A DNA stretch of 64,000 nucleotides. Source: Yuukianura sp. NJ FZ-2021 (Eukaryota). The notes under the pieces are model-generated. The model had not been told where the DNA came from. It did not search any database and saw only the letters and a program-made list of their open reading frames with translations. The stretch lies in assembly GCA_046563655.1 (NCBI GenBank), contig CM102285.1, positions 3,782,001-3,846,000 of the forward strand, in the 5' to 3' direction. The translations under genes were made by a program, and so were the position numbers. Below, in pieces: positions 1-64,000 of this stretch (positions are counted from its first letter, which is position 1; each line of letters starts with the position of its first letter).

Positions 1-14
1 TATTGTGTTCTTAG

Positions 15-1555
15 CCCGGTAAACCTGGAGTTTACGTTTTATATGGAGAATCCGCAGCCAGTTATTGGATCATACATGCTGTAATTCCAGCTTTGATTTC
101 GTCTTGCATCACAAGCTTCATTGGATTTTTGATGATTTCATTCTTCAGGTAAGATTTTATTTTTCATAACTGAACTAAATCATCCTCATTTGTAAGATCT
201 CATCAATCATTTAGAGACGAATAATTGTTGGTTTTGTTTGATCCCCGTAGAGAAGCTTCAAAATTTGAAACCCACTTTGACGAAATGGATTATGTCATTG
301 GAACGGCGTTGTTTGAACAAAGTCGGAAAAAAGCAGCGATGGAGTTGAAGGCTAAAGCAATCTTGCGAGATTTCGATGAAGCTAGTCAAAGTAATTCAAA
401 CTTACTTAAAAGATTGGTTTAAAGTACAACTTATTGTATCGTTTTAGAAACGAGCAGAACTGCCCAAATTGAAGCATCTGAGGCGGGTTCCGACGATGGT
501 TCATTGGAAGCCAGTTCCGTCTACTACCCGGTAGGGCATGATCCGCCCGAGGTGCCGGACGAAGACAAAAGTATTTACAGGCTCGCTGGTTTTCTCAGAG
601 GAATGACCAAGAAAACACTTGTCTTCATGAAATTGAGAAAGAAATCAGTAGAGTCCGGTCATACATTAAGTCCGTCAATTCCGGAGTCATCGCCGCCCGA
701 GCGAGATGAATTCCGGCCAAACCACCCGAAACGCTCCTCAATTGTGGATGAAGCTGCTGATCGACAAGTTGTTTTCTTGGAGCCAGAATTGTTGCCATAT
801 CAGCAACGACAAATCATGCGCAGACTGTTCTTGGGAATTGATGAAAGAGGAAGTTTCCGCAGGCCGAGTGGATCCCTGGGTAACTTAAGGCTGAATTCAC
901 AGAACTTCATGACCTTTAATGTCGTTGAGCCGCCCAAGGAGTCCAAAGGACCGAAGTATGACTTGGGGTATCTAAAGGGAGTTCGGAAGTGGTATCAACC
1001 AGTTACAGCTTGGTAAGCAATTTCAGCACACATGAGCAAAAAATCTTAACTCAAACTCAACCGTGACTGTTACATGTTGACAAGATTCATGCATGTTTAC
1101 ATGTTGAAGTTTACAATTTGGTCAATTTTTTAGTTGAAAAGCGAAAAATTGTCAGTTTAAATACTAACAACGAAAATCACTAATTTCTACTAAAATTTTT
1201 AGTTGAATTTTACTTTTTCTTAGGCTTCTTGTCATCACGGTCATCATTATGTCGGTCACTTTCGCCGTTTTTGTGGCAGTGAAAGGGAACTTTCACTTTA
1301 AGAGGGCTCGCGGAGACAAATTCGTCGAGACTCTGCTTTCGGCGTTGGTGATTGGACTTTTAGTTGGAACATTCATATGTGAACCACTCAAGATTTTTTT
1401 GATTGCTTTGTGGAATGCCATCAAGGATAAGGTATACGCTCTTGCGCTTGAGTATAATTTTAGATTTGTAATGAATTTGATCGAAGTGTGGATTTGTTTT
1501 GCAGAAAATTTATAAGCGGATAGAAAAGATGACACAAAAACGCAACGCAATCTGA
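15..1555 (+). CDS. Polycystin-1-like (PKD1L-type) membrane protein, 3' part; multi-exon, 5' end lies outside the window
   Basis: Spliced exons (~15-148, ~215-390, ~448-1012, ~1224-1431, 1505-1555) give ...HAVIPALISSCITSFIGFLMISFFR, a long hydrophilic loop, then KWYQPVTAW-LLVITVIIMSVTFAVFV...LLSALVIGLLVGTFICEPLKIFLIALW. This resembles the TM3-TM5 pattern of polycystin-1 family proteins (…LFR / …AW / …QPLKV). The last exon ends KIYKRIEKMTQKRNAI*. Confidence 0.5.
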
Positions 1556-3022
1556 CGTTCATTAATTAATTGTGGCAGTATTCGACGACAAAATCTAAAC
1601 TCGTCCGCTTTTTCCAACTAAAATCCGCTGCTTTTTTTCTACCACTCTCTTTTGTTAATTACCCTTTGTGATTTGTGAATTATTCATTTCAGTAAGAATG
1701 AAATTCTGCATTTCCGTATTTCTCAGTTGTAAATTCATTGTTATGCTGGCTCTGCGTCTAAAACTGTGATTTTTTACTCGAGTATTATGTACGATAAGCA
1801 TTACGATTTGGTTTAGATTATAAGCTTACGGCCCATGTATTGTTGGATTTGAACATAATGCTTAATTAAGACTTGGAACTGAATGTCTTCAAGCTTCCAT
1901 CTCAAGGGATTGAAGTGCTAAGAATTAACGTCAAACATGGAATTGTTCTTGAACGGTGTGAGAATCTCCCCCTGGCTGAATAATGATACTGTTAACTCCA
2001 CCGAAGCAGTTCCATTGTTACTGCAGGAGCTTTTTGTACGGACACTTGGATACCGCATTGTGTTTTACCAAGCAACTGACTCCTGAATGCATGGTTTCTT
2101 GCTATTGGTTCAACTAAATTCGTTCAAAACAGAATGGTGCAAAAATTGGTTCAAAAACGTTACCTAAACACGCATTGAACCTAGTGTATTCGAACCGTTT
2201 AGTTTTGAACCGATTCAATTTTGAAGTGATGGCGTGCTCCATTCATGAATCCACTTTCGGAAGTTTTGATTGAACTAACAGTTCAGCACGGTCATATGGT
2301 TACCTTACATAGAATTAGTTTAATAAACGTACTAACTCGTCGGATTCGTTTCATTGTATCAGCTGCCATTACATCAACTGGAATTGTATCAACGCACAAC
2401 CGTGCCAGCGGCTACTTGGACCGAAGAAACTTACGTAAGCTCAACCATCATACACGTTGACACAATTATCCGTTGACACAATGCAGTTGGCACAATGCCG
2501 TGCTCTCGATTGACCAAGACGCGTGCATCTTCCGTACATAAGTGCTCTGGACTGGATTTTTGTGGGTGGCCAACCATAACGAAAAGAACAAGTACTTAAC
2601 TGAAAAAAGAATGAGACTCTACCGGCTTAAGATGAAGATTGCCGACATCGCCGCTCACGATTTCCTTTGAACCAAAGTTCTAACAAAGGAAATTGCAATC
2701 TTTACAATTTTCTTTCGGGTGAGTTCATAGATTGCAATGAACCCAGCAGAGACGCTCACTTCCGGAATGAACCCATTTCCCATAAACTTTATTTCTGCAG
2801 CAGCACAAGGAAAATTTTCAGACACAGTTCAATGCTAGTATACAAAGTATTGTCAGTCTCGGCAAAAGATTTTAGAAGCTGCAGTTAAAAGTAACGCAGT
2901 TTTATTGCATTACTCCCTAAAATATTTTGAATAATTTGATACTTTGGTGTAGTAGCAAAACTTCATCATTTGAAAGCAAGAGGAAAAAACCAGTCACAAT
3001 TCACAAATCGAAATTTACATCA

Positions 3023-6000
3023 ATGAAGAATTACTTCGTTATTTGTTGCTTGATTTGCATTGGATTAGCCTCCAGCGTCAATGCTACGATCATTGGCTCA
3101 AGGTAATTTTAGAATTTACGCTAATGTCAAATAATTTTTTTTCCTTTTGAATTAGTGTTGTAAAAGTGTAGGACAGACGCAGAGAAAATTAACTGATACA
3201 TTACATAGAAAGGTTAAAATGCAATTATTGTTGTGGACTGTTTTTTCAGCGTCGTTACTTCTGTATCAGTCGTTCTCGGAAATGAAGAGACGCAGACAGT
3301 ACCTTCAGTGCCCCCTTTACCAAATGTCACCAGCCTTTCCAGTACATTAGTGGACCAAAATGCTGCTGACCCCGGCGTGCTCAGCGTCATCGCCACGCTC
3401 AAGAACATTGTCGAGGAAGAGAACCAGAAACAGAAAAACGAAAGCAGTCCGCAAGAAACAACTTCAACCAGCACAGAAACAGCAACAAGAGATGACAAAT
3501 ATTTTCCATCAGCCACACCATCAACCTACACTACGCCGGATTTGGCCGACGATGAAGCCGAAGCAGAGGAAATGCTCAGATCTACAACTTTGAAGCCCGT
3601 CGTCATCGTTTCCACTGAACTTCCAAATTCTCAGACCGTGGACACCGTTGGCAAATCGCCAGAATTGGACGAAATGCTACCGAACAATACCGACACATCC
3701 GTAGAGGTGCACCAAGCCATTCATCGAATTTCCGGCGCTCTGCTAAACCCTAACCAAATGACTGAAAATCCTATCGAAAACATTTTGACAGACGTTCTTA
3801 CTTCTATTCAAGATCAACGCAATTTCACATCTTCCAAAAACGCGGAAAAAATACATGGTTCTTCTTTGACTAAATCTCCTCCTACTTCAAGCGAACCGGA
3901 AATAGGCTATGTGGTGGTTGAAAGTAAAAGTTCGATTGGAAACCAATCGTATGATGACTCTTCGCTGGAGCGGGAAACTGAAGAAGACTTAAGCCTCATA
4001 TCTAGCACTACCACCGAGTCACCCAAAACCAAGCCCACAAAATCTCCAGTTGACAATATTGCTAACTTAAGCAAAAGTAATTCAACAACTCTCAAACGAC
4101 CGGTTGATTTCTACGATGACGAAATCTTTGGCTATGATCCGTACCAAACTTTTTTGCACGGAGTTTACAGACCGCAGAGCGCCCGTAAGTTACCGCTGGA
4201 ATACCAGAGATTCCAGTATTTAAAATTTTTGAATACGTTCATTTGGTTGGATAACAAATGTTGTCTTTTTGCTTTTAACTTTTAGAGGATGACCCTGTAA
4301 AAACGCCGCCAAATGATGACGTTCCACATCACTATCATGTCGCCCATTTGAAAGCGACTGTTACCCCTGCTCCGCAGCCAATCCGACCACCAGTGGTTAG
4401 CTTTCTTAACAAAAATAAGCGTAAACCGGTGCCCACCCTGCCAGATTACTTGCATCGCCCAAGACCCAGCCACTTACAGTATCAACACGCGGCTGCAGAA
4501 GCAATAGATGGTGAAACTGGTCTCACTACTGTCAAAGTACCTCATCCAGGTCAACAGTTCACCAATCACAAACAGAACTTAGAAGTTGATCGGCTAGGTA
4601 GTATTCCAATGCCAGCAAGTATCACACAACCCAAAATGACAACCACGCTACCACCACGACTACATTCTGGACTACCACGATTACCAGTGGCACCGAATCG
4701 CTCAACACCTCCAACATTTCCTACAACCACTGCTTCTACCATAAGAGTCACACCGATACACAAACCTCCAGTGGCAGTACATTCTCCATTTCCTGTCGTC
4801 AATCATGGACAACCGAGTGGATCTCATGGCATCTCGGAGCGTCCAGCGACAGACCCCACTACATCAGCTACTGTCAGCTTTGGAGACAAGCGTCCAATAT
4901 TTCCTAAACCACCAGTAGGTAACCCAGGACTAGAAGGAACAATTACTAATTTGGACAAAGAAATGAAGGCGTTCGTGGACATTTGTAACCGAGTGGGCCT
5001 GAGACTCTTTAATGGCGCCACCAACCCCGTGTCAAAGGCTACACAAGACAAAAATGTTGTTTTGAGTCCATTTACCGTCATTTCGTCACTTGGACTGCTG
5101 TTTTTGGGAGCCAGGGGGCAAACAGCTACTCAACTGGACTCACTCCTTAACCTGGATGACCAAATGACGTTCAACCCCCATCTGATGTACCATAACATAA
5201 CACAGTCATTTCTTAGTCAAACAAACACCGCAGCAGCCATTATTCGCCTCCTCGTAGCTGATAAGGTTAAAGAAATATTAATTTGAAAATTTTGAAAATG
5301 TTTAACAGTTTCAATTTATGCTTTGGTTTTAGAACAAAGGAGCTGTTTTGGATTTTTTCAAAATGAGGATACAACATTTTTATGACGCCCGCATAGAAGA
5401 AGTGGACTACAAATACGCAGGTCACTTGGCCACGAGTATCATCAATCAAATGATTCGCGCGCAAATTCAGCGTCACGCTTACGAGATGGTCAACGGATCA
5501 CTCCCACTTACAGGGCCACTCACTCTGCTCACAGCAGCATTCTTCGACGTGAGGATATCAGTTTTATGCCAAATTCTAAATAAAATTTGCCCACTAAAAT
5601 TTAAAATCCATTTAAATTTAAAAATGTGACAAATTGTGAAAATTTGTTTCAGATTTCGTATATTTTATTTTAGGGTCAATTTGGAGGCCACCGCCAACAT
5701 TTGATGGAATCGCTGGACTTTGTTCACTTCAACGAACACGGTCGACAGCAATCAACAGTTCCAGCTTTTGTCTTGCGCGCTCCATTCAGAGCTGCTTATG
5801 AAGAGACATTAGACGTCACGGCTGTCGACATTCCTTACACCACACGCGACTTGAGCCTAATTTTGCTTCTGCCTGGAAAGAGTGGATTGCAATCCACTGG
5901 AGGATTGGCTGCCCTCAAGGCACGACTTAACATCGATACCTGGACTGCTCTTATGCGAAGTTTCATGGTACGAGACAGTTTCAAAGTGGTTGCTCCAAGA

Positions 6001-6516
6001 TTTCGACATCACTCGGCTCTCAACCTCACTCAATTGGCACAACGTTTCGGAATAACTGACATGTTCCGGCCAGAGGTGGCCAAGTTCAAAGGAATCAACG
6101 GGCTCAGTGACCTCTACCTAGATCAAAACTTAATGCACTACGCTGAGCTGAGCACTTTTGAAAAACTTTCAGACACATTGACGGAAAACACGGATGTTAT
6201 GAAAGTCAGTCGTCCGCATGTCCGCGGAGAACAACTTTCCATTAACGACTGGATATTTTTGAGTCGAACACCAGCACATGCTCCGCTTCCAAGGACGGAT
6301 CAACTGAACCATCAACAAAGAAACACACCTTCACTCCCGCCAATCACTTATACTCGGATTCGTTCGGGAAAACACGGAGTGGTTGCAGAACCACTTCCGG
6401 CAGAAGAGAATGTACTGCGTTTTGATCGACCATTTCTCTATGTTCTACGCCACAATCCAACGGGATTTATTCTTTTCATGGGACAGTACACAGAACCTCC
6501 AAATCGGTTTCAATAG
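3023..6516 (+). CDS. Secreted serpin with a very long Ser/Thr/Pro-rich N-terminal extension, probably non-inhibitory
   Basis: Exon 1 (3023-3102) encodes a signal peptide (MKNYFVICCLICIGLASSVNA); GT-AG introns follow. Serpin motifs: NVVLSPFTVISSLGLLFLGARGQTATQL, DIPY..DLSLILLLP, and C-terminal LRFDRPFLYVLRHNPTGFILFMGQY. Confidence 0.9.
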
Positions 6517-6911
6517 AAATTTCTTTGCAATTTAATTTTGTTCGCTTAATTGGAAAATCTGACTGAAGGACTCTCAAGCAGTCACTTGGAAATAATTTAT
6601 AAATTCAAATTAATAGTTAAATCAATCAGATTTTTTCTTTGCTAGGCGGGAAGGTGCCTGAAAAAGAAATCAGGCGCACCGTCGACGCACCGGATGTGTG
6701 TATTTCATAATATTTATATGTATATACTAGTATTATTTATTTAGTTGTGTTATAATACCTTCCAATCATGTTGGACTACCAATTCCTTACCAATGTACAT
6801 AGACGTATTATAGTTGGTGGCAATATTTATTTGTGTTTAGGGAATAAAATTTGTTTTCCAGGGTTTTAGTCAAAAGCGATGATTTAAGTTCAAGTTGTAA
6901 TAATAGTAATA

Positions 6912-7622
6912 GGCCCTTTCAGATAAAACGGATTAATCGGAAAAAGTGATTAATCGGTACAAAAGTGATTAATCGGAAGGGTTCTGCACATGCGCAGATG
7001 AAAGTGATTATAAAATAAGCGCTTAAAAAATAAACCACGAAAAGGTGGTTTATTTTCCGATTAATCAGTCTTGTTTTGATTCTTTTCTTGCTTTCACATG
7101 TGAGTTGGAGTTCCTTTCAAATTCTAAAGTATTGTAACTAATTCTAAAGTAAAACTACTGGTTAACCAAGTTAGTTAATTGTTGAAAAGCCACGACGAGC
7201 AGCTAAAGTAATGGTCATTGGTCAGTGACACTTCAAGTAAAGAAGAACACTTTAAGTGGACAGCTGATTGTAAATTAGCAATCAGCTAACGTTTAAGTCT
7301 CATGTTTTATGTCTTATGTCTAAGTTACAGAATGTCGGTGAGAGGGAAATAAGAAGCAGCATTTCTTCCTTTCAAATGTATTCTTATAAATTCTTGTAAA
7401 CTCTTGCTTCTCCGACTTTCGACGTCCCCATTTCAATAATTTGTTACGCAGAATTGTTAATTAGAAAAGAAATCAAAGATAAGTTTTTGCGAATACCCGC
7501 TCGAAAAACCACGTGATCAAAATTTTAATCCCTCGAAAGAATCGGTGCGCTCAAATAGTTCTGATTAATCACTTTGAGCGATTAATCGCTATTTGGATTA
7601 ATCCGTTTTATCTGAAAGGGCC
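6912..7622. mobile_element. MITE with terminal inverted repeats and TA flanks
   Basis: GGCCCTTTCAGATAAAACGGATTAATC at 6912 and its exact reverse complement ending at 7622; TA on both sides; internal GATTAATC subrepeats; no coding capacity. Confidence 0.85.
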
Positions 7623-7660
7623 TATTCTGTTATTATAAGTTTCCAGCCATAAACCATAAA

Positions 7661-7728
7661 CGGTGGACGCCATTTCATCGAATGAATTACAACGAAGTGA
7701 ATTACTCCGAATGAATTTCCCCGAAAAC
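7661..7728. mobile_element. Solo terminal fragment of the foldback element family also present at 54162-54845
   Basis: GCCATTTCATCGAATGAATTACAACGAAGTGAATTACTCCGAATGAATTTCCCCGAAA nearly matches the reverse complement of ~54780-54838. Confidence 0.7.
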
Positions 7729-8486
7729 ATAAGTATACAAATCATGTTCAGTTGGTTACGTATCTAAAGCTAAAAGTTCATTATATTTACTAATTAATGG
7801 GTTGCAACTTCTTCTAGTTTAGTCGCATTCCAACGATGTTGAAATTCTGCATTGTGTTCAAAAATACTAACACAAAGTGCAGGAGGTTTTTTTTTCAAAA
7901 ATATCCGCTGAGGTATGTCCCCTTGGAGCTTCAAGTCACCCCTGTGGCGTCCTTAGAAAAACTATTTTTAATACTAGTTCTTTTATGTTTTCGGGCCTTT
8001 TGTGGACGTGTTGCACGTTTTTCTGGATGGTTACAAAGAAAGCAAATCCGGCTCACATCAGTCAAGAGTTTCGCAGGATTTCAAAATTCAGCGGAGTCAG
8101 GCGTTTAGTAGAACTCATTAAAAATTCTTGACAACTTTTGGGAATTCGGATACTGTTGTTTCTAATTTAAAGTAATTAATAATAGGAATAATTTAATTAT
8201 TCATAGACTGGAAGTAAGACTTTAGAACATTTTCTCTTGCTCGCCCGCAGTGTACTAAATAATATCATTATTTTTTTGATTTCCAGATCATCTGCTTGCT
8301 AGTGCCTTAGTTTCAAATTGCAATTGTAACCTTTTTCTTCTACTGATGGACTGCACGGACGGGCTATAACGGGCTAGAACTAAACGGGCGATAATCAAAC
8401 CAATAAGCAACTAAATCGTTCATCTTTATATAAAATACTGCACATTACTTCAACAATCACCAAGGACTAAAACTACTGTCGACAAG

Positions 8487-11400
8487 ATGTCGTCCAGTGC
8501 TGGAAAGTAAGTAATTGAGTGTTTGGAGACGTTAGAGTAATTGAATAGTTGGATATGTTGGCTGGAGTAAGGTGTTACACTCCTTTGTCCCCTTTTTCAA
8601 AAACACAAAATTCCTTTTTAGTTAAGATTCGATTTCAAGGTCTCATAAGGGTCCCTTGAAGGGTCTGCTTTTGTGGCATTTTTCGAAAAGTGTCCCTTGA
8701 TCTCTCTCTTCCTTTCTGACTCTTGAACTGGCCAGTCGAGTCACTTCTTTCTCTCTTCAAGAATTGGAATAAGGATCAGTAAAACGTTTCAAAGATTCTC
8801 ACTAGAAGTCTAAATTCATGTCATTTTCATCCGCGTAATATAAGGCAGTGTTGGCAGATGCTGCCGCCCGTGCTGCCTCCTGTTTGCTGTCTCCTGTGCT
8901 GCCTCCCATGCTTAACCTAACCTAACCTAACCTGAAGTCTGAAGCTACTCAATAAAAAGTAACCTGGAGGCAGCACGGGCGGCAGCATCTGCCAACACTG
9001 CCTTACTCCTACCGATATGTTAAAATAATTCAGTTAATTGGCCATGTCATTGCCATATTTGCTCTTTTCAATGTACTAAATGATCGATCCTTGTCATTGT
9101 CATGTTTCAGGACGATGGCTTTCGGTAACAAATTTGGGAAGTACGGCCATGTCGAATGTGGCCTCATCGTTCTCCTCCCGAAACCCAATGACTGGGATTC
9201 GGATCGTACAGCACCCGTTCCTCTGACGTCTGTCAATGTCGTTGCATCGATTGTCCATGCCGTGGCCCAAGTGGAGTTGACACAAGTCTATGTCAACAAG
9301 GAAGATCAACCGATTGAAGCCATTTACTACTTTCCAGTCGACTCCAACGGAGCTGTCACTCACTTCCATGCTGAATTGGGAGGACGAACTATTACTGTAA
9401 TGATACTTATGACTATTCATTCCTTGTGATTCATTCTTATGTAAAAGATGTAATTGCCATGATTTGTATGCTAAATGACATGATTAATAAGCTAATTGAT
9501 CTGTTCTTTAGGGAGTTGTGCAGCCACAAGAAGAGGCAAAAGAGCAGTACGAGAAAGCAGTTGCACAGAAACAGACGGCTTTTCTAGGAGAATCCAACAA
9601 ACCTGATATCTTCAAGGTAAAATCATCCACGATTAGTCCATCATGAGCAGCTTATTTGCAAATATAAGATTACGTTAATCAACTTTTGATTTCAACTTTT
9701 GCAGGTGAATATTGGTTACCTGAAGCCAGGCACTGAAGTAAAAGTGGTCGTTGGCTATGTTACGGAAGTTAAGAACGAGAAAGAGTCTAATGCAATTCGA
9801 TTCTTCTTGCCTACCACTGTGGCTCCTCGCTATAATCCTCCTACGGAGACGGACGAGAAGTCATTGGACCTTAAAAACATGAAGTTCTCTGCGTAAGTAA
9901 CGATTTTTATCGTGTTTGAACCATGCTGATTTAGAAATTCAAAATTATGAACATGAACATAATTTTGAACTCATGACGATGACGACATATGGCATGTGAT
10001 AAGGAGTCACACCATCTGATCGTTTTTGAAAAAGTTAGATTACGAGTCATCTGTGTTATTAATCATCATTTGCTATTAATCATCGTTTGTTAATTTCTTA
10101 TTAATCATACAGATCCACTCCAGCACCTTTGTCCATCCGTGTCAACGTTTCTCTCCAAGGTGGCATAAAGAGCATTGAATCACCGACTCATTCTGTAAAA
10201 ACAGTGGAAAAGGCTGCAATTCCAGAGAAACCAGAATGGACTCGCGGAATTGTGGAGCTGACTGGCACTACTACTGACATGGACAGAGATTTTGTGCTTC
10301 TCGTCACTCCAGAAGAAGTTCATGTTCCTCGGCTCTACTCTGAGGTACGTTTTTATCCTACACTTTAGAATGATGTTGACATTTTGATTTGATTTTTGAA
10401 AAATTGCTTTCATCACGGAAACTTTATGGTTGCTTTTAGAAATTCGAAGGGACCACGGCTGTCATGACCCACCTCATTCCGAGCTTCAACTTGGATGAAC
10501 AGAAAGTGGAACTTATTTTTGTGCTGGATCGTTCTGGATCTATGATGGGTCAAAGTATTGACTTGGCCAAGAAAGCACTGGTTGTAAGTCATCATTTTTG
10601 GAATCAAACTAAGCTAATTAACGATTAATCGAGCAAACTTTGATTGACGAACAATGATTAATCTTATTTTAATTAAAAATTTTGTCAACAGCTGTTTCTC
10701 CATTCCGCTCCAGTCGATTGCTACTTCAATATCGTGGGGTTTGGCAGTAGCTTTGAGTTTCTGTTTCCGGAGAGTGTCAAGTATGACGATGGATCCCTGA
10801 AGAAGGCGGTCGCCCATGCTTCACGTAAGGTTAATAATTCTGGATAACTTGCGATATCGAGATACCTCGATAGTCGATATCTCAGATCTTTTACTATGAA
10901 CAGTATTTTGTGTAGCTCGGGATAAAAATATCTCACAGTCACAGTAACTTTTATCATGTTTTTATCTTGTAGAATTGCAAGCCAATCTGGAAGGAACTGA
11001 GATTTACGCACCACTCAAAGCCGTCTACGAGAAGAAGCTTATCCCAGGATATCTTCGTCAGATTTTCGTGCTGACCGATGGCGAAGTATCGAACACTGAC
11101 CAAGTGATTGGCCTCGTCAAGGCTCATGCGCACTCTGGACGCCTCTTTTCGCTTGGAATTGGTGATGCATCGTCACATCACTTGGTTGAAGGATTGTCGG
11201 AGGCTGGAGGCGGCACGGCCACTTTCATCACGTACCAAGAGAAGATCGAAACCAAGGTTTTGCACCAACTGAAGAACGCAATTCAACCTTCATTGATGGG
11301 TAAGCAGCAAGAATGTTGAAACAATTGTGGTTTTAAGTTTAATTATGAAAGCTAAAACTGATTACATTTTTGATTTAGATGTGGAATTCGCCTGGACCGG

Positions 11401-12342
11401 AGTATCTGAACCGATGCAAGCACAGCCAGTTGTGATTAACAAAGAGAAGACACTGCTTGGTTATGGAAAACCGATTGCTCCGGCTTCTGCTGAGCAGCCG
11501 AAACCGGCATTCAGTCAAGTACCGAACAAAGTTCCTCCGATTTACGACGGATCCCAACTGCTCGTCTTCGGACTTTTCTCTACCGAAGTTCCATCTGCTG
11601 CTAAAATCACTGCGCAGTCACCCGATGGACCACTTTCTGTTGAGATTAAGGTAAGTTCAAATGGAATTCTTGATTGTTTTAGTGTAAGTTGTGTCCAATT
11701 AGTTGCTTTTTGGATTATAAAACTTAAGATGAACTTGCTAATTAACTTGCTAACTGATACTTTGAGCTTTGATTTGATTTTATTTGATATTTTTAGCTGG
11801 ATGAGAAGAATGACTTGGGTACGACTGGAATGATCCACAAGTTGGCAGCAGTCAAGATGATTCGTGAGTTGGAAATGGAAGTGGCTGCACTTGGATACGT
11901 TTCTGACAATGCTGGCGAGAGCAAGAAGACCGAGGAGACTTTGAAGAAGGAGGTTACCGAACTATCTGTCAAGCACGGTTCGTAAAACGATATTTTTTCA
12001 AAAACTTTTAATACCCGGATTGTTTTAAAACTTTTTGAAATACCTGGATTTTTTAAAAACTTGACCTTTTAGAGGGGATTTATTTAAACCTTTTTTGTTT
12101 TTTCAGGAGTTGGATCGAAGTATACTTCGTTTGTGGCAGTGGATTCTGGAGATACGACGAACAATGAGAACTGGGTGATGCAAACTCGCTATGTCGCTTC
12201 TCAGATTGCCCACGGATGGCACGGAGGAATGCAGCCAATGCTGGGTATGGCAACTAGTTGTTTGGGAATACCCCCGGGGGGTGCACTATTCCGGGGCCAT
12301 AAACTTATTGAATCGATGGTCTCTCTCAAGTTAACGTTATAA
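8487..12342 (+). CDS. VWA5A: von Willebrand factor A domain-containing protein 5A-like (VIT + vWA), apparently 3'-truncated
   Basis: TATA-like TATATAAAA at ~8427; micro-exon 8487-8506 splices in phase to 9111. VIT domain (VELTQVYVNKEDQPIEAIYYFP, VNIGYLKPG, RFFLPTTVAPRY), vWA MIDAS VLDRSGSM, GTEIYAPL, FVLTDGEV, FSLGIG, then IHKLAA and SKYTSFVAVD. The usual C-terminal region is absent after ~12265. Confidence 0.85.
8843..9003. mobile_element. Short MITE in VWA5A intron 1, containing (TAACC)n
   Basis: Perfect 40-bp inverted repeat TAAGGCAGTGTTGGCAGATGCTGCCGCCCGTGCTGCCTCC (8841-8880 / 8966-9005, including TA flanks); internal TTAACCTAACCTAACCTAACCT. Confidence 0.85.
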
Positions 12343-12556
12343 CAAAATCTGCACACAACCCGATGTTAAAGTCATTATGCCTTTTACTGCACTTGAATTC
12401 GCAACTTATCACTCCCAAGTCCCAACTGTTTTATTACAGTGAATGTATATGAACAATTTAAGATTTGACAATAAGGTTTGAGGTACCAGAGACGTATTGG
12501 ATGATGATCTTTGCGCTAATTCAAAGGTTCACGTGAATAACGTATTTTAATTCTAG

Positions 12557-14221
12557 ATCCGTTTAGGGGCGACGCCTTCGACCTGGAGAAACATTTGCCT
12601 GATGAGCTAGACTTGCTTCCGTCTACATCTACTTCGGCATGGCCAAACCTAGATCCATTTTCGGCCCAAACAAGTCAGAATATGCTGATCGTTAACTCTC
12701 AAAACCAAATGAATCAGCAAGCGGCTAAGTTTCAAATGAATAGAGATGCCTCGGCTCAGTCTCCGTTGATCCAGGTACGTTTTAACAATTCAATTAGTTA
12801 GTTTCAATCGACCATAATTGACCACGTTTCTTTAAAACCGATCAATAAACCTGTTTCAACTAATTTCAGGGAGTAATGATGGGTGGTGCGAATCCGAATA
12901 AGAACAATCTACATATGAACAAGGCATCAGTGTTGAATAACAATATGATGATGGGTAAAGTAACTACGAACGGGCCAATGATGGTGCGTGGTGGTATAAG
13001 AAATCAACAAATAAACTCCTTAACTCCCAATATGGCTGCACAGCGGAACCAGGTTGGAACAAATAAGTCTAAAACTCTGAATCTTCCATGGTTAGGCAAC
13101 TACTAAAAGCTTAACTGAAAATTTCACGCTAAACAAACGTCTCTACTTTTGTTAAATCAGGGGATAAATATTGGTGGCAATTACTCATTCATCGGTGGAA
13201 ACCCCGGTGGTTCTCCTCAAATGCAACGATTGTTGCAGCCGATGGGGGACCTGGAGTACCGGTCCCAATGCAAGCAGCTCCTAGATATCCCGACAATGAA
13301 TTTATGGGGCAAAACACTCCGAATGTAGCAGTATCAGCGGCTATGCAAATTGGTCCCCAGAGTCAAGCTTCACCGCTCGGAGTTGGAGACGTTGCACCTT
13401 CTACGGTGGTCTCATCAATGCCGAACACAATGATGAACACCTCCTTTCCAATAAATAGTGTCAACGTCAACAATTCTGTAAATATTAATAACGGAGTATC
13501 AATTATGGGACAACCGGGGGTTATCAATCCAAATCAACAATCAAACCTAGTGCCAACTCCTGCCACTCAACCCGGAGTCGTGAATCAAAACCAAGGTCAG
13601 CCTTTACTGGGACAGGCCGGACCACAACAGCCACCTCAAAATTCGGCGCCAGGTAACGTGGATCTCGAGAAAAGAAAACTAATTCAACAACAACTTGTTC
13701 TCCTTCTTCATGCGCATAAATGCCAAAGGCGAGATTCGGCTGCAGCGAACGGAGAACAGCGACAGGTTCGATCAAATTTTTGAAATATCTTTCACTTTTC
13801 ATTACTTTCGTAGTAACCATTAGAAGTGTCCAAAACTGGACAATGGTAACGCACTCTCAGAGGTGGACTCGTCAGTATTGGATACTAACTCAACTTAACT
13901 CTTACTTAAATTCGAGAACGAAAGATTTTTTTTCTTGCCTTATTTCGATGGTGTTAGACACTCACGGGCAATTAAATTCGCTCTGTTTTGTTTTTTTAGT
14001 GTGATCTTCCACATTGTCGAACGATGAAGAACGTATTGCAACACATGTCAATTTGTCAGGCGGGAAAGAACTGTACTAAGACGCACTGCTCTTCGTCAAG
14101 ACAAATTATCTCACATTGGAAGCACTGCACAAGGCTGGACTGTCCAGTATGTCCCCCACTGAAGCAAGCCGACCGTAATCGCGCGAACTCTCAAGCACCA
14201 CAGCAACAACAAATCGCGTGA
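12557..14221 (+). pseudogene. CBP: Partial duplicate of CREB-binding protein/p300 (N-terminus to TAZ1 zinc finger only)
   Basis: Exons 12557-12774, 12870-13052, 13161-13765, 14000-14221 with GT-AG introns. Motifs FDLEKHLPDEL and TAZ1 [24 protein letters not shown]...[55 protein letters not shown]. No start exon and no KIX/bromo/HAT domain; 1-nt frameshift in the G run at 13244-13248; stop at 14219-14221. Confidence 0.85.
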
Positions 14222-14356
14222 ACTCTCAAGCACCACTGATGGGCAGTAATATTGGCATTATGGATGTCGTAATGGTTACTGCCAGTAACTTTGAGTGGTT
14301 TGCATTTGTTTAACTGTTAAATTTGTTTAAGGGCATGTTATTTTATACTTTCTTTC

Positions 14357-14476
14357 GCCAAGGTCCATACCACGTTGAAAGCACCAGTTCTCGTCCGATC
14401 ACTGAAGTTAAGCAACGTCGGGCCCGGTTAGTACTTGGATGGGTGACCGCCTGGGAACCCCGGGTGCTCTTGGCAT
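14357..14476 (+). rRNA. 5S rRNA: 5S ribosomal RNA, copy 1
   Basis: GCCAAGGTCCATACCACGTTGAAAGCACCAGTTCTCGTCCGATC...AGTACTTGGATGGGTGACCGCCTGGGAAC...CTTGGC matches the eukaryotic 5S pattern; internal control region intact; oligo-T Pol III terminator follows. Confidence 0.97.
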
Positions 14477-16108
14477 TCTTTTTTATTTCAACTTTTTATA
14501 CATTGATATATCTATAATAATATTTAATTTTATTTCAGTTTTCATTTTTTTTTGTTATTGTGTATAATTTTAGCTACAGTTCGGCTATTTCATTATAAAA
14601 CTAATTTTTACAATTGATTTTTTTAAATGGAATCTCAAAACCGTATTGTACTTGTACACAAAATATTTTGAAAATCAAAACAATCATTATTTTTTTTTGT
14701 TGCTAGTTTGACTTAAAAAGAAAATAACGTGATATATTGATTGGCATTTCCAACAAAAAAAAATTACCGCCTACTAGGTAGTTACCTTAGACGATTACAT
14801 TTTACCAGTACAAATATTATGTACAAATAAGGTTCTGCAGTATTGTCTTGTCTATTATGTAAATATACTAGCAAGTAAAACCACGAGAACCCTGAAAAAC
14901 CTACAATACGAGAAAAGACTTAAGGTTGTGTTTGTAATAAGAAATAAATTTAGCCGAATCCAATTAAAGTTAGTTCAGAGAGACAGGGTCTCATCTGATT
15001 GCGTTGGTTTAATTACGAAGTTTTGCGTCGGTATGATGTTAACATTGAACTAGAGTAGTTTAAGATCATTTGACCGTCGAACAGTGATTGCCGCTTACTT
15101 TTTTTTCCTGTTATGGTTTCAAAATCACATTTACAAGCTTACGAATAACGTTTTTTTTTTAAAACAAAAAACAAACAATTTTCAACTCAACTTGAGCGTG
15201 ATAACGTGCAAACGTTATTTTGCTGAGCATTCCATTTGGAGAAACAATTTTAGCGCAATCACATTAGCTATTTTTCCGTTGGTACCCTAACCCTATAATC
15301 CGGTTGAAATAAAAATCCGGTACCTTGTAATGTTAAACAATTAGGGAAATGTGGTTTACCGCCAACTTGATAAAAATTGAAACAAACAAGGAACTTGATT
15401 TTTCTTATCCATAAATAAAACAGGTTTTGCACAGAACTTATGAAAGTAGCAAGAGATATTCCTGCCAGTGACATCAACACCTTGGGCATGTTTGTATTTT
15501 AATTTCAACGTTTGCGTTAAAACGATGAAATCAAATTCTGGATCTTTAACCCAGACGGAGCAGAACTAGGTGACCTTGGATGAGGAGAGTAAATCACCCC
15601 CACTGATTCCATGCTGCCATAATGGCATTATCACATGAAATGTCATGTCATAAATATACCTGGGACAACTTGGGATTAGCCGGACCAAAATTGCCTTACG
15701 CCCTTCATCACACTTTAAAGTAGTACAAAAAGTGGTTTCAAATTGTAGTTTCGAGTGCTTTTGGTTGTCGTCCTTAGCCTTAGTTAGGTTATAGACGTAG
15801 ACGTAAGACCAGTTGACCTTTGCCTATAGTTTGACCTATCACCCGCATACAGTTGGCCTTACTGCTGGGTTTTAAACGAAAACATTCAACACTGCAATTC
15901 CTTGAAATTCACAGCTTATGTGCTCCGCCGATTGTCGGACAGACCGACATACAAAGCATAACCGCAAACTAGCTTTCACCGTACTTATACTAATCCAATC
16001 TGGTGGAGAATTCTGCCAACGTATAAGACCTACCAACCGCTCCTTGGAGTCATTCAGTTGGTTACATACATTTGTCAAACCGACAAAGCACTAATAAGTC
16101 AAATAAAA

Positions 16109-16585
16109 ATGGCCATCGATTTTACAAAAAAGTTGTCCGCTGCTGATGTGGAAGAAATCACGCGAATTTTTCGGTCAATGCCGACATTTGCAAACGAGTC
16201 CATTTCAATTGTCGATGCGGTTGAATTTTACGAGAAAATTGGGTGGGAGCGGACCCAAGAGCAAATCGCAGCCTACAACTCATACATGGAAAAATTCTTC
16301 GGCGGAAGGTATCCATTGAAGTTGTTTCAAGATGGAATTTCGGAGGTGCACGACACCGCAGGAATTATGCTGGTCACAGCTCGGGCGTATGACACCAACG
16401 GAGATGGGTTCATCAGTGAAGATGAATTTGAAGAATTGAAGAAAATTTTTGTGGCACATGACCCCCGCTTGAAGGAAATGGATTTTGCACAATTCGTAAA
16501 GGAAGCTGACGCTAATCGTGATGGCCGCATCTCAGTCCAAGAGTTTGCGGATTGGATCCGAACTTCATTGAATATCGCGATGTGA
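16109..16585 (+). CDS. Calmodulin-like EF-hand protein, paralogue 1 (intronless)
   Basis: 158 aa; canonical EF loops DTNGDGFISEDE and DANRDGRISVQE; N-lobe loops degenerate; AATAAA downstream. Confidence 0.9.
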   Translation: MAIDFTKKLSAADVEEITRIFRSMPTFANESISIVDAVEFYEKIGWERTQEQIAAYNSYMEKFFGGRYPLKLFQDGISEVHDTAGIMLVTARAYDTNGDGFISEDEFEELKKIFVAHDPRLKEMDFAQFVKEADANRDGRISVQEFADWIRTSLNIAM

Positions 16586-16887
16586 TCATCTCAACTGAAA
16601 ACATCGATATATGTCATGAAATTTTAGCGTGCTAAAATTTTACTTCTGCGAAATAAATCTGAATAAAAATAAAAAGCACCACACAAAAACGTTGTTTGTT
16701 ACTGATCCACCTGGAAAACGCATGCTCGAATTGTGTGACCCACAACCCGATATGTTAAAAAAATACTTGAACTCTCCTCAACCTCTCATGGAATGTCGCA
16801 TCATTGCACGATTTACAACTGGTTTTATTTTTAGTAATATTTGTTTTTAACATTTGTTTAAGCTCATGTTATTTTACTCCTGCTCCT

Positions 16888-17007
16888 GCCAAGGTCCATA
16901 CCACGTTGAAAGCACCAGTTCTCGTCCGATCACTGAAGTTAAGCAACGTCGGGCCCGGTTAGTACTTGGATGGGTGACCGCCTGGGAACCCCGGGTGCTC
17001 TTGGCAT
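16888..17007 (+). rRNA. 5S rRNA: 5S ribosomal RNA, copy 2 (identical to copy 1)
   Basis: Same sequence as 14357-14476, followed by TTCTTTTTT; flanks are homologous to those of copy 1. Confidence 0.97.
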
Positions 17008-18274
17008 TCTTTTTTATTTCAAAGTTTTGTATATTGATATATCTATAATAATAACATTCAATTTTATTTCGGTTTTCATTATTTTTCTTGTGTATAATTT
17101 TAGAAACAGTTCGGCAATTTCATTGTAAGTACCTAATTTTCACAATTGATTTTAAATAGTTTGGGATCTCAAAATTCACGGCCTGGAATCACTGAGTGCT
17201 TTGAACGACTGCTTTAATTTAATCAAGTTAAACAATTTACATAGGTGATAAGTTTAATACAATTTATGATAATTTTTCATGACATTTCAACATTTTACAC
17301 TACATGTTTTAGTTTATTGAATAATTTAAATAATAAACAATTTTAAATAAATAATAATTTGAATTTAAAATGAAATCTATATACACGGCAGATAAGAGGT
17401 GTAAATGAGAAACGTTTGGAAACTGACGTCACAGATTTGAAATCGACCAATCGGGTGGCAAGGGGGGAACATAGTCGGGACGTGCTAAGTTCTATACTTT
17501 CTACTTTCTATAAATTCTAAGAATGGTTTGAAACGCAAAGGCCCTATTACAAATTATTTACAAGTAAAACCACGAGAACTCCGAAACCCTGTGAATACGA
17601 GAAACCAATGGAGGAGAGCGTGGTTTAATAAGAAATAAAACTCGAAACGAAAACAACTAATTCCAACTGAAAATTGTTTTTTTTTGTTTTATTTTAATTG
17701 AACTAAAACTTAATTACTAAAACCTACATCATCCAGATCGTCATCCGATTAACTTTGGTCAATGTCAACCACCGAAATGTGGTTGACATTGAATTAGAGT
17801 GAGTTAAAGATTATTTCACCTACGAGCAACGCTTGAGATTTAGTTTTTGTTGCTTAATTTACTTACTTTTTGACTATTTACTATTTCATTCCTATACTAT
17901 TACTATATTATTCACTATTTTACTATTATATGTTACTACTTTTTTTCTCACTTACTAATCAACTAACTTTCTCAATGTTTACTTTTTATGTTACCGGTTT
18001 CAAAATCACAAATCTCCGAATTTGTATTTTTTTAATCACTTATAGCCCAATTAAAACACGCGCATGTGATGAAGTTGAAAAAAAGTTACACCAATTCAAA
18101 GTAAATCTTAAGGTACTTTTTGCCATCCATTCCAATTAGAGATTCAATTTTGTCGCGATCGATACAAATAGTGACTTAAAGGTTGGGTAATTAGTTAATT
18201 AATTCAGTCATTAATTTGTTGCTAATGGGTAATTGGCAAGTTCGTAGACAATTCACGACCCTATTCAAACTTTT

Positions 18275-18351
18275 ATTACGTAATGAATCGAATCTGATGG
18301 AGAATTATGCTGTCACCATATAAAACCTAGCAACAGTTCTTGTCATTCAGT
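18275..18351 (+). promoter_or_regulatory. Core promoter of EF-hand paralogue 2 (ATTACGTAAT palindrome, TATA, Inr)
   Basis: ATTACGTAAT 18275-18284, TATAAAA 18319-18325, arthropod-type Inr TCAGT 18347-18351; the same layout precedes paralogues 3 and 4. Confidence 0.55.
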
Positions 18352-18401
18352 GAGTTGGTTACATACATTTGTCAAAGCAACAAAGCACAAACTGAAATAA
18401 A

Positions 18402-18875
18402 ATGCCCATCGATTTTACAAAAAAGTTGTCGGCTGCTGATGTCGAAGAGATCAAACGAACATTTCGGTCAATGCCGACATTTAACGAGTCCATTGCAAAA
18501 GCTGATGTGGTTGAATTTTTCAAGAAAATTGGATGGGAAAGGAATGAAGAGCAACTCGAAGCGTACAACGCTTACATGGAGAAATTCTGGGGTGGACGGT
18601 GTGTGTTGCACTTGTATCTAGAAGGAATGTCGGATCCACAAGATACGGCAGGAACTCTGCTGGTCGCCGCCAGGGCATATGACACCAATGGAGATGGATT
18701 TATCAGTGAGGATGAATTTGAAGAACTGAAGAAAGCTTTTTTGGCACATGACCCCAGATTGAAGGAAGTGGATTTTGCAAAATTCACAGAGGAAGCGGAC
18801 ACTGACCGTGATGGCCGAATCTCAGTCCAGGAGTTAGCAGATTGGATCCGAACTACGTTGAAGATCGAGAAGTGA
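18402..18875 (+). CDS. Calmodulin-like EF-hand protein, paralogue 2 (intronless)
   Basis: 157 aa; EF loops DTNGDGFISEDE and DTDRDGRISVQE. Confidence 0.9.
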   Translation: MPIDFTKKLSAADVEEIKRTFRSMPTFNESIAKADVVEFFKKIGWERNEEQLEAYNAYMEKFWGGRCVLHLYLEGMSDPQDTAGTLLVAARAYDTNGDGFISEDEFEELKKAFLAHDPRLKEVDFAKFTEEADTDRDGRISVQELADWIRTTLKIEK

Positions 18876-20760
18876 CCATTTCAACCGAAAACCGATTTAT
18901 GTCTTAAAATTTTAATGTGTTAAAATTTTAATTTGTCAGTAAAGTAAATCTGCATTATAAAAAAAACGTAGAATGGTTTGTTCTTGCTCCACCATGTTAG
19001 TTAAAGAAATTGTCATCAATGCAGTGTTAAACAAGGTCCTAAAACAGTTTTTTTCCTCGGAGCTGAGGCTGGCGCATACCCTGGAAACCGGAAGTCAGAG
19101 CGCCGATAAAGTTGACGAATGTAGGTACAGCAGGGTTCATGTTACGAATGTCGTGGAATGAGGCACAACACGGCAAACTTTACGTAACGCCCTGGACCGT
19201 CCCGTCCAAGGAGTGCTCTGAACGACTCGTTTAAATGAATTAAGTGAAACAATTTACATATGTGATAAGTTTAATTCAGTATGTGAGAACTTTTTATGAC
19301 GTTATAAATTTTTTTTTATACATAGAACATTTCACACTAGATCTCTCATGTTATGGAATAATGTAAGTAATTAATAATTTTAAATAAAAAAAAGTTCAAT
19401 AAAAAATTATTTTTTTCATGTTATATTTTTGACTTTAACGAAACAGTGACATGTTCATCATGAACATGAACACGTTACTTATTATTTTATTTTTTGTTTT
19501 GCTATTGTTTCTTTAAAACATAAAGGTGGTATGAACATGACTGATTTATAATTCGACAACATTTGTATCCCATGTATTTAATGTAGGCAATTACTTTCAT
19601 CCTAGAATGGCTATGACGCCATTTGTTGGTAAGTGCAAATTAGGTTTTCTAGTTATAAGGAGTTCTAAATCATTTGTAGAATTTAAAGAAAGTATAGAAT
19701 TCACGTCGAGGCATGACGTACTTTTTAAGGTTGGATTAGGTTGCAAAATTGATAAACACAAGTGCTGTAAATGAGAAAGGTTTGGAAACTGACGTCAGAG
19801 ATTTCAAATCGACCATTTACTGGAGCCGTAACAAAACGGGTGGCAGGAGGTGAAAATAGGCGGGACTTGCTAAATTCTATCGTTTTTATAAATGGTTTGA
19901 AACACAAACTCCCTATTATATGTTACAGTACATCCAACGAAAAATTTGAAACCATGTGAATGTGAGAAACAGCTCCATAAGGGCGTGGTTTATAAGAAGT
20001 AAAACTCGAAACGAAACCAACTAATTCCAGAATTGCAGAGTAATTTTTTGTCTTCTTTTTAATTAGATTAAAATTTGGTTACTAAAACCTACATCGTCCA
20101 GTTGGTCATCTGATTATCTTTTGTTTACGCAGTTAGTCATCGAAATGTGGTTGACATTGAATTAGAGTTAAAAATTATTTCACCTTCGAGCAATGCAATG
20201 ATTTAGTTTTTGTAATATTACTTGATTTGTTAATTTACTTACTTTTTTTTCTTACTTACTAATCAACTTATTTTCTTCATGTTTACTTTTTATGCTACCG
20301 CGAGTTCAAAATCACAAAAATGTCCGGATTTGTATTTTTTCCAAACATTTATAGTCCAATTAAAACATGAGCGTGATGATGTTTAACGGTACGGGTGGAT
20401 ATCGGTTGCAAAAATTTTTCAGATTTTCGCGCGTTAAAAGACGTTACACCAATTTAAAATAACTCTTAACGTACTTTTTGTCATCTATTCCTATTAGAGA
20501 TCCAATTTTGTCACGATCGATCTAACCAAATAGTGACTTAAAGATTGCGTAATTAATTAATTAATTAATTTTAATTTGTTGCTAATGGGTAATTGGCAAG
20601 TTCGTAGACAATGAACGACCCTATTCAAACTATTATTACGTAATGAGTCGAATCTGCTAGGGAATTATCCATCAACGTATAAAATCATCCGACAGTTCTT
20701 GCCAGTCAGTGAGTTGGTTACATACATTTGTCAAAGCAACAAAGCACGAACGGAAATAAA

Positions 20761-21234
20761 ATGGCCATCGATTTTACAAAAAAGTTGTCGGCTGCTGATG
20801 TCGAAGAGATCAAACGAACATTTCGGTCAATGCCGACATTTAACGAGTCCATTGCAAAAGCTGATGTGGTTGAATTTTTCAAGAAAATTGGATGGGAAAG
20901 GAATGAAGAGCAACTCGCTGCGTACAACGCCTACATGGAGAAATTCTTGGGGGGAAGGTGTCTGTTGCACTTGTTTCTAGAAGGACTGTCGGATGCACAA
21001 GATACGGCAGGAACTATGCTGGTCGCCGCCAGGGCGTATGACACCAACGGAGATGGGTTCATCAGTGAGGATGAATTCGAAGAACTGAAGAAAACTCTTG
21101 CGGCACATGACCCCAGATTGAAGGAAGTGGATTTTACACAATTCGTTGAGGAAGCGGACACTGACCGTGATGGCCGAATCTCAGTCCAGGAGTTTGCGGA
21201 TTGGATCCGAACTTCATTGAAGATTACAATGTAA
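20761..21234 (+). CDS. Calmodulin-like EF-hand protein, paralogue 3 (intronless)
   Basis: 157 aa from the ATG homologous to the other copies; EF loops DTNGDGFISEDE and DTDRDGRISVQE. Confidence 0.9.
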   Translation: MAIDFTKKLSAADVEEIKRTFRSMPTFNESIAKADVVEFFKKIGWERNEEQLAAYNAYMEKFLGGRCLLHLFLEGLSDAQDTAGTMLVAARAYDTNGDGFISEDEFEELKKTLAAHDPRLKEVDFTQFVEEADTDRDGRISVQEFADWIRTSLKITM

Positions 21235-23496
21235 TCATCTTTACCGAGGAAATCCATGCAGTTATGTCTTAAAATTTTAATGTGTTAAAATTTTAATTCA
21301 TCAATAGGTTGAATCTGTATTATAAAAAAAACGTTACTATATAATAGTTTGTTCTTGCTCCACCATGCTAGTTAAACAAATTCTTATTAAATGAAATGAA
21401 GTTTACTTGTAAGACTACTTTACTGTCCTTACAGTTTTTTCCTCTGTGCTAAGCCTGGCGTTTACCTGGAAACCAATGGGCCATAACTGAACAATGTAGA
21501 TACAGTATGGTTCAGCGTAATAATGGAATGAGGTACAGTACGGTAAATTTTACGTAATGAACTTTGACCTCCCAATATTAAAAATTGTTAAATATTAATG
21601 CTAATTCAGCATCGTCTACTTACAGTGTTAAAATTGTTGAAATTAATCAAATAAAATCTTTGGCTACCAAACTCCTAATTTAATAAAACTTGAGTTAGTC
21701 TAATATACACAATGTTTTTAAAGACTGCTAACCAGAACTATAGTAGTGTTACTCCTCCTGTCGTCTCGATTCTTACTACTGTAGTGCTTCAAATGAATAA
21801 TAACTTGATGAATAATTTTTTGAATATTTAAAGTTATAGTTATAAAAGTATCACAAAAAGCAAACCATTACCAGTATTACTGTAAACAGTGGTTGGGTTA
21901 GGAAAGCACAGGGTATAGCACGTAAAAGTAAACGCCATAAATTCGTAGATAGCATAGAACCGAAAGAATTTTGGTAAATGGGCGGTCGCCTTTAAGCCAC
22001 TTGTCCCCTTGTTCACATACATAAAGTGACTTCATGTAGTCCGCCGTCAATGTTCTGTCTACAGCTTTTGTTGGCTAAAAAGTAAATTGATAATAATAAA
22101 AAAGGAATAATAAATGACAAAAATAACATACAAAGATTTAATAAAATGTTTCACCACCTTAAGTTACGTACTACTTTTAATTTTCTTTCTTGTTAATTAC
22201 TTTCACTACAGCAAAGCTCTGACGATATTTGGTGGTAAGGGGCAAACTAGATTCTTTAGTATTAGGGAGTTTGCTTTATAAATCATTTATAAAATTTACA
22301 GAAAGTACAGAATTTATTGTGAGGAGTGACGTGAATTTTCAAAGTTAGACTTAGGTTTTAATCTTAGGTTGGGCTAGGTTCCAAAATTTTATATACACAG
22401 TAAATACGCGCTGCACATGAGAAAAGTTTGGAAACTGAAGTCAAACATTTGAAATCGACCAATCCCGGAAACCGTAACAAAATGGGTGGGAGGAGTGAAA
22501 AGAGGTGGGACTTGATAGATTCTATACTTTCTATAAATTCTATAAATGATTTGGAACAAAAACGCCCTATTACAAGTTACAAGTATAACCACGAGAACTC
22601 GGGCACCCTGGGAATGCGAGAAATCGGTCGCGGAGGGCTAAGAAATAAATTAATTCGAAACGAAACCAATTAATTCCAGTTAAAACTTTTTTTGTCTTTT
22701 TTTTTTAAATTTGATTCGGATTTAATTATTAAAACCTACATCGTCCAGTTGGCCATCTGATTACGTTTGGTTTACGTGTTTAGTCATCCAAATGAGGGTG
22801 GCCGAATTAGAGTAGTTAAAGATTATTTTACGTTTGAACGATGCTTGAAATTTAGTTTCTTTAATGTTACTTAATTTCCTTACTCATTTTTCTTACTTCC
22901 TAATTAACTTACTTTCTTAATGTTTACTTTTTATTTACCGGTTTCAAAATCACAAATGTCCGGATTTGTATTTTTTAAAAATCATTTATAGCCCAATTAA
23001 AACACGAGCGTGATGAGAGGTTTAAAGCCATGGATGGATATAGGTAAGTAGCAAAATTATCTCAGATGCTCGCGCATTTACAACGGGTTTCGCCAATTCA
23101 AAATAACTCTTAATGTACTTTTTGTCATCAATTCCAATTAAAGATCCAATTTTGTCGCGATCGATGCAAATAATGACCTAAAGTTTGGGTAGTTAATTAA
23201 TTAATTCATTAACTTGTTGCCAATGGGTAATTTTGTCCTCCAATCCAATTTTGTCGCGATACAAATGGTGACTTAAAGTTAATTAATTAATTAATTAATT
23301 TGTTGCTAATGGGTAATGGGCAAGTTGGCGCACAATGCTCGACCCTATTCAAAATATTATTACGTAATTAGAGAATTACGCAGTTCTCTTCTAGGGAATT
23401 ATGCTGTCAACATATAAAACCATCCGACAGTTCCTGACATTCAGTTACTTGGTTTACATACATTTCCTAAAGCAACAAAGCACGAACGGAAATAAA

Positions 23497-23967
23497 ATGC
23501 CCATCGATTTTACCAAAAAGTTGTCGGCTGCTGATGTGGAAGAAATCAAGCGAATTTTTCGGTCAATGCCGACATTTAGCGAGTCCATTGCAATTTCTGA
23601 TGCGGCTGAATTCTGCGAGAAAATTGGTTGGAAGCGGAATCAAGAGCAACTCGCAGCGAACAACGCCTACATGGAAAAATTCGCAGGTGGAAGGTATCCA
23701 TTGAAGTTGTTTCTACAAGGAATTACGGCGGTACACGATACGGCAGAAGCTATATTGGTCGCAGCCAGAGCGTATGACACCAACGGGGATGGGTTCATCA
23801 GTGAGGATGAATTCGAAGAACTGAAGAAAACTTTTGTTGCACATGATCCCAGATTGAAGGAAGTGGATTTTGCAAAATTCGTCCAGGAAGCGGACACTAA
23901 CAAGGATGGCCGCATCTCAGTCTACGAGCTTGCGGATTGGATCCGAACTTCATTGAAGATGAAGTGA
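23497..23967 (+). CDS. Calmodulin-like EF-hand protein, paralogue 4 (intronless)
   Basis: 156 aa from the homologous ATG; EF loops DTNGDGFISEDE and DTNKDGRISVYE. Confidence 0.9.
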   Translation: MPIDFTKKLSAADVEEIKRIFRSMPTFSESIAISDAAEFCEKIGWKRNQEQLAANNAYMEKFAGGRYPLKLFLQGITAVHDTAEAILVAARAYDTNGDGFISEDEFEELKKTFVAHDPRLKEVDFAKFVQEADTNKDGRISVYELADWIRTSLKMK

Positions 23968-25028
23968 TCATTTCAACGGAGAATCTCGGTATATGTATCT
24001 CTTAAAATTTTAATGTGCTAAAATTTTAATTCGTCTGTAAAGTAAATCTGCGTTAATAAAACAAACGTACAATATAATGGTTTGACCATGTTATTTGTTA
24101 TCACTGCATGAAGAAATTGTTATCACTGCAGTGCTAAACAATAGTCTTAAACAGTTTTTTCCGCGGAGCTAAAGCTGGTGCATACCCAGGGAAACCGATG
24201 GTTCAGCGTAGGAATGTCATGGTTCATCACGGTAAATTTTGCGTAATGAGCTGCCTTTATCTTCCAATATTCAAAATTATTCAATTTTAATGCTAATTCA
24301 GCGTCTTCTGAAATAATTAAAACGGAGTAAAATTTTTGCCTACCAAACTCTCATTTTCATAAAATTTGAAGTTATAAATAGTCTAACATACACAATTTTA
24401 AGTTTTGAAAGGATGCAAACGGAGCTAGGAATGTCACTACTCCTGTCGTCTCGATTCTTACTACTTATTGCTCTTTAAATGAATATAATTTCCGTTGAAA
24501 CAAGTATATCCGTTAGTGTAAACAGTGGTTACCGTAAATTCCCTATTAGAAGCGCATGCTTATAATCACCTCTCGAGTTCTGTGGCGCGCTACTCTGTTA
24601 GGAACAATAATTTGGTTCTGTTTAGAGAAACTTTTTTCACTCCAAAAACTCTCTTTGAAACGAAAACTGCTTGGAAAGTTTCGTTTTTTCCCCTCCAAAA
24701 CTAATTTTCTGTTACAAGTTCTATTTTATCAGTTTTTTATAATTTTTTGCATTCATATTTATCTATTCATATAATAGTTATTTCCCAATTTATATAAGAG
24801 ATTTCTAATATACGTGTCTTGAAAAGTCTTCGTTCATTATAACGTGATTTTATTTAATAATGAGGGTTTTCAACGCAAAATTAACCAAAAATTATTTTTG
24901 TCAAAATTACTTTTAATTTTACTGTCTGAATGAGTACCCCAATTATGTTGACTCCGAGAACGAAAAAATTATTTCAAGAAACCTAGACAGCTGATAAGCG
25001 CTAGGTTAGATAAGCTCTTTATAATCAG

Positions 25029-25426
25029 TAGTGTTGCTGGATATCCACTTTTTCGACATTTCATCCACGGCTGGATATCCAGTGGAAGAAATGGACGAAA
25101 TGGATGAACCTAAAGGGGCGGAACTTTGCCCGCAGGGTATGCATAAATTGATAATAAGGATAGGAAAGAAATCAAAAACAATACAAAAAAAGTGGAAATC
25201 GTGCTAAAATAACTTCTAATCAGAAAACGAATTAAGCAAAAGCCATTTAAATACTTATTTAAAGTATTTCCTATTATTTATTTTAAATTTATTTGAATTT
25301 GGCGCTGAGTTTTTCAACTCAGCTGATTTCTTCTATCCACCGTCCAGTAGGACCCCATTTCATCCACTGGATATCCAGTGGAAGTGGCAATTAAGCCACT
25401 GGACGTTTAAGCACCCAGCAACACTG
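25029..25426. mobile_element. hAT-like MITE (AGTGTTGCTGG ... CCAGCAACACT)
   Basis: 11-bp TIR of the (C/T)AGTGTTG type with internal CTGGATATCCAG(TGGAAG) subrepeats; no clear TSD; related TATCCA motifs at ~40675-40795. Confidence 0.55.
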
Positions 25427-25784
25427 TTGATAATGTCTTTAATGCTCCAAATTGGTGAAAACCGAAGTTTACAAAGTAGCCATCGCGCTAAAGGCGCGAC
25501 TAATATTTGAGACTTTGACTCGAAATTGGTGAAAACCATTCGAAATCCATTAAAAATTAACCATCGCACCAAAGGCGCGACTAATTCTTGTTTTCCGCCC
25601 CCTCCCCCGGGGGGAATGGAGGTGACCTCTTTTTTTCGCCCCCCTCCCCCCTAAAGGGAATTGTGCCTTCTTTCCCGCGCTCCCCTGGAGGACAGTGGGG
25701 TCAGCCCGTTTCCCTCCCACATGGGGAGTGGGGGTTGCTTCCCCCTTTGCCGGTTGACCTTTGGCCCGAAATTAGTGACAGGTA

Positions 25785-25949
25785 ATGGCAACATTGCAAT
25801 TGGCAACATTGCAATTGGCAACATTGCAATTGGCAACATTGCAATTGGCAACATTGCAATTGGCAACATTGCAATTGGCAACATTGCAATTGGCAACAAT
25901 GCAAATGGCAACATTGCAATTGGCAACATTGCAAATGGCAACATTGCAA
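25785..25949. repeat. 15-bp minisatellite (TTGGCAACATTGCAA) x11
   Basis: Direct count of the tandem units; it explains the repetitive LATLQ/GNIAI/CCQLQ ORFs. Confidence 0.95.
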
Positions 25950-26391
25950 GTGGCGCTGCAGGCGACATTGTCATTTCAGCTTGTTTAAGTCAACTACATG
26001 GCGACAATAAGGAGTGACAGATAAGTTTGATAACCAGGCTATTGGTTCAACAACTAAGATTCTGTGTCTCAATTTGGTGAGCAAATTTTAAAAAGTAAGA
26101 AGCGGGAAGAAAATAATTTCATTTTGGGTGAAATAATTGACTCGAGAGTCAATTATTTTTAAGTCAATTATAATTCAAAATTTAATTTTGGAGGGCGCTC
26201 AAAATTTAATTTTGACCAAAATAATTGGAAATAATTGAGCGTTGAAAACCCCTAATAATTTGGAAACTTTTATTGTCTGAACGGCTCAATGAACACATTA
26301 GCGTGATCTAAACTTTACATTTAAGGTGCGGGTGCGACTGAAGCTTGATTTTCCAAAATTTCCAGTTTTAAAATTTATATCTCTTTTCATG

Positions 26392-27913
26392 CTATCGTAG
26401 TGGGCATATTAAGTTCCCGAGTACTTTTTAGGAAAAGTGAGACTCTTTTGAAACTCCTCGCGCGAAAGTCAAACCAGTGGGCGCCAACTCAAACACATGT
26501 TTTGGCGGTTAAGACCGTGTGATCTTGCTGGTTTCAAAAGTCGATCCTGTCTTTGTTAACTTTTAGTTAGGACCACGGATTATTTTTCAGTGACCACCAA
26601 AAATTTTCAGTGATCATCACTGATGATTTTCAGTGAAAACGAGTTTTCAGTGATCAGTGATGATTTTTCAGTGACCACCAAAAAGTCTTCAGTGATCGCT
26701 GACCCTTTTTTAGTGGCCACTAAAAACTTTTCAGTGACCACTGATAATTTTTCAGTGACCACGGATGATTTTTTCAGTGACCAGGGATGATTTTTCAGTG
26801 ACCACCAAAAATTTTCAGTGACCACTGGTGATGTTTCAGTGACCTCCAAACACTTTTCAGTGATCACTGATGACTTTTCAGTGACTACCGAAAACCTCAT
26901 GAAACACTGAAACGCTTTTTCAGTGACCCAAAAGTTTTCAGTGATCATCGATGATTGTTCAGTGACCAACTGAGAGTTTTCAGTGATCACTGGTGACTTT
27001 TTAGTGATTACTGGTGACTTTTAAGTGAGCACTGGTGACTTTTCAGTGGTCACTGCAAAATCATCCGTTTAGAATTTCTCAGTAATCACTGAAAAATCAT
27101 CAGTGATACGGATCACTGAAAATGTTTTGGAGAGCACTAGCATATCTAAATTTTAGTAGTCACTGAAAAATCTACAATAATTGAAAATTTTACTTGGTCA
27201 CTGAAAAATCAGCAGTGATCACTGAAAAATCAGGAGTCATCACTGAAAAATCAGGAGTCATCACTGAAAAATCAGGAGTCATCACTGAAAAATCAGGAGT
27301 CATCACTGAAAAATCAGGAGTCATCACTGAAAAATCAGGAGTCATCACTGAAAAACCACCAGTAATCACTGAAAAGTTGTTGGTGGTCACTGAAAAATCA
27401 CCAGTGGTCAATTGAAAGTTGTTCTAGGTTACTGAAAAATGACCAGTGTTCACTTAAAAGTTTTGGTGGTCGCTGAAACATGATCAGTTTTGGTAGTCAG
27501 TGAAAAATCATCAGTTTTGGTAGTCACTGAAAAATAACCAGTTTTTGGTAGAAGGTTGTTGGTGGATGCTGAGAAATCATCAGTAATCACTGAAAATTTG
27601 CTTCCGTCAGTTATCACTGAAAACATTTTGGTCACTGAATAATCATCAGTGACCATTGACAATCTTAGTGGTTACTGAATAATTTGTAGCCACTGAAAAT
27701 TTTCAGTTAACACTGAAGAGATAAACATAAACTTACGCAGAGTTGTCCTAAGTGTCGAATTTCTATAAGTTTTCATTAAACTTCAACCTCCCAGCTTGTA
27801 GGAGGTTCGTTTCGAGTATGAAGATAACCGGCATAGACTGTTTCTTTTTGCTCGAAAAAGTTTCCGCGGCGCGCTTTTCATAACTCGGGAACTTAATACG
27901 CGCACTACGATAC
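26392..27913. mobile_element. Foldback-like element with mirror-image arrays of TTTTCAGTGA / TCACTGAAAA subrepeats
   Basis: ~26580-27050 is built of TTTTCAGTGAC/T units and ~27050-27715 of their reverse complement, including about six perfect 21-bp units TCACTGAAAAATCAGGAGTCA. Outer inverted match TATCGTAGTGGGCATATTAAGTTCCCGAG (~26393) vs CTCGGGAACTTAATACGCGCACTACGATA (~27884). Confidence 0.7.
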
Positions 27914-28069
27914 TTAACTTGAACACAATGAAAATTTTCAATGATAGAAAACACGTTTCTTTAAAAGCCCTCATATTATTCAAATCGAGTACCTCAAAAT
28001 ATGACATGAATTTGTAACGCCCGGTATCGCTATTTCAGAGACTAGAATTGACAAGGTAGTTCTCACAAT

Positions 28070-29563
28070 TTAAAAATAATTTTTAGGCGAACTGCCGTTT
28101 TGATGCGGTAGTCCGTAGGTCATGCTAGGTGGCTTCGGGATACTATACGACTGAGCTTGTGGTGGTGCACTGTACAGTGGGTTTCCATAAACAACCGATG
28201 GTGTTTGTGGTAGTCCATATGTATTCTGCACTGGTGCACCGTATGTTGGAGACGGCGGCGAATATGTGTTCTGGACTGGTGTACCGTATGTTTGAGGCGG
28301 TGGCGAATATGTGTTCTGGACTGGTGTACCGTATGTCTGGGACGGAGGCATATAAGTGTTCTGCATTGGCACGCCGTAAGTCTGTGATGGGAGCGAATAT
28401 GTGTTCTGGACTGGTTGCGTTGGCGGCAAATATGTATTTTGGAGTTGTGGTGGTGGACCGTACGAATTAGACGGTTTACTCATAACTTCGTAGCTTGGAT
28501 TTGGTTTCGGAAGGGGTGCGTAGTATACTGGCGGTGGCTGCGGTCTGTACTGAACTTGCGGTGGCTGCGCATAAGAATCCTTGGTGTATGAAGCTGGAAT
28601 TGGTGCCGGGGCACCATAGGCTGATGTTGGTGCTGAATAGACCGGAACTGCTGGCGCTCCATACTGCTGTACCGGTGTTGATGCTGGTGCAGAATATACG
28701 GAAACTGGTGGCGCTCCATACTGCTGCATTGGTGCTGATGTTGGCAGAGGAGCAGAATACTGCTGAATAGCAGGGGCATACTGCGGCATGATTGGTGCAG
28801 ACTCATACCCTCCAGAACCTGGTGGTTTGTAGCGGATAAAGTACACTTCTGGTTTTGAAGCCGGAGTTGGTGCCAATTCTGGAAAAGTGTAAGGTTTAGG
28901 CGGGTCTGGTTTCCTAACCAAGACATAGACTAGTGTTTTCTGTTCCGGAGGTGGTGGGATATAGAACTCCGGTGGCATAATTGGGGGTGGGGCTGGAGCC
29001 TTAATGAAAATAATTTTGTAATGCTTTTCTCGTTTCAGGGACTGGGGAGGTTTTGTAGGAGTTGGGTAGAATTCGGCTTCCGGCGGTGGAACATGAATCG
29101 AAATTTGCTTTTTGATGAAAAATTCTTTGTCTTCCGGATATCCAGGAAGTCCGTATCCCCCGGGAGCCGGTGTCGGTGGTGGGCCATAACTTGGTGGCGC
29201 AGCGTAGCCTGTTTGTGGAGGTGAGGCATAGCCTTGCGCAGCAAATGTGTCAAATTGAGCTCCTCTTTCTCCCGCCGAAGCCAGCAATTGGTTGATGTCA
29301 ATTCCGTCTGGAGTGTTGTCTTGGTATGGCCTTCCTACTGAGACTGTGCTGTAGGATTGCGGTGCTGGTGGCTCTGACCGTGACGTTCCAAGGAGGACCC
29401 CAAACACCTAAAAAAATTGTATTAATTATCAATTTTCAAAAAAAAAATCTGATTTGAAGAAGAAGTATTTTAAGAACAAAATATTTGTGAAAAAAGTATT
29501 TAAAAAAGTTTAAAACTGACAAAAATGAAAGCGTCTCACCAAGAATATAAAAAGAATTCTCAT
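28070..29563 (-). CDS. Tweedle-family (DUF243) cuticular protein with a Pro/Tyr-rich repetitive tail
   Basis: Exon 1 29540-29563 (MRILFIFL) splices in phase 0 to 29407, forming a signal peptide. Tweedle blocks KQISIHVPP, KHYKIIFIKAP, KTLVYVLVRKP, KPEVYFIRYK; (QNTYSPPSQTYG)-like repeats. Confidence 0.9.
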
Positions 29564-30606
29564 TCTGATTGACCACTGCAAAAGCAGAGTCTGATTTTAT
29601 GTGTTATGAAACTGTCACTGAATAGCCGTGGAAGTTGACGAGAAGTGTTCTGTTACAAGGCACAACAAAGACTTCGTGACTAATTTGATCCTGAGTAGGC
29701 ACTTATATCAACTTTTGAGACGCTTCACGTAATGGGTTCGTGTGGGAAGGATCAATGAGAAATGAAAGTGTAATAAGGAAGGACCAATTGATTTATGAAT
29801 TAACTGAAAAGTGTGCCTTCAGACTTATTGCATAATTCAACTTATTTGCAAAAAGCGTAAACAAACCAAAATGAAAAAAGATGCCCGACAAGTAGGTGGG
29901 TGGTGATTAAATCCAACCGGTTTGGTTAGGTTTGATGTCCATTTGCATTATGGCGTCGACCATCTCTACATTATACCAAATCCACTTCCTTCCGGTTGAT
30001 TACAGTCAAAAGGCAACTCGACGCAGCTTGTTCCAACACCAGACGAAAATGTGACAAATTGTGACACATTTTTTTGAAGAAGACATATTCGCAATGTCTT
30101 CCTGGTTTTTGTAACATGTGGATGAATATGTAGGAAAGGAAGATTCGCAGACATAAGATACTGTCAGTTTTTATTGAAACACGCCGCCATAGGCTTTGAA
30201 TTGAATTGGTTTGAAAAGACAATTGTTTCGAACATCCTTGTTTTCAAGTTAAAGGTTAGTGCTTTTTAGAAGAAAACTTTTTAGTTTTTTTGTTTGTTTC
30301 TAAGAGTGAGCCTCATTTTTTTTTATTTCGCGTTTTCGTCTTCAATAATTAATTTTCTGGTCAACAATTAACCCATGAATTATTATGCATTGTGTGTAAC
30401 TTCTATTCCTATCCGTTTTCTCACTAAAAAGTACGCGAGGACAACACTTTGCATTTGCAATTGCAATGCGTAAAATAATTTAAGAAAAATTTCTGTTTAT
30501 ATGAACATTTATGACTTGGGAATACAACAGATTTCGGTATTTTTTTAAGAATTGGCAAATAAAATACTTTAAGAAGACGTAACAAAGGATTCTGTATTTA
30601 ACAACA

Positions 30607-32851
30607 TTACCTATGTTTACCACGAAACATGTAGTCGTGAATTCTTTCACCAGATCCAAATTTTTTAGAAAAGTGTCTCGTTAATTTAACAATAAACAGT
30701 CCCAAGAAGTATGGAATACAACACCCAATGATATTTCTTGGTTTTTTAAACAAATACACAACTGTCCATAGCAACAACGAGACATGCGTTACACTGACAA
30801 TGTAAAACCGCTTCCTGAAACCATGCGTAACGTATGTGGTCCACATCCAGAAGCACACAGAAAGCAGTGCCGTGGAAATATAGATGACATCAACAATTCT
30901 GTACACATTTCTCAGTTTTCTTAGTTTTTCTCCTTTGAAATTTAAATTGTTTGCTTTTTCATCAATGACTCTTTCCTGAGCCGTGTAGCCCCCCACCCAA
31001 CCGTCAATAACAAGAAATGGGACGTCAACTAGAGCAACCAGAATCAAAATGGCAAGAAATCCAGAAAGAACGTCATGCTCTGGAATCAGACGACGCATGG
31101 AGATGATCAGAAACGAAAATGTGAAGAGCATCACTCCTACAAAACATACCTTATTTAAAAAAAATTCTTTTTTAGACTTCGCTATTTAACGATTTTTTTC
31201 AGTCGTCAATACCTTTTGCTGCCACAGTGCTCAACAGTTGAACTGCTCCGGCTTCATTGCCTGTGCAAGCTCTGACTAAGTTTAGCGGTGCAATGGCTAT
31301 ACCATACAGGGCAACAAGTATAGCAAAAATTGGAACGAGATCTAGTGTATTCAAAATATAAGTTGTTTATAACCTTGTCTTTTTAACAAATCGGTTTCTA
31401 CTTTTAAAACCTACCAGCGGGAAACTGCATTCTGTCCCTCTCCAGAAGTAGAACAATTTGAAGTATAGCCTGCGGAAAAGCTTCGTAAATGGATTCAAAC
31501 ATAATATCCCAACAAGAGACAACTTCAAAGTACTCGAACGAGGTAATAACGACGTCTCCGTTGTAATTGTCACGATCATGAGCGTGTTTTTCAATTTTTG
31601 TGCGCTCCATTGCGTACTGGAGCCTCTTGATGCAACTTGAGGAATAATTTTTTGTTTTAGGAAAAATTGGTTTGGACATTATCGGGAATTATATTTTGAA
31701 GAAGTTTTGTTAATTGAAAATTATTTTTTTTGTTAAGTGGAAATTACCTGTAGAATGGCATCACTGTTGGGACGTACAGAAGAATATTCCAGAATTTGGA
31801 ATGTTTCAGCCAGAGACTGAGATATTTTTCCCATCTAAAATTGTCCATAACAATATTGCAAGTTTGAACAGAATTCAAAATCTGAGACGTTTGAAGCAGG
31901 TCAATTCGTAAGCATACCCAATTAGTAAGCAGAGAATTCGTAAGCATAGGCATTCGTAAACAGTCTCCATTCGTAAGCACCTCTTTCCGTAAAGTGGGGT
32001 ATTCGCTTCATAAGTTTATGCTTTTTAGTTTGTTTTGTTTTTTCAAAATTTTGAAAATAAGGCTTCCGCCATTCCAAAAACCAGTTTTTAGCTAAGGAAC
32101 CCATGCTGCCCGCAATTGTCAATTGAATTTAGCTTATGATAGGTTAGATTATTTTTTTAAATGTTCCTTGTTTTCAAAATTTTGAAACTGGAATGGGTTA
32201 CGAAGCTTACAAAATGAGTGCTTACGAATTATCGGCTAACAAAATTAAGCTTAGCTTACGGATTAACTGCTTATGAAACTTAACTTATGAATTGACCTGG
32301 AACTGGGACAGTTTTGTCCGCAGGGGAAATCCTCACTTAATGCCTCGTATGACCGAAATGAAAATTCCAGACACAATGACGATTCCGAATGTTAAAGTCC
32401 CCTCTGAGTAGCGTTTGTGTGCGAAATGATTGATGCCAGTGGCAATATCAGTGACCACATCCAGTGTCAGTATCAACAACGCCCGCTTTGCCGTTAATAC
32501 ATCTTGACCACCGCACAAGTCAACGAGTTTAACTACTGTGTCATGGTCTAATTTTGACAGTAGAACGATGTACATCAATGTTAAAGCTACCATCATAGCT
32601 TCGTAGACTACTCGGAGTAGGTAATGTGGAACCAGCAAACAGTGCACCAAAACTTTCTTCAAAATGTTGCCAAAAGTGAAACAATTTCTTATTGAAATAC
32701 CCAATAAATTATTCTGCCTTGGTGGATCCGTGAAGACTAAAATGTTACTGGATGTAGACAACGGTCGTCCCATGTCGCCTTCCACAAAAACGACGTCACC
32801 AGTTTCAGAAAGTTCGGGCTGAAGTTGGTCCATGGTGTCAGATGAAGTCAT
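30607..32851 (-). CDS. XK-related (Xkr scramblase family) multi-pass membrane protein
   Basis: Exons near 32337-32851, 31747-31870, 31411-31679, 31212-31342, 30607-31136; motifs LDVVTDI and FESIYEAFPQAILQIVLLL (Xk signature E..PQ..LQ); several TM helices. Internal exon boundaries are approximate. Confidence 0.7.
31897..32299. mobile_element. Small foldback/MITE in an XK-related gene intron
   Basis: CAGGTCAATTCGTAAG ... CTTATGAATTGACCTG inverted ends; (TTCGTAAGCA) subrepeats on the left, (GCTTACG/A) on the right. Confidence 0.7.
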
Positions 32852-35800
32852 AACTAACTGAACAGATTTTTTAAAACTTTTTTGAAATGTCAAAACCTTT
32901 AAATGAAGCTATAACCTAACCCTGCTTTTAAAGGAGCTTTTAGAAGTAAACTCAACCAAAATTCTCATGAATGAATGAATCACTTCCAGAAACCAGGAAG
33001 CTAAAAAACCAAAAGAAACAGTCATACTAGCAGTGAACAAAGTGAGAACAGGAAATAGAAGTGCACAACCTCCTAAAGTACTCCGGGTTAAGTTTTTTGT
33101 TTCGACAGTATTTTTTTTTGTCTAAACATCTTATGCCTTGTTTTCCGTTGAAAGCGAGGGGCATTTTGCCAAAGAATTTTGTACGTTTGTGGTGTTTGAG
33201 AATTAACCACTTCCAGTGCGTTAACTTTTATTTGGTTCCTTGTTAGAAAACAATGACAAACTAAATCCGTTTCTGGGGTGTTCCAAAACTCAGAGTTTAG
33301 ATTTTCTTTTAAAAAATTCAAATCTCTGGAGAGACTTTCCTAAAGTAGAATATTTGGAACCAAAAATCTTTCGCTCCTGGTTCTTCTTTGATGCTACAAG
33401 TGAATTTCTGAGAACACGACTGCTGAAGCTTTTTTTTAAAATAAACTTTTCTAAAACAATACAAACGTCTCAGTTCATTTGTCTTGATTTTGAAACAAAG
33501 TAGAAAAGAATCAAAATATTTGGAGAGGATTCACTTGGGACTTGGTTAGCAGTCGAAGAAATGTTGGCTGTTTTTCGTCTTTCAGCTTCTGCTTCCCATT
33601 CTGCACTATAGTGTCAAGAGAAATGAATTGGTGGCAAAAATAAACAAAGAAGAAGGAGCAGTTAGATTTATCAAAACACATATTTCACGCCGTCTTAATT
33701 GTCACGGATTACGTAGGTGGCTGGGGAATGTTTGGCTCTTTCTGGGCGGTTTTTTCTTCAAAATTCTAATCAACTTGAATTGCTCATTTGCTTTTTTTCA
33801 AAAACGAGATACAAAAAAAGGCTTTTGGATTTTGAAGCAAAGTGCAATATGCTTTTGGGGATGTTCCGCCTCTTAAATTACGTCCATCACTGTCAGGATG
33901 TTGAGGGTGAGGATAATTGAGGTTTTGGAAACATCCCACTAAAATTGAAATCTTGCAGAACTCAAAATAGACACGAAAGAGAGAGGGAGAACTTGAATTC
34001 TGAAAAAACGCTACCATTTTAATTCGTAAGTGTGAAAAATTGATGTCGGAATTTATGATTACTCGAAATTTATTTTTAAAATTACAACAAAATATTTCTC
34101 ATACTCTCAATACTTCTCAAAAATATTTCCCAACAAAATTTCGCTTGAATTGAAATTTCAAATGGTTGAGAGTTTTTCAAACTTCTGCACTAACGTTTTT
34201 TGCATATTTTTTATGACTGTCCAGAAAAAGTTCGCTGAAAATCAGTCGACGCTGGAAAAAATACGATGAGAAGGATAATGACAATGACAAGGTGGTGGTG
34301 GGGTTTAGGCGGTTGTAAATAGAGCACTTGTGGTGTTTTGAACTAATTTAAACCAGGGTTTGGATTTCCTCTGTTTCTGATCTAAACTTTTTTAAAGCTT
34401 CTCTTTAGAAAAAATTAGGAAAAAGATGAATGCTTCAACAAAACCTGACTTTTATACGATTTTAAAATTTGGTTCAACTTGACTCTAGAAAGCCTTGTTG
34501 AGAGTGTGAAGTTGCTTCTTTACTCTTTTGTTTATTCCTGCCCCAAGTACAAGATGCTTTTTCATCTTCGGAACCAATAATGCTTGTCAAGTATCCTGTT
34601 CCAGCCCTCGTGTCACTTCCCAAACCGAAATCGGTTGCACTTCGAGCGTTCCTTTTACTACCTCCTTTCTCGCTTCAACAAACAAGGGAGAGTTCCAAAA
34701 GACAGTTTAGGACGCTCCCGAAGAGTCATTCATCCTTCAGCCTCAAACAACTGAGAACATTCTCCTTATTCCGGCAACGTACATAAAAACACCTTCTTAA
34801 ATTTAAAATTGTTTCAAAAAACGAGTAGGGGGGGGGGGGCACAAACAAGAGCTTGATGGATTGCTTTCCCAAATTAAAATGAAAAAGACACAAAAGCAAC
34901 AACAAATACGAAGTCCCAAAAATCCCAGCCGGAAGTCCTCAACTAAAATTTCACCCCAGCTTAACTTAACCTTCTTAACCTTAGAGCAAGAATATGCTGG
35001 TAGTATTAACACAGACGAACACAGTTTTAGCTTTTTATGATAACGTTTAGAGAAAGAAAACATAAAATTTAAAAAGTTTCAAAATTTTGATGAATGCAAA
35101 AACATTGAAGATGAGGGTGAAAGTTAAGAAGCAAAGTGAGGTAAACTCTTACTTTCTCCTGTTTCCACCCCGCAAATTTTACCCCTGTACCTGTCTCAGG
35201 TGAAAACAGACGGGAAGCAAACAAAAGCAAACTAAAGCTTCGTTTTTTCAAAAGTTTGGGTTGAAAAAAAATGTACCAATGCAACGAGTTTTTTATGAAA
35301 ATCAACGTTTTAAAGTGAAAGTAAATGAAATAGAGTGCTTACCTGTTGCAAATCTGTTGTTTACTTTAAAGACCCGTTCAATCGCACTAATCACATATTA
35401 GAATCACCATAATAAAATCCCAAAGGACTTTTCAGAATGTTCGAAATCAGATAAAAGTTCAGACACTATGCAGTTACAGTGTCGCTTGTTTTGCAAAACA
35501 AGGAGGTTCGTGTAGTTATCAGTTCCAAATTCAAAATGAGTGTGACAGACCGAGATGCGGTTCTCCACGTGGACATGTGGACCTAATCGCAGGCTGCGAT
35601 GAGACGTCCCCATGCTGCGATTCGCAGCTAGTACTAAAAACTCCCGCTCCAGAAAGTCTCTGTTCCAGAAAATCTAGTAAACCGAAACCACCAACCCGAA
35701 AATCTCAACAACCCACAACCACCACCGAGGGAATCTGCACTTCCAAACCAAAAGAGCACTGGAACGGGGTTTCCAGAACTTGTCACGTTCATGGAAGTCG

Positions 35801-36389
35801 CTGCAAAGCTGAGACTTGCGCCCCTTTCACCCCCCCCCCCCTCCTTTCCTAACATAAATCAACCCACGGCACACTTTTTCTAAAGTTGCAAAATCCTGAA
35901 AGTGAGGCTTAAAAATTGTTTAAAATCCCAAATAATTTTCATCAAGAAAACTTTTCTAAAAATGCCATAAGTGAATTTAATTAGAAACCCCGAGTCTCAT
36001 TACCACACTGCTCATGTTTTCTTCAAATTGCAGTACAGTGCAGTAGTTACTGTCACTTTCGTGTCACATCAAGGTGGAAGACCATGAAGGAGTAAACCCA
36101 AAGCTGTTTGAATTACTACTGAATTATAGCAATAATTGAAACAACCTTGACTAAATGTTTGAACAAGCATAGACAAATGCGTAGACATAAAGGCAAAAAA
36201 AGTTCATGCACACCGTTACAGTTGCCATGTAATTCCGAAAACAACAAGCCTGGAAATGTTTTACATTTGTAACAACACAAAACCGAAAATGAAAATATTG
36301 GCTGAATAAAAAAGTTTTACGTCGTACCGGGAAAGTAGTTTTTCAACAATCGATCGAGTTGAGCAAACCATAAAACCAATGTTCTAAAA

Positions 36390-37376
36390 ATGGACCTCAA
36401 CGCTGGAGATGGATTCGAATTTCAAAAAAAAACGGGAATCGAACAAGAGTTGGAACTCGACGCAGAATCGGAGCTGGAATCAGAACTGGAAACCACTGAA
36501 GAGGCTGAAAAGAGCAGCCATGTTGCATGGCACGGAAAACATCCGTGGTTGGACGAGGTGCCGGCCAGGGCTGCGCATATACAGGAAATGATTGATGAGG
36601 CCGAGGCAAAACTGAAGGCGCAGGCGGAGGGACCACCGATCCTAAAGATCCCGGTGCCAAAGGTCAGCCAAGGCACGTTTGTTAATCACAGGAAGGCACT
36701 TGAAGAAGATGCCCGATTGGACTTCCTCCTCCGAATGCAAAAGACAATGAACGACACAGTCGACAATGCTGCATGGTTACATCCGTATGGTCTGCCTGAT
36801 TTTGACCAATGTGTCATTCCAGAGTGTCGGCTGGACGGACTTGAGAAGTTCAAGGTCACGGTCACATTTTCTTCTAAAATGTCATTAACCTGAGAGTTGA
36901 TTTGATATTTGACGTTTCTAGATGAACATTCGGCGTCAGAATTACATCTACTTGAACCATCATCCTGAAGTCGACGCTCTTATGTCTGTTTTCATGAAGT
37001 AACTTTCTGCAAAGAATACAACATTTCAAAAAATACTTTCAGTCCAAATCAATATAAAAATCTTAAAACTTTTTCCAGAAAACTCTTAAAAGCTCAGCCC
37101 AAAGATGCTGTGAAATTCGCAACAGAATTTTTCAGCATGCGTCGGATGGCTCCCGAAGATCTTCAGCGCCTCGTCAACGAAGAGTTGCTCAAACTGAAAC
37201 ACTTTTACACACCCAAGGGCTGGAAGCAAACTCAATCTTCCATTGGAGATCACGAAGTTAACAATGATATTGAGCTAAAAGGTGTGAATGAAGTGAAGAC
37301 GCTCGCTCTTGGTCCAACTGCTCAAAAATTTGAATACACGCCTCCACCTACTCCGACAAAAACACGCCCTAAGTAA
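36390..37376 (+). CDS. RIIa (dimerisation/docking) domain protein, RIIAD1-like
   Basis: Exons 36390-36854, 36922-36998, 37079-37376 splice in frame to LEKFKMNIRRQNYIYLNHHPEVDALMSVFMKKLLKAQPKDAVKFATEFFS, matching the RIIAD1-type D/D pattern; acidic N-terminal extension. Confidence 0.75.
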
Positions 37377-37699
37377 GAAAAAAACACATTAGATACAATT
37401 AGAACTCATAATCAGCACTTTTGAACATATTTTTCAATCTAAAATTATTTTGAAAAACTTCCAGAAAAATCAAAGAGAAGAAAGTGAAGCCCAGGCCTCA
37501 TGTGTATTGTGGTTGCAAAGATCCTGGTCGCCGGAAGCCAGTAGAAACGGAAATCAAGAAAGATCCCGCGTCGAATCCAAACCCGCCAAATGCCGAAAAG
37601 TGCTATGGCCTTCCATCACATGGAAACCAAAAACGAGAAAACTGAAAAGGACACATACACAAAATATCAAAAAATTCTGAATCACATTATTTGTTATAA

Positions 37700-38560
37700 T
37701 TTTTTGTCCAAAACTTATTAATGTTCGTCTAAAAACGCAAGACAGTTTATTTATCTTCAAAATTAAATATTTTTGATTTTTTCGGCGCGGGTTGCATTGC
37801 GCGTGTGCAACATCATGTATACACCGGCGCCTGAGCGGATTATTTTGAGACTTAATGTCACTGCAGTGTCATTGGCCGAAAATAATTTCTTATTTTCACT
37901 TTTTACTCTTACCATGTTTCTGTTCACTGTTTTCCTTTTAGTTAATTAATCCCACTTCTTATTGTTGTGTTAGTTGCCAAAATACACAAAGCAGAGAGCA
38001 AATTAGAGAAAAAATTAAGCAAATCGACCCATAGAAAGAAGAAAAAATGAAGAAGTTATCGAAAACCTAGACTTATCGTTTGGCTAGAAAACTAGGGTAA
38101 TCCAATTTCGGCTTTGGGACATTCGAGTTGTGGGACTTCTTGAGTATGCCAAAAAGTGCCCGCTGGCAGGAGTTATTTGAAGTTCAGAAAATCATTTGTG
38201 AGGCGATTACTGTTGACAAAATGGTTCAACTTTGGCCTGCATACTGTCAAAATTTTGAGGAACTGGAAGCTCTAATCATGATAGGGAAAAAAAGCACTGA
38301 GCAGTTTATTAGGAACACCATTCATCCAATAATTATGGAACTTGGGAATGATTCCTCTTATTTCGAGATTAGTTTTGATGATTTAGGTTCGGATAATTAG
38401 GGGGTCACAAGCGATATAGCACAGACTGTATTCAACCTTGTGAAAGAAAGTCAGTAACGAATGGCAACAACTAAAAAGTTAAGTAAACAAACTGTCTTGC
38501 GTTTTTAGACGAACATTAACATTTTGAAACAAGTAAATATTATGACAAGAGACATTTTGT
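37700..38560. mobile_element. Degenerate TIR element / inverted repeat pair
   Basis: TTAATGTTCGTCTAAAAACGCAAGACAGTTT (~37718) and its reverse complement (~38489-38519); a short internal ORF (38128-38400) is unassigned. Confidence 0.5.
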
Positions 38561-38880
38561 GATGGCTGGGAAATGGAATAAGATTTCTCTAAACAAAGAC
38601 TACGAAACGCCCAAGGCAACTAAACAAAAAGACACACGCGCTTTCTAAGGTAGCCTCACGAGCCGTTTTTTAATTGAAGGGCTTCGCGGAAAAACAACCA
38701 AACAGATTTTTGGTTTAGCGTAAGTTGCACAAAACTTGTTTGTAAGCAAAGTTGGAAACGAATTTGGAAGTGTGAAATAATTCGCATGTAAACTGTTTAT
38801 TGATTGAAAGTCTCTCTGTCAGTCTGTCTGTCGGTCAACCGCTAAAAGATTGCCAGTACAAAACACGAATATCCGGACTC

Positions 38881-40483
38881 TTGGAAAAAGTCAGGATTAG
38901 GCTAACAAATTCATTACAGTGCATTTTCCTTTTTTATGGAAATTTATAAAATTCCAAAGTATTGATTTTTAAAAACACCATCACACCTTCTAACTTTCTA
39001 CAGAAGGACTTTTGGAAAAAGTCAGGATTAGGCTAACAAATTCACTACAGTGCATTTTCCTTTTTTATGGAAATTTAAAAAATTCCAAAATATTGATTTT
39101 TAAAAGCACCATCACACCTTCTAACTTTCTACAGAAGGATTTTTGGAAAAAGTCAGGATTAGGCTAACAAATTCACTACAGTGCATTTTCCTTTTTTATG
39201 GAAATTTAAAAAATTCCAAAATATTGATTTTTAAAAACACCATCACACCTTCTAACTTTCTACAGAAGGATTTTTGGAAAAAGTCAGGATTAGGCTAACA
39301 AATTCACTACAGTGCATTTTCCTTTTTTATGGAAATTTATAAAATTCCAAAATATTGATTTTTAAAAACACCATCACACCTTCTAACTTTCTACAGAAGG
39401 ATTTTTGGAAAAAGTCAGGATTAGGCTAACAAATTCACTACAGTGCATTTTCCTTTTTTATGGAAATTTACAAAATTCCAAAATATTGATTTTTAAAAAC
39501 ACCATCACACCTTCTAACTTTCTACAGAAGGATTTTTGGAAAAAGTCAGGATTAGGCTAACAAATTCACTACAGTGCATTTTCCTTTTTTATGGAAATTT
39601 ACAAAATTCCAAAATATTGATTTTTAAAAACACCATCACACCTTCTAACTTTCTACAGAAGGACTTTTGGAAAAAGTCAAGATTAGGCTAACAAATTCAC
39701 TACAGTGCATTTTCCTTTTTTATGGAAATTTATAAAATTCCAAAATAATGATTTTTAAAAACACCATCACACCTTCTAACTTTCTACAGAAGGATTTTTG
39801 GAAAAAGTCAGGATTAGGCTAACAAATTCACTACAGTGCATTTTCCTTTTTTATGGAAATTTACAAAATTCCAAAATATTGATTTTTAAAAACACCATCA
39901 CACCTTCTAACTTTCTACAGAAGGATTTTTGGAAAAAGTCAGGATGAGGCTAACAAATTCACTACAGTGCATTTTCCTTTTTTATTGAAATTTAAAAAAT
40001 TCCAAAATGTTGATTTTTAAAAACACCATCACACCTTCTAACTTTCTACAGAAGGACTTTTGGAAAAAGTCAGGATTAGCCTAACAAATTCACTACAGTG
40101 CATTTTCCTTTTTTATAGAAATTTATAAAATTCCAAAATATTGATTTTTAAAAACACCATCACACCTTCTAACTTTCTACAGAAGGACTTTTGGAAAAAG
40201 TCAAGATTAGGCTAACAAATTCACTACAGTGCATTTTCCTTTTTCATGGAAATTTATAAAATTCCAGAATATTGATTTTTAAAAACACCATCACACCTTC
40301 TAACTTTCTACAGAAGTACTTTTGGAAAAAGTCAGGAATAGGCGAAACAAATTCTCTACAGTGCATTTTCCTTTTTTATGGAAATTTAAAAAATTCCAAA
40401 ATGATGATTTTTAAAAACACCATCACACCTTCTAACTTTCTACAGAAGGACTTTCGGAAGAAGATTAGGCTAACAAATTCACT
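38881..40483. repeat. 131-bp tandem satellite, 12 full copies plus a partial copy
   Basis: GGAAAAAGTCAGG starts at 38883, 39014, 39145 ... 40324 (spacing 131); units are near-identical. Confidence 0.97.
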
Positions 40484-41143
40484 AAAGTCAGCGCAAAAAT
40501 ACTAAAGAAGTAGACATCCATCAACACTAATGAAGAAATCTAACGCTTTCTTAACCGAAATCTGTAAATCGTTTTTTCCCAGACCCCTGTTTACGTCTTC
40601 AAAACTTTAAAACAACGTGTTATCCTGCTGTAAACCCAGTTTTGCTGGCTATCCCTTGTTTCAGCATTTTGTCCAGGTTATATCCACTGGAAAAATGGTT
40701 TTATCCGGATGAAATCCAGTTTTCGCTGGATGAAATGCGATTTCGTCAGTATAAAACCAATAAACTTCGGATATATCCACTACTTATCCAGTAAACAATA
40801 CCGAAATGGCTTCCCGTACGTTTCTGCAAACGAAGAGACACGCAATGAAAATTGTAAGACGCACTTGTCTCGGACGTTAATTTAAGCGAAAAATTTTCAT
40901 CTGAAAGTATGTCTGCGTATTCCTTCTATCATAGAAATCAGATTAATTTGTAAAATCTCAAACAACAAAAACTCCCTTTCGCTCCTCCGATAATACTGTT
41001 TCCGATTTGCAGAATTTGAAAATATTATTGCAAAAGTTTGTTCCCACAGGGACGAGTAGCCACTCTACGATTTGTGTCAATTTGCACATGCACAACTTTT
41101 TTTGAAATTCTGTTTGGTGGTTTTTCCACAAACGCCTTCAATT

Positions 41144-41483
41144 GTTTTTTGCGAAAGTTATAGTGGGGTGGTATCCAGGGAGATTAATTTGTGCAAAAGT
41201 TGGTTGGGGTAACGATATGTGTTACTTGTAACCAGTGTTCGATATTTGGCACAAAATGAACTATTTGCCATTGAGTTGTAATGAATTTTTAGTAATTATA
41301 AGCGTAAAACTTGTATAATTCCATTTTCCAATCTTTAAACCGATCTAAACTACAGGTCTGATGATTGGTTACAACGGATGGTTACAATGGATAAATTTAC
41401 TTTGTTGTCCAACCGAAATAAAACGTTGTCACAGGAAAGTAAAAAAACAAGCAATCCGCCCCACTATAACTTTCGCAAAAAAC
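41144..41483. mobile_element. MITE with a 25-bp perfect TIR and an AATT target-site duplication
   Basis: GTTTTTTGCGAAAGTTATAGTGGGG ... CCCCACTATAACTTTCGCAAAAAAC, with AATT on both sides; removing it restores the outer inverted repeat. Confidence 0.8.
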
Positions 41484-42208
41484 AATTAAAAAACGGCTCG
41501 TGAGACTACCTTAGTAATACGGTATGTCTTTTTGTTTAGTTGCCTTGGAAACGCCTTCTGGATTTATAAGAATCATGCCCTAACCATACAATCTTCGTTG
41601 ATTTTTACACCAAAAATGGATTTTTTTTCTTCTGAAACCCGATGTTATAACATTACGTTTTCAAATGGCAGTTCAGCATTTCATTTGTATCAAAGTTGTA
41701 GAAAAAATGTGATCTAATCCCAAAGAATGCTTAATGGTATACAAAAAAAAATACGTAACTTATCAAGCCAACAATTGACACCAAGATCTCAAAGCGGTCA
41801 AAATAGGACCAAAAACCATCTATATTTGTTACAAAACTCAGATGACATTTTTTGAAGTAATTGCCAACTGGTTTATTCTTTATACTTCCACTAGAGCCAT
41901 CTCGGACGTCATCAAAATGCATTTGAAGTGAAAGACAAAATTGAAATGAACAAAAGTGTACTGAATGTACTACAAAAATTTAATGTTGTAACCGTTGCGC
42001 AGTAAATGAAGGATTTAATTTGTTCAATTTAAAACTTTGGAAATAACAAAACAGAAAAATGATTATTTACCAATTTTTAGGTAGCTATAGCAAAAGCTAA
42101 ACTATGCAGTCAGTACTTCACATAGCTTACTGACATATACAGCTTATAATTTTCACGTCCTATTTATCGTGTATGTATCATTTTTTTTAAATCATGTATC
42201 ATCTCATT

Positions 42209-43805
42209 TCAAACTGGAAATAGTTTGAACTTCATTTTCTGCTCAGTCACTGTCCCAAAATATACATAGTTTCTTAGACAAGTATGGATCACTTCGGCGT
42301 CAAATTCCGTGACAAACTGCTTTACAAATACTTTTATATTGTTCAACGAAATGTATTTGCCTGGACAAGCATGAACTCCTTTGGACCACACAAAAACGGA
42401 GTTGGGGTCGACTGACTCTATGTTTTCTTCAGCTAAGAATCTTTCAGGATTGTACTGTTGGGTCTGCGCAAAACCGTTTTCATCTAGCTCTGTTTGAAGG
42501 AAGAATCCTGGGATTGTCACGACGTCCACGTCACCCACAAAGTAACGGCCAAGTACCGCCTCTTTGTGGGGTACACGTGAAATTACACCCGCACTAACAT
42601 TTAACCGAAGAGCTTCTATGACACAAGCATGGAGGAGTTTGTTCCGTAAAGTCTCATCGATACTTGCGCCCCGCAATTCCATACGTAAACGGTACCAAAG
42701 ATCTGGTCGGTACGTAAGTTCCTTTAGAGTATGACTTATTGACGCCGCTGGAACAGAAGTTAGCGCGACATGGATAAATAATAAAGTGGGGCAAATTTTT
42801 TCCAGAAACAATTTCCCATTTCCGTCGGCATCCATTGATGGAAAGTCCACAGTTTTTCGAATCAAGACAGAGTCATTTTTTTCTGGGTTTTCAACGTATT
42901 TGCGCACAATCGAAATCATGCCTTCAATGTACTTTTGTCTCCAGTGAATTACGATTCGCTGAAAAGTGTTGTCTATGAGTTTCTTTGGAAAAATCTTTCT
43001 CAGGTAGACTGTTATTGTCATCCAGTAGTAAAAAGAATCGTAAGCTTTTGATATTGCTGGTGTAATGTCAACTGCAAACGTAGCTTTAAAGATTGCTGCA
43101 ACATACGTTCTGCGCATAACGTCTTGCATGTCTATAACTCCAATTTTTTCTTTAACAATCTTTCTTTTCAAGTCTTGTAATGTTCTCCCTATTTCTTCTG
43201 TAACGGAGTGCAATAATTCTGACCTGTGCGCAACAAACGAACTTTTGATTAACTCCGTCGTAAGCGTTGGGTTTTTGCGCATCCCGTCGCCGTCCACAAA
43301 ACATTGAACTACACCGGAATGAGCCATGAACTTGTTAAATGAAAGTTGAGATTCGCCGGCAATGAAGTACTCCTTGATCAAGTCTCGCGTGCAAACAACA
43401 GTCATTCGATGTAAACCGAGTTTGATGGTGAATATTTTCCCATAACGCTTGTAGCATGAGAACAAGAAGCGTTTGGGGTCAAGGGTCATGTGACCCAGAT
43501 GACCAATTAATGGTATCCAGGAAGGTACCGTAGGAGCGATCAGCAATTCAGAGTTTCTGTCGCTCTTAAGATTTTGCCTTTGTTGTAGCCGGTTGGCGAA
43601 GATTAACATTAATGTTAACGATACTATCAGCAGAATATCAGAATACCTGGAAATGAGAAGAGAAAGTGAGGTCTAATGCCTAACAAGTATCTATTCCATC
43701 ATACGCATTAATTAAATGATAATTAATATACTAGATTAATTAAACGCGAAATTGTTTTATGTTTCACCACGATGGCGTTGAAGCAAAGGTGCTGGTATAA
43801 TCCAT
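42209..43805 (-). CDS. Cytochrome P450, atypical (CYP51/CYP7-like N-terminus)
   Basis: Exon 1 43768-43805 splices in phase 2 to exon 2 (43646-42209), giving a TM anchor. Pro-rich APTVPSWIPLIGH, ExxR (IEALRL), PERF (YNPERFL), heme motif WSKGVHACPG; TATA-like element at ~43908. Confidence 0.92.
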
Positions 43806-44359
43806 TGCTATTTTTTTCAGTTTCTTTGAATAACGAAGTTGTAAAATAGTTCAAAGTTGTGAAAATGGTTGTCTTGATGCTTCGCAAAAGATGGGAAAAT
43901 GCTGTCTATTTATAACTCCAAAAATTCATTTCTCTCTGTTAATTACAGTTTTGAAAAAGCAGTTAGCGATGCAAACCCAGTTTCAAGGTATAGAATAATC
44001 GAATAGTATAGAATATCATCAGTTATAGTTAGATTAGACTCCGAATATTATAGTTTAATAAAAATGGTTGAATATGATAGACCTTTTAGTATTATCTCTC
44101 ATAAAAAAATGGGCTTAAAATTTTTAGTACTTTTTATATTTTTATTCATACGTCCCTCTTATCTCACTTACCAACAGAGGTACTAAACAGAAGTGAATTG
44201 TAATGAAAGAAATGGAAATTACAAGATCATGAACCACAGCTCAGTGCGTTATTTTGCAGTTAATATTCGAATAAAGGCGTGCATTTGTTATGTTTAAAGT
44301 GCATCACATTTCACCTCACACATCACATCACAATTGTTGGATTTGCAGTTAAAAAATTA

Positions 44360-45250
44360 ACATTTAACAACGCATATCAAATTCCCATACTTACCGTCTT
44401 TTGCGCATGCATCAGCTCAGGATGGGCTGCACCTCCTGCTGCTGCAAAAATGGAGTCACCCAAGTACGGAGAACCAAAATGCGCCACCGTCACTGCAGCA
44501 AGCAACCTCTTATCCTCTTGGGTACAAATTTATTATTTTATTTTAATCAAAATTATTCAGATTCAGATCTTGTGAGATTTACAGTTCGAAATTTCATTTG
44601 CACAGATTTCGAAAATTCCAGCCTCGTATGTTCCAATGGCGAGTGCGCATGTATACCTTACTTGGGTCGAGTACGAACCAATCTTCAACCCCTGACAAGC
44701 TACCCGGGTTATGTCTGAAGCTTCTGGTTTTCGCTCCCGCCAAGGCCAAACCAAATACGCCGTACATGATTATTCTCGCCGGCGGTTAACAGTCCTACAA
44801 ATATACCGCCAAGTCTCCGCATCATCAAGCATGTGAAGGTGTGCCTGCTTCGCCCAACTACACTCCTGGAGGCAACCAACACAAAATTCACAATTTCGAA
44901 GTTTTGTGCTTCTTTTTCAAATTCTAGCAAATTTTATGGTTTTCGGTACAAGTGCTAACTGTTATTTGTTTGAATTTCAGTTGAATGGGATGAAACGCTT
45001 GTCCAACGGATAACGCGGTGATTTGAAAACAAAAATTACTTGAAATATTTTACTTTTTAGTTGTAAATATATAACTTAAAAAACCGGTCCAGTGTATCCG
45101 GAATCAACTCAAGGCATGGTTTGTCATGATCCCAACAAGTCGACCTTTCTCAGGATGTCAAGAAAGAATTATTGGGGAATGGCAGTGAAACTTGGATTTG
45201 ACAAGAAGTTTGGATCCATGGTGTTTTACGACAAGTGCCCAGAAGGAAAA
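44360..45250 (+). pseudogene. Possible degraded gene for a small secreted Cys-rich protein
   Basis: Signal-peptide-like ILTVFCACISSGWAAP without a good ATG, Cys-rich LVCSNGECAC exon, further broken exon-like pieces. Confidence 0.3.
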
Positions 45251-46305
45251 CTTTCAACCTCCTTCCATCATTTGAAAAAGAATAATAAATTATTTGTGTT
45301 TTAGCATTCCAAGTAATTTTTATGTCAAATCACTTTGGACTTGAAGTCTTTCTTTTCTAAGAGATTTGAATCCGTGATGTTTCCACTCATCTTGACGACG
45401 GTTATGAAAAATTGCGTATGCTTATAGATATTGAATCGGTTTAGCAATTAGTTGTTAAACCTCAAGGTTTTGCTATCCACTAGAATTACTAAAGAATACC
45501 TGCACTATTGCTTACGGTTTTGCAAGTTTTAGTAAAGTCGCTTACTTCGAGATATAGGGAGAACTTTTTTTTTCAATTCAGTTAAATAAAGCAACCCACG
45601 TGAGTTGTCATAAGCAAGAAATTACATGAAATGTAATTACTGGCTTTGAAAAACTTAATTGAATTTCAAAAGTTCTGAAAATAGATCAATAAGAAATAAT
45701 TTAAAGAAAAAAAATAATTAATGAACTAAACGTGTAAATAAATTAAAATATTAAAAAAAAACAACATATTATTTATATTTTAGCATTGCAAGTAGTTTTT
45801 GCGTTAAATCCCTACGAACTTGAAGCAAAGTCTTTCTTTTCTCAGGTTTTCGAATCTCCCGATGCTTCCACTGATTCAGATGCACATTATAAAACTTGCG
45901 CATACATTTTGAGTTGTTTAGCAGTGGTGGTACAATTTTTATTATTCTTTTTTTGTCAGCTCAAGGTTCTGCTGTCTTCTAGACTTAATGCAGAATATCT
46001 GCACTATAGCTTATGGCTTTGCGACTTTTAATAAAGTTCCTATACAGAAGTTCGAAGCAGAACTTTCTTCTTAGAATTTAATAAACTTCAACGAAGCACA
46101 AAGCTGCTAAACTTTAGACTGTTATTAATAAATGGCAGGAATCAAACCGATTTCTTTACATTTGGAGGCTACCTTGCATTTTCAATTAACTTTTCAAAAA
46201 AGAAGACGAAGGTAAGGCAGAGACGACGTCGTCTGTACAAATTACATATAAAAGAAAAATGAAGATCTAAAAAAAATTTTTTTTATATGTTAAGGATTTC
46301 TTTGA

Positions 46306-47871
46306 GTGAGCGGAAAGATAGAGTCAAAAATGTTTACACGTCCAGGTTTAGGAGAAAATGCAAAATTGGGAGATTTATATGACTGCCGGCGTGATAGTTT
46401 CATTGGAAAACAAATTTTTGTGACAGAAGAGCTTCCGGATGTGCTGCGTACTGTAACGTACAAACAGTGTCTTAACAAAAGCGTATTACAAGGTGACAAA
46501 ATTTCTGACAAATTGAAATACATGGGTATAAACGAATTCATGGGTGTAAACGTTCTTGCCGGACTCATTCCACGAGAAGGAGTTGGAAAATATTTACAAA
46601 CGCAAAAACGTTACGCAAGAAACGAAAGTATTACTGGCAAGTATGAAGCAATATATAAAAGTGAAAAAATCAACATTTACGAACCAACGCTCCCGAATAT
46701 CATCGACATTGATGGACTTAAAGACTCCGGAGCAACTCATTTTTTGGCGGAAATTACATGGGGAGCCACTCTTCTTATAACAACGACATACGAAAATGGA
46801 AATAATGAAGAGAAACAAGACATTCTTTCAGCGTTTCAGAAATCTTTCGATAGATTCTACTTGGGCACAGAGAAATTGAATCAAAGTCGGCGTAGGAGGT
46901 CCAAAACTGTTCGAAATACTTCCCTTCGTCTGGTGAGTGACGCACTACCTGAAAGTCCAGTGTCAGTGAGACATCACGAAGTTCAAACTTACATTCACAG
47001 TTTTTTCACTAGCCCAGCCATTGTTGCCGACGGAAAACAAGTCACTTACTGTCTTGTTCCATTGATTTTTCTAAAGGATCAACATGGCTTGGAAATAAAA
47101 ACCAACACAAGCAGTCAATTGAGTTCGCAAATTGCTTTGTCCATACTGGAACTGTTTGATGAAATTGAAGCTGGAAAACTGTTAATGAATGAATTTGATG
47201 ACGACAATGCGGATTCTGAACATACCTTGACTAGAGAAGCCATTTGCAAGATTCAAGATTTGGAATCTAAGTTTTGGCGAGATTTTGAAATCCTCGTCCG
47301 TCAGATTAGCCTTGGAGGAAAATGTGCTGCTGAACTTGAAAAAGTTGTTGAACATTATGAACATATGTATTTCTCGCCATTGATGGTCATTTGTGACTTT
47401 CCAAAAACAGGAATGAGGGAAAAAATTGAAGTGTACCGTATTTTGCGTCAACTCAATGTGATATTTATTTCACTTCAAGAACCTCGTACCGCTCCTGATT
47501 TTGCGTTCAGATTCACTGAATTTATATACAAAGACAACAAAAATACGTACGTCTTCATTGCAGGACGTGAGATAGTCGCCAGGAAGATTGACTATTATTT
47601 CTCCAACATTATATGGAAATACAAAATAGCAAAAGAATACAAACGTCGGCGAAATAAAAATCAAATGTTTTTGTCTCTGATCAAAGGGGATCATGATAAA
47701 TCAAGATTTATTTATCTCAATCCTGATATAACTTTTGTCGGAGGTGAAATATCGCAAATCCGCCAGTACAAGGATTACAAATTGCTTGTCAAAGACGTCT
47801 ATAGAAATCATCGTAGGATTTTCTCTGCCTCTCCCCGTCCAAACAAAGTTTTGGCAAGGTTCACGTTTTAA
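46306..47871 (+). CDS. Stonustoxin/neoverrucotoxin-like protein (SNTX MACPF/CDC-like N-terminal domain)
   Basis: RPGLGENAKLGDLYDCRRDSFIG resembles the SNTX LGR...LGMLYDCRRD motif; also VLAGLI...GVGKYL and ATHFLAEITWGA (ATHVV..I.YGA). The start is either ATG 46330 or a small upstream exon 46132-46211. Confidence 0.75.
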   Translation: MSGKIESKMFTRPGLGENAKLGDLYDCRRDSFIGKQIFVTEELPDVLRTVTYKQCLNKSVLQGDKISDKLKYMGINEFMGVNVLAGLIPREGVGKYLQTQKRYARNESITGKYEAIYKSEKINIYEPTLPNIIDIDGLKDSGATHFLAEITWGATLLITTTYENGNNEEKQDILSAFQKSFDRFYLGTEKLNQSRRRRSKTVRNTSLRLVSDALPESPVSVRHHEVQTYIHSFFTSPAIVADGKQVTYCLVPLIFLKDQHGLEIKTNTSSQLSSQIALSILELFDEIEAGKLLMNEFDDDNADSEHTLTREAICKIQDLESKFWRDFEILVRQISLGGKCAAELEKVVEHYEHMYFSPLMVICDFPKTGMREKIEVYRILRQLNVIFISLQEPRTAPDFAFRFTEFIYKDNKNTYVFIAGREIVARKIDYYFSNIIWKYKIAKEYKRRRNKNQMFLSLIKGDHDKSRFIYLNPDITFVGGEISQIRQYKDYKLLVKDVYRNHRRIFSASPRPNKVLARFTF

Positions 47872-48371
47872 TCTTATGTTACTTAAATTTAATTCCTGAC
47901 TTTAAGAAACTGAATTTAATTTAATAAAATTAGCAGAGCAATCAATAAGCAACAATGAAAGAGAAATGAGTTAAACGTTGCTAAAATATAGTAGTACTTC
48001 TATGTGTTTAAAACTGTTTGATTTAAAATTAAATTATGCGCCTCCAAGTAGTACTCTTCAGGTTAATTCAAATAACATTATGTATATGTGAAACGTACGT
48101 TTCCCAGAACTATGTCTATAATAGTTTCCCTAATATATTCTGAGCATTACCAAAACTTATGCGTCTTAACACTGACAAAATGGAATGTGTTACTGAAAAT
48201 CACTACCTGCTCAACATCGTGCTTAGAATTGTCATAATCTTTTAAAATTTAAATTTTTAGAAAACAAAATTAAGTAGAAGTTTAACTCTCACTTTTGACT
48301 TAGTCTGCACATCTTCATCACGGTACAACTTTTTTCTGTTGATTCAGTAAGAACTTTGTTTAACTGCAAAC

Positions 48372-50185
48372 ATGGGCTACTATCATGGATCCAGGAAAAG
48401 ACAATACTATGCTGGTTTTGCAGCAAATTTGGCAGTGATGAACATTGGCACTCGTTGGTCTTGGACAGCAACTGGAATTCCGGATATCAATTCAAGTAAA
48501 GCCCCTGTATTGCGTCCATTGGTTTCCAGTGATGAAGCTTGGTCACTGCCACTGTTTTTGTAAGTTTTGCGCAATTATAAAATAAGTGACAAACATAACT
48601 CACAAATGAATTAGCTAGTGTATTGTAAACTGCATTGTAACTACAACTAAACAACATTCCATAAAATTCTCTTTTTAAATTAAAAACTTCATAACTCCGC
48701 TATCATCAGGCGTAAAATTAGACGAATCTTTAAGGTTCCCGGACTTTGCACGCTCATGTCGTTTTTATGACAAAACAAGGTATGATACCCGCTTGTGAAA
48801 GCGGGGCTAGCTTTTATGGTAGTGTATACGAATACACATAGAAAAACGTATCACTTTTGGGAACCCTCTACCCATTTCAGATACACGCTGACCCGCTTGG
48901 ACTATTTCTATGAAAATATCCTACCCTACCCTCTGCCAAGTCGGAAATCCCTTAAAACTACCCGTCCATCCAATTAATGTTTAACATGTAGGGACAACAA
49001 TTTACTGTGGAACTTAATTGTTTTTGGTGCCAAAGGTCACAGAATTAAAGCGCCATACGTCAACCGAGTCCATTTGACCGCCTCTTTCGAAGGATACATC
49101 ACATGCCTATGTTTTTGTGTAGTTATTATGGGGTCACCGCCTTAGATCAAAGGTCACAGGTGAATATCATATATCAATTGACTGCATTTGACTTTGAACC
49201 TCCCCTTTCGAACAACGTATCATATGCCTATGTTCTGTTTAATTCTATATGAGGTAACCGCTCTGGATCAAGGTTCAAAGGTCACAGGTCATCGTGTCAT
49301 ACATAAATCCACTCCACTGGACCTCCCCTTTCGAATGATATATTGCATGTGTGGGTTTGGTTTAATTCTATGTGAGGTCACCGCTCTGGGTCAAGGGTCA
49401 AAGGTCATAGTTCATTGTGTCATACGTCAATCAACTCCGTTCAACCTTCCCGTTCGAATGATACATCACATGCCTATGTTCGGTTTAATTCTATGTCAAG
49501 TCACCGCTCTGGGCGGGGTCAAAGGTCACAGGTCAATGTGTCATACATCAATCGACTGCATTTGACTTCTGCTTTCGAATGACATGTCACTTGCCTGTGT
49601 TTGGTATGATTCTGTGTGGCCATCGCGCTAGGTCAAGGGTCAAAGGTCACAGGTCAAGATGTGACATAGCCTACGGTCTTCGGGGTGACCTCACGAAGAA
49701 AAGGATACCTCATTTGTCCAAATCGGTCCAGTAGTTTCGGAGGAGTAGAGGAACAGACACACAGATAAACAGGGTCTCGATTTTATATAAGTAGATATTT
49801 TCATTTTTTAATAGCTGGGCGCGGTTGCTGCTGGTCTGCTTTCCGGATTTTTCATACACACGTTTGACTTAAAGAAGAGCATTCTCACTTTGGCTGCTCC
49901 ATTGGTAGGAGGCTTGGTTTTAATAACTTTCTCTTCTAATTTCTGAATGTTGTTGACTGAAAGACTACTTACAGGTATTAGAACTTTTTTGTTAATTCAC
50001 AATTCATATTAATCAATTAACTTGCAATTATCTGTTTTTTAAAACAAAATTTCAAGGTTTTGTACTGGTGAAGTTGGAATGGCAGTGTCAGATTTTATTG
50101 CGGAAACGACGGAAGTTGAGATCCGAGGAAAACTTGGATTTGGTTACGATTTGCTGGGATCTCTTGGCCGACTTTACATGTATAA
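48372..50185 (+). pseudogene. Tret1-like MFS sugar transporter pseudogene (N-terminal part)
   Basis: Fragments FAANLAVMNIG..WSWTATGIPD, LGAVAAGLLSGFF...TFSSNF*MLLTERLLTG (TGA at 49944-49946) and FIAETTEVEIRGKLG (sugar-porter signature); probable frameshift near 50058; remainder missing. Confidence 0.75.
48776..49795 (-). mobile_element. Non-autonomous Helitron
   Basis: Minus strand starts A|TCTACTTATATAAAA...CTGTGTGTCTGT...CTACTGGACCGATTT and ends CTTG|T, with a 7-bp GC-rich hairpin (CCCGCTT-GTGA-AAGCGGG, 48788-48805) just before the 3' end; no TSD; internal ~120-bp GGTCAAAGGTCA repeats. Confidence 0.8.
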
Positions 50186-51515
50186 GTCAAAAAAATTCGA
50201 ATTAACCATAAAATATTAGTTTCTCAACTTGGGTGTAAAAATTTTTAAATTTGGCGTTGGTTACGGCATATCATGACAATGGCAATCTTTATTCAAGTCA
50301 AGGTATTCGAAATTCAGAATTTCAGATTGACAAAATCACAAAATGCAGAACCGAATTTAAACGCATGATTATGTCTTGCCAAAGACGTCGTCTTCAGAAA
50401 TTGTGCAGAAATAATAGCAAAGAAATACGAAATAATAACAAAATTCGCCTGCAAAAAGGAAATAAATTCCACGGAGAGATCAATTGATGGTTATTTATAG
50501 AAAGTCCATTCCATAAATTATAATTAATACCTCATCATCTTACTTGCTTTCGTCCGCGTAGAAACTGCGTGAAGGCCTATTCGGATGTATTTCTGTTGTA
50601 AAAAAATATTTTTCAGGTGAAAGATTTATTAAATTGTAATTCAACAGATTTATAAAAAACCTTATGTAAAAATGGACATTGGAATTCAACAGATTTACAA
50701 AATGAATGTTTTGCAAAATGTATTTACGTTTGTATTAGACTACTCTGCACTAAAAGTATTCATAGAATTCTGTAGTATGAAAACATGAATTTTCTGTTAC
50801 AATACTAAGCGGACTGCGAAACTGAAATAAATGTTTTCCGTATGACTTAATTAGTTGAGTCGAATATTACTTGAAAATATCGTAGAACCCAGCAATGAAT
50901 TCACATTCGAATTGAGCGATGTAAAACAATGGATTAGTACCACAGTATCTGGTTCAGGTATTAATTGATCCAAAACTCGGTTGATGAGTTGGAATTTTTT
51001 TTGGGATACCATCAAGGTAATTTCATTCGAAGTAACCCTGGTTGTGTAATTAATGAAGCAATTTTGTTCCACTCGACTCTTATGATTGGAAATCGCTTTC
51101 TTAATTTTTCATATTTCAATTTACTAACATCGATGCACAATTTCTATAGTAAACTATACAAACACAATTCCGCACGGCAAATGTTTGATAAAATTTCTTC
51201 CAAATATAAGATCTAATCATGCCCATTCCGTACATTAAACAAAGGGTTATTCGCTGCCACGAATAGGTAAGTGAAACTAAATTTGAGCATTTGAGACGAG
51301 CAACCTTCTTTTTATTGCATTTGGAATGTTCTGAAATATTTACTTTGCCATTATTTCCAAAAATGGAATAAAAGCAATTGAGTTTGCCCAATCGATACTT
51401 CTCAGATTAAATTTTCCTGTGTTTTGGGAAAACCGATAAAGTTGTTAATGGCAAATGTGCTACATATTTAACTCTGTTCTCGTGCTAACACGAAATGTTG
51501 CATTAGAAAAGAAGC

Positions 51516-51595
51516 TAATTAGAAACCTTTTTTTATTATTTAAATAGTACTCTCTCTTCGGGCCCTTAGCCCATGGAAAGGGTAATTAGAAACCT
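51516..51595 (-). mobile_element. 54-bp retroposed fragment with a 13-bp TSD
   Basis: TAATTAGAAACCT at 51516-51528 and 51583-51595 flanks an insert with an A-rich tail on the minus strand and a small GGGC...GCCC stem. Confidence 0.65.
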
Positions 51596-51879
51596 GCAGC
51601 TTACCTAATGAACACGGTAACCTTCAATCACCATTTGGAATTTACGTTAATCAACATTGGCATGGTTCTTCCTAAGAGTAGTCGAGTAGACTTCATAACT
51701 TTAAAACACTTCACCATTCCTACTCAAAACCTTCTCAAGAATAGTTGATTTTGCCGTCTTACTTGATACAACATGAAAACAACAGAAACTGTATCTTTCC
51801 ATATAATTGTTCGCTAAACTTAGATTTCTAAAATTCGTTGTTTTCATTCTAAAATATGACTTCACTGAACTAATACGCC

Positions 51880-53187
51880 ATGAAGCTAGGAAGTAACTTA
51901 TGGGTGAGGTGGATGTATAAGTGGGCCGGATTTATGCACTATGTACCGGTTACATACCATTTTGGAGATGGATACCCTGATACCATTGTTCACACTAAAC
52001 CTCAACTCGGACAAACTGTTTTTGGAATATTCTCAATAATTGCTGTTGAGGTATTTATATCCTCCTGGTATTACGAAGTTGCCTTTGGGATTGCAAACAA
52101 ATTTGAAATAATACATGGTGTTAGTGTCAACTTTATCCTTCTCATCCTGAATATATCACAATGGGTCCTAGTAATTCCGACTACGCGACAACGTTGTATT
52201 AACGTTATCAATGTAGCTCTCCAAGCTAAGTTTCACCTCTCCAGAAACCTACCGCGTTCTTTTGAAATGATTTGTTTCATTTTGTTTTATGGTTCAGTCA
52301 TGTACCCCGTAATTTATGTCCATCTCTTTTATACAACATCATGGACCTTCCCTGGTCTATTCACAACATTACACAAAGCAGTAGAATTATCAGCGCTACA
52401 ACTTAGCCCTTCAGAATCCAGTGCAAATATCTTGTACCAAAAATGCTTCAAATTTATTTTCATTACAACTGTTTCAATTGGCATGGGCCACGCAGTCGTC
52501 AATTGGTTAGTTCTTACACATTGGCTGTTCATATATTTATTTACAACTAATCAACAACTAAAGGATTTGACTTGGAACAGGTAGATCAACTGATCCACCC
52601 ATAATATTTAATTTATACTCATATTTACACTGCAAATTAAATTAAACATGGACCTTAATTCAATGGTTTTGTAAATAAGTAGATTTAATTCTTATAGGAA
52701 AGGATTGGGTAACCGGAACACTTCTATTGTTGTGTCGACAGACACAAAATCACATGGCTATATGAAAATCAGGGTATTGGCTCAAGCTTTTAAAGTAGGA
52801 TTTGGGGATCCAACTACCTTTCTGGTTGCAAATCTACTAATGACAGTGATTGCTATGACGTTCTCCATATTTCGCGGAGCTGACCTTTCCCTGATGATTG
52901 TGTTTGCTGTTATTGTTGCTGATTTTGTTTCCTTATTCTCTACAAATTTCATTCTTACTCTTTCAACAGAACAGCATCTTCTGTCCAAAAATTTGATTCA
53001 AGTGGCTTGTCAGCACCGGAGAACCAGAAGAACGATGGCAACGTATGAATCTAAATTTTGGACAGGAATGGCTCCACTACGTGTTCACGTTGGCAGCGTT
53101 TCTACGTTTGAAACTAAAGAGTTTATTTTATTTATTTGGGCAGAAGTCGTCGTTGCATCGATTATAAACCTGCTTATTGCATTTTAA
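51880..53187 (+). CDS. Gustatory-receptor-like (7TM chemoreceptor) protein
   Basis: Two exons, 51880-52580 and 52698-53187, splice in frame; ~7 hydrophobic helices; C-terminal PLRVHVGSVSTFE...VVVASIINLLIAF resembles the GR-superfamily TM7 region. Confidence 0.6.
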
Positions 53188-53921
53188 ACAAAATATTTCT
53201 TTTTTGGTGTTAAGGAGTAACACACACTTACAATATCTCTAAATCTGCATGTTTCACATGCCCCTGTTACGTGACACCGATGTCCGACAGAGACATGTCT
53301 TTGAATGACTCAAAGGAAGGGGTTTATTTTAACTGATTCCTTGCCACACTTTGCTAAAACTCGGACCGCGATATTCCACGCCAAAATATTCAGAAAGCAT
53401 ATTGACTTTGGAATATGCATAGATTAGGTAGATTTGAGAAACATCTCTATATGGGCAGGAGATATTTTTGGGGAAATAATATTGCATTTACACAATGTTA
53501 TCTTTTAATTATGTTAACCTGACCTATAACCTATGTACATACGATACGTCAAAGTCCAATTTATTTGTTCTATATATTCACAATTACTATCCTAATATGC
53601 AATATATATATAATATTTAATAAGCAATTATCTTAGACACAAAAGTGATTTGATCTCCTTCTATCTTCGACAAGACAAAGCATATAGACAAGGATATATG
53701 TGGTTTTTGTGTATAGATGTTGTGTATATGTATGTAATTTCGTATGATCTTGGTCTCCATAGCGTTTGAACCTTTTGTTTTGAGTTTCTCTGAATCGTTA
53801 TAAATTCCGATTCAAGATTTTCCGAGCTCGGTATACAACTTGTGGTTCAAAATTTTTAGGAACCGGTACAGAATGTGGTTCATAATTTGTTGTTCGGGGT
53901 ATTAAAATTAGTTGATTATTT

Positions 53922-56900
53922 TTAGTTAATTATGACTCCCTGCTCTTCTAAAAATTTGGACAGTATAGTTTCCTTGTGCATCAGCAAATCCCGCGTTGTT
54001 CCAAAATCTTTGACTTTGCCCTCTTCCATGACTAAGGCGTAGTCACACCTTCGAATTGTATCGTAGGAGTTGGTAACTATTAGAGTCGTGCGCCCCTGAA
54101 CTACTTTCGACATCGCGTTAGCCAGAGCCTAGTAGAAAATCAAATTTTAGGGCATCAAAAACGGTTCAATGCCATTTCAACGAATGAATTACCACGAAGT
54201 GAATTACCACAAAAGTCCAATTAGCACGAAAGTTGAACGACATTGCAGTTTAAAATTTAAAAATTTGAAAATTAAAATAAAATTTTAAAATATAACGAAT
54301 ATAATTTTTTTAAAGTATTCGAAACATAAAAAATCGCTACGCCGCCTTGATTTAAAAATAAAAGTAATTTACACAAAACCCTCTATTCTATTCTATTATT
54401 ATCATTAGTATTCTATTTACCTTGCACAAAACCAATTTTTTTGCGAGGAATGGGAAGTTGTGGGGAGGGGGCTTGGTTAAGAAAAACAATACACAATAGA
54501 ATGCTAAGTTTGACTGTAATAACTTGGTCAACAAAATACTAAATCTGTATTTAGCATCTTTGTTGCCGTGGTGCGCGTCACGTTGCTTTCTGCTTCATAT
54601 TGGAGTTTATTGCTGAAGAAAAAGTACTGTTTTAGTCATTGTTGTAAATCCGGAAGCATAGTAGGTTGACTGTGTATTGTATTATTTGGAAGGGTCAACT
54701 TTTGTGGTAATGGGACTTTTGTGGTAATGGGACTTTCGTGGTAATTGGTTTCGGAGTGATTAAACTTTCGTGATAATTGGTTTCGGGGAAATTTATTCGT
54801 GGTAATTCACTTCGTGGTAATTCATTCGATGAAATGGCGTGCTCCTATCACAAACACTTTGAAAAAAAGTTATCCGGTCATATTTATGAAATCGGAAACC
54901 TGCTCTTGATCTGCATCTAAGGTCCTGGTAGGATCATCAAGCAACAAAATTGGCGGTTTGCTGAAATAATTGCCAGAATTTAGTCAATTTTTTGCTTTTT
55001 ATCAAAATTTTTTAGCTGCTTTTAGCAGGTTTGCTAACCTAAGCTGCTTTTTCAATTAGAAAATTTATATTTCTTTTTCAATGTTTGTAATTTTGAGTCA
55101 CCTGATAATTGCTCGTGCGACAGCAACGACATATCGTTGTGCTGGATTCAAATTTTTGCCGTTCTCACCACACCTTGTCGCGAGTTGCTGAAATTTTCAA
55201 ATTTCCACTTCAAATTTAATTTTCTGAAAAAAAAATTAAATAAAACTATGACTAACTTCCGGAAATTCTTCGGCAATGAATTTTGCGTTAGCACTTTCAA
55301 TAGCTTCGTTAATGAGAACTTCGAGGTCAGTCTCATTGATGGTGTCATCACGGTAACCATAGGCTATGTTTTTTCTTATGGAAGTGTCAAATAAGTTAGG
55401 TTCTTGCGGAACATAGCCAAAGTTCTTTCTCAGATGACTCAAATTGTAGTCTTTGATGTTAATGTCATCTATCAACTATGAAAACAACCACGTAAAAACA
55501 TAACAGACGCAAAAACATAAATACATAAAAGTGCTTATGTAAACTTGAAACTCAAAACAAGACTTTTACTTACAACTTCCCCTTTTCTGACTTCGTAAAA
55601 TCGTTGGAGTAAAAAGAAAAGAGTTGATTTGCCGCTTGACGCTGGTCCAACTGTAAATTGAAAAAAGAAACACAACATTAAAATCGATAACCTTTATGTA
55701 CGTCTGAATTTTTCTTTTGAAGAAAAAATTTGCTTTTTTACCAATTGCCACAATACTTCCCGCCGGAACTACAAAATTGACCATTTCGAGAACATTGACG
55801 TCTCGCACAGTAGCGTACTTGAATGAAACCATTTTGAATTCTATTTTGCCCTTGATCTCTTGTTTACTTCCGTTTTCATCGTAGGGGTCAACTTGTGATT
55901 TGAGGTCAATTAAATTGAAAATGGCGCAACATGCTAACCGGGCTTTAAAAAGCTCTGGAAGGAAACTAGTCATTTGACCAGTTGTCAAATTTCCAAAGGT
56001 CAGCACAAAGAAAATCCTAAAAAAAGATAACACAACATTACAAATTTATAATTTTCATATAATTAAATTATAAATATGATGAAAAATATACTGTTTTATG
56101 TTTTCACTGCAATCTATTATCTACTATTAGTACTAATGCAGAGATGGCTCGAGAAATAATATATAAATATATACTATGTGTAATATTTACACATGGCTTA
56201 CGTAAATACATGAGAGACTGGCAGTGTTCCAATCCTAATGAGTTCTGCGCCGATTCTACATGCTGCTGCAAATGTTAAAAATACAAGGCATTCCGAGGCT
56301 GCGTACACCAGAGCATACCAACCTGCTCTACGGTAACCTTCACTAAAATATGGAATATAATTATTTAATATAATTAAAATAATTAAAGGGCATAACAAAT
56401 AACATTTATACATAATACATTACTTAAGAATTCCAGACTTACTGTAGTGCTGGGTACAGAGTAAACTCTGTTTGACGACAAATTGTGTAGGCTTGTGAAG
56501 AAGCATGTATGTTTTCGATTCCAGTAGTTATGCAATTTGTAAGCTGGTAAAAAACAAATTTTAAAATTTTAAAAGTTTTCAAAAATTTTCTTTCAAACTG
56601 CAAATTTCGAAGTTATATTAAATTTTCATACATCGACTAGCCTTCTGCGTACAGCGGTTAATTTGAAATGTGATTTTTTCAAAATCCAGCGAATCAGGAA
56701 AAAGCATGTGATAAGCATCGGAATTGTCAGAGACGCCACTAACGCCACTTGCCAGCTGAAAAACGCCGTAACGCCCAGTGCTACAAGCATCGTTACGGCA
56801 TAACTTATCGCAATCCCCAACCTTGTACCAGCGGCCTATTAAAAAAATCCCGCCAAATTCAAAAATTCAAAATTTTTCTTAATGTCTAAAATAGCTTCAC

Positions 56901-59900
56901 CGATCGAATGGTGGGTATATCGGATCCTATTCTGGCGTAGAGCTCTGCGGTTGAGTTTTCGTTGCAGTCGAACCAGCTGATTGGTTGGCGCAAAATCGAA
57001 CGGTACGTGGCTATACGCAGACTCGAACCGAGTTTTTCGGCAAATACGCCGATAAATACCGTTCGGACGCAGTATGCAAGTCCGGCAAATACCGAAAGTC
57101 CGGCTAGCACTCCCACCCAGAAAATACCGGACGAAATCAGTTTTTCTCTAGCTCCAATGAACATCTAAATAAAAATAGACAGTGTAGTTAAACATAGTTT
57201 TCAAAATTTCTTTGGGAAGTTTTTTTTTTTGATCATTTCTCTTCTTACGTCCAGAATTTGGCCGAGGAACAAAGGCAAAGCCGGTATGACTAATCCGCTG
57301 ACTAGACATCCGAACAGACCGAAGTACAGCAGTTTCTTGGACTGCTTGGGCACTACGCTTAAGACATGCGCAATAGATGGAACTTGTTGAGCAGACGTAT
57401 TGGATGCCGGTTTGTTGGGTATCGGATCGAATATCGGACAAGGAACGGAACAAGCAGCTGGCATTGTCGGTCCATGCTGAATCAAACCTTCTTTGACCAA
57501 CATTCGGTAGTACTCGCCCTTCTTTTCCATAAGCTCTGCATCACTACCTTCCTCTATAACTTCTCCATTCTATGTAAAACAAGCATTATTATTTATTTCA
57601 TTATATATTTTGAACATAAAATATTATTAAAATATATTGTGCATTTCATATATTACATTTAAATATTTTAGTATACTTAAACAGTTTAATATTCTCTTAC
57701 CTTGAAGACAAAAATTTTGTGTGTTTTGCGTAGAACAGCAACCCTTTTATCAAGAACCATTGTTGAACGAGTACGTCTGCACCGTACTAAATTTTCCAAA
57801 ATTTGATCCGCAATGTAGGTTGGTAGAGTTGACATTACTTCATGCAGAATCAGGATTTTGGGATTTGAAATTATGAATTTGGCAATAAAAATTTTGATTC
57901 TGAAACAAATTTTCAAAAAAAAAATTCAATTACTACTATATCAATACTAAATTTAATTGACTTTACCTAAGATGTTTCGGGAACACCTTCTCACCAGGCA
58001 ATACTCCCTTTCCCATGTACCCCTATGAATTACATTGTAATGCTGTACATAATATAAATCGTGTTTTTACATAATTATGTAATTACGTCATTATGTAATG
58101 ACATCATTTTTTGCAGTATAAAAATATAAAAATAAATCATTTCGTATTATAATGTAGGTGTTAAATAAAATAGTCAATTTACGCCGGGACGGAGTGTGAT
58201 TTCGTCATGTACGAGAGCCATTTTGGCTGCTTCAATGACGTCATGCATTGTAACGTTTTTGTTGAAGGAACGAATGTTCTCAAAAATGGAAGTGTTGTAC
58301 AGAGTCTACAAAATTCAAATTTGAAATTTTTGAATTCAAAAGAAACTTCTTTAAAAAACTTTAAATAATCACAAAGTTCCCTGTACAGTTGTGTGAACAT
58401 GTGTGAACACTTACGGTATTTTGATCCACGATGGAAATTTGTCCTCGGACCCATCGAACATTCTGAAGGATAAGTATATACATAATATGTAATAATTATG
58501 CATGGATATTGCAAATATGGTACGGTTTGGTACCAGTGACGTAATGCCGTTTTTGTCAAATTTCACTTCACCGGACTGTGGATCGTACAGTCGAAGCATC
58601 AACCTCACTAACGTACTTTTTTCAGAACATCCCGCTCCAAAAATTCCTGTTTTATTTTCAAAAAAGCAACAACAATCAAAACTTTGAAGAAAACTCGACG
58701 GGTCAAAGGTCAAATGTCATTACCGAAAAGTCCTCTGCCGGGAATTTCAAGGTTAAAGTCATTGAAAATCGGTTTCTGATCTTTGCCGGGATAAGCAAAT
58801 GTTACGTTGCTGAAACAAATGTTTCCGGAAAAGTCACGTGGGTCTAAACCTGAAAGTATCACAATGCTCCAGCTGCAAAACTAATATTTCAAGTCGAAGC
58901 ACGCCAATACATAAAAAAAGACATCAACTGAAAAGACATCTACACAAAAGACGCTAAATATAAAGATATCAACAAGGCAAACACATCAACAATGAAAACA
59001 CATCAACCCGAAACACATCAAGTCAAAAGATATCAACAATGCAAACACATCAACCCAAAAGACTTCAACAGAAATTTTATTTTTTCATATAACAATTTCA
59101 TTTCCTGCGAAACTAAAATTTGAGAATTCTTTTTTTCAAAATTTTGAAAAAAAGTCTGGCTATAGTATCACAGATGGCAATTCTGGTTTTTTTTTTGTAT
59201 CTTTTGTTTGACGTTTTGTATCTTTTCTGTTGATGTCTTTTCATTGTTAATGTGTCTGCATTGTTGATGTCTTTTGGGTTGATGTGTTTGCATTGTTTGT
59301 GCCTTCTTACTTGCTGTCTTTTGTGTTGATGTCTTTTTTTTTATCTATTGGCATTGGCATGGACCCTTTCATGTAATTTAAATACATAGCAAATACACAT
59401 TAATAAATACAATATAAATAAATAATAATAAATATGTATACAAAATATATATTTATTATAAATGCGTAGCATATATTTTAATATAGCATGTAAAATGTGT
59501 TACCTGCGTTACTGTAAGGGTCAATGTCAGGAACAGAGTTGAGCACAGTTCCGAGTAGTTTGAAAGAAGCGTAAGAGGTGGCGATGACATCGACGTTCGG
59601 CAAAACCGAAAAAACCGCAAAAACCGAAATCGTGAGACTGAAGAATACCGTGTAAATTTCTCCTGGTGTAATAGCACCTTGGTCGAGTAAGTTGACCGAA
59701 TACCAGAGTGCGACTGCGTAGAAGGCGTAGATCAAAAAGTACATTCCACCTACACTTACTCCAGAAATGACATCTAGAGATTCCGCTGCGTTAGAACTCC
59801 GCAGAACTGCGTCTTTGTAGCGCTCAACTTCCCGCTGTTCAGCCGAAAACGCAGTCACCGTCCGAACGTCATTTAAAACTTCACTAGCAATTTTTCCCGC

Positions 59901-61727
59901 TTTGTTATTTTCTTTGTGTGCCTCGGTCGTCGATTTGACAATTTTCTGTTACATTAAATGTTGTAAATTTCAAAAAAAAAAATCAAATATCAAATTTCAA
60001 AATTAAAAAAAAAAACAAATTTTCAAAATTTTGAAATCTTACATTCCAAATCAGAATAATTTTGGTGAGGATGAACGGAGTAGAAGCTAGCATCACGATA
60101 GTTAACTTTGCATTAACAAGAAATCCAATTCCCGCGCCAAAAATTGCTATTACTAGATACTCAATCACAAGCACAAATTTTTGACCAACTCCATCTCGAA
60201 AGCGTTCACAGTCACTGTCAAATTTGAGCACAATTTTAAACAACCTTCAAAAGATTCTAACTTTTTTGAAAAAACTTACTCTGCAATTTTTAGAACAAGA
60301 TTTCCCGCCGAATGGCGGCTGAACCACGCCATTTCCTGCCTCTGTAGCTGATAAATAAATTTTTGCCGAACTCTGTACAACTGATTTTCAGCAACCCACT
60401 CCCAAATGATGGTCTAAGTTTGTGAAAACAATATTTTATGTAACATATCATGTAATATATTATGTAATCTTAAGTAATATCAGGCATTATGTAACATTAC
60501 GTAATTTTATGCAATATATCACATAATATCATGTATTATGTAATATATGATATAACAAGATATTGCATAATACAAAATAAAATGAGTAATACGTTGACGT
60601 ATATGAAAAGTAGAAACTAACTTGAAAAAACCGGCAACAAAAACGGCGATTCCAATGTACACATAGTAGATAGAAAACTCGTCGGCGTAATCTGCAAATT
60701 CAGCGGACGTTTCCCGCCCCGTAATGTTGTACAAAGTTAAATTTCCAAAATACCCGCCCCCTTTGACAGACTCCGCATCCGGAATTATAGATGCGTTGAT
60801 AGCAGGATTGACTTGGGTGGTAAATTTGGAAAGTAAGTATAACGTTTTTTGCCCAACGTCTCCAATGTGCTTATCTCTTGAATGTGAAGAGTTCAACCTG
60901 TTTCGAATTTTCTAAAATTTTCAAAATTTTATTTTGTTTTTTCTTAATTTTTTTCTTTCTAGGTAAGATTTGAATATAAACGTACTAGTAGCTCCTGCTG
61001 ATTGATGTAGGCGTTTGAGAATTTTCCAAAAAGACTATTTGTCAAACAAAATTACAATTTTGCTAAATTTCAGTTTAAAAAAGGAATGTTTGGGTAGGTA
61101 CATACATTGCTAAAATTGGGAAGCTGGCGGCATGAATCACAGTAAAAATGAGTCCCACGAATAGTAAGAATTTGTCTAGAGCTGAAGTGTATTCAAACTG
61201 TACGAAAAAAAAGTTATCCTAGGTTAAAAAGTTAACTAGATCGTAGTTAATAGTTAATCAACTTAACTAACCTAAAGCTTAGCATTTTATTAGAAGGCGT
61301 ACCAATTTCGACAGTTTTTTAAACAAATCCTGCGCCAATTGTTTTGCAGTGGCACCTTCCAAATTTGCATCTTCTTCGTCATCTTCTGGTTCTTCATAGT
61401 AGCTGTTATTTTCAAACCAATTTTTAAAACAGAGGCAGATTAACGTTAATCCTATGTTAAGCAGCTTAGTCACGCCGTATTAGCATGACGGAGTAAAAAC
61501 ATTTTGTATGATACATTTATTTTTAATTTAACATGAGCTATTTCACTTAATTTAACATGTTAATATAAAAATTCCTGTAAAGTATTTTACTAATTGTCTT
61601 CCTCCATATGCAGTTTTGTAGTTTCGCTTGGATTGAATTTTGCATTTTGAATTCTCAGTTGTTCCAGCAATGGTTGAAAATCCGGATTCAAAATGAACTT
61701 TGTACACCAAGACGCTAGTGAATCCAT
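53922..61727 (-). CDS. ABCB (P-glycoprotein/MDR-like) full transporter, TMD-NBD-TMD-NBD, with degenerate ATPase motifs
   Basis: Multi-exon. Motifs include QEMAWF, RTVTAFSAEQREVERY, YAVALWY, ILRQPISWFD, IKGKIEFKMVSFKY, GYVPQEPNLFDTSIRKNIAYG and GRTTLIV. Putative ATG at 61727; the NBD exons I checked join in frame. Confidence 0.9.
54162..54845. mobile_element. Foldback/MITE in the last ABCB intron
   Basis: 40-bp inverted repeat GCCATTTCAACGAATGAATTACCACGAAGTGAATTACCAC (from 54171) vs 54799-54838 (1 mismatch); GTGGTAAT subrepeats. Confidence 0.8.
58903..59352. mobile_element. Foldback/MITE in an ABCB intron
   Basis: GCCAATACATAAAAAAAGACATCAAC ... GTTGATGTCTTTTTTTTTATCTATTGGC; ACATCAAC subrepeats on the left, GTTGATGT on the right. 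Confidence 0.75.
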
Positions 61728-64000
61728 AGTGTTAGGATAACCGTCCAAGTTTCAAGTTAAGTTAAGGCTAAAACACCTAACCTAATGTTAGCCTAATCAC
61801 AACCTAGCTTCACAATGTGCTTGGCTTTTTAAAACACACTCCAAGACAAAACAATTAGTCCTTTTGATAACCTTTATTAATTTATCAGGGCTTAAGCCGC
61901 AAATACGAATTCCCTACCGCAGTATCTTCCTTCCAACAAAAACAAAAGGATTAATAATCCAGTACTTTTTTGAATTTAAATTTGTAGACATTTGTTTCAA
62001 AATTTGAGCAACCCTAACCTCGCCCATTACTTAACCACTAAAGTACTTCAACGTTAACTAATAATAATCGTAAATCGGATGAGAGACGAAACAACTTGAC
62101 AAATTTTTGTCATGGTTTGTTTTGTTTTTTTGTAATTTTTTACCATAATACACATCATAGAATAAACATGCAAAGAGCTTGCTTTAAACATATCGCATGA
62201 GGTGTTTATGAAAGAAAATTTAAAAACAAAACCAGAACATTCAATTAAAACAATTTTCCCTTCAAGAGGGGCAAATGAAAGCTAAGCAGGTTCAAAAATT
62301 TCAAACTGTGGAGAGTTTTTTCCCAAGAGCTACGGTCGCCTGTATGGAGGTATTGACGATTTTCACTATTATTTCTTATATTTGAAATTTGAATATTGTT
62401 TTCCCTTAACAGTGATACGAGAGCAAAATCCAGTCTCTTAATTAGTATGCGTTTTGTCTTCTACGTCCTCTAGAAGTTATGTTTACATGTTAATGTAACC
62501 CTCATGTTATGTATTTCGTTTAGTTTGCATGTTTATGAATTTGCGTGCAATGTTTAGTTCAAGTTTCTGTCAAAAATTAGCTTCGGGTCGTTAGAAAAAC
62601 CTATAAATATAGGTTTTACCCAATAATGTTAAGACGTCCGCAGTATGTTTGAGCAATTATATTGGCTTGCTCTGGATCTCCAGCCTTGGTGACTAGATCA
62701 CTCATGTACGTAGCGTATACATATCAATGACCTATGACCTTTGAAAGTTGCGAGTAGTGGTGTGGAGAGCCATTTATTGAGTAGTTTAGCTTGTTTGGAG
62801 TTAATATTTTTGGTGTAAGGTCAGTTGAGGTGAGTTCAAGTAGAGAGTTTAGACGTTGCGAATTACTGCACCGTAACAACATAAAAAGAAAAGTTTACAA
62901 AGAAAAGAGTTATGAAAAAAAAAATAATTTTTTTGTGTTTTTGAAATAATTTCAAAGTGAACCCCCTCGCGTCATCAGGAGCTCACTAGTGAAAACAGAT
63001 ACCGGAAATGTTGAGTAGCTTCCTAGAGAAATTGCCGCCTACTGACTGCCAGACAGACTGAAGGACAGACAAGGTCATGGGGACATAGATAAACTAGCTT
63101 TCGCTACTTAACAAACAATACTAAATAATGAGTGATTTAAACTTTTTACTTTATTTTATTGTGAGGTGAAAGAATCAGCCGTGACGCGGGATTCAATTTC
63201 ATCACAACATAATGGCTCTGATGACACTGCTGCTTTGACAAAAATGGCTTCTTTGTGTCAACATTTGTTTTTTGCAACATTGAAAACGCGGGTCGATAAT
63301 TCTCATCGTCATTTCACTTGGAAAGTATACCTTTGAAGAGACATTGAAGTCACTATTCCAATTGTGCTCAATTTTGACCAATTCAGCAAACAAATTTGTT
63401 TTCTACTGCACAAAGTTTCGCACAGAACTATCTCATTTGTTGAAGTCATATACATTCTAAAAACATAAAATATTCCAACAACGCCTCTGTCCAGCTGTTG
63501 AAACAAATCATTGTCAATAATTTGCCGACTTCGAGCACTTTCGGCAGAAAATAAGAATGTAACGAGTTTTCTTTCAACATATTGCATGAGGTATTTCCGA
63601 AGATAATTGAAAAAAAAATGGACAAACGTTCAATTAAAACAATTTTCCTTTCAAAAAACACAACGTTTGAACGTTGTTAGGTGAAAGTTTGGTTTGGTTG
63701 CTTTAACAATTTTTGTTAAAGAAAGTATGTTATTACCTCGCGACATTAGTTTCCCAATTAATAATAAATAGCGTAAGCCAACTGTGTCATAAATGAAACT
63801 GCATTGGGTATTTCGAATTCGAAAATGCTGGACGCTAGTTTCTTGGAGTTGTACGTTACATATTTTGAATTTTGGTACAGACTTGCGGTTTGTCCATATA
63901 AGCTAAAGATCAATCCACAATCAAAAATTTACGAAGTAACCACCAGCATCACTTGCAAAGTAATCATAAAAACAGCAGCAGTTTTTTGAGAATAGAATTT

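Follow-up and report, generated by a model that had tools for sequence, protein, structure and literature searches.

The minus strand of the window, the 64-kb stretch of DNA analyzed here, carries an ABCB-type full transporter gene at positions 53922 to 61727; a second ABCB copy was not found within the window. The gene model comprises 25 exons and 1346 codons, starting with an inferred ATG (61727) and ending with a TAA (53924-53922). Its CDS of 4038 nt, spliced from the coordinates, is free of stop codons, and each of the 24 introns (65 to 771 nt) has GT-AG ends, with 48 of 48 splice dinucleotides intact. The predicted protein has the domain order TMD1-NBD1-TMD2-NBD2 on one polypeptide, aligns end to end with 45 homologues, and shows 6+6 membrane segments by hydropathy, with a first extracellular loop rich in sequons. 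The initial annotation had placed the gene at 53922-58850, a span that correctly covers NBD1 to the gene end but falls short of the full gene, which reaches 61727. Its reading of the NBD exons as free of stops and joined by proper GT-AG junctions is reproduced in the 25-exon model, and the TMD exons, which it had left unchecked for frameshifts and stops, are likewise intact.

Exons are numbered from 0, all on the minus strand. Exon 0 (61591-61727) supplies the inferred start and a 45-residue N-terminal extension without homology support; no other exon with an in-frame ATG can be spliced to exon 1, the donor here being gtaaaa. Exon 1 (61303-61402) encodes an acidic N-terminal segment and exon 2 (61106-61197) TM1, recognized by tblastn to a homologue and by hydropathy. 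Extracellular loop 1 starts in exon 3 (60986-61034), whose junction with exon 4 is ambiguous between several in-frame GT-AG options; exon 4 (60618-60911) holds the long part of this loop with four N-x-S/T sequons, followed by TM2 and a weak donor (gtttct). Intracellular loop 1 lies in exon 5 (60280-60413), TM3-TM4 in exon 6 (60043-60214), and the second half of TMD1 (TM5-TM6) in exon 7 (59504-59945), which matches PF00664 (ABC_membrane) at 70.1 bits and ABCB1 structures at an E value of 8e-29. Intron 7 owes its length of 654 nt to a foldback repeat at 58903-59352, made of 17 inverted-repeat pairs with arms of up to 76 nt and 84% complementarity.

NBD1 begins in exon 8 (58724-58849), where the A-loop Tyr is kept (FAYP). 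The following exons carry an altered motif set: Walker A reads GAGCSEKST in exon 9 (58534-58646), with Glu for the Gly before the Lys; the Q-loop in exon 10 (58415-58462) keeps its Gln (VDQ), with QEP changed to QNT; and the helical subdomain in exon 11 (58183-58305) is followed by exon 12 (57967-58022), which spans the X-loop and the signature position and has FPKHL for LSGGQ. Exon 13 (57701-57899), whose motifs were placed by HMMER alignment to ABCB4 and P-glycoprotein structures, contains Walker B as ILILHE (Asp to His, Glu kept), the D-loop as STLP, and the H-loop as VLDKR (His to Lys).

Exon 14 (57249-57569) completes NBD1 and continues through the linker into TM7. TM8 and intracellular loop 3 are encoded by exon 15 (56901-57164), which matches PF00664 in the second half of the protein (44.5 bits), TM9-TM10 by exon 16 (56632-56835), whose donor was picked from three in-frame options, intracellular loop 4 by exon 17 (56443-56543), and TM11 by exon 18 (56202-56342). 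We note that choosing in-frame junctions might mask a defect at the exon 3/4 junction, at the exon 16 donor, or at exon 0, where no relative is available. Exon 19 (55742-56016) joins TM12 to the start of NBD2, again with the A-loop Tyr kept. The canonical NBD2 Walker A (GPASSGKST) lies in exon 20 (55574-55650) and the canonical Q-loop (VPQEP) in exon 21 (55257-55475), and exon 22 (55102-55187) keeps the X-loop (CGENG), with LNPAQ at the signature. Walker B in exon 23 (54900-54960) is ILLLDD, with Asp for the catalytic Glu, next to a D-loop reading RTLD; this exon is followed by an intron of 771 nt that opens with a weak donor (gtttcc). Exon 24 (53925-54128) provides the H-loop (VTNS, His to Asn) and the C-terminus.

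With regard to family placement, the NBD exon pieces hit the NBDs of solved ABCB structures with E values of 7e-10 and 2e-15 (the latter for exon 21), and reach 24 and 19 bits against Pfam ABC_tran, under its 25-bit cut-off. The top solved-structure matches are ABCB1, ABCB4, and ABCB11, and ABCBs of insects and nematodes are its closest named neighbors in the tree; judged from these similarities, the gene is nearer to the ABCB subfamily than to the rest of the ABC family. In a quick tree it appears within a small divergent clade that otherwise contains only three unannotated fragments: it groups with L001 and P0001 (SH-aLRT 98), and P0057 joins them next (98). These relatives are 48 to 60% identical to it in the TMD1 exon (exon 7), L001 reaching 60%. 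L001, a metagenome contig, matches exons 8 to 12 exactly in length (126, 113, 48, 123, and 56 nt) and phase, with residue identities of 33 to 69% per exon and not a single indel.

To locate the motifs, we aligned the sequence to solved ABCB structures with HMMER and to 45 full-length homologues with MAFFT; every motif state that the initial annotation had reported was recovered. This holds for the NBD1 losses (Walker A G to E, Walker B D to H, the FPKHL signature with all five residues replaced, STLP with the D-loop Asp changed to Pro, and VLDKR), to which we add the loss of the NBD1 X-loop, and for its reading of NBD2, with Walker A and the Q-loop kept alongside LNPAQ, ILLLDD, and TNS; NBD2 also keeps the Walker B Asp, the X-loop GE.G, the D-loop Asp, and the A-loop Tyr. 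Among near-invariant columns, defined as those conserved in at least 90% of the 45 homologues, 34 of 65 are broken in NBD1 and 17 of 56 in NBD2, compared to a homologue median of 1 (n=45), a deviation far beyond chance. The NBD1 losses affect motif columns (18 of 31) and other conserved columns (16 of 34) alike (p=0.46) and thus look like general relaxation, whereas NBD2 has kept 21 of 26 non-motif and 18 of 30 motif columns. A permissive tblastn search, for which four canonical ABCBs served as queries, showed the introns to be free of canonical NBD exons: among its 304 HSPs, six with E≤1 span modeled exons and three lie elsewhere (E 0.44-0.65), none of them indicating an extra NBD exon.

Assembled into composite sites, these changes leave neither ATP site with the consensus set of Walker A, Walker B Asp-Glu, switch His, and partner LSGGQ. 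Site 1, formed by Walker A, Walker B, and the H-loop of NBD1 with the signature of NBD2, combines G to E, D to H, and H to K with the partner LNPAQ; site 2, formed by Walker A, Walker B, the Q-loop, and the H-loop of NBD2 with the NBD1 signature, combines E to D and H to N with the partner FPKHL. The initial annotation had argued that both sites lack residues required for hydrolysis, and this agrees with passages of a review of ABC exporters that describe the residues missing here as needed for it (PMC7756269).

L001 allows one comparison within the clade. It retains a canonical NBD1 Walker A (GPGSSGKT) and the signature LSIGQ, both lost in the window gene, and shares with it the consensus deviations at 9 of 34 near-invariant columns. 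The double degeneracy thus seems lineage-specific or only partly shared; it is observed in a single sequence, the NBD evidence from the relatives consisting of the NBD1 of L001.

The gene has evolved rapidly. Its end branch in the quick tree measures 0.58, compared to 0.16 and 0.19 for its two closest relatives, so that the whole protein, TMDs included, has changed about three times faster than they have; measured against L001, TMD1 is accelerated about threefold and NBD1 by 17 to 4. Identity to the best full-length match is about 32% in TMD1. Across the TMDs, identity to homologues ranks only at the 5th percentile of the values for homologue pairs, and NBD identity is 33 to 37% compared to about 53% among such pairs. 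The picture of conserved TMDs beside freely changing NBDs holds only partly, because the TMDs are accelerated too and the NBD/TMD identity ratio of 1.45 stays within the range of homologue pairs (1st percentile 1.29).

Despite this rate, the gene has not gone through long neutral decay. Codon-position identity to L001 follows the order second, first, third in both domains (0.80, 0.66, and 0.40 in TMD1; 0.74, 0.65, and 0.41 in NBD1), and pairwise dN/dS is about 0.2 to 0.34, a value that spans both lineages and was obtained with saturated dS. When neutral substitutions were simulated in the CDS, the probability of finding no stop was 0.22 at 1% change and 0.04 at 2%; at 5% and 10%, with on average 7.3 and 13.9 stops, none of 1500 runs remained open. 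An open frame is therefore not expected under neutrality past about 2% change. The marks of an unprocessed pseudogene (stops, frameshifts, lost splice sites) number zero across 1346 codons and 24 introns in a model whose junctions at exons 0, 3/4, and 16 were chosen. Together with the L001-like exons, the open frame, the splice sites, and the simulation bear out the earlier view of a maintained gene and not a drifted pseudogene.

We regard the gene as a real, maintained, and probably non-hydrolyzing ABCB variant. Since key catalytic residues are lost in both ATP sites, it has probably lost ordinary ATP-driven pump function. The reading we prefer, to which we assign a probability of roughly 45%, is that of a fast-evolving but intact P-glycoprotein-type ABCB paralogue, in what is probably an arthropod genome, that does not pump and would be selected for a role of its membrane domains and fold. 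In site 1 every element is degenerate, and MgATP binding is probably impossible there; in site 2 the ATP-binding elements are kept, but Asp has replaced the catalytic Glu, Asn has replaced the switch His, and the partner signature is gone. NBD2 may thus still bind ATP, although a normal hydrolysis-driven pump cycle would not be possible, and selection would keep the protein for a role that draws on the membrane domains and the fold as a whole. It might be a facilitator that senses nucleotides or works independently of them, a protein resembling a channel, or a regulatory membrane protein.

Several known systems resemble the gene in part. P-glycoprotein/MDR-type ABCBs (ABCB1, ABCB4, and the insect Mdr49/50/65-type proteins) share its domain order, its 6+6 helices, and its long, sequon-rich loop 1, but the window gene lacks consensus residues at both ATP sites. 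Asymmetric exporters (ABCB11, TAP1/TAP2, ABCC1, CFTR, SUR, TM287/288, and Pdr5) are likewise degenerate in site 1, at the NBD1 Walker B, the H-loop, and the NBD2 signature, and the Pdr5 signature LNVEQ, as quoted in part of the review (PMC7756269), resembles LNPAQ. In those exporters, however, a consensus site 2 powers the cycle, whereas site 2 of the window gene (ILLLDD, VTNS, FPKHL) carries the Asp/Glu and Asn/His changes and lacks its partner signature; its NBD1 goes further still, the Mg-binding Asp of Walker B and one Gly of Walker A being missing as well. Passages of the review place natural degenerate sites in site 1 only, with E to D as their usual mark, and describe the ABC exporters they cover as retaining at least one consensus ATP site (PMC7756269). 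Our full-text literature search did not find a natural exporter with both ATP sites degenerate.

A narrower account, which we put forward tentatively, is that an asymmetric arthropod ABCB pump then lost its hydrolytic site too, leaving a naturally ATPase-dead P-glycoprotein under selection. Such a protein might act as an ATP-binding, non-hydrolyzing or nucleotide-independent channel, a passive facilitator, a receptor, or a regulatory subunit. In CFTR and the sulfonylurea receptors, an exporter scaffold with one non-hydrolytic ATP-binding site has been reused for gating or regulation; both belong to ABCC, not ABCB, and retain one hydrolytic site. The window gene could represent an independent, ABCB-based parallel to these steps, either less far along or taken to a greater extreme; the likeness is conceptual only, its sequence offering no hint of a pore or a partner channel. 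If the gene is expressed and selected, it would indicate that an exporter fold can be retained for a job without ATP turnover, provide a naturally occurring example in which the action of a degenerate site could be studied by itself, and caution that not every arthropod "P-glycoprotein" gene encodes a drug or pesticide efflux pump.

An ordinary asymmetric ATP-driven exporter, with a structural degenerate site 1 and slow hydrolysis at site 2, is in our view unlikely. The conservation of NBD2, in its ATP-binding motifs and in its non-motif columns, fits such a pump, as does the L001 pattern, which is compatible with an ancestor having one working site. Parts of the review further report wild-type-like transport by ABCC1 with Asn or Gln at the site-2 H-loop and residual ATPase in ABCB1 with both catalytic Glu residues changed to Asp (PMC7756269); as H to N is tolerated at the ABCC1 consensus site, slow residual ATPase at site 2 of the window gene is conceivable. 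Here, however, three elements of site 2 are altered together (E to D, H to N, and the NBD1 signature with its X-loop), against the confinement of natural degeneracy to site 1 noted above, and part of a report on the plant ABCD transporter CTS describes loss of function once a second degenerate site was engineered (PMC4652930).

We also consider it improbable that the gene is dying, that is, an unprocessed pseudogene or silenced locus with a reading frame that is still undamaged by chance, under selection relaxed by redundancy with another ABCB copy elsewhere in the genome. The accelerated rate, the even spread of the NBD1 losses, some weak donors (gttagt and gtgact besides those of exons 4 and 23), and two enlarged introns, at least one of them enlarged through a repeat, would all suit this explanation. 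Yet neutral change on a scale that replaces roughly half the near-invariant residues of NBD1 would have brought many stops, of which there are none, exons 8 to 12 are free of indels relative to L001, and the splice dinucleotides are all intact; silencing is compatible only if very recent (less than about 1 to 2% divergence), which would leave the motif losses unexplained. Were the gene a slow pump or silenced, it would be a case of ordinary paralogue decay.

An annotation artifact, in which the real transcript would be spliced differently, for instance with mutually exclusive canonical NBD exons, and the protein would lack the degenerate motifs, is very improbable: the model was built from sequence and homology alone and leaves alternative junctions at exons 0, 3/4, and 16 and two in-frame readings of exon 12, but the introns yielded no extra NBD exon, the changed motifs are mostly exon-internal and distant from junctions, and the NBD1 exon structure equals that of L001. 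The second reading of the 56-nt exon 12 spans 58042-57987, and LSGGQ is missing from both. The version of the initial annotation (58022-57967) is favored over it because it has the better donor (gtaaag compared to gtgttc) and the closer match to L001 (6 of 18 compared to 2 of 18 residues; 26 of 56 compared to 18 of 56 bases). Combining the acceptor at 58042 with the donor at 57967 would produce a frameshift in this signature exon, as seen when the coordinates were compared by hand.

The window is AT-rich eukaryotic DNA (33 to 45% G+C) in which a chain of short open frames with ABC transporter homology runs along the minus strand from ~61.7 to ~53.9 kb. Joining these exons from an exhaustive list of GT-AG pairs that leave the homologous frames open gave a P-glycoprotein-like full transporter gene (the ABCB gene, 61727-53922, minus strand) of 25 exons, numbered 0 to 24, with 4038 nt, 1346 codons, and a TAA stop at 53924-53922. 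The model has no internal stops, its 24 introns (65 to 771 nt) are all GT-AG, and its membrane domains (TMDs) and nucleotide-binding domains (NBDs) follow the order TMD1-NBD1-TMD2-NBD2, with 6+6 membrane segments by hydropathy and a long first extracellular loop that carries four N-x-S/T sequons. The span of 53922-58850 in the initial annotation thus captured the part from NBD1 to the gene end but stopped short of the upstream part, which extends to ~61.7 kb; the GT-AG junctions without stops that it had reported hold across the whole 25-exon model, TMD exons included.

The motif changes previously read in both NBDs were reproduced by HMMER alignments to solved ABCB structures and by a MAFFT alignment with full-length homologues (the 45 ranked highest among 84, aligned together with the model). 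The A-loop Tyr is kept in both domains. In NBD1, (i) Walker A reads GAGCSEKST, with the Gly preceding the Lys changed to Glu; (ii) the Q-loop Gln is kept and the X-loop is lost; (iii) the signature position reads FPKHL; (iv) Walker B reads ILILHE, with the Mg-binding Asp changed to His and the Glu kept; and (v) the D-loop reads STLP and the switch His is replaced by Lys. NBD2 has GPASSGKST as Walker A, VPQEP as Q-loop, a kept X-loop (GE.G), LNPAQ at the signature position, ILLLDD as Walker B with the catalytic Glu changed to Asp, RTLD as D-loop, and Asn in place of the switch His. Of the two composite ATP sites, site 1 (NBD1 Walker motifs and NBD2 signature) has no element left that is not degenerate; site 2 (NBD2 Walker motifs and NBD1 signature) has kept its binding elements and lacks the partner signature as well as the catalytic Glu and the His.

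According to PMC7756269, an ABC site combines the Walker A/B motifs and the A-, Q-, and H-loops from one NBD with the X-loop and signature from its partner, and natural degeneracy is located in site 1, with Glu to Asp as the usual change. With Glu for Gly in Walker A and His for Asp in Walker B, site 1 of the ABCB gene product would be unable to bind MgATP; site 2 is predicted to bind ATP, with poor or no turnover. Of the readings that we weighed, one is the most likely, with a probability of roughly 0.45: the gene would encode a membrane protein of ABCB descent that is maintained and does not pump, and ATP at NBD2 may be sensed by this protein or stabilize it. A slow asymmetric pump is an unlikely alternative on which the published mutants bear in different ways: ABCC1 tolerates replacement of the site-2 His by Asn or Gln, and ABCB1 with both Glu residues changed to Asp has residual ATPase only (PMC7756269), and making the second site of a plant ABCD transporter degenerate as well abolished function, as stated in PMC4652930. 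In our full-text search of open-licence papers and preprints, no description of a natural ABC exporter in which both sites are degenerate came up. The sequence facts themselves are solid and unusual, and they rest on one genome.

At columns conserved in ≥90% of sequences, the ABCB gene has a residue other than the majority one in 34 of 65 cases in NBD1 and 17 of 56 in NBD2, against a median of 1 among the 45 homologues. Outliers among these homologues reach up to 38 violations in NBD1 and 49, 39, and 26 in NBD2; segments are missing or duplicated in two homologues (P0002 and P0003), so at least some outliers are probably faulty gene models. The NBD1 losses affect 18 of 31 columns inside motifs and 16 of 34 outside, and given this lack of motif enrichment we rejected the idea that NBD1 was hit in its catalytic motifs only. 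The corresponding counts in NBD2 are 12 of 30 inside and 5 of 26 outside, a difference that is not significant (p = 0.15). Compared in this way, NBD1 looks like a generally relaxed domain of conserved length, and NBD2 looks like a domain whose fold is still constrained and whose catalytic residues have been altered.

The TMDs of the ABCB gene are accelerated as well. A quick maximum-likelihood tree built from the TMD1 exon (72 rows) gives the gene an end branch of 0.58, compared with 0.16 and 0.19 in the two closest relatives. Identity to the 45 homologues is 26% in TMD1, 22% in TMD2, 33% in NBD1, and 37% in NBD2, where the medians for homologue pairs are 32, 29, 53, and 53%, respectively; this places the NBDs far under the 5th percentile of such pairs and the TMDs just at it, and the NBD/TMD identity ratio (1.45) lies inside the ordinary-pair range. 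A gene with conserved TMDs and decay confined to the NBDs was therefore rejected, since the TMDs are divergent too. The same tree clusters the ABCB gene with a metagenome contig (L001) and an unannotated protein fragment (P0001; SH-aLRT 98), followed by a second fragment (P0057; SH-aLRT 98). This group in turn falls within a looser assemblage with insect and nematode ABCBs (SH-aLRT 93) that has unresolved inner forks.

Database searches place the gene in the same family. Two of nine ORF pieces match ABC_membrane in Pfam (70.1 and 44.5 bits), two more have weak ABC_tran matches below the 25-bit cut-off (24 and 19.1 bits), and five match nothing. Among solved structures, the TMD1 exon matched 49 distinct sequences, led by ABCB1 (E = 8e-29); ABCB4, ABCB11, and plant ABCBs come next, and nematode PGP-1 reaches 2e-15. 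A HMMER search of 1.84 billion representatives with this exon returned 1631 matches at E ≤ 1e-3, of which the sole one better than 1e-30 is P0001 (152 residues, 55% identity); the top full-length matches reach just 27 to 32% identity, and among those that carry a name are cricket Mdr65, a stink-bug ABCB1, and Steinernema ABCBs. A separate homologous-protein search with the TMD1 exon gave 948 candidates, none significant, and near-homologue protein searches with the NBD1 Walker B exon and the last exon (exon 24) gave no candidates. The metagenome scan narrowed 503 pattern matches to one relative, L001.

Counterparts of exons 7 to 12 can be read directly from the 1921 nt of L001. Exons 8 to 12 have the same lengths (126, 113, 48, 123, and 56 nt) and phases as in the ABCB gene, with GT-AG borders in L001, and in the 466 nt of NBD1 that these exons encode no indel has arisen after the two diverged; residue identity over exons 7 to 12 is 60% (the TMD1 exon), 45, 45, 69, 41, and 33%. 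The contig stops after the signature, with the rest of NBD1 and NBD2 off its end, and up to there its NBD1 has a canonical Walker A (GPGSSGKT), the Q-loop Gln, and the signature LSIGQ. L001 nevertheless has peculiarities of its own: of the 34 near-invariant columns present on the contig, 9 deviate in both sequences, 6 in the ABCB gene alone, and 3 in L001 alone; at a 50% threshold, 24 NBD1 deviations are common to both and the private ones number 17 in the ABCB gene and 4 in L001 (binomial p = 0.007). The clade's NBD1 was thus already drifting from the consensus, and the window lineage has drifted further.

Second codon positions show the highest identity to L001, and third positions come close to random, in TMD1 and NBD1 alike. 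With dN of 0.32 in TMD1 and 0.45 in NBD1 and a saturated dS, the pairwise dN/dS is ~0.2 to 0.34, a value that pools both lineages and so cannot isolate the window-gene branch. The open frame is the stronger argument for maintenance: under random substitution of the coding sequence, 22% of runs stayed free of stops at 1% change, 4% at 2%, and 0 of 1500 at 5%, in a simulation that scores stops alone and not indels or the 48 splice dinucleotides. For neutral drift to replace half of the near-invariant residues in NBD1, far more change than the simulated 5% would be required, and a frame that is still open despite these losses suggests that the motifs were lost while selection was guarding it. That the gene is a recently silenced, decaying paralogue is improbable, as a very recent silencing would leave the motif losses unexplained.

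The less secure parts of the model are the start exon (ATG at 61727), which is without homology support, the junction of exons 3 and 4, which lies in the extracellular loop and is ambiguous, and the exon 16 donor, chosen from three in-frame options; a permissive tblastn search with four canonical ABCBs revealed no additional NBD exon within the introns, the 64-kb window holds no second ABCB copy, and mis-modelling is a very remote explanation. For the ambiguous 56-nt signature exon, the version in the initial annotation is favoured because it is closer to L001 than the alternative (6 versus 2 of 18 residues and 26 versus 18 of 56 bases) and has the better donor; joining acceptor 58042 to donor 57967 would cause a frameshift. 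Several donors of the ABCB gene are weak (gtttct, gtttcc, gttagt, and gtgact), and L001 likewise departs from the consensus at its first donor (gttcga); the group thus seems to tolerate weak GTT donors. The L001 intron following the Q-loop exon has ~450 nt, compared with 109 nt in the ABCB gene. Most introns of the latter measure 65 to 200 nt; intron 7 reaches 654 nt because it contains a foldback element of ~450 nt (58903-59352) with inverted 15- to 16-nt subrepeats and arms of at most 76 nt at 84% complementarity. The longest, intron 23 (54129-54899, 771 nt), contains short direct and inverted repeat units, seen by eye, that are possibly another inserted repeat element.

Elsewhere in the window, a 487-aa open frame with a full-length cytochrome P450 domain and no apparent intron (42209-43672, minus strand, 104 bits) lies ~10 kb from the ABCB gene, and a seemingly intronless single ORF of 521 aa (46306-47871, plus strand) is a pore-forming-protein-like gene of the MACPF/CDC-like, stonustoxin type (PF24674, 54.8 bits). 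A Pro/Tyr/Gln-rich ORF of 445 aa (28070-29407, minus strand) matches DUF243, a Tweedle-type cuticle protein domain (63.8 bits), and the distribution of this family suggests that the DNA comes from an arthropod. Four closely similar, seemingly intronless EF-hand calcium-binding ORFs of ~160 to 200 aa each stand in tandem at 15962-23967 (plus strand), one of them with Pfam matches (18396-18875, plus strand). The C-terminal half of a serpin (5674-6516, plus strand, 81.9 bits) is preceded on the same strand by long Ser/Thr/Pro-rich open frames (3218-5286), which may make up a large N-terminal extension of low complexity on the serpin.
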